Source: Lingula anatina (taxonomy: Eukaryota > Animalia > Brachiopoda). From it: DNA of 64,000 nucleotides. Shown here one piece after another: positions 1-64,000 of this stretch (positions are counted from its first letter, which is position 1; each line of letters opens with the position of its first letter). The notes beneath the pieces were generated by a model, which worked only from the letters and a program-made list of their open reading frames with translations, did not search any database and was not told the origin of the DNA. A program made the translations under genes and the position numbers. The stretch lies in assembly GCA_051362555.1 (NCBI GenBank), contig CM120642.1, positions 16,926,001 to 16,990,000 of the forward strand, read 5' to 3'.

Positions 1-334
1 AAATGGCAAACTAAGATGGATGACATTTTTTCAAATCTACATGTACTTATGACAAAAGTCCAATGCAACCAAATCTGTTCTAAGCGTGTTTCATGCCTTC
101 AATATCTTTTATAATTTGACAATGTGTTATCTCTTGTTAATTCATGCTATTTCATATTTTCTTCAAGTTTTCGTAAAGGTTGTTATACAATAAAGAACAT
201 ATTAAAACACGTTGTTTTGTAGTTTGCAATGAGTGCGATTTGTGCGACAGTTGAAACGAATCTAGTTGTACCATGGGCATTGGAAGATATGCAAGTGTGT
301 TAAATGTGATGGGGTTTTGTAAAATGAGTCCGTC

Positions 335-1215
335 TAATTTTGAGGAGTCACAGGTGGGGTGAGTCCATTCTCTAATTTTCAGGGGTTACACGCTGGACGG
401 TCCATTGTTATTTTTAAGGGGTGGACCAGTCTACTATTATTTTGAGGGGTGACAGGTTGGTCGACTTTATTGTTATTTAAGAGGGGTGACAGGTTGGACC
501 AGTCTACTATTATTTTAAGGGGTGACAGGCTGGGTGAGTCCATTGCTATTTTGAGGGGTGACAGGTTGGACCAGTCTACTATTCTTTTAAGGGGTGACAG
601 GTTGGGTGAGTCCATTGCTATTTTTGAGGGGTGACAGGTTGGTCGCGTTCATTATTATTTAAGAGGGGTGACAGGTTGGTCGAGTCCATTCTTTCATACG
701 AGGGGTGACAGGTTGGAAGAATCCATTGTTGCTTTGAGGGGTGACAGGTTGGGCCAGTCCATTCTTCAGTACGAGGGGTGACAGGTTGGAAGAATCCATT
801 GTTACTTTGAGGGATGACAGGTTGGGCGAGTCCATTGTTATTTTTGAGGGGTAACAGGTTGGTCGAGTTCATTATTATCTATGAGGGGTGATAGGTTGGG
901 CAAATCTATTAGTCATTTTGAGGGATGACGGGTTGGTCCAGTTCATTTTCATTAATGAGGGGTGACAGGTTGGGCAAGTCTATCAGTCATTTTGAGGGAT
1001 GCCAGGTTGAGCCGGTCCATTATTATGAGGGGTGACAGTGTGGTCGAGTCCATTCTTCAGTATGAGGGGCGAAATGTTGGAAGAATCCATTTTTACTTTG
1101 AGGGATGACAGGTTGGGCGAGTCCATTGCTTTTTTTGACAGGTGACAGGTTGGTCCATTCTTAAGTACCAGGGGTGGTAGGTGGTGAGAGTGCATTCTTG
1201 ACATAGAGGGGCGAC
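335..1215. repeat. Minisatellite, ~38-39 bp unit (core GAGGGGTGACAGGTTGG...GTCCATT)
   Basis: About 20+ tandem imperfect copies of the core, degenerating at both ends. ORFs here are repeat artefacts. Confidence 0.95.
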
Positions 1216-3821
1216 GGACAAAATGCCAAAATCATCCTATAATTAATAGGCAGGGTAACACACCAATAAGGCAGAGAGACAATATACAATTGATCTTACA
1301 ATTGGTTATTACATAATTTAACATTAAAGATATAACATCCTTATAGATAAAATTTTTCAAGATTATGCCCAATTATAAGATTTTCAGTCTTTATTTTGAT
1401 CATTATTTCAAGCCTTATTTTCAGAACATTCAGTTTTTACAATTCCCCCATGCATCATTTACCTTGCACTTGCAAGCGTGGAATTTAGAATTGGTACCAA
1501 ATATACATAAATTAATAAGAACTATATATGTTTCAGTTAGGCCAAATTTTGCACAGAACAGCAATTGTAATTCTTATATCATCAGTATGTTAAAAACTAA
1601 TATTTGCGAAATATTCAACTGTTGCCATTCAATAACCATGGTTCAAGGTTAAGGTTCCATATGAAATTAGAAAGTCGTCAAACATAAATAGATTTGCAGA
1701 TACCCAACGTTGTCTTAATTAAATTAAGGAAACTGATATTAAGGAGGATTAGCGAATTGGTTCAAATGGGTGTAAAAAACTGTCTTGCTATAAAACAAAA
1801 TTGACATTTTTTTACAAAGCAAGATTGTAAATTTCCACAAACTGAAATGATAAATGTTTTTTGTTGAAAAGATTTAAGGTTATATTCTTTCAGCAGGTCA
1901 AGACACTTTTAATGCGCTAATTCCATTTTTTTTTACAAAATACTTGGTAAAGTTTTAGATTTAAACCATTTCATATCTCAATATACCATAGAAAACTGTC
2001 AATTCCAAAGATAATTAGATATATAACATTTCCAGATCAGATTTAGCTGATTGAATTTGATAGTGCTGAAACAGTTATAATTTCTTTATCATCTAAATCC
2101 TTTTTCCTCACTGTTATTACTACAGTGTATATTTATAATCATTGTTTCATATCAAAGTGAAAGACCACAGAATAACAAAAGTATTTATTCAGTTTTAATA
2201 TAACACATTAATCCTCGTAGGGTTCCCAAAGGCTAGGTCGCTTGAAGGCGCATGTTGTACAATATCTCGGTGGGCTTCTGAAATGAGAACATAATGTTTA
2301 CATAATATTTGACTTCTTGCAAAAGGTCTTAAAATCCAACTAATGCATTTAATATCACAGCAGAGAAGGTATTAATAATCGAAATGATGTGCGTACTTAT
2401 GGCTTGTCCCAGTTAGTATAAGCTTAGCTTAGGCTGAAATCGTGGCTGTCTTACGCCAAAATTAAGATCTGAAATGAGTTAATAACATGACTATTTGAGA
2501 TATCTTGCAAGAAAAGAAACACTGAAAATACAACCTCTTTCATTTGAGGGGGATACATGTTGTACGATCGTTAATATATTGCAATTACTATTGAATGTTA
2601 TCATATCTATAATGGTTACGCATCACGCGTTTGGGGGGCGACGCTTATTGTAAATGACGTATTTCTGATCTACAGAAACGCAAGAAGAAATAAAATTTAT
2701 TGCACGTAATTTGGGTGCAAGTACAATCCAAGTTTTAGTATAGTATAGTACATGTATGTCGTGTAATGCCCAACGTACTCTTATAATCACCAGCTTGTCT
2801 ATATTCTACTCAATGCCAGGAGGAAACATGTTAGTCTATAATTCGATCGCATTCAGAGAGTCAAAGGGAGTTGGTGTGCATTAGCTACGTCGACAAAATT
2901 TACACCGAGCGGTACTTAAATCAAAACCAATATATCTTTACATTTTGACAAACAAGTGCATCGTAATGTTGGGCATAATATTACAAAGAACTGTTAGAAA
3001 TATCTTTTTCGTAAATTATGTTTCATTTGTCTGCGCCTTTGATATTTAAAAGCGGCGGTCAGTAAAGAAGTAATGATACTTACAATACATGCATTTGCTT
3101 CTACGCCTCATGTAAGCTCAACTTTGCGACTGGACCCCACTTACTGTTGCGTCTTTGTCTCGCTGTGGTCAACATCCAAGTGAGTATTTTGTAAGACAGC
3201 TCACACTACGACAAGCAACTTTTTGTTATGCAAATTACAGCAGGGATGGTTTATTTTCGCTAAAGGGAGGTTAAGTAGAAACTATTGACAAATGCTCAAA
3301 TTAAAAATATATGTCCATTTGTCCAAAGTCCATTTGTTGTTGAGATGCACAAGTTTATTTCTAAAAAATTACCCTTGCACCTTGCAGTTTAATATCGTTA
3401 ATACACAACTTCCACAAAAGACAACACCTGGGGAAGAAGCTGGTGTTGATAATTATGATTGATTATAATTAATTATACAAACCGACTATTCCGCACAGAC
3501 ATAATCATGATAAGGTGGATCGATAAAACAGCACCGGCGGTTCCGAGTGCTGTTAGAACAGCAATACATATGTATACCGAGAAATCCATGTTTTTTTTTC
3601 TCATTTTCTATCAAAGATCTCGGGACCGAGAAATAAATTAGTTATTTTTTTTTGGAGGGGGGGGGGAGCAACAGTTGAAGGCTTCCAATATGTACATTTT
3701 TTATTTTATGCTGAACAAGACGGGTCTTTTTTACATAACTGGTCATAAACATCGTTATCCAGGTGTGGTAGACCTCGGAACGGAAGTCCGGGACCCCATA
3801 TGGTTAGTACAAGTTAGGTTA

Positions 3822-3953
3822 GACTACCCTCTACCAGGTCATTTGATTTTCACAAGATATTCACAGATATGTCTTTAGATAAATAGAAGGTCATTTGATT
3901 CTGTCTTTTTGAAAGCTTGCCTATAATATCTGCCACTTTGGTAGAGGGTAGTG
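3822..3953. mobile_element. Tiny MITE with CACTA-like terminal inverted repeat
   Basis: actaccctctacca (3823-3836) is the perfect inverse of tggtagagggtagt (3939-3952). The right end reads CACTA on the minus strand. Confidence 0.4.
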
Positions 3954-4059
3954 CTAGGCAAGGTATTGAGACGAACGTCTGCTGTACAAAGTAATGGGGA
4001 ACGGACTATACGTTTCTAAGCGGCCTACCATCCCTGTCACACCGGCAGAAAGTTTTACC

Positions 4060-4640
4060 AATGAAAAAGTGAACAAGAAAAAAAGGTTTAACTTTTAATG
4101 CCATTCGAAACAAGCCAATAAAAGAACCTGAAACCACCCTACTCCAAAGTTATGCTGTCCAATTCTTTGTGCCCTCTTGGTTGAGCTTTCTCTTTCAGTA
4201 AGTACTTTTCAAATAGGGATCTCATTCTTATTGTGAAAATGGAACATTTTGGTTCGGGTTATGTGTCGCTTTAATGGAATTATCAGTGCATCTGTCGGTA
4301 CATTGATATATAGGCACGTAAGCGTATGAAGGCTTATGAAATCGTTTTTGGCAGAGCAAGATAGGTCCTTTTGAATAACTTTCCACTAACCACGTTATCC
4401 TGACTAAAGTTTTATCTGGCGCTAATGAAAAAATGAACAAGGTTTTCTTCTTTATACCATTCGAAAACCTGCAACAGAATTCCGTACCTGTATAACCACC
4501 CTACGTAAATGTTATGCTGTTTGATTCCTAGTTCCCTCTTGGTTGAGCTTTCACTTTTAATGAGCGTCTTTTTCAAAAAGGAATCCTAGTCTTATTGTAC
4601 AAATGTGAAATTTTGATTCGTATAATACGCCACTTTAATA
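4060..4640. repeat. Diverged direct duplication (~365 bp period)
   Basis: Blocks aatgaaaaa..aacaag, ccattcgaaa, aaccaccctac, gttatgctgt and ccctcttggttgagcttt recur in the same order at ~4060-4270 and ~4425-4640. Confidence 0.7.
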
Positions 4641-5590
4641 GATCTATCGACACATCCATTGGGATGTGTACCTACATTGATTCTATGTACATTTTTGTGT
4701 AGAGCTTACCCCAGGAGAAGATCCCTATTTATAACTCCTCTGACATAATGTACACTTCATACACTGATTGTCTGATGCATGCCAATGTATAAGTAATTGT
4801 TTTGTGGCTTTGAAGTTAATAAAACTCGATATTTTACACTCGCAAAAATGGAATAGCATGTTCATTTGTAGACGTATTTTCGGCCAGACTTAATGGACTA
4901 TTGATGGTGGACATTGGAACGTTTTGGGGTTTTCAAATGTTTAGCTTACTGCACAGGCGATGCAAAACTTTGCATTTGGCTGTTTCTTTTTAAACCCGAT
5001 TGGATTTTTTTCTTCAGTAAATATGTTTCTTTTTTTTTATTTTGCATCTGCCAGTTTTTGGCACTTATACTTGCATGTCTGTCCATTTGACAGCTCTACT
5101 GCTTTATTTAACATTGTGTCATTTTTCCGTTTCTTATTTTGCTGTTTGTAGATCTGCAAGCTTTGCTGTTTAGTATTATTCTATACTTAAAAGTATTAAA
5201 ATGATTTGCATTTTGGGCAAAAGGTACTGGTGACATTTAAATGGGTCCGACCTTGATCATGACTAAAAATCAAAGCCCAAAAATTAAAAATAACAGTATG
5301 GCCTACAAAATATTTTATTACTTCTCTCACCAAATGTTAGACAAATAATCAATAGCAAAACCTTGTCATTGCTTTATTTTAAAATTGCAAAACAAGACTA
5401 AACAGTAAGTCTAGTATAAAATAAAAGTGAGAATGTTAACAAATGTTCAATAAAAAGGAGTGACCACATAAAATAACACACCTAATACACAGTTTTCATA
5501 TGAATGATAACATTCATTTTATAAAATGTAAGTATATTTCTTTTTTTGTCAGTTTGTTCCCCCTGGGGCACTAATGGTACATATCACTTG

Positions 5591-8045
5591 TAGTCCGGTT
5601 GCTTAGGGCAAAAAAATGGCCAAATCGTGACACAGCGGATAAAAGCACCAAATTTTGCATGTGGGTACCTTTTGACATACTAAATCAAATTAGAGCCGTA
5701 GCCCACGGAAAAAATTTACCGTTTGGCCAAAAAATCCAAAATGGCCGCCAATTTGTGAAATTTTGTAGAAATATATACATATCTATGTTGATTTTTATCA
5801 AATTAAGTATTTTCTCAATGTTTTCCACATCCTTATTACCCATATTATGCATATGTGTCAGATAACAAACTAGTGTCCTTGGACTTATTGAAAAATCCAA
5901 GATGGCCGCCATATGACATAGGAATACTAGAACATGTACAAGGTACAAGGGTTTTCAACTAACTAATGCCAACTAGGAAGATGCATTGCCCACTATCTAA
6001 TTAGTTTTGTTTCTTATTACACAAATAATATATTTGTGGTGAGTAACTGACCTTTATTCACAGGAAATTCGAGAAAAATCCAAGATGGCCCCCATATCAA
6101 AGGAATACTAGTATACACATAGGGCTTCTTCTGCCATGGAGATATAATATTAATTGATAAATTAGGTTTCTTTCTGAGTATTTTCCACATCTTTTTAATT
6201 TACATAATACATATGTGATGAGAATGTTATGTGTATCCTTTTTGAAAACAAAACAAAACAAAATGGCTGCCATTAGCCATAGAAGGTGGGGTTCAGTTAA
6301 TACCTGCTAGAGATAGGCTTACAAATAAAATGAAGCTGAATTCAGTTGTTATTCTGTTTTTTTTTTTTAGTATTATTATCCCATGATACATATCTGCTAA
6401 GTAATTAATGTCCATATTTTATCATTTTGGGGAAATCCAAGATGGCCTTCTTTTCCCCATAGGAAAACTGGTGCATTAGATTTTATAGGCACTTCTAAGG
6501 CAAATGAGGGTAATCATGATGTTTTTTCAAAATACTGAAGGGTATACACTTGTTACCCACCAGATAGATATCTAAAAGTCCAAAAGGAACGTGGGAAATA
6601 CCGAGAAACAAAATTCATTTTATATTGAACCCAATGTCTCTCTGGCAGTAGCTGAATGTACTATTCTTGGGTTTTCTCCGAATAATACTCAAGGATACAT
6701 ACACTTTCAAAACACACAGAGTCTTTCATAAGGATAAATAGGATATGAAAAACATTTAAAAACGACCCAAAGTTAACTACATTTAAATCGTACTCAGTGT
6801 ATCTCTAGCATTATTTGATTATGTGTTCGAATATTCTAATGACAAAAGACAGACATCTTGAATTTTTTCAGAATACCCAAAGATACACACATGCTATACT
6901 ACAGACCAGGTATACATCATAGGGGTAATAATAAATGGAATGAAAATCATGAATTATTTTTAAAACAAACCCATGGAAATGTAATTGTATAATGAACCAT
7001 ATGCCTCTCTAGCAGCAATTGAAACCCACCTAGTATTCCTATGTTAAATTGTAGGTATCTTTTTCTCAGAATATCCAAGAATGCACACTTTTTAAGGATG
7101 GGCAAAACTTGATAAGCAAACACAAATTCACCCTGGTAGTAGATGAAAAGCCATGGATGTGCAGTTGTAATTCCAGTAGTATTCCTATGGCCAGTGACGG
7201 CCATCTTGGGTTTTCTCAAAATGATCAAATATGCACATTTATTACCTGCTAGATATGTATCACAGTGTAATAATAATAATGTGTTAAACACTAAAAAAAT
7301 AAACTGAATTTGATAGTGAATTAGTTGGCATTAGTTCCAACCCTTTGTAATACTAGAAGTATTCCTATTACATATGACGGCCATCTTGGATTTTCTTCAA
7401 ATGCTCAAGAATACTGTTAGTTACTCACCACATACATATTGTGTGGGTAGAAAGGATGTGGAAAACACTCAGAAACCAGCTTAATTTGATAGTGAAAAAC
7501 TAATCTTTCCAGTTGCCATTAGTTGAATCCCCCGTTTACTAGAACTCCTGTGGCACATGGCAGCCATCTTGGATTTTCCAAAATGCCCAAGAACATTTCG
7601 TAGTTACTCACCACAAACATATTATGTGGGTAACAAAGATCTGAGAAACAGACTTAATTTGATAGTGGACAACGTATCGTTCTAGCTGGTAATAGTTGTG
7701 CACTAGTATTCCTATGGCTGTTTCTATGGCAAATGACAGCCATCTTGGATTTTTTCAAAAAGTCCAAGGGAACTTGTTTGCTATCTGACATATATGAATA
7801 AAATGGTCAATAAGGGTGTGGAAAACTCTGAGAAAATAATTTATTTGATAAAAATCAACATAGGTATGTACATAATTCTAAAGATTTCAATAAATTGGCG
7901 GCCATTTTGGATTTTTTGGCCAAACGGTAAATTTTTTCCGTGGGCTACGGCTCTAATTTGATTTAGAATGTCAAAAGGTACCCACATGCAAAATTTGGTG
8001 CTTTTATCCGCCGTGTCACGATTTTTTCCTTAAGCCACCGGACTA
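5591..8045. mobile_element. Non-autonomous foldback DNA transposon, Academ-like
   Basis: Termini TAGTCCGG...CCGGACTA. Near-perfect TIRs of ~150-200 bp extend into long imperfect arms. 3-bp TSD TTG (5588-5590 / 8046-8048). TAG termini with a 3-bp TSD fit Academ. No transposase. Confidence 0.85.
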
Positions 8046-8914
8046 TTGAGATTCAAGGTTAAATTACAGTAATGGCTTGACGTTTTCAATGAGCAAAATT
8101 AATAAACTTTCAGATACAATGTACATATTTTTATAATCACAAAAATTATACTTCAGTATAGCATTTGTGGTGTTTTTACTACACAGAATAGAACTATTGA
8201 GTAGCTTGCATTTTACTTTTGTTGTATCCACTCAATAAGAATGTTCTGATTTTAAGAAGTTATGACTTAAAAATACAGTGTCTGTAAAATTCACAATTTT
8301 CCCCCAAAGAAAAGATAACTACTCACTCCAACAACTTTTGTCAAATTATGCATAAAACAATTGTTAAGACTCTGGGCTATAAACTATAAGTTAAACACAG
8401 CTTTAAAAAATTATGAAAAATTTATGAACCACACTGATTTCAGTCTGAAATATTGTTCAAGGGTAAAAAACATTAAAAATATATGGAGGCCTTCCACTGC
8501 CGTATAGTTTTCCACATAGATGAAGATCATTTCAATGAGGAAAATTATATTTTTACATTAAAAAATCAAAATGAATAAATTTGACTCCCATTACAATTTT
8601 TAGTTTGAAAAAAGTTCAAATAAAGATAAGATAAAACTTATCTAAATTTTAAATTTATTTGAAAAATAATTTGAAAGTGATTTTAAATGTGTATACAAAG
8701 TAAAATAATTTCAATGTGTTAACAATCTGAAAATGAAAGCAGCCTATCCCAGAATGCTTTGCTACAAGTTGCCAGACAGTTTCGGTGCGCTAAAGGAAGA
8801 AGAGAAGCAGGAATAGGTCCAGAAACCATCAAAGTTTATATTTTTGAGCATGCTTAACTTCTTTCAATTTAGAAAGTAAACCCCTGTCCAACCAACAGAA
8901 TGGCAGGGCACACA

Positions 8915-10000
8915 CACTGTAAAACATTTCCTGATTTTTCCCCGTAATATACCGTGAATATTAATGATAGTCTACCGTCCACACATTTCGCGGGAAGTTA
9001 CCATGATAAGTATGGCTTTACAGTATTTTACTGTGTTGCGTTGAATTGGGTGAATGGTTTCTTTAGACAAGTCTATGTAATTTAATGAAAAGTGGAGAAG
9101 GTGTATAGTCTTGTAAAAAAAGGCAAGATATTCTAAATAAATGATAGTGTCAGTGAATGTATCAACACTGATATTGATGACAGCAAGAAATATCAGGTAT
9201 TAAAAGAAACCCATTCTCGGTGTGACATAACGTGTAAAATAAATACACTGCCACCTGAGACGATATGCGCTATTACAACTCCGAGCAATTAGCAAAGCGT
9301 GGAATAGCGCATATCGGTTGAGGGGTAACCGTGTATTATTCCACATTCATACAGAGGGGACTAGTTTTGTTGCCTTTATTTGATTATCATTCGATTTAAG
9401 TAAAGATGATAATGAAAAATACAATGTAATAGAGTTATTTTCATGCTAAATGTACAAATATTGGGTGAGTGGCTATAGTCCCCGAAAGGTAAAAAGTAAC
9501 GTACCAGTAAGAGAGGAAACACAGTTAAGGTCAAAGCCGTCTGACCAGTATAGGAGTGTAAACTGGGGACCACAAAATGTGCCAAAGGGTAAGACAGAAG
9601 AGACAATAACAACCAAACTGGCTGAGCTTAAATCCATTTGGCAACAATATGGTCCACAGGTTGCTAATGAAAACAATATAGAAGAACTTAAGCATTTGAC
9701 ATACATCCTACAGCGCCGAATTATAAACGGGGAGGAAACCATTGGAGATGGCTCCTGAAGCATTTCAAAAACCTAGTGGGAAGATCTGCAAGAGATAAAT
9801 GGGCATCAACAGTTGAAAGAAGGAAGAGAGGATTTTGGAATTCTTCAAGCAGAGTGGTTGCAATAGAGGACAAAGTATGCTCGGCCAGTATCTTCCCCAA
9901 GTGAGTGACCAAGAAAAATTGCCTGTCATCCTGGTTCTGCTCATCATAGCTCACTTTGATGAAAGTGTGGATTCACTTTTAATTCTTGCAGAGGTGATTA
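8915..10000 (+). mobile_element. EnSpm/CACTA-like fragment with degraded SAMD3-like accessory ORF
   Basis: CACTGTAAAA end at 8915. 9480-9992 reads VNWGPQNVPKGKTEE..QQYGP..TYILQRRIING and LLIIAHFDESVDSL, as in animal EnSpm accessory proteins, with stops and frameshifts. Confidence 0.55.
9238..9342. repeat. Short palindromic element
   Basis: cgatatgcgctatt and aatagcgcatatcg form inverted arms, with weaker outer arms (aataaatacac / gtgtattatt). Confidence 0.5.
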
Positions 10001-10141
10001 TTGTTAAAGGGATAACAACTGTTTATTTTGGACAAAAAATGCAGAACTTTACATGCACTTTTGTCTTAGAACTTTACATGCACTATAATTAGTGCTTGTT
10101 CTGGCAGGTTACGTTACGCTCTTTCTCATTTTCAGAGTGAT

Positions 10142-10978
10142 ATGGCGGAAGACGACAATCCCAAGCCCGATCCTTTTTTGGCTATGTCTGCAGCTATTAC
10201 ACAGATGGCCACCTCTGTGCAGGATCTGGGCATGTCCCTTGGGAATAAACTTGATACTCTTGTGAGTCTGCAGAGTAATACTGCTTTACATAGGCAGCCA
10301 CAGAGCGGCAGCTCTACTGATCATGACCAGATGGACTGTGAGGTTCTTCTTGACCAGTTCACTTGCCCTTCTACCTGTGAGGACGCCCAGAGTGATAATC
10401 TTACAGCAGCTGACAGCATTTTTCATGTTCTGTCACAAGATTTGGAGTGGGAGGGCACTGGATCTCCATTCCCTGAGGATATTGCAACCCTAATTACCTC
10501 CTTACTCTCCTCTGGGTTGCCAGAGGAAAAACTGAAGGACAAGCTGAGTGCTTAGCTCACGCCGGCCAACATACCTCTATTATGTAAGGTCAAAGTCAAT
10601 CAAGTCATCTGGGATTCCCTGGACACGACTGCTAGGTCCAGTGATCTCAAACTCCAGAAAGTCCAAGGACTTATTACCAAAGCTTTGATGGCTGGGATCA
10701 GTGCGGCAACTAAACTGAAGGCAGCTGGAGTGCAACAAGAGGATCTCCTCCAATCCCTCCGTCACACCACAGACAGCATTGTTTTTCTTGCTATGGCTTC
10801 CAGGGAGATCAATTTCCTTAAACCCCACATCCATGCTGATTATGTACCTCTGTGCTCCACAGCAGTCCCTATTACAGAAGAGTTGTTTGGTGACGACCTC
10901 AGTCAACGTATAAAGGACATAAAAGAACTTAAAGTCACCAAGCAGGCGCTACAACCCCCCTCAAGCGGCCTTTTTTAG
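10142..10978 (+). pseudogene. DIRS retrotransposon ORF1 (gag-like), disrupted
   Basis: Read-through of the stop at 10553-10555 gives PANIPLLCKVKVNQVIWDSL..ARSSDLKLQKVQ..YVPLCS..TEELFGDDL, the typical DIRS gag pattern. Confidence 0.8.
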
Positions 10979-11124
10979 GGAGGAAGCCAGTGACCCCTTA
11001 CCCCAGCAGGGCACTCCGCACTCAGTTCCAACACAGACGGGGAAGAGGAAGAGGATCTCCCCAGTACATGAAGAAAGGGTACCCTGCCAAGAACTTATAA
11101 AGGTGGGCAATTCTAACTTTTATT

Positions 11125-12100
11125 GTGCGGGGAATTTAAAAAAACTCACGCCTTGAATGGGAAAAGATTACTAGTGACTCTTTTATCCTTAATGCTGTTA
11201 CTCAGTATAGGCTCAAGTTTATTGACAATTTACCACCTTGACAGATTTTTATACCTACACCCATTAAATTTAAGGAGCAAGAGACTAAGATAATAGACCA
11301 GGAAATTCAGAACTTTTTGGATAAGAAGATTATTGTGCCTTGTCAACATAGCAGCCCACAGTTTATCTCTAACATTTTTATTTGTCAGAAGAAAAGCCGG
11401 AAATTCCGCATTATCCTTAATCTGAGTCAGCTCAACAAATTTATTGTGTACCAAAAATTTAAAATGGATACACTGGAGACCATTATTAAACTGATGAGAG
11501 AAGGGGCTTTTATGGGGTCATTGGATCTAAAGGATGCTTATTATTCTGTTCCGATTGCTACAGAAGATCAATGCTATCTCCGGTTTCTTTGGGGAGGGGA
11601 CTTATTTTAGTTAACTTGCCTTCCCATGGGACTCACCAATTCGCCACGTATCTTCAGCAAAATCCTACAACCTGTTATGGCTGAGTTAATGCTATTTACG
11701 TTGATGACACTTTTCTTCTGGGGGATTCTTATGATGAATGCGTTAAGAACATCACAGCCACACAGAATCTACCCATTAGACTGGGGTTCAGCCTTAATTA
11801 TGAGAAATCAGTCACTATACCTAAACAGCAGCTTGTTATGCTTGGGTTTTTACTTGACTCTACAGGCATGACTGTCTGTCTCACCCTCCAGAAAGCAACT
11901 CACATAAAAGATCTCTTCACTAAGCTCGTTGATTCTCTAGTCATAACCATTCAAGCTCTCTCAGAAGCTATCGGCACCCTGTGTGCAACATTCCCTGGAG
12001 TCGAATTTGGGCCTCTCTTTTATCGTGTGTTAGAACGGGACAAAAATGCTGGGTTAGCTAGGTGCAAAGGCGATTATTCAGGTGTCATAACTCTTAGTAA
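11125..12100 (+). pseudogene. DIRS reverse transcriptase, disrupted and 3'-truncated
   Basis: WEKITSDSFIL, FISNIF..KK..KFRIILNL..LN, FKMDTL, DLKDAYYSVPI, LPMGLTNSPRIFSK and YVDD (frameshifted). No RNase H or tyrosine recombinase follows. Confidence 0.9.
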
Positions 12101-12571
12101 ACATGCAGGAAATGACTGTAATGGAAAGGAACAGTTTTCAGAGACAATGATTATGCCTAACTCAGTTGCATGTAGTTCACAGGATGTGAATGTTCCGTGT
12201 GTAGATTTGGATAGAAAGTCAGCAGTAACACTGACATCGGAGGAAAGTATCTCTGATGAAGCTAAGGATGAGACATTGACATTATGCAGATCAGCTCGTG
12301 TTGTAAAGAAGCCTGAGAGGCTTATTAAAGTAAAGTAAAAGGAAAAAAACTATTGTTAAAAGACTGTTGGATTAAAGGACTGTTGTGTTAAAAGACTGTT
12401 ACCTTAAAGGACTGTTGCATTACAAAATTAGTGTTAATAGGCTTTTACATGCATCAAGTACTTAAGAAGTTGCATGTTAAAAGACGTTTAAGTGTTTAAA
12501 AGTTCATGGTTATAACTTGACAGTTTTGTTTCTCGAGTGGAGAGATTACACAATTATCAAGAACAAGGACT

Positions 12572-12790
12572 TGTAGTGCCCTGGGGGTCAAGAGATGACC
12601 TGGAAGTGTGTCACTGGACATGCGCAGTGAGGAGAAGTGCTAGATAGTGTGTGGCATGTGGAAGACGTGAAGACATGAAAATACAGTGACAAGTAGAAAA
12701 GTGAACAAATCTCGGAATTGGCTGACCATCTGACCAAGGTAAGAACTTTTACTTTCACTAGACCCGCTGATAAATAGCCCCGGTGCTATA
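12572..12790 (+). repeat. 5' LTR of element B
   Basis: TGTAG...CTATA, a direct repeat of 23734-23948. Confidence 0.95.
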
Positions 12791-12791
12791 T

Positions 12792-12805
12792 TGGTGGCAG
12801 CTGGG
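12792..12805 (+). promoter_or_regulatory. Primer binding site, probably tRNA-Leu
   Basis: tggtggcagc lies 1 nt after the LTR and is complementary to the ...GCUGCCACCA 3' end of Leu tRNAs. Confidence 0.7.
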
Positions 12806-13043
12806 TCAGATTTGTGCCATATTTTGCAGAAAAAATTACGAATTTATCTGCTGCGGAGTTTTCTGCAACGGAGCTGAACTCTGTACTCGGGCATGGACGC
12901 TACCATTTTTGCAGTTGTTGTTTATTTTGTTAAAGGAAACCCCAGCACAGACTGGTGAGTGTGATTAGTGTGTTTTTAGAGTTAGTTATTTCAAGTTTTT
13001 TAGAGTATTCTTTGATTTTCGTGGACATGTGGGAAAAAACAAA

Positions 13044-15060
13044 ATGGCGACGCACGCTAGGATTTTTATTAACTACGCCAACGTGGGTGAGTTAATGCGA
13101 ATACCAGGTCTCACGGAAGACCAAGTGTTTAAAATAGCAGAGTTACGGGAGCAGGTTGGGAATTTAAATGTGCATTTGGTAGAGAATGCGTTGTGCTGTA
13201 GGTTGTCTCCCCGCACCCTGGATATGGTGGACTTTGAACTTAATCAGCCTTTAGGTGTGGGCAGCATGGCTGCTTCATTCAAGTAACAGAGGGTGCCGGA
13301 GAAGATTGGATTCGGAAGCTGGTTATGGCGTAGGTTTTCGGCACGTGAGGATACCAATAACGTCTCCTATCGAGAAAGTGCACCTCACGGAGGTAGCACC
13401 CGGCAGCCAGGAGGCAGTGAGGATTACGTGAGTGCTACTAGCACCCCAGAGGTAGGTGCCTAAGGGATTATTCGGGGACAGTAGACTGGGGAGAGCGACA
13501 CAGCCCCAACCTTTTACCCATAGCCCAGTTAGTAATGTAGTTAAGAATGTAACTAGTGGGGTTCAGCAGGGGGGTCTTCCTGTTCCCCCATATGTTCCCT
13601 ATACACCCAGCCCCACAGGGGGTGGGGTAGCACTAGGTCTTGGGAGTCAAGATAGGGTCGTTTACACCCCTAAATTGTTTACATCAGCCCAGAGGGGGGC
13701 ATTGTAAGGGAGAGTCCCATGTCCGGGGATGTCTGGGAGGAGAGGTATGCTTTTGGCCCAAGGGGTGGAGGAAGTTATTTGGGGTACCCTGGGAATCATA
13801 GCTCCCCAATGGCACAAAGTGATGGCTTTCCAGTCACACACCCTGGGAATCACGGCTCTCCAGTCACGCACCCTGGGAAGCACGGCTTCCCAGCGGCAGG
13901 TAAAGAGGGCCAGGTTACGCACCCTGGGAATCACGGCTTCCCAATGGAAGGAAGTGAATCAAATTTGGGGCACCCTGTGTATCATAGCACTCCAGTGGGG
14001 GGAGGTAGCCAAGGTGAACACCCCGAGAATCATAGCTCCCCAATGGCACAAAGTGATGGCTTTCCAGTCACACACCCTGGGAATCACGGCTCTCCAGTCA
14101 CGCACCCTGGGAAGCACGGCTTCCCAGCAGCAGGTAAAGAGGGCCAGGTTACGCACCCTGGGAATCACGGCTTCCCAATGGAAGGAAGTGAATCAAATTT
14201 GGGGCACCCTGTGTATCATAGCACTCCAGTGGGGAGAGGTAGCCAAGGTGAACACCCCGAGTTCCATGGCTCTCCTATACTTAAACTGGGCACTGCCTCG
14301 TGGAGGACTGCACGGCTCACGGAGCTAGGGGCAGCACAGGACTCAACGGAAAGGAGGAAGGTCAACACTCCTAAGAGCTTAACTTTTAACGGACACGGAA
14401 GTTGGGCTGCCTTTAAGTTGGTTTTCTTACGTCAGGCAGAGAGGGAGGACTGGGATCGTGACATGTTCCTGGATGCACTATGCCTCTGCCTAAAGGGTAA
14501 GGCACTGGAGTGCTGTGTGAACGTCACACGTTTACTTGGAAGACTTATGTACGAGGGTCTCATGGAGGAGTTAGAGACCTGTTATGGAGAAATGGACACG
14601 CCGGCAACGGTCCGGTCACAGTTACATAACGCCGCTCAGGAGGAAAAGGATACGGTGGATGAATGTGGAGTCAGGGTACTGCGTCTGACTTCAGAAGCGT
14701 ATGCTCGGTTGCCCAGGTCATTTGTGGAGTCGGAGACCGTAAGTCGGTCTTGTGCGGGCATTATTGACACCGATGCCCATCAATCAATTTATATGCGACA
14801 GCCAGCCACCTTATGGGAGGCTATGCAGCTGGCTAAAATGCATAGAGAGATGCGAGGTACTATGGAGAATGCTGGAAAGAAATTGTGCTGGGAGCCAAGC
14901 GAGTTAACCAAGTGACATCTGCGGTGGAGGGTTCCAGTTCTGAGTTGGAACAGATGCGTGATACTATCAGGGAAATGGAGAAGGCGTTGAGAGATGTCCG
15001 CCAGGAGCTGAGCAAAAGGTCATCTACCAATTACAGCAATGGAGGTGAATGCACCTGCAG
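13044..15060 (+). pseudogene. Gypsy gag with N-terminal helix-hairpin-helix-like domain and His/Gly/Pro repeats
   Basis: INYANVGELMRIPGL..KIAELREQVG is ComEA/HHH_3-like. The capsid-like segment reads PKSLTFNGHGSWAAFK..LKGKAL..Q...TVDE..AY..PATLWEA. Stops and frameshifts separate the segments. Confidence 0.8.
13794..14261 (+). repeat. In-frame 234-bp tandem duplication in gag
   Basis: Two copies start at 13794 and 14028, with only about 2 differences seen. Confidence 0.95.
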
Positions 15061-15074
15061 GTTTAATGTTCCCA

Positions 15075-15424
15075 CAGAGGAGCATTAGTTATGAATGTCC
15101 AGATAGCTATGCCGCACGGTTGGCAGCTGATCTGAGGGAAGCCCATGAGACGGCTCGGGGTAAACTGCAAGTAGCCTCTAAACGAATGAGAGAGACTACG
15201 ACTTAAGGATTTTGGAACGACCATATGCTGTGGGTGATGCAGAATATGTGCTGGACACTGACGCAACCAAAGGGAAGTGCAAAAAGCTGTGCCCACCATG
15301 GAGGGGCCCCGGTTTGATTGTAGCAAGGCTCAGTTCAAACCTGTTCCGTGTTAAGGTGCGGAATGCAGTCTTTGTGACGAACCATGATAGGTTGAAGCCT
15401 TGTCGTGACAAGAGAGACCTTTAG
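15075..15424 (+). pseudogene. Gypsy integrase C-terminus (GPY/F region)
   Basis: LREAHETARGKLQVASKRMRRDYDLR..YAVGD..KKLCPPWRGP..HDRLKPC. PR, RT, RH and the integrase core are deleted. Confidence 0.9.
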
Positions 15425-16241
15425 TTACCGGACACGTACTGAAAATCGCGCCAAGACGACGTGTAAGGTCACGTGACATCCCGAACTACGCGTACTTCTG
15501 GCGTGAGTCTTCTCATGCTCAACGTGTATTCGAAAGCTACAAGTACAAGACAGAATGTGAGTAATAATTTCACTTTTTTGTACTTAAGAAATATAATTTG
15601 AAAACAATGTCAAATGAAATGTTGTACAATATTTACTGAAGAACCAAAGGGCGTTTGTTATAAAGTTTGTTTATAAGGTTTAAAGCAGTTATCGATAAGA
15701 CAAGACAAGACCCTACAAGTTGAGTAATTCCATTGAAAATTGTTGTTGGTGGGCATACTTCGTTTATGCAGCAAAGATCTAAACTATGCCCATGAATTCA
15801 TTCTTTCGGTGTGGCAGTACAGCAGGGTTGCTCCGACTATGCAATCGTATCTGTGCTTTCATTTTCGGGAAAAATTGTACTGGCCAAAATGACTGGGAGG
15901 TGGTTGGGGTGGAGGATCGCGAAAAAAATATTGGTATGGTATTTTTATTCCGGATTTCAGATTACATGGATATTTGTTTCACCTACAATAAATTAAAGTG
16001 AAACCAAAAATAAAAGTGACATATTTCATAAATACTTAAGAAAACCCCCTGAATTCATTACTAGTATTATTTTTCATGTTATTTTTTGGTGGATATAATT
16101 ATTCCAGCAGTACTATTGTTGGTTTTACAGTTGGTTGAATAATCCTGGTAGTATTATTTTTAATTTGTAGATTTTTTTTTCATTTGGTGGTACAGTTATT
16201 CCTTCAAAGTATCTTGTTTTAGGTTTAGCGGTGAGTAGAAA

Positions 16242-16478
16242 ATGGCAACTACATGTAGTGTCAACAGAAAAAAACAAATATGTTTTGGAGTTTATCAAGA
16301 TATTCAGCTTTTGAGAGAAGTGACATCAGAAAACCCATTTGAAAATACTAATGGATGGCTAAATGTAGCAGAGGCCTTGCAGTCAGGGGGATTACATATC
16401 GATGCCAGAAGAGCAAGAGAGAGGACTAAATTACTGCTGGAGTATTTTCAAAAAGACAACATGGAAAATCTATGCAAG
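16242..16478 (+). pseudogene. Myb/SANT-like exon of PIF/Harbinger-type accessory gene (fragment)
   Basis: DIQLLREV..ENPFE...W..VAEAL..ARRARERTKLLLEYF, ending at a GT donor. Downstream exons not found. Confidence 0.6.
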
Positions 16479-16683
16479 TATGGGTTTTTAAAAATATTTA
16501 TGCTATAGTGCTACTTGAATTTTACAACCAACTTGAATGTATTTGTGTCTTGTTTAATCATTCTGATTCTAATTCTTTAGTAGCCATATACATGTATATA
16601 AAACAGGCCAGATCAAAATCTAGTCCAGATCCTCAATGGATCTTTGCATTATTTACATGATAATGAGCATGTTAATTGGTTAA

Positions 16684-19600
16684 GGAGCGGATGTACCCAA
16701 ATATAGCTAAAAATAGCCATTTTTGGTTTTTTATGTCTAATTATTGGTTAAATGTGTATTTAACGTTTAACAGAATAAAATTTTTACATTTTGAACAAAA
16801 AATTTGTTTTTTCTGATTATTCTGATGCTGCACACATCGACAGCGGTGGCCTGGTATATGCCCCGCCTTCGTTGTCAAGGGCCGTTGGCATGGGTAAACT
16901 CGGTGGGCGGACCTTAGCAGCATCAGCACGTCTAGGGAAACAATAGAACAGGGATGCGCCATGCCCCCTTTGTCATAAACAGCGATCGGCAAAGCAGTGC
17001 CTATTGTTCCGCTTAAGCTGTTTTGATAGTCTCTCTTGATTGTGATCAGCGCTAAGATGAATCTTTTCCGACACATTGGATTTGCTCGAAATACTCGTTC
17101 TCCCTTGAATATTGCTTGTTGTTACACGCGTTCTTTCGATTTTCTTGTTAACTTTTTGAGATACGCAAAAGAAAAGAAGAAAATTCCGTTGCTTGCTACC
17201 CGTGACAACAATCGTCATTCTTTCTATCCATTTTCGCCAACAGGTCGATGCAGTTTAGTGTTAGATTTTAAAAATATACATGGGGGTAACTAGGCATACG
17301 CACGGATGCACTGTGCGTACATTTTTTTGGCCAACCATGATATTATTTTATATAAATTTAGTGTATTTTTCACGGAATATAAAGAAATTCTCTGCTTATT
17401 AAAGTCACCTGTATGGAATATACTGGAATAACACACAAGATTGTTTTGCGTAAATACAAGACTTGAGCCCACACCCTAGCATAATTATTCACTGGGTGGC
17501 GCATAGGTTCAATACATGTGCATTAAAGAAAGTAAAGCAAATAAATCTAATGATATCGCTAGACTCCGCGCGAACTATATCAGGCTGAGATCACGAAAGA
17601 GCTTATTATAAACATTTTGATTTTTCCGAATTATGAGCTGGAGAATTAGCCTTAGCATCAATTCTAGGTACAGTTCTGGATTCATGTACGCACTTTAACC
17701 CCATAGAGCCCGTCACCGCATATGTGCGGTTCAATTATCGCTTACCCCAAACGCCCAGAACCGCATATGTGCGTATCTTGGAAAGATCGTCTTCTGTACT
17801 CTTTTGTATCGTGAGTCATGAAATGATATATAGTTTAACATCCGGGTATGTTTCTTGTCTCTCATTGCCACCATTTTTAAAGGCGATAGAAATACATATG
17901 AGCGAGAAAACGGCGATTTTCAAGACTTAGTTGGAGAAAGTAAAATCAAGATGGCGGCTCCTCGCTACGGTAGGGACCTGCGAAGGGATACTGTTATTGA
18001 AATGATTGAAAATCCGGACTTTGAAGAGAAGTTTTCGTGTGACAGTAACATAGACAGTAGCATTGATATTCATTTATTTATGATATAAAGGACGATAGAA
18101 ATATATATGAGCGAGAAATCGGCAATTTTCTAGACCTAGCTGGTGAAAGTAAAATCAAAATGGCGACTTCTCACTACGGAAGGGGCCTGCGAATGAATAC
18201 TGTTATTGAAATGATTGAAAACTACGACACTGATAAGGTGTTTTCGAGTGACAGTGATATAGACAGTGGGGATGATATTCCTTTATTCTTGATATAAGTT
18301 TTAAAGATGTTTTTGTCATAGATGGTGAAAAAATTTGACTTCTATTCAGCTCTGGCCACGATGTTCAGGTGAGCTGAAAAGCTGGTATACCTGATAGCAA
18401 ACGATCATAACTTAAAAATTGATAGAGATAATTTGCTGAAATTTCCTGGATTGAAAATTACTATAATTGACATCATCCTTGTGAATTTTCAGGCAAATGC
18501 ATGTAGAAATAAAAAATTGATGTGCATAAGATAAATCAACTTTGTTTTATTTTACCCATTACCAAATGAAAATGTAGTTTTTAACCGGCTATAACTTTTG
18601 ATGCTGCATGTAAAATTTAAATGTAATTCTATTTTCATTTAGCCTGAAATATTGGCTTTTTAAAAATGTATACTTTGTATGAGTAATAAAGTCAAACAAA
18701 TAAATTATGACCAATTTACTGAGGTGACACGGCTTTTCAAGGCTAGCTCACAGAATTAATTGGGCACAGCAGAGCTTTATGGGTCAGCATTAACTGGATC
18801 CTATGGGGTTAAAGGCCGACATAGTGTTTTTTTTTTTCTTCAACAATTATCGCAGAATTTTTCCTGACTCACCCAACTTTAGACATTTCCTCTAACAAAG
18901 CCTTTCTGGTTGCGTCTATTTCTTGTTGTTGGTGGTCCGATCGGCGTCCTGTAACACGACCGTGTTTTCGAACCATTTTTCGCTTGGCGAATGTGGACAA
19001 GACCGCATGCGATGCTGCTATTGTGTGCACATCCTAGAGCGCATCCCTAACACTTGCCCCGACGGCAATTGACGTGGCCACTGATTGCTTGGGTCATTAG
19101 GGCTTACTTGATTGCCTGTCAATCATTCTGGCAGTGCTAGCGGTAACCCCTTGAAGTTACTAACAGGAGGTGAGATTGATACAAAAATAAGATTTTCTGA
19201 CATCCAAATACATGCAAACAAGCTAATTTCAACCGGCACAAGAGTACCCATCTTCGCGATCGTCAGAACGATAACAGGTAAAGCTGTCAACAATTTTATT
19301 TGCTTATATGGACAATTAACTTCACTGAAAGGGTTTTTGCTCGTTTTCTTTGCTTTCAATATTGACGAGATAGCGTTATCTTAACAAGCTTTAACTATCT
19401 ACCTGTACACCTGAGGGAGACCAAATTCACCATGCTAATTATGAACAGTATGCTCTAAAAGTGCTTTTTAAGAAATTTTGATTGATCCTCTCTTTTCTAA
19501 TTTATAGACTTTGAAAGTGAAAATTCCCTAATATTTTGATGTAATTTCACGTTTTTATAGATAAAATCAACAATAAGTGTCTGAAGAAAAATCCCTGACT

Positions 19601-19854
19601 CCATGCTGTAGTACTTTGTTCAAGTGTCATAATGACATCAAAAGCAAGTTTATAGCTGTCCAGGTGCCTGAGAAAATCAGGTGTATAAAAATGGTGTTTT
19701 TGTCCCCAAAATCCCAATATTACGTCACACGATGAAGTTAAAGCTGTGTTCCAAGCATAATTAGATATTTTGAAGATACGTTAAATGAATGTGACAGGAA
19801 TAAAAAAGCCTAGACCTTTATTTTAAGAGAAAATCTCAAACCTACATTCCCTCC
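16684..19854. mobile_element. Kolobok-like non-autonomous DNA transposon
   Basis: TTAA at both sides (16680-16683, 19855-19858). GG termini with an imperfect 12-bp TIR, ggagcggatgta / tacattccctcc. Confidence 0.65.
17699..18808 (+). mobile_element. Non-autonomous piggyBac nested in the Kolobok-like element
   Basis: TTAA|CCCCATAG...CTATGGGG|TTAA. Subterminal palindrome accgcatatgtgcggt. Internal ~210-bp tandem duplication of an acidic N-terminal coding remnant. Confidence 0.85.
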
Positions 19855-19942
19855 TTAAGTAATTTAGAGGTGAGCTGCCAATTTGTTGGGCTGGCGTGTG
19901 TAATTACGTAGTGCATGTTATAGGTTAGTAAGAAAACATCTG

Positions 19943-21931
19943 GTGATGATGCTTTTTAAATATAGCGCTAGTAAACGTAAGTCAGATGAAGAAACAGCAC
20001 CGCAAGATTCATCCCCTGTTAAGAAGCCAAAACAGGCAAAACGGGAGAAAAAGTTCCAACAAAAATGGATCAATGAGTTCGACTGGTTAAGGTTTGACTC
20101 GGGGGGAAAATGTTTTGCAAGTCGTGCGAGGCAGCTAGCAAGTCAAGTAAGTCTCTGTCTTCAAATGCATTTGTGAAGCGATGATCACGCACTGTCTAAA
20201 AAACTTCAGACTCAAAAGCGCTATTTGTCGGCCGCTCGAAAGTGTGTTTCTCAGTCGTATATGCCAATTTTAGAGGCCCAGATCTCAACGGCAATGTGGC
20301 TTGCTGAATAAAACCTCCCAAACCGAAAATATTTGAAACTCAGTGACCTTCAACTTGCAAACAGTGCCTCTGTTTTTTCAAATAAGAAAGGCATATATAC
20401 AAACCACCAAGCCCCAGCTAACTTTCAAAAGTACATTGCCGATGTGCTAAAAGAAACTGCTTTGGTTCCTATCAGAGATAGTCCATTTATTGGAATTATG
20501 ACAGACGAATTTCTTGACATTGCTACCAATAAAAAATTAATCATGTTTTGCAGAATAATTTGTAATGGGGAACTAAGAGTTGAATTTTGTGCAAACATTT
20601 CAATTGCAGATGGTAAGGCTGACACTCTGTATAACAGCATACTGAATTGGTTGCAGGAAATTGGTGTGGGAATTAATAAAATAAGTGGATTTGGAAGTGA
20701 TGGGGCGTCAGTAATGACTGGCAGGTTGAATGGTGTTGGGGTGAAACTAAAGGCTGACAATCCCAGAATTATACATATCTGGTGTGCTGCACATAGATTA
20801 GCACTGGCATCTTACTGGGCAGCTAAGCATGTACCATATCTTGATACTGTGAATGAAATGTTGGTTGCCATCTACAATTTTTATCAGCATTCAGCTTGCA
20901 GGTACAACAAAGTGAGAGAGTTACAAAAAATCTTAGGTCAAAAGGTGAAAAGTTTTTAAAAACCAACCCAGGTAAGGTGGTTATCTATGTCAGATGCAGT
21001 GAAAAACTGTTATGACTCTTACTCTGCACTCATTCTTAGCTTGGAACATGAACAAGCGAGCAATGATCCCAGAAGTGAAGGTGCACAGAAGGCAAAGGGT
21101 ATGTTGAGAAAAATGAAATGTTTCAAATTCATTTGCACCCTCAGTCTTTTGAAAGATATCCTGCATTTACTGGACACTGCTTCAAAAACATTTCAGAAAG
21201 ATACAATCGATATTCATCAGTTGAAAAGCATGATTACTGCCACAGTAAACACCATTGAGTCATACAATGATGAAGATCCTGTTACACTGCAGGATACAAT
21301 AGAGCAAATTGAAGAAACCTCTGAATTTAGGGGTATATCAATCGCATGCAACCTGAGAGACAGACTTGAATTGACCAGAATGAAGAGGAGGTATTTACAG
21401 GAGATAGTTAGAGAGATCAGTGAAAGGTTTCCTGATACAGAGTTGGGGATTCTGAATGATCTGAACTGTATTTTGAACCCCAAACTGTTGCCAAATGATC
21501 AAGCAGGCATTGGTAGGCATGGGGAGGATAGTCTTGAAAGGTGTATTGACAAGTATAGTCCGAGTGCAGAGCCATTGATTAATTCAGAGGCTGCAAGAAA
21601 CAATTTTCTCCAGTTCAAGCATCTTATGAATGTGAACAGAGAGTTACAGCTGCAGGAGTTCTGCACTCTTATAATGACAGACTACAAAGAAACTTTTCCT
21701 GACTTTGCGACCCTGGAAGCAATTCTCATGACCTGTCCATTAACTTCAGTGCCATGTGAAAGGGGCTTTTCACTCCAAAATAGACATCATTGTGCATCAA
21801 CCAATGTCAGAACAGTTGACAATGTTGAAAATAGGATGCACACTGAGTTTGGCTCAAAACAACCTGGATACAAGGACGACAGACCTAACATCTTGAGGCA
21901 GGCAGCTGAAAAGTTTCAGCAAAATCACTAA
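19943..21931 (+). pseudogene. hAT transposase, ZNF862-like, disrupted
   Basis: FQQKWINEFDWL zinc-finger start, MTDE.LD, GSDGASVM, CAAHRLAL, VRWLS and PLTSVPCERGFS. Frameshifts near 20110 and 20955 plus internal stops. Confidence 0.92.
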
Positions 21932-22034
21932 TTCATCTCATTGAAACAGTAAGTACATAGACAGCTACATGAAGACAAGTACTGCTGAATGTCCAAGGCA
22001 ATTTGTTAATGACACCATTTTCTTTTACTGGTAG

Positions 22035-22170
22035 ATTATGGAGATGAAATGCTGAAGGAGATTTACAGTGGAATGTTGAATACACTAGTAAATGGTGGCT
22101 TTGACAGTGACTGTAGCTTGTCTGAGCTGTTAACAGAATGGGTGTTTTTGAAGTCTTATGTGTACAATAG
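22035..22170 (+). pseudogene. Orphan exon resembling a second hAT transposase C-terminal region
   Basis: AG...GTAAGT-bounded segment reading DYGDEMLKEIY..LLTEWVFLKSYVYN. Confidence 0.35.
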
Positions 22171-22414
22171 GTAAGTAATTGTTATAAACAAGTAATGACA
22201 GAGAAACCATTTATTGAATAGTATTAATAATTAATTTATTGTTGTGGTAAAAATTGTTATTAATTGAGTCTTCCTTCTGCCATGCAGACTTCTACCTCAG
22301 CCACCATCTCCTTCCACTTTTGACTGTCCATCTAGAAATAGAATCAGCATGCCCACAAGATTTTTGTTTTGAATGTTAATAAATGCATTGTTTGAACTCT
22401 TGGTTAAGCTCAAC

Positions 22415-23553
22415 ACTGGGAATCACTGAGCGGAGGTTGGCAGCCCTCCACTACTTGAAGAAACGGATTGTGGGGTCTCACTTGACCCTGGAGACGCTGT
22501 TGGATGCTGCCAGTGTGGAGGACAGGGGTGGCCCTGTTGACCAAGTGGGCATAGACGCCCTCAGAGAACATATGTGGCTTGGAACGTCCAGCCGCATACC
22601 ACAGCTGCTGAGATGGGAGGTGTTACTGGATCTGATAACCTTGATCCAGGGGCAGGAGGAGTTCCGCTCCTTGTTTAGCCCATCACCTGAGGAGCTGCAG
22701 ATGCTGCCTCAGTCTCCAGTGGGGCTGACTCCCACTGTCACATCGACCGAACTAGGACAAAACTGTCCCTGGACGCCGGGGTCAGTTTGAAGGAAATACT
22801 GGCAGCAGTTCCCACGGTGGAACCAGTGAAGATTGATGGGTTCACAGCTGTTTACTGTGACCTGAACCATTACCCCAGGGAGGGAGAAATGGAATCTATT
22901 AAGAGGGAAGGTGGGGTCATTGCCATCGGAATGCACCCGCGACACCACTGCACCTCAGCAGAATGGGCTAAGTTCTAGTCCATCATTAACCACCCCTCAG
23001 TCACGGCACTGGGGGAGGTTGGTTTGGATGTCGGTGATGCCGTCCAGGTAAGCTGTGTCACTTGGAGGCTGCCCCTCATTTTTTGGAGCCTAATCATGTC
23101 CTAGTTCTCCACGGGAGAGGGTTGAGCACGAGTACAGAAGCTGATGACGCGATCTGGCATTTTATTTTGGATAAATTGAGAGCTGTGGGTATAGGGACCC
23201 GACAGCTGATACATTGTCATTGTTTCCTGGGATCTCCAGATATGGTACGTTCCTTTATCTGCTATTACCCGAATAAGTATTTTGGCGTCATGGGGTGCTT
23301 TGCAGAGCAGGAAGGGCCGTTTAACGCCAAGGCGCGTGACATGCTTAGGACCCTACCTCTTGAGAAGCTGCTTTTGGAGACAGATTCTCCATATTTCAAT
23401 ATCCAGCAGAACAAATGTTCCACACCTGCTCTCCTTGGTCACGTGGCCAAGTTAGTCGCAGAGATTAGAGGTGAGCGATGGCGGGAACTCCTATGCCAAA
23501 CCAGGGACAACGCACGGCGTTTATACCTGGAAAAGAGAGGCCCAGATGCTTAG
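22415..23553 (+). pseudogene. TatD-family DNase (TATDN2-like) cargo of Gypsy element B, disrupted
   Basis: AVYCD, IGMHP, ALGEVGLD, VLHGR, IHCHCF.G, LLLETDSPY and T.DNARRLY occur in the correct order. Intronless. Stop at 22976-22978, frameshifts, and no visible N-terminal DxHxH. Confidence 0.92.
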
Positions 23554-23733
23554 AAGGGCAAGGGTGACCAGGATCAGTAGTTGTGATGGGACGCCTGTCA
23601 CAGCTGCGAGCACCTACTCCCCTCGAGTACCACGGGGACAGGAGGAGATTTTCCCTTTCCCACAGAGGATAGAGAATTTTTTGGATGGCTAGGCACTGAC
23701 ACGGCCGAGAAGGCACAGTCCTTCAAGGTAAAA

Positions 23734-23948
23734 TGTGCCTAGGGGTCAAGAGTTGACCCGGAAGTGTGTCACTGGACATGCGCAGTGACGAGAAGCGCTA
23801 GATAGTGTGTGGCACGTGGAAGACGCGAAGACGTGAAAATACAGTGACAAGTAGAAAAGTGAACAAATCTCGGAATTGGCTGACCATCTGGCCAAGGTAA
23901 GAACTTTTACTTTTACTCGACCCGCTGATACATAGCCCCGGTGCTATA
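23734..23948 (+). repeat. 3' LTR of element B
   Basis: Direct repeat of 12572-12790. The first bases and the PPT are eroded. Followed by the TSD GACT. Confidence 0.95.
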
Positions 23949-24204
23949 GACTCAAACGCCCGTATTCTATAAGGTCACTCACACTCACACTCAACTGAGT
24001 TTCACTCAAGTGTGGCTGAAGAGTAACTCAAGTGTGAGTGTGAGTGTGATCTCAATGAAATGAGTGACTACTCACACTCATTGAATGATACATGTGTTCA
24101 CTTTCACTAAGCTCACTCAACTGTGACTCAGTTAAGTGACACTTGAGTAATAGTTCCTTGTATTGAGTGTGCACATCACTTTAGTCAGTCTGACTGCAGT
24201 CACC

Positions 24205-25097
24205 ATGTCCAGACAATACTTCTCTGAGCTAGAGAAGTCTCTACTGACTGAATTAGTGGACAAAAACAAATCCGTTCTGGAATGTAAAAAAAATGACTTC
24301 AAAATGATCAAGCAGAAAAACGATACATGGGAAAGCTTGTCAGAGGAGTTCAACTCGCAAGGTGGGGTGAAGAAACGGGACAGCAAGCAACTAAAAAAAT
24401 GCTGGGAAAATATAAAATCTCGGGCTAAGAAGTCTATTGCAAAGGAAAAGAGGGAAGCAAAGCTGACTGGTGTCGGTTGAAGTAGTGTTGCGGATGAAAC
24501 TGCCTCTGCTGTAGCAGCCATTATACCATCACAGATCGACAGTTTGTCCAACCCCCATGATGATGACAATGTGGAGCAAGGTATTTATTCGTAGTAGTTA
24601 CCTAGAATGCTGTTTATTATTACTGCTATTGATGATATTGTAATCACCTGTATAAATAGATTGTCATATTTTCCGCACACTATTAAGTTATTTGAATGTA
24701 TATGACAAAGTATAACTGTAAAATGGTTACTTTATTGCAATACTTCATTACAGATAAACAAGATGCTGTACGCGACGATCAGCATGACATTCAACATGAT
24801 AGCCATGTTGATGATGAACCCACTCCATCAACTGTCACTATTACAGATCTAGATGAGACTGGAAAGCAACCCACTTCATCAACTCCACCGGTCAGAAAAA
24901 CCCAGGTCACTCCTGCTCAATCCCGATGCTTGGCAATGCAGCAAGAACAACACCGTGCTGAACTCGAGTACCTGAAGAAGAAGATGGAGTACATGGAAGA
25001 AGAACATAAAAGAAAAATGGAAGTGCTTGATGCTGAGTTAAGTTACTGGAATAAACAGGGCAAAAAGAAGAAGAAAACTGAAATCCAAAATGGGTGA
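24205..25097 (+). pseudogene. Harbinger Myb/SANT-like DNA-binding gene with a single premature stop
   Basis: Exons 24205-24580 and 24754-25097 (GT-AG, phase consistent). [25 protein letters not shown]. In-frame TGA at 24478-24480. Confidence 0.85.
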
Positions 25098-25195
25098 TGA
25101 ATCAGTAGATGCTTAAAGAACTGCTGCCATTATTGTATGATTTGGTATTGACTCAATAAATAGTTCATGCAAATACTTACTTTGTTGTTGTCCTT

Positions 25196-26227
25196 TTATG
25201 AGAAATGTTGCTGTATTATGGTACGTCTGGCTGCATTGCCCAATCCTCTAGCTGGAACAGGAAACTGTGCTACAACTTGGTTCGGTGCATTCTGCGGAGG
25301 TGGCTCATCCATGGGGTCATCCCTGGCTCTTACAAAGTTATACAGAGTTGCTGTGGCGATAACGATGGTCAAAGTGGTCTGTAGTTTTGTGCGAAGGGAC
25401 ATGCTGAGGCAGGGAAACAAGCGTTTCCATGTACCAAACATTCGTTCAACTGTGTTTCGGGTACGTATCTGAGAAGCATTGTAACAACGCTCTGGCCTTG
25501 TAAGTGGGTTTATTATTGGAGTCATCATATATGGACGACACGCGTAACCCCCATCGCCTAGCAGAATACCTTCTATATCCCCTCTTTCAAGTTGTGCACA
25601 CAGACGACTGTTGTCAAATATTCGTGCATCATGTACACTGCCAGGCCACCGGGCCACGATATGCAACATCTCCAAATTGTAACCACATACAGCCTGAACG
25701 TTGATAGAGAAGTAGCCCTGCCGGTTTCTGTACAGTTCTGCATCCACACCACCTGGAGATGGTATTTTGATGTGAGTGCAGTCGATAGCACCCACAACGC
25801 CTGGAAAACCGGCTATCCTCCAAAATCCTAGCTTCATATTTTGAAGTTCTTGTCCTTCAGGAAACCGTATGAATTGTGGTTTAAGCGAAGCAATACCTTC
25901 TGATACCCTTTTGATGATACGACTTGCAGATGACTGGGAAATGTCACAGAGATCTCCACAAGCCATCTGGAAGGTGCCAGTGGCATAGAAACCCAGTGTA
26001 AGTACCAGCTGTATATCTGCAGGGATTGGATTGCCTCTTTCATTATGAGGGGCTATCATTGGTGTTACCAAACGCAACAATTCCTGGAAGGCGTCTTTGG
26101 TCAGTCTGTTATGTCTTCTGAACTCCTCGTCAGTGTACTTTTCATAGTCAAAATCTCTTCGCACTTGACCGCCAACATGTTGTAATCTATTATTGTTTTC
26201 TATTCTATTTAGCCACACATCCTCCAT
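25196..26227 (-). CDS. Harbinger DDE transposase (HARBI1-like), 343 aa, intact ORF
   Basis: FPGVVGAIDCTHI, YRNR.GYFSINVQ, WPGSVHDARIF, GDGGY and RNTVERMFG. Start taken at MEDVW. Confidence 0.95.
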   Translation of the reverse strand: MEDVWLNRIENNNRLQHVGGQVRRDFDYEKYTDEEFRRHNRLTKDAFQELLRLVTPMIAPHNERGNPIPADIQLVLTLGFYATGTFQMACGDLCDISQSSASRIIKRVSEGIASLKPQFIRFPEGQELQNMKLGFWRIAGFPGVVGAIDCTHIKIPSPGGVDAELYRNRQGYFSINVQAVCGYNLEMLHIVARWPGSVHDARIFDNSRLCAQLERGDIEGILLGDGGYACRPYMMTPIINPLTRPERCYNASQIRTRNTVERMFGTWKRLFPCLSMSLRTKLQTTLTIVIATATLYNFVRARDDPMDEPPPQNAPNQVVAQFPVPARGLGNAARRTIIQQHFS

Positions 26228-26465
26228 TTTGGTAAACAAACATTGAACTGAGTGAATGTTGAGGGAGGTGTACCACACACTCAACCATCACTCAAAATTA
26301 ATAACTTGAATGAGTGTGAGTGAGGTCTGTGGAAGGTTCAAGTCTGAGGTAAACCTTTCACTCATTGAGTCTTGAGTGACACTCATTGAGTGTCAAGTGG
26401 CACTCTATGATTGTGAGTGTGAGTGACCTTATAGAATACGGGCAAAAGACTTAAGGAGAGAGAAA

Positions 26466-26619
26466 TGTAGTGTATCCGTATTTACACATCACATGACTAG
26501 AATATGATGTAATCTTGTGTGACGCGTTGTTGTTCAGCCATTAAACTAGACTAGGAATCCATGCTTGTTGTGCGTTATTATTTTCCCTGCCATCCTTATG
26601 TTCAATGAGGAACATAACA
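26466..26619 (+). repeat. 3' LTR of element A
   Basis: Preceded by a polypurine tract. TG...CA termini with an imperfect inverted repeat. Contains ATTAAA. Confidence 0.7.
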
Positions 26620-26810
26620 CTTTGCTGTCTTTTTGACACAAGATCTGGGTCACATTCATTCATGTAAAAATGTTTCTGCCACAGATTAGTAGCTAATGGG
26701 CAATAGTTATTGCAAGGATTTTCAAATATCAAGTTATCAAACACAGGCTTCAGTTGACATAGGTCAGTTGAAATATTTCAGCATAGCACAATGTTAACAC
26801 CTCCAAAGAG
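26620..26810 (-). pseudogene. Helitron/Helentron PIF1-like helicase remnant
   Basis: LFGGVNIVLC..DLCQLKPV..IF...Y.PLATNLWQKHF..E(L)TQILCQKD matches PIF1 helicase motifs III-IV. Confidence 0.75.
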
Positions 26811-26904
26811 TCAGTCACTGGGGCCATTCTGAATAGAATATCTGAGTACCGACTGTCTAAGGATCAAATATGGCGGACTCTACATGAAAGGAAGATCATT
26901 TAAT

Positions 26905-28390
26905 CCTGTGAGTTCTTTTGCCTTGAGATGCACTGTTCAAAATCACGAAGTGAGTAATATTGTGCTTGATACTGTCCTGAGACATTTTTATGATGACGAC
27001 TTGTTGACATAATTTAGAATAAAGGAAGAGGCACATGACGTCATAGTCGGTATGAAAGAGGCTATTTGTAACGGTGGATTCAACCATACCAATGCAAGTT
27101 TGTGGTATGACCCTGACCTTTTAGAGGATATTGCCCATCATGATAGTGCTGATGAAATGAAAGAGCTTACTCATATGGTACATGTTAGAGCTTTGGGTAT
27201 GAAGTAGGGAGTCAATCTGGAGGTATTTTATTACATATTCTATATTGACAAAATTGTGAAATTACTAGATGTGTTTTGTTGAGCATTGTGATGAGTATGT
27301 GTAGGTGCAAAAATGCGCCAGCAGCACAACTAGCACAATTCACATATAGGTCAGATGTAGTCACGAGAGCTGCTAGCTTTACCATGCAATGTGAAGCAGA
27401 CATTTTGAACTTAAGAGACAGGCAGGTCCAGATTTTGAAAGTTATAGACAAGCAGGACCTATTAATAGGAGACAAGGGAGTCAGTGGTAAGTTTATGTCT
27501 ACACTTGGTTTACTGGATGTTAATGTTTTGCTGAATTAATGTTTTTGAGTTATTTAGTAGTGCAGGGTTCCCAAGTTTAGTAATTGTTAGAAGGTCAGTG
27601 AGTGTAAAATGTATCCGTGGCAAGGAAGTTAAATTGTGTTTAATGTCCGTGTTATGTTTAAACCAAGAAATAATATGTTAATCTATAAGGTTGTATACGA
27701 TTATTGTGGAAGATAGGCAAGTGTGTATTAAGTGTTTGGTATTATCAAGCTGCCAAAGGCTATATAGTATAGTAACAGTTGAACTTAGTGCTGATGCAAT
27801 AGTTATTGTGAATTGCAGTCATGTAGATATTATGCACGGAAGAGGTTTCATGTACTTTATTTTAATGACAGTGTGGGTTCATGTATGTGTGTGTGTAGGT
27901 AAAACACGCATTCGTATTTAGTTAAAGGATGTCTTAAATGTCACGGTGCTATCTGCAGGCACGCAAACCTCAGCTAACAGATTGGTAGAGTGTGATAATA
28001 GAGAAGAGAGTATAATAAAGTTGTATGATAAGATATTGTGAACATTTGAGGTATAGTACAGGTATTTTAACTGGTTTCTTACAGTTGTCATGAATTCATT
28101 TATTTATTTTGTTATTTGTTTCCTTTTAGTTTCACGGCTGATTTCAACCCGTCATGGTTGATTGGATGTTAGAAAGCAAGAATAAAGATTAGTTCAACCC
28201 GTCAACATTCTCGTCTTGTTGCCTGTCTCTACAGTATGTATGATCCGCTTGGTTTGATGGCTCCTATTGTTTTGCGTGGAAGAGTGCTTTTTCAGGAACC
28301 AACAAGAATGAAATTTGGACGGGATGATTCAATTCAGCATAAGTTGTCGGATGAATGGTTTGCTTGGGTTCAGTCTTTAGATGAGTCGAA
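26905..28390 (+). pseudogene. BEL/Pao pol fragment (RT to connection region) interrupted by a solo LTR
   Basis: FALRCTV..FYDDDLL..GGFN, RALGMK, and TRCVLLSIVMSM|YDPLGLMAPIVLRGRVLFQE..DD..W, which is continuous once 27300-28238 is removed. Confidence 0.85.
27300..28233 (+). mobile_element. Solo LTR (934 bp, BEL-like)
   Basis: TGTAG...CTACA termini. 5-bp TSD GTATG (27295-27299 / 28234-28238). AATAAA ~50 bp before the end. Confidence 0.88.
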
Positions 28391-28571
28391 TGTATGTAAG
28401 CTATGAAGAAGCCTCTGAATAGAGTTAATACTTTGCCTGGAAACAAAAACTCAACTTTTCTTCATCAATAGAGTATCACTTAAACTGCCCCTGTTTGTGG
28501 TCTCTGACAGGTAATCTGAACTGAAAACTAACTTTTGATTTTTTTTCAGTTCAGGTTAAAATCTACAAAAA

Positions 28572-29031
28572 ATGGCAACTGCAAAACGATTCAAGTGGAC
28601 ATTGAACACGATGACACAGTTGATTAATGATCTACTCAGCAGGGTGTGACTTTAAGGTAGTGAAAAAGAATGGAAAAATAAAAGATCTTTATTTGAGTGC
28701 AGGATGTGCTTTTAGCAATGAAATTGATGGTACAGTGGTTGACAATTTCTTACGAAATCTTGGATGGGAGTATCATGAAATAATCAAGAAGCAGCAGACA
28801 TCTGGAGAAGGCACAGAAGGTGAACCTGAACTAAGAGGGTCGGAAGAATCGTACAAACTATTTGACGAGTATTACAGACTCTATTTTCCAGTTGGGGGAG
28901 CAGTAAAACCTCATGTTATTGTAACTGCTGCAAAGACGTACAGGCCTGGGGATTCCAGTCAGACCCAGGTCAAAGATCATCACAAAGTTTCTTCCTTTAA
29001 ACCAGAGCCATGCTTCTGCTTCCAACAGTGA
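28572..29031 (+). pseudogene. Myb/SANT (trihelix)-like ORF remnant, probably TE-derived
   Basis: MATAKRFKW..T.QLI (frameshift) ..VDNFLRNLGWEYHEIIKKQQTSGEG..LFDEYY. Confidence 0.45.
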
Positions 29032-29181
29032 CAGCAGCATTTCTCTTGCTCCCGATTTTCCGACCCCACCAACTTCTCTGGCCTTTCAAGGGGTAAAAAA
29101 TGATCAAAAGCTGGAGGGATGCAGTTACAAGATGTACCGGGAGCCAAGAAGAGTATATATTTTTTCCTTTTTTCTGCATAG

Positions 29182-32100
29182 ATTAAGAAAAAAGCTGGTA
29201 GGACATGTCTCAAAGACGGTACAGTGGTTGACTTTCATAAATAATGAGAAGCAGGAGATAGTGGTCAGTGTCCTCACTGCATCAGAAGGTCATGGACTAG
29301 ACAACATGGCCGTAAGTCTTATGAGGAGATATTGTGATGCTGGCGCCACACCTCCCAAGCTCTTCTATATTGACAGTGGGTGCTATGCTGAAGGTGGTAA
29401 GAAGACCAGCCTCCAGATGGGGTTTTATCAGTGGCCAGATCTGCAGGTCAGACTAGATATCTGGCATTTTATGTGGCGACTGGCAGCAGGAGTGACCACA
29501 CATGCACACCAGCTGTATCCTCTTTTCATGTCCCGGTATTCATCTGCCATCTTTGAATAAGACAGTGCAGATGTGAAGGCTTTGCTTTCAGCCCAGAAGT
29601 CCCAGCTGGCTCTGGAAGGTCTTGGTAGCCTCAACACAGAAGACCTTACGAAACACCTCACAAAACAGGAGCTGGCTCTCCACAGGCCACCACAGAACAA
29701 ACAGACCAACTGATCCAGGAGTTCAGTGGACCACAGGGTTGAGACAGCCTGGGCGTTCCTGTGCTTAACAAATCAAGAATGGATGCCATCTGGATGGTCC
29801 AGAAAAGTCAAGTGAAGTGCATCCAGGACCCTCAAGATGTACAGCTCTCCCAAGTGCTTTTTTGTCTTTACTGCAGTTGCAGACATATTTTCCCCTTTTT
29901 CTGTACAGATTACAAAAAAGCTGGCAGGACATGTCTCAAAGACAGCGCAGTGGTTGACTTCCATAAATAATGAGAAGGGGGAGATAGTGGTCAGTGTCCT
30001 CACTGCATCAGAAGGTCATGGACTGGACAACACGGCCAAGGTCTTATGAGGAGATATTGTGATGCTGGTGTCACATCCCCTAAGCTACTCTATGTTGACA
30101 GTGGGTGTTGTGCTGAAGGTGGTAAAAAGACCAGCCTCCAGATGGGGTTTTATCAGTGGCCAGATCTGCAGGTCAGACTGGATATCTGGCACTTCATGTG
30201 GCGACTGGCAGCACGAGTGACCATAGATGCACACCAGCTGTATCCTCTTTTCATGCCACGGTTGTCATCTGCCATCTTTGAATGAGACAGTGCAATTGTG
30301 GAGGCTTTGCTTTCAGTCAAAAAGTCCCAGCTGGCTCTGGGAGGCCTTGGCAGAGTTAGCAGAGAAGACCTTATGAAACACCTCTCAAAACAGGAGCTGG
30401 CTCTCTACTGCAGAAGATGCACTAGAGGTGTACTGACCATCACAGAACGAATAGACAAACTGATCCAGGAGTTCAGTGGACCACAGGGTTGAGACAGCCT
30501 GGGCCTTCCTGTGCTTGACAAATCAAGAATCGATGCCATCTGGAAGGTTCAGAAAAGCCATGTTAAGTGCATCCAGGACCCTGAAGATGTGCAGCTCTAC
30601 CATGTGTGTGGGAGTGTCAAGAAGGAGGGATTGATTCCATAGAATTACAGGTGTTTCAGAGGATCCACCAGCATAGAATCATTCCACATACAGCTGAACA
30701 GATTCATAACAGGCAAGTCAATTATACATGATAATTTTGATGAATGTATTTAAGTACTGTATGTATGTATGTATGTATGATTATCTTCATATAGAGTGTT
30801 ACTGAAGTTTAGAATTTTGATGAATTGTCATAATGCATTTATAGAGTAACTGTTAAGTTGAAAATAGGGCATTTATTTAAACATAAGTATTTATTTCCAG
30901 ACTAGTTATAAAATGCTGATATTTTGATTAAATTATATAATTTTTTTCACTATTCACTTTCTATTGAAAAAAAAGTTCTATAAAACAAAGTTTAGAGACA
31001 GTTTGTATTTTTTTTAACCTTACAGGTACCAGTGCAAATGCATTTAACTTCCAAGCCTATCTTTTGGAAGGAATTTACTGATGGAACAGAGATAGGGCTA
31101 CAGCTTCTCTGGCTGAGGTTCCTTGGGTGCAGTTCCAATGCAACAAACCTAAGTTAGCTATGGGGGCTAACTTGCTTGCAGAAATGGTACTTGGGAAGGA
31201 AATTATCCCACATTTTCCACCACCAGGACAATATACAGGTAAAGTAAACTTGGTTAAACTTGCAACATGAATAAAATTAACCCTGGTAGTGCTGACCCCG
31301 GAATTTTCCAGAACGCGTGGCTATGCACTGTGAGCAGGGCCCCGGATATTCCGGGGGTCCCCATATGTCACACCCTTCTTATTTCAAAGTTTATTTATAA
31401 CCATCCAATGACATAAATTATAACAAATAAGTTTGTTTGATGTCACAGACAACCAATTAAAAATAAAGTAACATTTAATTTACCCTTTTCTGCATTGGTG
31501 TAAAAGGGTCTTTGTTCTGAAGAATCATAAGTCCATTAAAACATGGCAGAATTCCTACCTAAACATCAAGATTTCTTCAACGAAGTGATAAATGATAATG
31601 AGAATGATGAAGACTTTGAAGGTTTTCTACCTTCTAATATTGCTGATTATGGTAGCGATTGGAAAAGTGATTCTGATGAATCAGATCAAGCTGAATCTGG
31701 TGATATTTGGCAAGACAGAGATCGACCTCGTGTTAACATGCCGTTTACTGGGCAACCTGGTTTGCGTGTTGATTTACCAGAGGGCCAGTCGTCTGGTTTG
31801 GATATTTTTACTTTGTTTGTGGATGACATCGACTATGAGACCATGGCAGAAGAGACATTTCATTATGCTAATGATTTTTTACAGCAGAACGAAGCTACGT
31901 TAAAGCCAACTTCCGAGATTCGGAAACTGGGTCAAAACAAAAATGGCCGAAATGAAAGTTTTCATCGCCATGACTATTGCTATGGGGATCGTTGTACAGC
32001 TGGATCTTTCAGAATATTGGACAACTTCAACAGTAAATTCTACGACTTTTTTCTCTTCCTGTATGTCAAAAGATCGTTTTTGGCTGCTAATGCGATTCTA

Positions 32101-33489
32101 TCATCTAGCAAAGAACTTTGAGCAAACAAGAAAGGGGTACCTCATAAAATTTTTAACACTTAAGTCAGCAAAGGGAAACAATTTACAATGAACAATGGGA
32201 CTCTTTTAATCACCAAATATCATAACAGAAAAGTTGTACATCTCATTTCCACAATACAACAGGCTGCAACGACATGCACTAGAAGAAACATCCCAGGCAC
32301 AAATACACCCATCGTAGTACCATCCATAGTCAGAGAATATAATAGATTCATATGGGGAGTGGACTGCTCTGACCAAATGGTGTCATATTCTACATTTAAT
32401 GCCAGGACAATGAAATGCAGACATGCTGAAACTGTTGGTCTGATCTGTAGGACCATCAAAATTTGTCTGGACCAGTAAAAAATTGGACTTGGTCGGAACA
32501 AAGGACTGTCCAGATTTTTAAGAGCCGCCATGTTGAATTTACAGTCATCGCTCGACGCACTTCACAAATAAATTTCTATCCAAGCCATAGCGTTTTTCTT
32601 TCATTTACTAATTGAACAAAAGGTTAAAGTCGATTGCATCTTGTCACAAATAACATACAAATGTACGCTAGCCAATAGTAGTATCCGTTTCAATCGAATG
32701 TAAGGGTTTTCCCCGAGCTACGGAACTCTCCACTGCTTGGAGGATGATTTACGATCAAACATGTCTGTATTTTTGAAGTGGATGGAGGGTGCGAAGCCCA
32801 GCAAGAGAGTAACCCCAAAGCCCAGTTCAGCCAATAAAAACTAAGAGTTGAATAGAAAAGAGAGAAAGTTTGAGGAGAGATGAAAAGTAAGTGCTATGCA
32901 AGTAAAAGAGGTGGTTTATAGGAACTGAACTGAACACGTGTTTTTATTTACTTATTTATTTTGGTTTGAAGTCGAAGTTAATCAAATTCAATGTAATTTT
33001 GGGAAGCTTTAAATCTCCTTTCAACTTTAGGCAACTCACAGCGGTAGTTCCAAGCTGACAGTGTCAGCAAGACGAGAAGCAGGAACCCTTAGGGCAAAGA
33101 AATGCAGGTAAGATTTCTCCCTTTTTAATTTTTTTGCTTTACCTCTTCTTCTCTAGGTTAAGAAACGGACTTTTTGAGCATCTATGATACTCTTCAAGGG
33201 GAGTCACACCAGTGAGATTATGTGGAAAAACTTAGAGGGGTAAAAGTTAAAAACACTGTATGGTCAGACAGGTACTTTCATTGATAGACAAGGGGTGAAT
33301 TTTGTGCAGAATTTTTTCCATGCTCTATTTTTTGTCCAAAGAAAAAGGATGAGTGCAGATAACCATTGGCAAAGTGTCCATCGTCAAATTTATAAAATAA
33401 ATTGCTGTTCTAAAGTTTATGCATATATATATGTTGCATGAAAAAATATTATTTGTTTTGAGGCATAGTTACTTAGTATTTAAATTAGT

Positions 33490-33520
<31 letters not shown>

Positions 33521-34349
33521 GGGGGGGGGATAGCCAGATTTACCTGTTGTATGCAGTCCAATGAATCAGAGCAACTTGTTTCAGCATATACAAATGATTT
33601 TTTTTCTAATGACACATTCTGTGGTATAAAAAAAAAAAAAAATAGAAGTTAAAAATTTGTGTTGTGGCATGAGTAAATGCCTCATATATTGTCATGCTGG
33701 CATCACAACTTCCTCTATGTAGACAGTGGGTGCTGTGCTGAAGGTGGAAAGAAGATAAACCTCTAGACGGGGTTTTCTTAGTAGCCAGATCTGCAAGTCA
33801 GACTAGATATCAAGTTTCATGCAGCAACTGGCAGCAGGAGTGACCATAGATGCACACCAGCTGTATCCTCTTTTTATGCCCCGGATGTCATCTGCCATTT
33901 TTGAATGGGACAGCACAGATGTGGAAGCTTTGCTATCAGCCATGAAGTCCCAGCTGGCTCTTGGTAGCAGAGAAGACCTTATGAAACACCTCCAAAATTA
34001 GGAGCTGGCTCTCCACTGCAGAAGACGCACTAGAGGTGTACAGACCACCACAGAATGAATTGACCAACTGATCCAGGAGTTCAGTGGACCACAGGAGTGA
34101 GACAGCCTGGGCCTTCGTGTGCTTGACAAATCAAGAATCGATGCCATCCGGGAGGGCCAAAAAGTCATCCAGGACCCTCAAGATGTAAAGCTCTACCAAG
34201 TGTGTGGGAGTGTTAAGAGGGGATTGATTCTAAAGAATACAGGTGTGTCAGAGCATCCACCAGCCTAGAATCATTCCACTTACACCTGAACAGATTCATT
34301 ATAGGCAAGTCAATTATACATGATAATTTTGATGAATGGATGTCTATAC

Positions 34350-34381
<32 letters not shown>

Positions 34382-35110
34382 TGTATGTATATCTTCATAT
34401 AAAGTGTAATTGAAGTTTAGGATTTTGAGGGGATTGATTCTATAGAATTACAGGTGTGTCAGAGCATCCACCAGCCTAGAATCATTCCACTTACACCTAA
34501 ACAGATTCATTCCAGGCAAGTCAATTATACATGAAAATTTTGATGAATGGATGTCTGTACTATATGTATGTATCTATGTATGTATGTTTATCTTCATATT
34601 AAGTGCAACTGAAGTTTAGGATTTTGATGAATTTTCATAATGCATTTATAGAATAGCTGTTAAGGTGAACTCTTGGGAGTAGACTATCTACTCAGACTGG
34701 GGAGCCACTGCAAGACCCATCCCATGTGCAGATGGACAGTCTCCACGAGGATGTCGAGGAAATAAAAGAGGAGGATGAGGGCTTTGCAGATGATCTGACA
34801 GTTGGCATGCTAGTGGAGGAAGCAAAACAACCACATCCCATGTCTCTTGCAGAAGAGGTGTTGAACAGTGTGACAGAGAAGGTGTTGATTGAGCAGCTGA
34901 GGGAACTAGCTGAGGAGCTGTTGAGACCCCTCACCCCTGAGGACACAGAGTCAGCAGAAGAAACAACATAGTCTGGACAACAAGGCCCAAGGTCTTATAA
35001 GGAGATATTGTGATGTTGGAGTCACACCTCCCAAGCTCCTCTATGTTGTCATAAGATGGTAAGAAGACCAGCCTTCACATGCGGTTTTATCAATGACCAG
35101 ATTTGCAGGT
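29182..35110 (+). mobile_element. Dada-like (DUF6729-type) spliced transposase remnants with repeated catalytic exons
   Basis: NEKGEIVVSVLTASEG, LLYVDSGCC, VRLDIWHFM (DxxH), ELALHCRR.TRG, IQDP..VQLY, RGSTSLESFH, GTSAN..FQAYLLEG and GELLGVDYL. Copies at ~29182, ~29909, ~33690 and a short one at ~34970. Confidence 0.75.
31281..32420 (+). mobile_element. piggyBac (PGBD4-like) 5' part with internally deleted transposase
   Basis: TTAA|CCCT left end. Acidic N-terminus EDFEGF, PFTGQPG, EMKVFI, YWTT, MSKDRF and YNRFIWGVDCSDQM. Right end not found. Sits in an intron of the Dada-like gene. Confidence 0.88.
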
Positions 35111-35987
35111 CTTGTTTGCTTAATAGCTAAACACCATTTGAAGTGCCAGTCAGGATAAAATTTAGTTCTCTTAGAAAACAATTTCATGTGCTGATCAGAG
35201 TAGTGCAAAACATACTTATCTGATAGTCTAGGAATTGAAGGAGAAACATGAAATTTATAACCCCAGTAGAAGTGTTATCCTGTGTTTCCGAGTAAGTGAG
35301 AATGGAATGGTCCAGAAAAGCAAAGGGAAAAGACGGGGACTTATCTTTTGTGCTTACCTTTTTCACGAAGGAAATTCAAACATCAGCCAATTGTCCCTGC
35401 TCATGGTTGAAATTAGCCAAGAGGTGACCTCAACAAAGGTCAATAATTGAATAAACTACCTAAACTACGATTACGTGATGGATACATATTAATGAGTACA
35501 TATGTCACTGACATATATTTATGACACAAAAACCATTGCGTACTCACATACTTTCTACTTTCAAAACTTCACTATGCATGCATGGAAACATTCTTGGGGT
35601 GAGGGGGGCAGTCAAATAACAAAGCACAATGGGATATCATGATAGCAATCGGCTGCTTTTGATCTTAATATACTTAACACAATAAAATTAATTTTACTTT
35701 TTATGTGCAATATCAAAATAACTTTCCAAGGAGTTTTAAAATCATTTCTAACTTAAAATTATGTTCTCTTTTTCAACTTTGTTTTTACTTTACTTTTCAA
35801 TTATAGAAAATTGAAAAGTAAATTATTCATTTTTTGTCATTCTAAATTATGAAAAATTAAAAAGTTTATCTTTAGTCTCCCAGCAAAACATTTGTGGCAG
35901 TGGTAAGTCACCACAGACTGGACTAAACTGTTCTCTAATGGTGATATTTTTACTCTGCTGGAGGGTTGTCTCTGTGTGTGATTATGG

Positions 35988-38900
35988 CTAAAGTCCATTC
36001 TGAAGGTTTAAGACAGCTATAGCATCCTGGACCTCATGATCCTCCTCATCACTTCCTGGTTCTGAGCCACTGGAAAAAAATGAGAAAACAATTACCCTTT
36101 GAACATCACGTTACATTGTTTTTGAAATAAATGATTTAACTCTAAAGATACTGACTAGATAATCAGAGAGGCGATACCACCTCTGGGTATTGTAGCACCA
36201 GCTGTAGTAAGCGCATTCGTATGGAAAAAAAAAAAAAAAACAAGGCAGCAAAGCTGTCAAATGTACAGACAGTAAACAGTAAATAAAGATGCAAAATAGG
36301 TCATATTGTCAATTTTGATGCAATAATAAATAATGCTTATAATACACTGTCAGTCAACACTGAATTTTAATCATGCACAACAGGTAACATGGTCAATAAC
36401 AGGAGCAAACCCAGGGATATTTTCTGACAGCATTCCAAAGTATCTATGTTGATCCATCCTCCATTTTGATGGTCTTCCAACAGAAAAAAATAGATACCAG
36501 TCAATATAAACTTAATAACCTGACCGTCTTCCGGAAGACCCAGAAGATGGTCTCAATCCACCCCTTCAATAAGATTACAGCTTCAGGACCATGAGAGACC
36601 AAAGTCACATGATGAAAGTCTCAATATTTGAAAAATGATGATAGTGCATAAAATAATATTATATAATGTTTAAAGACATAAAAAACAATACAATTGCTTA
36701 TGTGGAAATACAGAAAATGTGTAGAGCCTCGAGTGGATGAGAGTTAAAAAGTCGCAAATGCAAGTATTTGAGAAAAAATTGTAAAGGAAAACATAACAAA
36801 ACTAGAAAACCACAGAGAGTGCAGACCTCTTCCAAGGCAGCAATTGTTGATTATTATTGATTATTGATTGATTATTGAGCCAGACCACCACTAAAAACTA
36901 ATCATTATCCTCTTTGGCCCAATTCTGACAGTTCCTAAAAATTTCAGCAAAATCGGTCACTAACTTTTTGAGTTATGTTGATGACAGACAAACAGGGGTG
37001 AAAATATAACCTCCTTGGCAGAGCCTGAGGTAAATATAATTCCAATGAAGCTGCTATTCAAACTTTTAATCTTCGATTATATATAAATATATATATAATA
37101 TATTATATACCGGTATATATATAATAACCTGCATAATTATCACTGCTTCCTTATTATTAATCTAGCAGAGAGCTTCACTTTTGGGAGTTTACAAGGAAAT
37201 ATCAACAAGTGTGCTTTATGTAATCTCATTTAATGGTCTATCAATTAGGCAAATGACTTTATAACTCAGAAATTAGCTAAGTGATACCCAAGGGATATTA
37301 ACAGACTGACCCTCTCAAAGGTCTTTCAGGCCCATAAGTCACATCTTAAGAAAAGCACAAAACAATAATGCACAAAATAGGAGACTACCAATTCTGATGC
37401 AATAATACATGTTTTACTGCACAGTCAACATAAAATTTTAACTATACACAACAGGTAACACCGACGAAAGTAAAAGGATAAGGCTTCAGGCCCATCAGAG
37501 TTCAAGTTTATACTTAGAAAGTGTCAGAATGAGAAAAATGGAAATTTCACACAAAATTGCATGGATTCAATAATAAAAGAATTGACCAATTGACCTGGCT
37601 TTCTAATTTGAACTGCATGCCAATCCTAAAAATCATACTTGTATGTTAAAAATAATAATAAGTAACAGTTTTCTTTTCATAATGTTTGCAGTAGCAGTGT
37701 AAAAAGATTTTTGTCAATTTTGATGTAACATTACATAATAAACTATAGAATAATTATCACCAATTTTTTATTATTGACTATAAATAGCATGGACATGTAG
37801 AAAATTTGATTACCATTCCATGGGAGCTCCGAGTCCCACAATGAATATGCCAAAAAGATAATAATGAATATTTTACTAAAATGTATAACTTCCAGAAAAA
37901 GAAGCCAATTAGACTGCTTTTCCAACTCAGGCTGCATTTTAGTCCTGTGTTTCTTTTTTGAAAGTTTGACAGTCATAAGTAACATGGTTTTCCCATAATG
38001 GTCATCATGGCAGCAGCACCAAAAATTGTGTTTTCTTCTATTTTGATGCAACATTACATAATGGTTAACAGCATAATGACCATCAATTTTTAATAATAAA
38101 ATATATGTATAATGAATACTCAGAAAATGTGACTAGCATGGGTCTTCAAGCCTGTGGAGGTTCTAAGTCACACCCTGAAAATGCCATAAGTGAAAAATCA
38201 AATTTTCACAAAAAAACTGTTTAATTGTTAGAAAAATTTACCAAACAGACTGCATTGCCTATTGAAGCTATATTTTAGTCCCATGTTTCTTTCCTGTAAG
38301 TTTGAGAACAGTAAGTGACATGATTTTCCTTAAATGGTCATCATGGGAGCAGTGCCCAAAATAGGTGTTTCTTCAAATTGTGATGCAATATTACATAATG
38401 TTTAACAGCATAATGACCATCAATTTTTAATCATAAAATATTAGTATCATGGATATTCAGAAAATGTGACTAGCAAAGGTCTTCAGGACCAAAGAACTTC
38501 AAAGTCACATCTTAAAAATGCCAAAATGTAAACAAGACAGCACTGTTCTGAAATGGGTTTATTTCCATTTTTAACATTTTTTAAACATAAAACAAAATAA
38601 ACAGTTTGTTGCCATTTTATATGACCAACTAAGAAAATTGATGAGATGGGAAAAATATCAATAGAACAGTGTTAAATGTCCAATTTCCTCCATTCTGAGA
38701 TTCTGAACATAGTGGATGATTGAATCTGACAAACTGCAATGATATGAGTTTATTTCCATTTTTGACACTTCATTACACAATACACAACATTAAGTTTACC
38801 ATCATTTTTACATAATCAACTGACAATGTTGTAAAGATGCAGGAAATATCAAACAAACACTTTTACGTATCTTATTAGTTAAATAATGAGACTGTTAACA

Positions 38901-40803
38901 TGCCTAAGAATTGAATCTGAGGAAATATGAAAAAACAGCATAACTTCTAAAATAATGGCCTGATTATGCTGATTTTCATACTCAAGCTATGTTTTAGTAA
39001 GATTGACCACTCCTGTGAGTACAATGACAATTGGCCTATCTGTTTTTCTTATATTGTGTTATCAGTGTTGCATATATGCTGAAAAAAATGAAAAAACAGC
39101 ATAACTTCCATAAAAGTGGCTCTATCATGCTGATTTTCGAACTTGACCTGCATATTATAAATACTCATCATTCTGTAAGTTTCAAACCAAAAGGTAAAAC
39201 CGTTTTCCACTTATCGTGTTTACGGTATTACATATATGCTGAAAAAAGTGAAAAAAAAGCATAACTTCCCTAAAAATGACCCGATCATGCTGATTTTCGA
39301 ACTTGACCTGCGGATTATGAATATTCATCAGTTCTGTAAGTTTCAAGCCAAAAGGTAAAACAATATTCCACTTATCGTGTTTACGGTGTTGCATATATGC
39401 TGAAAAAAGTGAAAAAACTGCATAACTTCCCTAAAAATGGCCCGATCATGCTGATTTTCGAACTTGACCGGCGTATTATGAATATTCATCAGTTCTGTAA
39501 CTTTCAAGCCTAAAGGTAAAACGGTTTTTCACTTATCGTGTTTACGGTTAAAGTGCACGCCAACGGCGACGGCGACGGCGACGACAGACGCAGATGACGG
39601 CTATATGTACAGACACATCTGTGTCTGTACATAAAAAAAGGGACACTACCTCCAGTGTTGTGCTTGACAAGCTCTACAAAAAGCTATAACCAAGAGTTCT
39701 CATTTTTTGTAGAAAATGACAATATATAACAAAATTGTGGGGGAAATATAAAAAGTTAAATCAAATTATTCCATATTTACAAAGAAATCAGTCTGTCTGT
39801 CTCTACTTACCTTGGCCACACATTATAAGCATCCATTACACTGTCAGTGTCCTCCTGGCCATTCTCTGTCATTTTCACAGTAAGTGCACAACAACCAAAG
39901 CCTGGAGAATAGTAGACCAACAATCAAAGACTATTCTTGGCCACTGTCATGCTGTGTGAACATGTGTGTGCATATGTGTTTGTACGTGTATGTGCACCTG
40001 CTTCTTTGTACGAGTAGCTTTGTGTGTGCACATCCATGCTCACTTGTGTCCCTGTTTGTGTTCGAGTATCCTTGCATGTATGTGTGTATCCCTTTTTGTA
40101 TGTGCATGTGAATACATGCACATGCATGTTTGCTCGGGTGCATTCTGCTTGGTACATTGTGAGTGTAACCATGCATTCTAAAGCACGAAGTGTGGAGTGA
40201 TAGGGACCATTTCCAGACCCTATCGTCCTAACTGTGGATTGATCTATCTCAAAGGGGATTCTCCCTAAACTGCAATCAACTTAAACAGCTAAGATGTCTG
40301 TCATGCCTACTAAGTTGCTAGCGGGTAATTAATTATTGTTTAGCACTTAGGCTGAAAACAATTTAGCAAAAAAAAAAAAAAAAACCTTGGAGATGGATCG
40401 ATCCTGTTAGACTGATCTGGGTATGGGAACCCAGTCATACTTACTCCCTAAAGGTGTTGGTAAGGAACCATACAGTGTCCACTTGTCCAGCTCTGGATCG
40501 TACTGTTGGATGGACTGAAGGTGATCCTGTACAGAGTTAACACCTCCAAGAATCAGCAGCTTTTCCTCCAGCACTGAAATGTGAACAAGGGCCTGTTTAC
40601 TTGATATGCATGTCTCTCACAGTTAGTCAAAAAGATTCTGGGTAGAAAGCCACAAAATTCTGATATGGATTCTAGAGACTTTCACCAAGTACCATTTTCC
40701 CAAAATAATTTTAGACCATAAGTCTAACTTAACTTTTAGGCCAAATTATTAATCTGCTTTGGCCCTATATAAATTCTTAACAGTCCACTCATTGAAGTTT
40801 TTG

Positions 40804-40840
<37 letters not shown>

Positions 40841-43800
40841 GGCATGGCTGCCACTCACCAACAGCTGCCATATAACTTGTATCATTTCTGAGTGGTGAAA
40901 TATAAGTCCACTGGTTAGTACTAGGGCTGTAAGCTTCCACCGTGATCAGGCACCTCGGGGATTGATCATCCATACGACCCCCACACACTATAAGCCTGTC
41001 TCCAACCTTGGTCATTGTATGGCCCAACCTGCCTGCAAAGCATTTATATCAGCAAAAATGACCATTAGCTTGGTAGTTGGATGACAATTATCAAACACAA
41101 GACAAAAACTTTCATATCGTCAGCTGACATTTATAAGAAGGTCCTGGCCGCTATACCACCTAGCAGTCAGTGAGTAACAACATCTGCTCACATCAGTCTG
41201 ATGAAGGCCCATGTCCAGGTTGGCCATAAGCTAACGGTATGAAAGTTTTTCGGCTTGTATTCGATAATTTTCATTTATGAAGCATTTATATCATTTTGTT
41301 ATCAAGTACTAGGGAACTTGCATCTAAAATGTTTCACATATTATCTTCCAAAGTTATTGATTGTAAAAAGGTTTTTGTCATCAATGAATTTTCATTCAGT
41401 CATTAGTTGGTTTACTTATCTCCTTGTTTGTCCATTGGTTTCATTCTTTATTGTCCCCAGTATATTTTATTTATTGTAAGCATTAGGGTTAATATTTTCA
41501 AACATGTCATTATTTTAGACAGACAAATCAAAACTTCAGCAAAAGTTCATCGCAGCACCAACCTGTCAACATTTTGTTGGCTGTACTCCACCTGTTGGTC
41601 TCTGGATCATACACTTGCACCTTGTCTGTTCCAACATCACTGTTACCTTCTATCCCACCACTGACATACATCTGGAGATGAAAAGATAAGAAAATAAGAC
41701 TGGGTTCCCACAAACCTATCACACAAGCAGGGTTGATCTAACTCTGAGGGGATTCTCACTAAATTGCACTCAGTTTAGGCGGCTTAAATGTCTGTCATGC
41801 ACACTTAAGCTGCTAGGGAGGTTATTAACTTTCATGCATGTTTAAAGTAAATGCTACTTAGTGAAAAGCCTCTCGGAGATAGATCGATCCTGCTAGTACG
41901 ATAGGGTATGGCAATGGTCCCTAATTGGATATGTATTCCTGATTTAGCCTTTTATCTAAAAAAAAAAGGTGAGATAAACATCATGTTGACGAGTACAGTT
42001 TAAGAAAATGGTATAAACTACCCAATGCATTTGATGCAATCACTTTTTACTGTTTGGGACACCAGCGCCCACTAGCAAAAAGCTGAAACAATGTCAGGTA
42101 AAAGAATACAATTTTGCAAGCCCCACTTCAATTCTACTGGCATATGGGGTGAGTGTCACAGAGTGTAAGACTCATAAATTCCTTACTTTGTTCTGACACT
42201 CGGCAGCAGCATGGTCAATTAAAGATGAGGGAAGAGACGTCACATATTCCCACACCTCTTCTCTCATGTTGAATCTCTCTACTGATGACAAAAAAGCATC
42301 ATGGCCCATTCCTCCTGCTACATACAGAAAGTCTGAAAGAATTAGAAACAAACGAATGGTAAGTGCAACAAAAAGATCATCCAAAATTTTCCCTTTTTTC
42401 AAACAGTACTGTTACAGTAGTTTTAAACAATTTAATCTTGATATTTTTCATTAAATTTTTTTCTTTTCTTATTTTGAGCCACACATCTACCACTTCAAAG
42501 AATCTTGAAATTGAATTTGTATAACTTTCAAAAACTCGAGCATATAGGCAACAAATCACTTTCACATAAGAAGATATAAAACATCACGATGGCCCCATAT
42601 TTATGGCACGAGCATACTAAGATCAATCTGCGACCCACCTCCAATGCGCACTGCAGCATGATGTGCCCTATCTTCCAACATGTACGGCATATCCCACAGG
42701 GCAAATCCCCCAGGCACAAACAGCTTCACCTCATTTGTGGGGAACTTCTGAGCCTGAGGCAGGGTCACCCAGGAGTACAGATACCCACCGATGAGAATCC
42801 CAAAGTCATTCACCTCCATGAAAACACAGTGAGACCTGGAATCAAATGTCCCGACGACTCCTAAAGGAAACCATCGCTGATTGTCCAGGTGGAAGTAGTG
42901 ATTATGGGTGTAACCTACCAGTGTTCCCGCAAGTTCGTCCCCGTAGGAATACATGATATGATGCTCCCCGCCTATTTGGACCAAAGTTTTGCGTGTGTAG
43001 CGGACGCGCGTTCTGTTGCACTGGTAGAGATGTTTTCTTGATGCATTCTGCATGTAATTGCTTGCATAGTTCAGGATTTCCATGCAGCCATTAATGTTTG
43101 ATTTAAATGGCTCCCTTTCCTGTGCATACTCTATGGTTGGCCAGCCATCTAAAGTAAACCTGATTTTTTCAAATACACTGTGAGCAACATTTTTCCTGGC
43201 TTCAGGGTCATGATCATACCATCTCAAAGCACACTTCAACAATCTAGCCTCAGTAGTGGTTTTCAAAGAATCATCCGCCAGGTAATCAGCCAGTGTTTTG
43301 GCATCTAACTTAAGAAACTGTTCTGTTTGTGAAAACTCATAAAAATTATCCAGAATATACTTTTTCTTATACTGGTTCACTTTCACCAAACCATGTGTCT
43401 CGGCAAGAGCTGATAATTTTTCAGCGTTATCGAAAGTTATGTTCGATTTTAGAAACGATGAACAAAGTTCCATAGCAGATGTCATCTGCAGAAAGCTTGC
43501 AACTGACAGAACATTTTCTATGTTGTCTAAATTCAAGTGTAGTTTCCCTGAGTAAGCAAAATTGATGAGTTGTCTCATGGCCATTGTGTCAAGACCATCA
43601 AGCTGCAGCACGCTGCTCCTGCTCTCGCGCATTCCGTGTGTGAACAATGCCCTGAAGTAGTCGCTACATCCTGCCAATACTACCTTGTGAACCTTTCACA
43701 AAAGAAAAAAAATTCTTTAAATACTTCAACAAATAATTCATTAAAGGTATATTACACACTTGAAAATGTCTTTAAGTTTTACTTTCATGTCTAAATGACC

Positions 43801-44554
43801 CAGCTGCACAAATTATTATAGTTAAACCATAAATATAATATAAAATTCCTTTAAGGCCCCATTCAGAATAGGGGACTACTAGTGAATAGTCTGAGGGTCA
43901 AAAATGGCCAATCACTTGTCAATGAATACTTCCCCATGGGACTTTATAGTGTTTATTAGCAGACTAGACAGCAAGCTTTGTAGTGGGTGACCATATTTCA
44001 CCTTCGGACTAGTTAGTCCCTCATTCTGAATGGCCCCTTACTAAAGTATCTGATGTTGAATGATATTTTCTTTTGAAGTGTCACACAGACTATGGTATGA
44101 CCAAAACTGAATAATGAATTAGAAAGAGTACAAAACATCAAATCTAAGTGCGGGAATGGGTCTTGCAATGTTTCTATGTAAGGGAAATTGCTTTTTTGAC
44201 AAAGAAAAATTGATTTGGTGCCAAAAGCCTGGATAGGATACATTTCAGAGTAAGAACAAGGTAGACAAACATTATAAACATAACAATTACTGAAATTTTA
44301 GTCTAAGTTCAGAATATTGTTTTTGTACAAACGTTATAAGAATAAATGTATCACCAATAACGTGATCAATGACATAAATTAAAAATTCTCCATAAATTTT
44401 ACATTGCTAATATATTTTGACAATGTTAATGACTTACCTCAAACTTCTCTTCATTCACCTTGAGCACATAGTCACACAGAAGTCTCTCTTGATAGAACTC
44501 TCCTAGCCTGGACAGAAGAAACTGACCATACTGGCCCTGATCCCCAGTGGACAT
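35988..44554 (-). CDS. Kelch-like BTB-BACK-kelch protein, ~633 aa, 8 coding exons
   Basis: Exons 44554-44438, 43692-42639, 42332-42187, 41671-41563, 41032-40859, 40573-40445, 39901-39811 and 36069-35988. All GT-AG, total 1902 nt in frame. HKVVLAGCSDYFRALF and kelch GG..Y...W repeats. Orthology not resolved. Confidence 0.92.
36239..39638 (-). mobile_element. Non-autonomous Helentron (HINE/DINE-1-like), copy 1, in the last kelch intron
   Basis: Terminal palindrome atgtacagacacatctgtgtctgtacat next to an A-tract, a GGCGAC microsatellite and ~170-bp tandem repeats. The other end has subTIR tgtacagaca and hairpin ggcagc-aaa-gctgtc. No TSD. Confidence 0.85.
36798..37034 (-). mobile_element. Small HINE-type element nested in the large HINE (also at ~50137-50361)
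   Basis: aaaactag...acctct(t/g)ccaagg...gacagacaaac...aacctccttggcagag..gtaaa architecture. Confidence 0.7.
40203..40436. mobile_element. MITE with 3-bp TSD (Harbinger/Tourist-like), copy 1
   Basis: TSD ATA, imperfect ~50-bp TIRs, homologous to 41698-41921. Confidence 0.7.
41698..41921. mobile_element. MITE with 3-bp TSD (Harbinger/Tourist-like), copy 2
   Basis: TSD TAA, imperfect TIRs, interior shared with 40203-40436. Confidence 0.7.
43855..44037. mobile_element. Harbinger-like MITE
   Basis: TIR ggccccattcagaataggggacta / tagtccctcattctgaatggcccc with TWA flanks. Confidence 0.7.
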
Positions 44555-44792
44555 GGTCAAAGCTGAAATAGTAGACGATCAATTTTTGGGTGGCAGCCCT
44601 AAAGGGTCCACTATTCAGAGGGTTCCCTTTTCAGAAAACTAAAGGAGCTTTCGAAGGTCTTTCATTCCGAAGGTTTGAGGGTCTGCTATTCCAAATGTCC
44701 ATTATTCTGAAGGTCTGCTATTCCAAAAAACTTTATTGATGTTATAGCTGAGCTTAAACCAAGGACGTGTAAATTGCAATTATTGTAATTAG

Positions 44793-44951
44793 GGGGGGCG
44801 TCTCGATAGTCCGAAGGTTCTTTGGTCCAAAAAACGGTAACATTTTCATCAGTTTTTTAATCAAGGGTTCATTGGTCCGAAGGTTCTGTAGTGAACATTC
44901 GGACCAATGAACCTTCAGACTATTGAACCTTCGGACTATTGCTACGGCCCC
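44793..44951. mobile_element. MITE with 8-bp TSD nested in a related CCGAAGG-rich element (~44604-45358)
   Basis: TSD GTAATTAG (44785-44792 / 44952-44959). Inverted atagtccgaaggttc / gaaccttcggactat. Confidence 0.7.
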
Positions 44952-45489
44952 GTAATTAGTACAAGTCCTTGCTTAAATGAATTGTATTTGCTGCAAAATT
45001 GGGGCACACTTTTAATAAAAATGGATTTTCTCAGGAAAACATGAAAAAAAAAATGTTGTAGGTCGTGTTACTCAATTTAAAAAATTCATGTTAATTCTTA
45101 TGAATTGTTGTTAGTTACAAAGTTTTGAGATTATGACTCCAGGCTGCAAAATACATTTGGTGCAATGTAGGTTACGATATGGTTCATATCAATAAGATCT
45201 TCTTGTAGCCTGTAGACATATGCTCTCCTGTTCTATTTTGCAATTTGGTCGTGTACAGTCTCCTGGGAGAATTTTCTATCTTTGTGATGTTTTGCTCTTT
45301 CTGTCACTTCGGAATAGCGGACCCTCAGAGCAGCGAACCTTCGAAATAGCAGACCCCATGAAATATAGACGCGCACCCTAATTTTTTTTAATTTTGTGCA
45401 CAGTTCACTATACATTCATAATTCAGCTGGGTTAAGTTGTTACTTGGCTCAGTTTTCAAAAGTTATTAATGCTAAATTCATATCTGGAA

Positions 45490-45955
45490 CGGCTTACCTT
45501 CAAAGAAGAAAAGTCGGTTCCAAACCTTCGCCTAATGCTGTATCACAACACTAGAAGCCCCTGCACCACTCCAACCTCCCTGCTTCACGTTGTTGTTTTG
45601 GCTTGAATTGGGTCACTGTGTTTGCTGTGCGTGGTGCAGAGATTACTTTCGTATTCATGAAATTCGAAAATATTTGGTCCAAAATATTTGTACTGTGTAA
45701 TTTTTTAAAAGAAAAGTTTTCTATACATTTTTATGGTTTATTCACGGTGCAGTATGTTCAAATTGCTATAAATGGTTATACTTATATAAATAACTACTTA
45801 TTATTTGGCTTTGTACGTATTCAATTTCCGGCTACTTCCGCTTCAGACCGATCCTTTGAAAATAACCGGACCTTATTAAAATAGATTGGGATAAATTGCA
45901 AAAGAACACACCAAGGTTTAAAATATTTGCTTGGAATTATCTGAAATTACGGTAT
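45490..45955. promoter_or_regulatory. Probable bidirectional promoter with non-coding first exons of the kelch gene and MAT2B
   Basis: Head-to-head genes. Minus-strand donor at ~45497 and plus-strand donor at ~45952. ETS-like TTCCG motifs at ~45826-45841. Confidence 0.5.
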
Positions 45956-46397
45956 GTAGCTCTTTTCATGATAAAAATGGATGACATTTTGTTTTATAGG
46001 TGAAAAACGAGTCGCAAATCCATGTCACAAATCTTTCTTGTTGATCGTGCAGTTCTTGCATGGTAATCGCCCTGCTGATGTTTTACTTTCAAGATAATAT
46101 AAATATGTTGATCTACTTTGTCTGACTCAAGGTACATTAATGCAGGTTTTAGTAACCTTTGTCTAGCGAAAAAAAAGCTGCAGCTGCTCACCATGTATAA
46201 CTGAAACAAGCCAACGATTTACTGTGGAGTGTGGTATTTAATGTTATCCAAGGCATCTAAGTTTTGTTTTTGACTAAATGAAGCAAAGAAAGCAACTCCT
46301 ACAGTGACCCTGCCACATCCTGTGTAAGATAATTTGATCTTTAGTCACATTTACTGTACATGTATTAATACGATTTCAAACCTTAATTTAGAAGGGC

Positions 46398-46609
46398 ATG
46401 GAGAAGAAAGTTTTGATCACAGGAGCCTCGGGCTTGCTTGGTAGAGCAATCTACAGACTGTTTGAAGAAGACCCTACTTGGGAGGCCTTAGGTCTTGCAT
46501 TCTCTCGAGCCAAGGGAAAACTGTGCAAGGTTGATCTCACAGATCCCCAGGCCTTAGAGAAAGTGGTGGATGAATTTAAAGTAAGTTTGTTGACCTGCTT
46601 ATAATAATA

Positions 46610-46640
<31 letters not shown>

Positions 46641-48834
46641 TAATTCAGCCCTTGCTGTTGTGTAGGAACTTGCATAATTTGGATTTTGATTGTCTGATAA
46701 AAGGTTAATTTGAATGTTGCTAAATGTGATGACTTTAAAACAATAAGTGTTCATATTAGAAAATGGTGCCAGAGGTTAATAAAGTTATTTGTACTAGATT
46801 CATCAATGAATCGAATGTATTGCAATTCTGCAAACCCGCACACTAAACATTTTAGAAGATGCCAGTTACGTTGTATATTCAATCACAGTAGCAATTGGTT
46901 ACCATCATTACAGTGTTTTGTTGGCTATTTTACAGCCAAGTTTCATCATCCACTCTGCCGCTGAAAGAAGACCAGACATGGTAGAGAAACAGGAGGAACA
47001 AACCAAGAACTTGAATGTGATGGCGACAAAGAATCTTTGCCAGGTTGCAGGTACTACTGTCCATCAGCAGCTTTTCATTTATTTTTTAAATTCCATTTAA
47101 AACTTTAAAAAGTAAACAGAAACATTGGTATTATATTTGTTTTCATTATTTATGAGATTCATGGATATTCAATAAAAATTATGGCACAAAGGCATAAAAT
47201 TCAGCACCACCAAGAAAAGCGTGCACTCATGACGGCAGTCCAACCTGAAGTGATTAAATAAAAATAAATTAAATAAAATTAAATAAAAATTACGCATGAA
47301 GCATTAAAATTAGAAATGCTGTGATAAAAAAATATGAAACAGATAATGAAATGGTTTTGCCTTGAGTGATCTTTTAATTTTTGTGTTTTATCCTTTTATC
47401 CGGATTTGTAAGTGCCCCGTTCTGAATGCACTCTAAATTTCAAATCTTTTGATTTAATTTTGAGGTATTATTAACATAACATTTTTGGAGAAATATATTT
47501 ATTCATATTGTTTGAATAAGTCGAGTTATTACGGTTACTATATTTTCAGTGAAGAACAATGCCTGGCTCCTTTACATGAGCACTGATTATGTGTTTGATG
47601 GGAAGTCGCCTCCCTACTCTGTTGATGCAAAACCCAACCCACTTAACAAGTACGGCCAGAGTAAGCTAGATGGAGAAAAAGTTGTGTTGGAATGTAATAA
47701 AGGTAAGCACAACTACCAGCTTCAGAAATTGAAACTTGAGGCAAGTCTGAAATGCTTTTTAAGGCGTTCAGGAGCCTTACTGAGCTAATGGATGGAGGGT
47801 GGCGATGGAAGGGTTAGAGGAGATGCATGGTGATTTATGGGGGCAAAGTGTAATGGGTGGATGAATGGTGACACAAGTAAAAAGTGACTGAATATTCTTG
47901 CACAAAAGAAAACTTGGAACATTCTAGTATATATTAGGCAAAGCCAATAATTATAATTTCATTTCTTTGATTAAATTGAATCTTCATTCTTTTTATTTTT
48001 TTTAGCATCTGCCATATTTTCTTTATCCCTTCAATTATTACAAATACATGTATTTGTAAGTTAATGCCTGGTGAACTGATTGAGCTTCAAAATGTTTTAA
48101 GAGAGGTCCATTTATTCCTTCTTCTTTTCAGATTTTGGAATTCTCCGTGTGCCAATTCTGTATGGAGAGCTAGAGTTCATAAAAGAAAGTGCAGTCACAG
48201 AATTATTCACAAAGTTAACCGACACAAGCAAGTCATTTGTTGTATCAGACTATGAGCAGAGGCACCCTACACATACCAGAGATGTGGCCAAAGTAATTCG
48301 GCAGATGCTAGAAAAGAAACTGGAGGTACGTACATATTAGTAACATGGCTATATTTCCTAAATGATCACATATGGGCACAGTTTGTGGTCAGAATAAATT
48401 CAAATTAGACATGTTGGCTTTTTCAGTAAGCTGTATAATGCTGTTACAGTATATTAAACAAGGAAGTAAATGAGAGTGCTGATTATACTTATTGAAATAT
48501 AACATGTTGGCTAATTTATTCATGTCTTTATGTAATTTATTAATATTTGTCAATTAATATTGTTCATTATTAGGGGCAAGCACTATCAGGCGTTTTCCAT
48601 TGGAGCGGGAATGAGAAAATGACAAAGTATGGCATGATATGTACCATGGCCAGTGTGTTTAACTTGCCCCACAGTCACATCCAGGGGGATAACCAGCCTA
48701 CAGCAGGTGCCCCTAGACCCTATGATGCAGAACTGGACTCGAGTAGACTTCAGTCCCTGAACATTGGCAGCTATACCTTGTTTGGTAAAGGAGTACATGA
48801 ATGCTTAGAGCCATTTTATAAGCAGAGTACTTAA
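46398..48834 (+). CDS. MAT2B: Methionine adenosyltransferase 2 subunit beta, ~301 aa, 5 exons
   Basis: Exons 46398-46580, 46936-47050, 47550-47702, 48132-48325 and 48574-48834, in frame. [47 protein letters not shown] and [12 protein letters not shown]. Confidence 0.96.
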
Positions 48835-49577
48835 TGAGTGATGGTCAAAAATGTAACCGAGAATCAAAAGTTGTATATTGAATATTTGATTGGGTATAAT
48901 AATATTATGAAATGTACAAATGGTTGTTTTTTAAACTTAAAAATGATTATATATGTATTTTAATAAATGACATAAAAAATTTAAGTGAATCATGGGAATT
49001 GATAATATGTTAGGTAACTCTAAAATGTTAAAGTTTACAGGGGTATTGTTTTCAGACTTAGCTTGATAACTGTTGTTAAAAATAGGCCACGAGACTTAAT
49101 TGGCAACAGAAAAAAAGGGGTACATCAAATGGATGAATTTTTTTCTTTTTGATATTATTTAGTTACAGTGACTTTTCCAGCTCACCATTTTTTGTGGGTT
49201 TAACCCATGTGAATTTTAAAATATATATTGCAGGTTTTATTTCAGTTAAAGATTTTTGAATATTAACAGGGCTCTGTAACTCAAGAGCATTGCAAATTGC
49301 GAATAGCGCTATCAGCTTTTATTTCGAGGCTATTATATGGGGCGAGTAAATCCCAAGTTATGCGATAGAGACGTTTATGCTCCGTCGCAATTGGCGTTGC
49401 TTTTGAGTTGTGGAGCCCAGTCCTCACTGAAAAAGTAGGAAAATTGGCCAGTGGGTCCAGGGTACATGATTCACAAGAATGACCCAAATGACCCTGAAAA
49501 AGTCGGAAATCCTACAAAAGTTGGAAAAGTCTCATCAGTGCAAGATATAAAAATATTGGATGTTCACTTGGTAAAGT

Positions 49578-50397
49578 AACAAGGCAGCAAAGCTGTCAAA
49601 TGTACAGACAAAAAACAGAAAATAAAGATGCAAAATAGGTCATTTTGTCAATTTTGATGCAATAATAAATAATGCTTATAATAGCACTGTCAGTCAACAC
49701 TGAATTTTAATCATGCACAACAGGTACCATGGTCAATAACAGGAGCGAACCCAGAGATATTTTCTGACAGTATTCCAAAGTATTTATGTTGATCCATCCT
49801 CCATTTGTATGGTCTTCCAACAGAAAAAAATAGATACCAGTCAATATAAACTTAATAACCTGACCGTCTTCCGGAAGACCCAGAAGATGGTCTCAATCCA
49901 CCCCTTCAGTAAGATTACAGTTTCAGGACCATGAGAGTTCAAATTCTCATGATGAAAGTCTCAATATTTGAAAAATGATGACAGTGCATAAAATAATATT
50001 ACATAATGTTTAAAGACATAAAAAACAATACAACTGCTTATGTGGAAATATAGAAAATGTGCAGAGCCTCAGGCAGATGAGAGTTAAAAGTCACAAATGC
50101 CAGTGTTTGAGAAAAAATTAAAAAGGAAAACATAACAAAACTAGAAAAGCACTCCAAGAGCACAGACCTCTGCCAAGACAGCAATTGTTGATTATTATTG
50201 ATTGATTATTGATCTGGACCACCACCAAAAACTAATCATTGTCCTCCTTGCCCACTTCTGACAGTTCCTGAAAATTTCATCAAAATAGGTCCGTAACTTT
50301 TTGAGTTATGTTGATGACAGACAAACAGGGGTGAAAACATAACCTCCTTGGCAGAGGTAAATATAATTCCAATGATGCTGCCATTCAAACTTTTAAT

Positions 50398-50461
<64 letters not shown>

Positions 50462-53176
50462 AAAACTTATTTGCAATATTAAACAAAATTTACCTGCATA
50501 ATTATCACTGCTTACTTATTATTAATCTAGCAGAGAGCTTAACCTTTGGGAGTTTACAGGGAAATATCAACAAGTGTGCTTTATGTAATCTCATTTAATG
50601 GCCTATTAATGACTTTATAACTCTGAACTTAGCTAAGTGATACCCAAGGGAAATTTACAGACTGACCCTCTCAAAGATCTTTCAGGCCCATAAGTCACAT
50701 CTTAAGAAAAGCACATAACAATAATGCACAACACTGATGCAATAATACATTATGTTTAACTGCACAGTCAACATCAAATTTTAATTATGCACAACAGGTA
50801 ACACCAACGAAAGTAAAAGCATAAGGCTTCAGGCCCATCAGAGTTCAAGTTTATACTTTGAAAGTGCCAGAATGAGAAAAATGAAAATTTCACACAAAAT
50901 TGCATGAATACAATGATAAAAGATAATCCAATTGAGCTGGCTTTCTAATTTGAACTGCATGCCAATCCTAAAAATCATACTTGTAAGTTAAAAATAATAA
51001 TAAGTAACAGTTTTCTTTTCATAATGTTTGCAGTAGCAGTGCAAAAAGATTTTTGTCAATTTTGATGTAACATTACATAATAAATTATATAATAATTATC
51101 ACCAATTTTTGATTATTGACTATAAATAGCATGGGCATTTAGAAAATTTGATTACTATTCGGCTTCATGTCCATGGGAGCTCTGAGTCCCACAATGAATA
51201 TGCCAACACGATAATAATGAATTTTTCACTAAAATGTATAACTTCCAGAAAAAGAAGCCAATTAGACTGCTTTTCCAACTCAGGCTGCATTTTAGTCCTG
51301 GGATTCTTTTTTGAAAGTTTGACAGTCATAAGTAACACGGTTTTCCCATAATGGTCATCATGGCAGCAGCACCAAAAATTGTGTTTTCTTCTATTTTGAT
51401 ACAACATAACATAATGCTTAACAGCATAATGACCATCAATTTTTAATAATAATATATATACGTATCATGGATTTTCAGAAAATGTGACTAGCATGGGTCT
51501 TCAAGCCCGTGGAGGTTCTAAGTCACACCTTGAAAATGCCAATATGTGAAAAATTAAATTTTCACAAAAAACTGTTTAACTGCCAGAAAAAATTACCAAA
51601 CAGACTGCATTGCCTACTGAAGCTGTATTTTAGTCCCATGTTTCTTTCCTGTAAGTTTGAGAACAGTAAGTGACATGATTTTCCTTAAATGGTCATCATG
51701 GGAGCAGTGCCCAAAATAGGGGTTTCTTCAAATTTTAATGTAACATTACATAATGTTTAACAGCATAATGACCATCAATTTTTAATAATAGAATATTAGT
51801 AACATGGACATTCAGAAAATGTGACAAGCAAAGGTCTTCAGGATCATAGAACTTCAAAGTCACACCTTGAAAATGCCAATATGTGAAAAATTAAATTTTC
51901 ACAAAAAACTGTTTAACTGCCAGAAAAAATTACCAAACAGACTGCATTGCCTACTGAAGCTGTATTTTAGTCCCATGTTTCTTTCCTGTAAGTTTGAGAA
52001 CAGTAAGTGACATGATTTTCCTTAAATGGTCATCATGGGAGCAGTGCCCAAAATAGGGGTTTCTTCAAATTTTGATGCAATATTACATAATGTTTAACAG
52101 CATAATGACCACCAGTTTTTAATAATAAAATAGTAGTATCATGGATATTCAGAAAATGTGACTAGCAAAGGTCTTCAGGCCCATGGAACTTCGAAGTCAC
52201 ATCTTGAAAATGCCAAAATGTAAACAAGACAGCACTTTTCTGAAATGGGTTTATTTCCATTTTTAACACTTTTTTAACATAAAACAAAATTAACAGTTTA
52301 CTGCCATTTTTATATGACCAACTAAGAAAATTGATGAGATGGGAAAAATATCAATAGAACAGTATTAAATGTCCAATTTCCTCCATTCTGAGATTCTGAA
52401 CATAGTGGATGATTGAATCTGACAAACTGCAATGATATGTGTTTATTTCCATTTTTGACACTTCATTACACAATACACGATAACAAGTTTACCATCATTT
52501 TTACATAATCAACTAACAATGTTGTAAAGATGCAGGAAATGTCAAAAAAACACTTTTACATATCTTATTAGTTCAATAATGAGACTATTAACATGCCTAA
52601 GAATTGAATCAGAGAAAATGTGAAAAAAAGCATAACTTCCCTAAAAATGACCCAATCATGCTGATTTTCGAACTTGACCTGCGTTTTATACAAATTCATC
52701 AGTTCTGTAAGTTTCAAACCAAAAGGTAAAACGGTTTTCCACTTATCGTGTTTACGGTGTTGCATATATGCTGAAAAAAGTGAAAAAAACAGCATAACTT
52801 CCCTATAAATGGCCCGATCATGCTGATTTTCGAACTTGACCTGAATATTATGAATATTCATCAGTTCTGTAAGTTTTAAGTCAAAACGTAAAACCGTTTT
52901 CCACTTAACGTGTTTACGGTGTTGCATATATGCTGAAAAAAGTGAAAAAACAGCATAACTTCCCTAAAAATGGCCCGATCATGCTGATTTTCGAACTTGA
53001 CCTGAATATTATGAATATTCATCAGTTCTGTAAGTTTCAAGTCAAAACGTAAAACCGTTTTCCACTTATCGTGTTTACGGTAAAAGTGCACGCCAACGGC
53101 AACGGCAACGGCAACGGCGACGACAGACGCAGGTGACGGCTATATGTACAGACACATCTGTGTCTGTACATAAAAA
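49578..53176 (-). mobile_element. HINE copy 2, between the MAT2B and AIMP1 3' ends
   Basis: Colinear with 36239-39638, same termini, plus an extra ~340-bp internal tandem duplication (~51525-52200). Confidence 0.88.
50401..50457. repeat. (TA)n microsatellite
   Basis: Pure TA run. Other microsatellites: (TG)n ~33490-33517, (TATG)n ~34352-34390, (GA)n ~40807-40836, (TAA)n ~46600-46643. Confidence 0.95.
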
Positions 53177-53600
53177 GGTAGAAGAGCTTTATGCTGGTTA
53201 TGTCTCAACTTCTGTGCAATATTGGGATAGAAAATAAATAAAAGCTTTTGTATTGAAGGCAGAGGTCTGCATTTTGTCATGTGTCAAACAGATATACATA
53301 TACTTAAAGAAAACTTTTCACATTGTTCTATTATATTAAATTGTCAATAGGTCAACAGCAAAGAACGGGTGTGTGTTATTTAGACTATCCCAACATACTG
53401 AATGATTAATTTTAAATTATTTATTAATAATTTTGATATACACCACAAAGTTTATCTTAACTGTTATTTGATTTTTTTAACTTCACAATCTTGTGTTTAT
53501 AATTGGTCATTTGACTCATTTAAATGTAAATAAAATCCTCAAAATATTGAATTATCCTTTCACAAAAAAATTCAAAACAAGTCTTCCTGTCAGTTCTGTA

Positions 53601-56102
53601 TTATTTGATTGGAGTATTTCTCAAAGTTGGGGCCTTGCAGATCCCTTTTCCTTCAATTTTAAATGGACATCCTTTATAAGTAGCCACTCCATTTTCATCC
53701 ACTCTAAGATCAGGTTGAATTTGCTCCCAGATTTTCTTTTTAGGATTAAGCTGAGCATCTGGCTCTCCTGGAATGGTGGTAAAAAGTGATATATAAATCA
53801 AACAATGAATGATAGATTTTCGAACAACAAAATTTAAATTTTCCTGGAAATTTCAACACTTTTTATTAAGGTATACAGTATCCCAAACTTTCCACAAAAT
53901 TATGCCCTATGACACCCCTCTGAGTTTTAGAATAACTCTCACAGAAATGAGAAATTATGAACAAGTAAACCATTTCAATGGCAGCAGCAATATAATAGAT
54001 ACAGATATGACAACATGGTTCTGCCAGCTTTAATAAAATTAATTTCCAGGAGTTTTCCAGGAGTTTTCAAGGACATAATTTTTTTTTCCAGGAGTATGTT
54101 ACACTGGACAATTATTATTTGTAAACCATCCAATATGAATATGTAAAAATATAACCAAGAATATTTGGCACAGCTAGAATTTATTAGTCTTATGAATCAA
54201 TATATCATGCATTAAAGAGTCTAAATGTTCATGATGTATATTGCACTGTTGAAAAATAACAGTTTAATCTGTTATGAAAATGTAGTTAAACAGTCTGTTT
54301 TGCTTCTTGAATTGCTGAACTAAGTTTATAATTTTTCCACTGAAGAAGCCAAGGCTTTTTCAATATCAGTAATTTCTTTCTTTTTCTCCTCAGCTGTCTT
54401 GCGAAGGGAGTTTGCTTGGGTAACAAAGGAAATTTTCCTAGTTTTCTCAGCTTTTAAGAACAGACTGTCTGCAGCCTTGGTTAAATTGTCAATATCTTCC
54501 TGGATTCTTTTTTTCTTCTTTTTCAAATCATCAATCTCATCCAAGATGCACTTTCTCTTTTTCTGTAATTCTTCACTGTTTTTCTTCTCCCTTTCTGTTT
54601 GAAGAAACAGTTCATATTTCTGCCTTGATTGCTTGGCATACAGTATCAAGTCTTTGTTGATATTGACCTCAAATATTCCTCCAACCTTCGCCACATGGTC
54701 ACAGACAATCCTTTGTGCAACCAGGGTTTGAGCTCTCATGTTCTCTACCTCCACGTCTTTGTTGACACTAAAACCCCTCTCCACTGAGGCTTGGCCATGA
54801 GACAATACTAAAAGATGTGTTACTAGCTTCAACAAATCTTTGAATCTGCCATCTGGGGTGGACATTGTTCTGTGAATCAATTCATCAATTCCATTTTGGC
54901 AGGCATGCTGTGAATCATACTGCTTGAATTCAGCAGATCCTATGACAGGGATTTCATCTAGAAACAAGAAGTATTGTTGTTGAAGTCTGTCACACTCATT
55001 CTCTTTCACAAGTTTATGGTTTAATAGAATTGACAGAGCTTTTTTGAAGCTGGAAATACACTTCTCCTTGTCTGCATCGGATGACATTTTGACAGGATTG
55101 AGGCAGGACAAATACCTTACCAAACTGTAACTCACAGGACATTTTTTGAGCAATTTTTCAACAACAGTAACTAGGAACATCTTGCACTCCATTCTGAACT
55201 CCATTAAACCTCTTTCACTGACTGCTCCTTTCTTAATCTTGCTTAGAGATCGATCCGTTGAAAATCCCAAATCCACTTTATTATAATCCAGGTGGATCTT
55301 GTTGTCAGTTACATCAATTCTGACTAGTTTTTCCTGATTTCTTGCTGTTTGCATCACGTCATCTTTGATGAATCTCTTCATTAGCAATCTTAGGATAGAA
55401 CAGAGATCATCACTCAAATAGGGTATCATAGGTTTGTCTGTCTGATACCTAGTTAGAAATGGCTCTAGCTGCAAAGCGACAGATTTAAAAAAATTCATCT
55501 TCGCAAGAAACAGCTCATCCTTTGTACATTCGCTAACAACTTTGTACGAGATGTTTGTTGGCATCTTGAGATTTTTAGATTCGATTGCTTCGACATACTG
55601 TACTATGTTGTTCCATATCAGTAAAGCTCTGTCGCATACTGGAATATTCTCAAGCCATCTGTGTTTTACAAACTTCAGTGGCATGATGTTACTTGCAGTC
55701 ACTCTGACATAGTCCTCAGCCCTAGCTGGCGAATCTTTGAACAGGTAGTACAGGGCTGAAAGACATGATGCTACATTCCAATCTGTGGACTCTGCTCCTG
55801 CTTTAAAACTGTTGTGGACTATATGTAAACCACATGACCCGATGTTGATGAGAGAGGATCCATAGTCATTTGCTACTTTCCTCGATATTGTGTCATAGAA
55901 TTTCCAATTCACATTTGGTCCATCCATGCTAATCTGCAACATGTTCTTGATTGGTAGACCACTATTGAGAACACATTGACTAAAATGTGAGACCATGTCA
56001 TCTGATGTAGCATGTCCTGAAAAAATAAAATAAAATATATAAGCTGTTTATTCAGAAATGATTAAATATGACTAAATAATTAAATCTTGTTATAATTATG
56101 AA

Positions 56103-56136
<34 letters not shown>

Positions 56137-59100
56137 CCATGTTTTTAATAAATTTTCACTGAAATACATCATTACGGCAAGTTAACCTTATGACAATAAA
56201 GTCTAGCATCTAATATATATATATATATATATATACACTATTATCATTATTATTGTATTAAGAGTGGAAAAGTTTAATTTCAAATGACACTTACCTAGAA
56301 ATTCAGATGTGAAGTATCTTGTCACGACTCTATGGCACTCCTCACTCCAAAATCTCACATGTATATCCATCTGTTTCTTCTGCATCTTCTTATTCAGACT
56401 TTCATCAAACAAAATAACAAATGGCCCAGTTACACTTTCTTTCAGGAGTCTAGCGAAATATTCCCCCAATCCAAACACGCACAAGTAAGCAGATTTCTTT
56501 TCGCCACAAGTGAATTGTTGTGCAACCTTGCTGTTAGGGTCCATCCTCCTTAATAATTCACCAATGTTTTGTGAAGACCTGTACGACTGATGATCTGTGA
56601 TTAATTTCAATGTCCACAGAATCTCTGCTTTCACAACATCGTCTTTTGAAACGAACGTGTCCAACGTAGCGTACTTGCTTGATGCCGACATTGTGGTACA
56701 TGAAGACTTGCTTGATGCTGACGTAGTGGTACATGTAGGCGTGAGTGTAGTACAACTATTTCCAGGTGATTTCATAGTATTTCCCCATAACGAACTCAGC
56801 GATAACTGTCCACAGGAATTCAAGTTTGTCAATCTCATATTTTCGCGGTGTTTCATACCTCTAGCATGAGATTTCAGTGAAGAAACACCCATGTTCGATA
56901 TATCAAATGTAGAGAAGCAAACTGAACAGCTAGCTCTTTTCTTGTCATTCGGCACACGTTTCACCCACTGTTTGAATTCCGGGTCGTGTTCCCACGCAAG
57001 GTTAAATACACAAATACCTTTTGTTGTTGACATGCTTGGTTAATCATTCACAGAGCCACTCGTCTCGCACCGTGCGCATGCTGGGCCACACGTGTTCGAT
57101 GCCGAACAGTCGATGTTAAATCAACAGTGATTGGCTAAAACGACTCTATCACTGCTTCGCGGAAACAGCCGAATTGCTCGATGCTCAACAAACACAATAA
57201 CACGAAATACTACTCTGCGTCTTTCACGTAAACTAACTAGAAAACTACCGAATAGACGTAATAATTTTCAAATTTCAAGGATTTCTCCAGGACTACTTTA
57301 AAGATTTAAGGACTATTCAAGGAGCACAAGCAAATTCCAGGATATTCCAGGATTTTATCTTAATTCCAGGATTTTCCAGATTTGTGCGAACCATGGACAA
57401 TAATACCTGGATAGTCAGCAAATGTCACCCTGTCCCCAGGGACTACCCCAGGGGGTGGATCGATGATTTCCACTTTCTCTGGTGTACTTGCACACATGAT
57501 CATGCCCTCGGACATGACCCCTCTCATCTTGGCTGGCTTTAAGTTGAGTAAAAACACGGCTAGCTTATCTTGCATCTGGAAGTCAGTAGTTATATAAGTA
57601 TATATATAAAAGTGATGGCAGAAGTGGAATATAAAGAAAAGTATGTATGCAAGTAATGAAAACAAAGTAATCTACTTTCTCATCCTTCATATTTTTTGAG
57701 TATGTATGCTGGGATGTATGTGTAACAATCCTACCACTTCAATAGGCACGTGTTTCACTAAGCCACTAAGAATAGTTCTGTTCTTCTCCTCTCCAACATC
57801 AACCTCCTCTATGTACAAACTGTCTGCATCTGGATGCTGCTTGACAGAGACGATACGCCCAATCTTTTGATTGAGCCTCGACACGTCTATGGGGGCTTCA
57901 GGAGTGCTGGCAGGGGCCTGCTTGGTTTTTCCCTCTAAAAATGTGTTGTTAGAGTTGGATTAAGCTATATGACGATGATCGTTTCAGAAAATAACATTAA
58001 TATTTGCCGTTTTTGCATAAAATTGCATAACACAAACAGAAAAATGGAACAGAACCTCTTCTATTTATTTCCTCTGGTAAAAAGATTTGAAATGTTAAAA
58101 CTTATTTGAACAGTTACTATCATTATTCATTTTCATTTTAAAGACACTTTATCTGTGATAAAATCTTTATGTCTACAATCTAAACATTTTGTGTAAATTA
58201 ACTTGCATACATTGCCAGAAAATGGGTTAAACAATAGTTTACACACAAACCTACCTTTCTTTTCCTTCTTCTTGCCCTCTTTTGGTGGCTTTCCTTCTCC
58301 TGCAGACCCATCAGCAGCCTGTTTTCCTTTCTTCTTCTCTTCAGCTTTCACAGGGGGTACAGCACTGGGGGTGGGCTGTGAGGGGGGCGCTGCAGACATG
58401 ACGGTCTTTCCTGTCCCGGAGGCCGGAAGAGACATTTGTTTCACTGTGACAAATAATTAACTATTCATTATTTCATACTTAATTACCTACGTTTCATCAC
58501 ACTGTGATAGAGAATTTCAAACCATAAAGAACAACCATGACAAAAGTCACTTACTAAGACTAATAAAGTTACTGTAAGTCTTACTAGTATTTTAATAATA
58601 GTTTTTTAAATGTTTTATGCACTTTTGTCTGCTTTACAATTGATAAAATTGACTGTTTTACATGTAAATGACCAATTTTAAAAACCTAGGAAGATTTCAC
58701 ATTATGCTTACAATACCTACTTTTTGTCATAGAAAATTAAAAATATTTCACATTTTTTTCTGTACAGTATTTGAATTAAAATTTTGATAACCTTAGTATC
58801 AATAATTTGTACTTACACTAAATGTAAAATAAATAAAAGAGTAAAATTACAAATTTTTTCATAACTGAGGAATTGTTTAAGTTGTCAACCACAAGCATCA
58901 ATCCTCCTTACCTCCATTCCTAATTTCTGCAGAAATCAACTCCTGTTTTAGAGCCTCGACTTCCAGGCGCAGCTTAGCGTTCTCAGCTCTCAATATAACT
59001 TCCTCTTTTTGTGCTGCTTGGCTGACTAAACAAATATATAAATAGAAATAAAAATGAAGATAACATAGTCAGATTTCAGTAATTAAACAAAGCAGGCAGA

Positions 59101-61822
59101 TCACTGATCTTCCACATAACTTCACAGACTGGCCTCCTTGGATATTTCTAAACATTCTGACCAGTTTCTGACACTTAGGGTTTGTGCCACACTTTTTTCT
59201 CAGATATCTATGACACAGTAATTTCGAGTAGTGTTACACACAATCTGACCGTTGACAGGCAGCATGCATTAAATGTTAAATACTTTTATTAAACAAGGCA
59301 GCAAAGCTGTCAAATGTACAGACAAAAAACAGGAAATAACTATGCACAAAATAGGCTACTGTCAATTCTGATGCAAAATTTTAATGATTGAATTTGACAA
59401 ACTGCAATGATATGAGTTTATTTCCATTTTTGAAACTTTATTACACAATACACGATAACAAGTTTACCATCATTTTTACATAATCAACTAATAATGTTGT
59501 AAAGATGCAGGAAATGCCAAACAAACACTTTTACGTATCTTATTAATTAAATAATGAAACTGTTAACATGCCTAAGAAATGAATCTGAGGAAATGTGAAA
59601 AAACGGCATTTCTTTGAAATAATGGCCCAATTAAGCTGATTTTTGAACTCAACCTGCGTTTTAGCAGGAATGACCACTCCTGTGAGTTTCATGACAATTG
59701 GCCCATCTGTTTTTCTTATATTGTGTTTACAGTGTTGCATATATGCTGAAAAATGAAAAAACAGCATAACTACTAAAACAGTGGCCCGATCATGCTGATT
59801 TTCGAACTTGACCTGCGTTTTCATAAGACTGATTACTCCTGTGAGTTTCATGACAACAGGCCTAACGGTTTTCCTTAAAATGTGTTTACAGGGTTGCATA
59901 TATGCTGAAAAAAGTGAAAAAACAGCATAACTTCCCTTAAAATGGCCCGATCATGCTGATTTTCAAACTTGACCTGCGTTTTATGAATATTCATCAGCTC
60001 TGTAAACATACAGCCAAAAAGTAAAACTGCCTTCCACTTATCATGTTTACAATGAAAGTGCACGGCGCCAGCGCCGGCGACAGTGATGGCGGCGACGGCA
60101 GATACAGGTGATGGCAATATGTACAGACACATCTGTACATATTTACTGTACTGTTTAAGAACAGTAAGTGACATTGTTTTTCTTAAATGGTCATCATGGG
60201 AGCAGTGCCCAAAATAGTTTTTTTTTTTAAAATTTTGATGCAATATTACATTATGTTTAACAGCATAATGACCATCAATTTTAATAATAAAATATTAGTA
60301 TCATGGATATTCAGAAAATGTGACTAGCAAAGGTCTTCAGGCCCATATGGAACTTCAAAGTCACAACTTGAAAATGCCAAAATGTAAACAAGACAGCACT
60401 GTTCTGAAATGTTTTTTTTTTCCATTTTTAACAATTTTTTAAACATAAAACAAAATTAACAGGTTATTGCCATCTTTATATGATCAACTAAGAAAATTGA
60501 TGAGATGGGAAAAATATAAATACAACAGTGTTAAATGTCCAATTTCCTCCATTCTGAGATTCTAAACATAGTGAATGATTGCATCTGACAAACTGCAATG
60601 ATATGAGTTTATTTCCATTTTTGAAACTTTATTACACAATACATGATAACAAGTTTACCATCAGTTTTACATAATCAACTAATAATGTTGTAAAGATACA
60701 GGAAATGTCAACCAAACACTTTAACATGTCTTATTAGTTAAATAATGAGACTGTTAACATGCCTAAGAATTGAATCTGAGGAAATGTGAAACAAGACAGC
60801 ACTGTTCTGACATGGGTTTATTTCCATTTTTAACACTTTTTTTAACATAAAACAAAATAAACAGTTTACTGCAATTTTTATATGATCAACTAAGAAAATT
60901 GATGAGATGGGGAAAATATCAATAGAATAGTGTTAAATGTCTAATTTCCTCCATTCTGAGATTCTGAACATAGTGAATGATTAAATCTGACAAACTGCAA
61001 TGATATGAGTTTATTTCCATTTTTGACACTTTATTACACAATACACGATAACAAGTTTACCATCATTTTTACATAATCAACTAACAATGTTGTAAAGATG
61101 CAGGAAATGTCAAACAAACACTTTTACGTATCTTATTAGTTCAATAATGAGACTGTTAACATGCCTAAGAGTTGAATCTGAGGAAATGTGAAAAAACAGC
61201 ATAACTTCTAAAATAATGCCCCGATTATGCTGATTTTCGAACTCAACCTCCATTTTAGTAAGATTGACCAGTACTGTGAGTTTCATGACAACAGGCCTAG
61301 GGGTTTTCCTTAAAATGTGTTTACAGGGTTGCATATATGCTGAAAAAAGTGAAAAAACAGCATAACTTCCCTTAAAATGGCCCGATCATGCTGATTTTCG
61401 AACTTGACCTGCGTTTTATGAATATTCATCAGCTCTGTAAATATTAAGCCAAAAAGTGAAACTGCCTTCCACTTATCGTGTTTACAAGGAAAGTGCACGG
61501 CGCCGGCGACGGCATCGGCATCGCCATCGGCATCGGCGACGACAGACGCAGGTGATGGCAATATGTACAGACACATCTGTGTCTGTACATAAAAAATCAA
61601 CCGAAGCAATACACACACACAAACAAACACACACACAAAAACAAACACGTACACACTTAAACACCCACACAGACAAACGCACACACATGCAAACATACAA
61701 TGAAGATTCTCACCAGCTGCCTGTTTTATGCCTTGCAGCTGCTGCCTCAGTGTAGCAATAATTTGCTCTGCTTGCAGTGCCCTCTGCTGGACACGCTGTA
61801 ACACAGCTGTTGGTACTGCCAT
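53601..61822 (-). CDS. AIMP1: Aminoacyl-tRNA synthetase complex-interacting multifunctional protein 1 (p43/EMAP-II precursor), ~315 aa
   Basis: Exons 61822-61714, 59025-58912, 58443-58255, 57934-57735, 57575-57407 and 53767-53601 (948 nt, in frame). N-terminal coiled coil, [23 protein letters not shown] and [15 protein letters not shown]. Confidence 0.95.
54014..57395 (-). mobile_element. Autonomous hAT element with 5-bp TSD (hAT5-type)
   Basis: TIR CATGGTTC / GAACCATG. TSD GACAA (54009-54013 / 57396-57400). Subterminal TTCCAGGA arrays at both ends. Confidence 0.93.
54326..57033 (-). CDS. hAT transposase, 809 aa, 2 exons, intact
   Basis: Exons 57033-56295 and 56016-54326 (2430 nt, no stops). 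BED-like CxxC..H....[24 protein letters not shown] and ASVERGFS. Confidence 0.93.
59291..61596 (-). mobile_element. HINE copy 3 (internally deleted, tandem composite) in AIMP1 intron
   Basis: Same termini as the other copies. A damaged palindromic end at ~60118-60141 is followed by a second partial unit ending at 61596. Confidence 0.85.
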
Positions 61823-64000
61823 TTCCCTAGAATTACAACCAAATTTTTATTCGACAATAATATAAACTGTAACAAGGGCGGATCCAACCTCCAACACAAT
61901 GTAGAGGACCCAGGAAAATGGAATCTAAAATCTGGCACAGCACAGCGCCACCCAGGACAAGAATCCCCATCACGACGAGGTTTTCAAAGCTAAAGCTTAC
62001 CTCAAAGGCTGCTCTGACTGGGCAGACCACATGCTTAAACAACTCGGCAACAACTCCCACCATGTGAGATGCCGATTAGACTTCAGGGGATGCCCTGATG
62101 ACGGCCTACTTCTGGCATCAATAATTAAGATACAAGACCAGGCTGCGACAGAGCTTAAATCCACAATTGAGGCCCACACACAAGCTTTCCTAGACACAGC
62201 TAAGGAAAGCTTAGCAAAAGCAGAAGAAAGGAAGGCCAAAGCAGAAGAGCACTCTGACATTCACAGCGTATACACGCTAACAAACCTAACCTTAGCATCT
62301 ATGGCAGTCAACAACCAGATTATGGAGCTAATGAGACTCCTCATCCTCACAATAAAAGACAAGAAGAAGGGCCGCGTGCTAGCCAGCAAAGCAAAATATA
62401 GAATAACCACATTCAAGAAAGCCCCATCCTAAAATGGAAGCTACTGCTTCTCAGTTCCAACCAACTTTACCAGGAAAATCTAAACCTGAATGTTCAAATA
62501 GAGCATAATAAATCATAAAACATATAGGCACCGCAAATATATGTCGAGATGCCTTCTCCACATTTTATTTACAATTAATAAAGGAAAACGAGAGCAGCCA
62601 ATCGAAATTAAAATTAAAACTAAATTAAACAACCTATCAGACACTGGCCTCATTTTCACATATGACACAGTTATTCAAATCCACACTCGACCACCGACTC
62701 TTAAGCCGTTAACACGTTCAATGCATACCGTCCAGCTTATATCCCTTTTGTTTTGGAGGATAATTCCTAAGCAGGATACAACAGCTTAGACTGAACAGTG
62801 ATTCAGGATACCCATCCTATTCTGGCGCTAGCAATTTTTTTTTCGTTTAGCCAAATTACCACTTTTTCATTGCTTTTTTGTCCAAATGGTTTAAATTTGA
62901 CTAAAATAAGTCATATCAACCCCATTTTGTTTAGCCAATTTCAGTCAATTTTAGCATTTGGCTAAATTGGCGAGTGTTAGCGCTACCCCAGCTATTTGAC
63001 ACAAGCGAGACACTTATGAACAAGCATGACACTATACGGCCGAGATGGCTTGTATCATTCACAAGGCAAGATACCATTCATGAAAATTCACCAATCAAAG
63101 GCAAGACACCTCTGTTAACTGACCCACTTCTTCAACCGTTTTTTTTATCTTTTTTTTTTTTTTTGGGAGGGGGGGGAGGGATTTGCAGCTAATGAAGGTC
63201 ACTTGTTGACCAAAAAGCACTTTCTGCAACCACTCCACCCTCCCCTTCCCCCAGTAGGCAGTGCCACTACACTGCTATGTCTACCACAATCAGAGGCGAG
63301 ACGCTTCAATCGCCTCACAGAATGCCCTTAAATATGAAGTGTGGGGCTTCATTCATGGTTTTTGCTTTAATGCTTATATATATATATAGTAAGAGGAATG
63401 AGACCAGTCCTCATTGAAAGAGTAGGGAAACTGGCCGGGGGTCCGCGGTACACAAGAATGACCCAAATCACCTTGTAACGGTCAGATTACCAACAAAAAT
63501 CAGAAAATTCTCATCAGTGAGTAATAAAAATTAAACTTAACATGGGGTAGTATAATCAAGTTTTTTTTCTTCACAGGAGTGAAGGCTTGAGATGCCAGCC
63601 ACCCATATTACAACCCTTCAATATTTCCCCACAAAGAAAATATGACCATGTGATATAATTGGTTGATCTCTGAATACTTCTACGTTGACTCTCGTGACTA
63701 CTAAGTACCTTCACATCCCTTGACAACTGATCTTCTATCACGTGACCTTTCACTATATAAAATCTGTGCGTGCCAATTTCGAGCACTGTGACAGTGGAAA
63801 GGCTGAGACCTGTGGCTTGTGTTGGTAAGTTAGTTGCTCTGGTATAATTTCATTGCTTTCTGATCGTATTTCCTACGATCTTTGCTACAGATGTATTTTC
63901 CACTACTCTTATTCATTTTTCTTTCAGCCTCAGATTACAGAATCATCTAGTTTATCCTCCGTCTTAGTCACTTAAAACCCCCTCTCTGACATTGGGGTAT

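Follow-up and report, generated by a model that had tools for sequence, protein, structure and literature searches.

To our knowledge, few LTR retrotransposons carry an accessory gene for an enzyme. In env-bearing Gypsy elements (errantiviruses, Drosophila gypsy), ORF3 encodes a membrane glycoprotein, and the env mRNA of errantiviruses is spliced. The Gypsy clade described here, whose ORF3 ends in a TatD domain, shares with these elements the position of ORF3 and its predicted expression from a spliced subgenomic message, but no env family was found in its ORF3 by Pfam. Juno and Vesta of bdelloid rotifers are also Gypsy-like, and downstream of pol, ahead of the 3' LTR, they have an ORF3 that is not an env gene and encodes a 3'-5' nuclease, apparently catalytic, whose function is unproven; the paper describes ORF3s as usually forming units of their own, with expression from spliced mRNAs (PMC5408684). 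The ORF3 of Juno/Vesta is a DEDDy exonuclease or a GDSL esterase, whereas that of the present clade is a TIM-barrel TatD, a term with no occurrence in that paper. Unlike Juno/Vesta, the TatD clade has a multi-domain ORF3 of ~800 aa, a pol ending in a PHD finger, and at least 150 clusters at 50% identity. CopiaMBD is likewise an animal LTR clade that kept a captured host domain, and the paper describing it noted PHD fingers in retrotransposons (PMC6673714); it is a Copia lineage with a binding domain, whereas the TatD clade is a Gypsy lineage with an enzyme. The TatD-ORF3 clade was not described in the available parts of PMC6962438 and PMC13524379, and a literature search returned no description of a TatD-type accessory gene in LTR retrotransposons.

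Cellular TATDN2 and other Class II TatD proteins share with ORF3 the HxH site and a C-terminal TatD behind a disordered N-terminal region (PMC10085689, PMC10711561, PMC12709183). In contrast to cellular TATDN2, ORF3 is element-borne, intronless and linked to pol, with many near-identical copies per species, and two extra folded domains of ORF3 were not found in two tick TATDN2-like proteins.

The window, a stretch of 64,000 nucleotides from the brachiopod Lingula anatina, contains at 12572..23948 a dead, rearranged copy of a Gypsy LTR retrotransposon (Table 1). The layout read from the sequence alone, in which GACT duplications bound an LTR, PBS, gag, a deletion, an integrase C-terminus, nested transposons, TatD and a 3' LTR, was recovered part by part. 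The chance of a 4-bp flank match such as GACT on both sides is about 1 in 256. The aligned LTR pair (12580-12790 and 23738-23948, 211 nt) has 12 differences and is 94% alike (K2P 0.059); both LTRs end in TA rather than CA, and TG...TA ends also occur in the relatives L033 and L045. A polypurine tract is present in expressed relatives and in L002, L007, L021, L039 and others.

Table 1. Features of the Gypsy copy, in window coordinates.
Feature	Position	Strand	Remark
Left target-site duplication	12568..12571	+	GACT
5' LTR	12572..12790	+	TGTAG...TATA
Predicted splice donor, U5	12739	+	AAG/GTAAGA, 53 nt before PBS
PBS	12792..12803	+	TGGTGGCAGC, presumably tRNA-Leu type; motif common to L002 and L007
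Second candidate donor, leader	12955..12961	+	TG/GTGAGT
Broken gag	13044..15040	+	ATG at 13044
Integrase C-terminal remnant	15042..15415	+	65% identity to L001 pol over 75 aa
Nested foreign DNA	~15425..22265	.	outer ends undefined
Inverted scrap	22266..22403	-	72 nt of pol-ORF3 spacer, then ORF3 codons 1-22 (ATG 22331)
ORF3 middle helical domain	22404..22720	+	residues 423-528 of P0001, 93% identical
TatD domain, Class II	22721..23553	+	HxH/E/H/H/D all kept
3' LTR	23736..23948	+	first bases and preceding polypurine tract lost
Right target-site duplication	23949..23952	+	GACT

The gag N-terminus contains a helix-hairpin-helix (PF12836, E 2e-4), followed by a tandem duplication of 234 nt (13786-14253) and a capsid-like region at ~14340-14912. 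The end of gag joins the integrase C-terminus directly at ~15042, with PR, RT, RH and most of IN deleted, and no PHD finger follows the integrase remnant, whereas in relatives pol ends in one. The nested DNA includes a decayed hAT-like transposase at 19904-21931 (DUF4371, E 1.4e-4; Dimer_Tnp_hAT, E 0.002; both below the Pfam cut-off) and an inner high-copy insertion at 16680-19854, flanked by TTAA, whose empty site was found in 3 of 4 DNA runs. Contigs from the four DNA runs gave divergent copies over gag and TatD, none of which covered the full length of the element. Among the joints listed, none corresponded to an empty site of the complete element. An Rfam search gave no match.

What remains of ORF3 in the window corresponds to residues 423-808 (22404-23550), plus residues 1-22 in the inverted scrap, where a pyrimidine tract and a TAG acceptor abut the ORF3 ATG. 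The closest relative is the protein P0001 (82-93% identical). PF01026 was matched on the sense strand in two halves (E 4.5e-19 and 6.1e-9), and the TatD stop at 23551-53 lies ~183 bp before LTR homology resumes, in agreement with the ~180 bp noted beforehand. The motifs GEVGLD, LHGR, HCF and ETDSP, reported earlier, were all found, and the HxH motif (DSHCH, 22727-22741) is likewise retained. As had been proposed, this TatD is a pseudogene, with a stop at 22976-78 and two frameshifts, one near 22724-27 and the other between 23033 and 23050. By the simplest route, most of pol would have been lost first, a 1.3-kb block with the first half of ORF3 would then have been inverted, and most of the inverted block would have been lost last, beside the nested transposons.

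Among clade loci whose middle domain has 1.4 kb or more of contig in front of it, 20/20 have pol remains upstream on the same strand (7 source assemblies, two of which supplied 15 of the loci); of seven metagenome TatD loci outside the clade, each with 2 kb of upstream sequence, none does. Several relatives are complete (gag-PR-RT-RH-IN-PHD-ORF3), and the order PR-RT-RH-IN-PHD was seen in 5/5 unbroken pols; the contigs L007, L018, L021 and L081 are collapsed repeats. Prokaryote genomes yielded one clade locus (L081) versus 79 ordinary TatDs without pol. Viral contigs held no ORF3 relative, and their five distant integrase matches (27-31%) had neither PHD nor TatD. For 13 elements, the congruence of trees that the sequence-only reading had called for was obtained: all four integrase-tree splits with bootstrap >90 recur in the TatD tree, and the Mantel rho is 0.67 (p 1e-4). 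Mean tree distance is 2.41 for TatD and 0.76 for integrase, so that TatD evolved ~3 times faster. Synonymous sites are saturated while TatD is still 55-77% identical (L010/L012, pS 0.82, pN 0.22; L030/L035, pS 0.80, pN 0.15); dN/dS of close pairs is mixed (0.08 to 0.85), several of these being from broken copies. ORF3 is, with near certainty, an old and selected part of a Gypsy lineage. The earlier proposal, that such a lineage has a TatD of its own in the env-like position, is upheld by the pol context, the congruent trees and the conserved ligands. Neither copies lacking TatD, nor a TIR or TSD of the TatD's own, nor a match to a spliced host gene was found, the loci having been collected via TatD, so that relatives that have lost ORF3 fall outside the counts.

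In a tree without human TATDN1, TATDN2 and TATDN3, and with bacterial loci thinned to 26 (quick tree) or 6 (smaller careful tree), eukaryotic TATDN2-like sequences and ORF3 grouped together against the six bacterial TatDs (100/99). Cellular TATDN2-like sequences are the nearest cellular group in this tree, and the ORF3 clade is distinct from them at 100/100, on a long stem. The ORF3 TatD probably derives from one capture of a eukaryotic TATDN2-like gene. That ORF3 is itself a cellular TATDN2 orthologue was rejected on its separate clade (100/100), its linkage to pol and its multiple copies.

The full ORF3 protein has a helical N-terminal domain, a Ser/Arg/Pro linker, a C2H2-like finger with a helical domain, and a C-terminal TatD. 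The description of TatD as cargo therefore stands for its env-like position and fails in one respect: TatD is not a stand-alone protein but the last third of the ~800-aa ORF3. Pfam detected TatD only, sometimes with CCHC, and a protein search with the full-length ORF3 alignment had P0001 as its sole match. The N-terminal and middle domains have confident predicted folds and gave no Pfam family, no Foldseek match and no Atlas match above 0.76; in the VIA comparison, which hardly covered the middle domain, generic helical repeats scored best (Z 7.5). A 19-residue hydropathy window exceeded 1.8 in 3 of 65 full-length proteins. The TatD model has pLDDT mostly >85, and its top Foldseek matches are all TatD (E 3e-10). 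All six metal ligands (H-x-H, E, H, H, D), a set matching the Class II TatD site (PMC10085689), are present in 73/78 relatives, four of the misses being truncations. In a larger set they are complete in 130/145 proteins, at 30-55% overall identity, with at least one changed in the other 15; the finger motif is retained in 112/116. From these features, ORF3 TatD is predicted with high confidence to be an active two-metal nuclease. The nuclease is intact across elements whose TatDs are only 31-55% identical, which implies that the element gains something from it.

The suggestion that TatD might be in frame with pol did not hold: the ORF3 reading frame opens with an ATG of its own, 16-435 nt past the pol stop, and pol domains were found in none of 210 proteins checked. 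The gene model P0212 joins P0001 to an integrase core, and this join looks like a gene-model splice. An acceptor lies 0-12 nt before the ORF3 ATG in 14/16 elements and in the window, versus 146/2258 other ATGs (6.5%), and the U5 donor was found in 8/8 loci and the window (9/9), versus 117/515 background windows (23%); the elements counted are related and non-independent, which overstates binomial p-values. The two elements without an acceptor at the ORF3 ATG have an acceptor-like site closer to the end of pol. RNA reads from four runs, mapped to 12450-15450 with the TatD region outside, numbered 23-118 each (depth 0-8) and showed no junctions, and neither donor had a loose end. Fusion of pol and ORF3 through a short intron was rejected, since donors close to the end of pol lacked consistency, and most of them were out of frame or too short. 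The signals make it very likely that ORF3 would be translated from an env-style mRNA in which the U5 donor is spliced to the ORF3 acceptor. Such a message would be without the PBS and so would not be copied as genome.

As to function, we lean tentatively, at slightly under an even chance, towards a role of the ORF3 nuclease on the element's own intermediates. It would clear RNA from the RNA:DNA hybrids of replication or integration intermediates or, alternatively, trim their 3' ends. In R-loops, human TATDN2 breaks down the RNA strand (PMC10711561), and TATDN1 and TATDN3 act as 3' exonucleases and as AP endonucleases (PMC10085689). Since the RNase H of the elements is intact, hybrid clearing by ORF3 would be partly redundant, and because ORF3 is unfused to Gag or Pol, entry into particles would need a separate interaction. 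Packaging would be unnecessary for a separate, trans-acting protein engaged in counter-defence, which would degrade silencing RNAs (piRNA, siRNA, antisense, hairpin) or remove the R-loops or nascent RNA that guide silencing. The fast evolution of TatD relative to integrase also fits such a conflict role, and the Ser/Arg/Pro-rich linker favours it, but piRNA 3' ends are usually methylated and resist 3' exonucleases. TATDN2 cuts hairpin RNA (PMC10711561), and a silencing-related role was raised for the analogous DEDDy ORF3 (PMC5408684); we regard counter-defence as unlikely, though a serious contender.

TatD enzymes degrade ssDNA as processive exonucleases and also work as AP endonucleases (PMC10085689), and a TatD acts in anti-phage defence as QatD (PMC13434339), so ORF3 might be a weapon against competing mobile DNA (the single-stranded cDNA of other elements) or might assist DNA repair where the element integrates; its sequence bears no sign of discrimination between self and non-self, and we think this improbable. 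An adaptor whose helical, finger and TatD domains bind nucleic acid or protein, with catalysis dispensable, would suit the proteins with a changed ligand and the retained finger motif, but sits poorly with six ligands kept in most proteins despite such low overall identity, and is very improbable. Only the disorder of the window copy, with its inversion and nested insertions beside TatD, speaks for a one-off capture or retrocopy of host TATDN2 into this copy alone; the pol context at all 20 loci, the congruent trees, P0212 and the separate clade at 100/100 led us to reject it, its probability being close to nil.

The favoured reading as a whole, a Gypsy clade with a selected, spliced ORF3 nuclease acting on its own intermediates, falls just short of an even chance. 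A bolder reading, which we consider doubtful, is that this is an old, large, unpublished lophotrochozoan Gypsy clade with a retrovirus-style accessory gene, comprising a host-derived TATDN2-like nuclease and two uncharacterised folded domains expressed from a U5-spliced mRNA, whose product would destroy hybrids or small RNAs and in this way disarm silencing guided by RNA; the majority of the multi-copy mollusc 'TATDN2' expansions would then be these elements.

Intact natural ORF3 proteins exist, so the role of non-env third genes is directly testable. The conjecture that many invertebrate TATDN2-like gene models are element cargo was supported, 13 of the 14 named animal models tested falling in the element clade. 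Mercenaria contributes ten models to it, all from one 90% cluster and eight of them named 'putative deoxyribonuclease TATDN2'; a similar Dreissena cluster belongs to it as well, and so do TatD proteins whose records are assigned to the genomes of bacterial symbionts. Public databases often list element TatD genes as ordinary host genes, and the clade membership of 'TATDN2' models bears on claims of gene-family expansion.

The LTRs, GACT duplication, primer-binding site (PBS), gag, integrase tail, transposon remains and TatD that the sequence-only reading had described in the window were all recovered, and this copy is a relic. The LTR direct repeats differed at 12 of 211 sites (K2P 0.059), the differences including 8 transitions, 7 at CpG. 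PF12836, a helix-hairpin-helix (a DNA-binding fold), opens gag in the window (13044-13283) and in the related loci L039 and L045; the capsid-like region aligned with eight relatives (24% identity to L007). Gag switched to the integrase tail at ~15042, and the protease (PR), reverse transcriptase (RT), RNase H (RH) and integrase (IN) core were absent from the element. Downstream of the integrase tail lay ~6.8 kb of DNA-transposon remains. The 16679-19855 junction, present in contigs of 3 of 4 DNA runs, is the empty site for the inner insertion, which is high-copy and non-autonomous with a TTAA duplication and GG...CC ends, and which we take to be Kolobok-like by the TTAA, GG...CC rule. The pol core is also lost from the related locus L014 (933-6315, deleted from protease to integrase tail), but there gag, the pol-terminal PHD finger and a fully open ORF3, the third gene, are kept.

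The Harbinger-like transposon 9 nt past the Gypsy element had 36-bp inverted repeats and carried a Myb/SANT gene and a DDE_Tnp_4 transposase. The Gypsy element was inserted just past a decayed reverse-transcriptase remnant (RVT_1 E 0.004), presumably DIRS-like. Elsewhere in the window lay large diverged repeats and two long transposase-like frames, for which no Pfam match was found.

Positions of features in the window
Feature	Position	Strand	Detail
Reverse-transcriptase remnant	11242-12338
5' LTR start	12572
GACT duplication			both ends of element
LTR direct repeats	12580-12790, 23738-23948
PBS	12792		after 5' LTR
gag start	13044		with helix-hairpin-helix domain
Inner insertion	16680-19854
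P0001 match	22331-22266	minus	residues 1-22, 59%
P0001 match	22404-22727		residues 423-530, 93%
P0001 match	22721-23032		82%
P0001 match	23050-23550		85%
TatD	22721-23550
Harbinger-like transposon	23958-26443
Large diverged repeats or transposase-like frames	29161-34669, 36238-39637, 49578-53176, 59291-61596
Large diverged repeat or transposase-like frame	54329-57039	minus
Kelch-like BTB/BACK host exon	42604-43695	minus

The closest protein to the window TatD was P0001, an entry of 808 aa listed under Lingula anatina. Its match pattern indicates that ORF3 has its own ATG and that the window copy underwent an inversion and lost residues 23-422 and the PHD. Relatives had a common ORF3 plan: a ~90-residue helical N-domain, a linker with a median length of 206 residues and abundant S, R, P and E, a finger with a helical domain, and TatD. 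The finger, C-x2-5-C...H-x3-5-H, was present in 112 of 116 and was accompanied by the helical domain. At least 150 proteins matched among 50%-identity representatives, to E 6e-84 among the matches listed. All three domains occurred in 65 of 210 proteins examined and the middle domain plus TatD in 102; a pol domain was found in 0 of the 210. Some ORF3s (P0002, P0047) also had CCHC knuckles.

Linkage to pol was assessed in 160 TatD loci, the best 80 from a metagenome scan and the best 80 from a genome scan. The clade middle domain was found in 38, and all 20 of these with at least 1.4 kb upstream had same-strand pol remains (7 assemblies, two of which gave 9 and 6 loci). Among the 122 other loci, pol occurred only at L021, a rearranged clade member with gag, pol and an ORF3 start; none of the 7 metagenome loci that lay outside the clade and had 2 kb of upstream sequence carried pol. 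Gag, pol (PR-RT-RH-IN-PHD) and ORF3 were open in L010, L039 and L045, while L044 held pol and a nearly whole ORF3. In the gene model P0212, from the same cluster as P0001, the integrase core was joined to the first residue of P0001, so the closest relative of the window also lies behind integrase.

Integrase and TatD trees of the 13 elements with both had their four best-supported splits in common, and no supported split was in conflict; of the 10 inner branches, 4 were common and the others weak. Distances were correlated (Mantel rho 0.67, p 1e-4), those of TatD being about three times longer, and identity was 62-81% for RT (10 elements) versus 31-55% for TatD (9 elements). The proposal that TatD beside pol is a lineage feature was therefore upheld by the 20 clade loci, P0212 and the agreement of the integrase and TatD trees.

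In the inverted piece of the window, a pyrimidine tract led to TAG and then ATG. In 14 of 16 elements the same acceptor preceded the ORF3 ATG by no more than 12 nt, versus 146 of 2258 ATGs elsewhere and none of the 9 gag starts, and it was visible by eye in six further elements; in the two misses, L039 and L045, an acceptor-like site lay ~50 nt past the PHD. All 8 loci scored, and the window too, had a G|GT(A/G)A donor 22-86 nt upstream of the PBS, versus 117 of 515 background windows. By eye, L010, L033 and L045 had this donor and L018 a weaker site only. Because the donor is in U5, an ORF3 message would be without the PBS, and these signals suggest a spliced ORF3 mRNA. The donor-to-ORF3-acceptor junction was absent among RNA reads at depth 0-8. 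A short pol-ORF3 intron was unsupported by the splice-site check. Over the LTR at 12580-12790, polyadenylated reads from a related copy in RNA runs X10 and X15 (60 and 3) shared the window's 3' untranslated end, with an intact polypurine tract, a divergent LTR and read-through into flank.

Between families, TatD was conserved while synonymous sites were saturated; dN/dS of close pairs, several involving broken copies, ranged from 0.08 to 0.85. In two overlapping sequence sets, 73 of 78 and 130 of 145 members had the full Class II ligand complement (HxH, E, H, H, D; PMC10085689), and the best matches to the P0001 structure model were TatD structures, consistent with a predicted nuclease activity. 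Several metal ligands were changed in P0116, P0173, P0106, P0130, P0146, P0188, P0185 and P0159, which are possible catalytically dead sub-lineages.

A single branch of a 95-row quick tree (SH-aLRT 98) separated all 44 clade sequences from the rest. In a careful 43-row tree, rooted on 6 bacterial TatDs with human TATDN1/2/3 left out, one clade (100/100) united 11 TatDs linked to pol with 13 of the 14 named gene models from animals; a Lymnaea model and two tick proteins fell outside it with other eukaryote-like TatDs. The suspicion that invertebrate TATDN2-like gene models are element cargo was thus supported by the tree for those 13 (Lingula, Pecten, Dreissena, Mercenaria, Pinctada, Ostrea; genomic context seen via P0212 only). 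Among the near-identical clusters were sets of 10 Mercenaria models and of many Dreissena models, located on different chromosomes. The simplest reading of the sequences is that the ORF3 TatD would have been captured from a eukaryotic TATDN2-like gene.

Bacterial genome records (Sedimenticola sp., Ca. Thiodiazotropha) include the clade members L081, P0004, P0005 and P0052; as L081 has the layout integrase-PHD-ORF3, they are likely animal-host contamination. A giant squid Hox cluster figure marks a 'putative deoxyribonuclease TATDN2' amid transposon-like genes (PMC6962438), which may be cargo of this type. Outside the ORF3 clade, L061 (1348-3375) joins an Ulp1-type peptidase, a C2H2 finger and TatD in one open frame, possibly another mobile or protist fusion. 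The unbroken 353-aa CCHC-CCHC-TatD gene of L026 (9803-10861), adjoining an acetyl-CoA transporter with no pol nearby and near-identical in L025, L027, L029, L031 and L032, is a cellular TATDN2-like form.

Human TATDN2 degrades the R-loop RNA strand and cuts hairpin RNA (PMC10711561), and TATDN1/3 have ssDNA 3' exonuclease and AP endonuclease activity (PMC10085689). Because of these activities we favour, at slightly under even odds, a role in which the ORF3 nuclease would process hybrids or 3' ends of the element itself; the main points against it are that the elements keep an intact RNase H and that ORF3 evolves fast. Counter-silencing by the nuclease is rather unlikely, a part in competition or repair is distinctly improbable, and a non-catalytic adaptor would be quite surprising.

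Titles and abstract starts of literature on TatD, TATDN2 or PHD with retrotransposons or transposable elements, and passages of PMC6962438, PMC6673714 and PMC13524379, contained no description of the clade; an earlier mention could exist in Repbase, Dfam, GyDB, supplements or subscription journals. The nearest published case in this literature is that of the rotifer Juno and Vesta elements, with a DEDDy exonuclease ORF3 (PMC5408684). Gypsy elements with a non-env enzymatic ORF3 are a known kind, of which the TatD type is a variant, and the TatD-carrying Gypsy clade is real, large, selected and testable.
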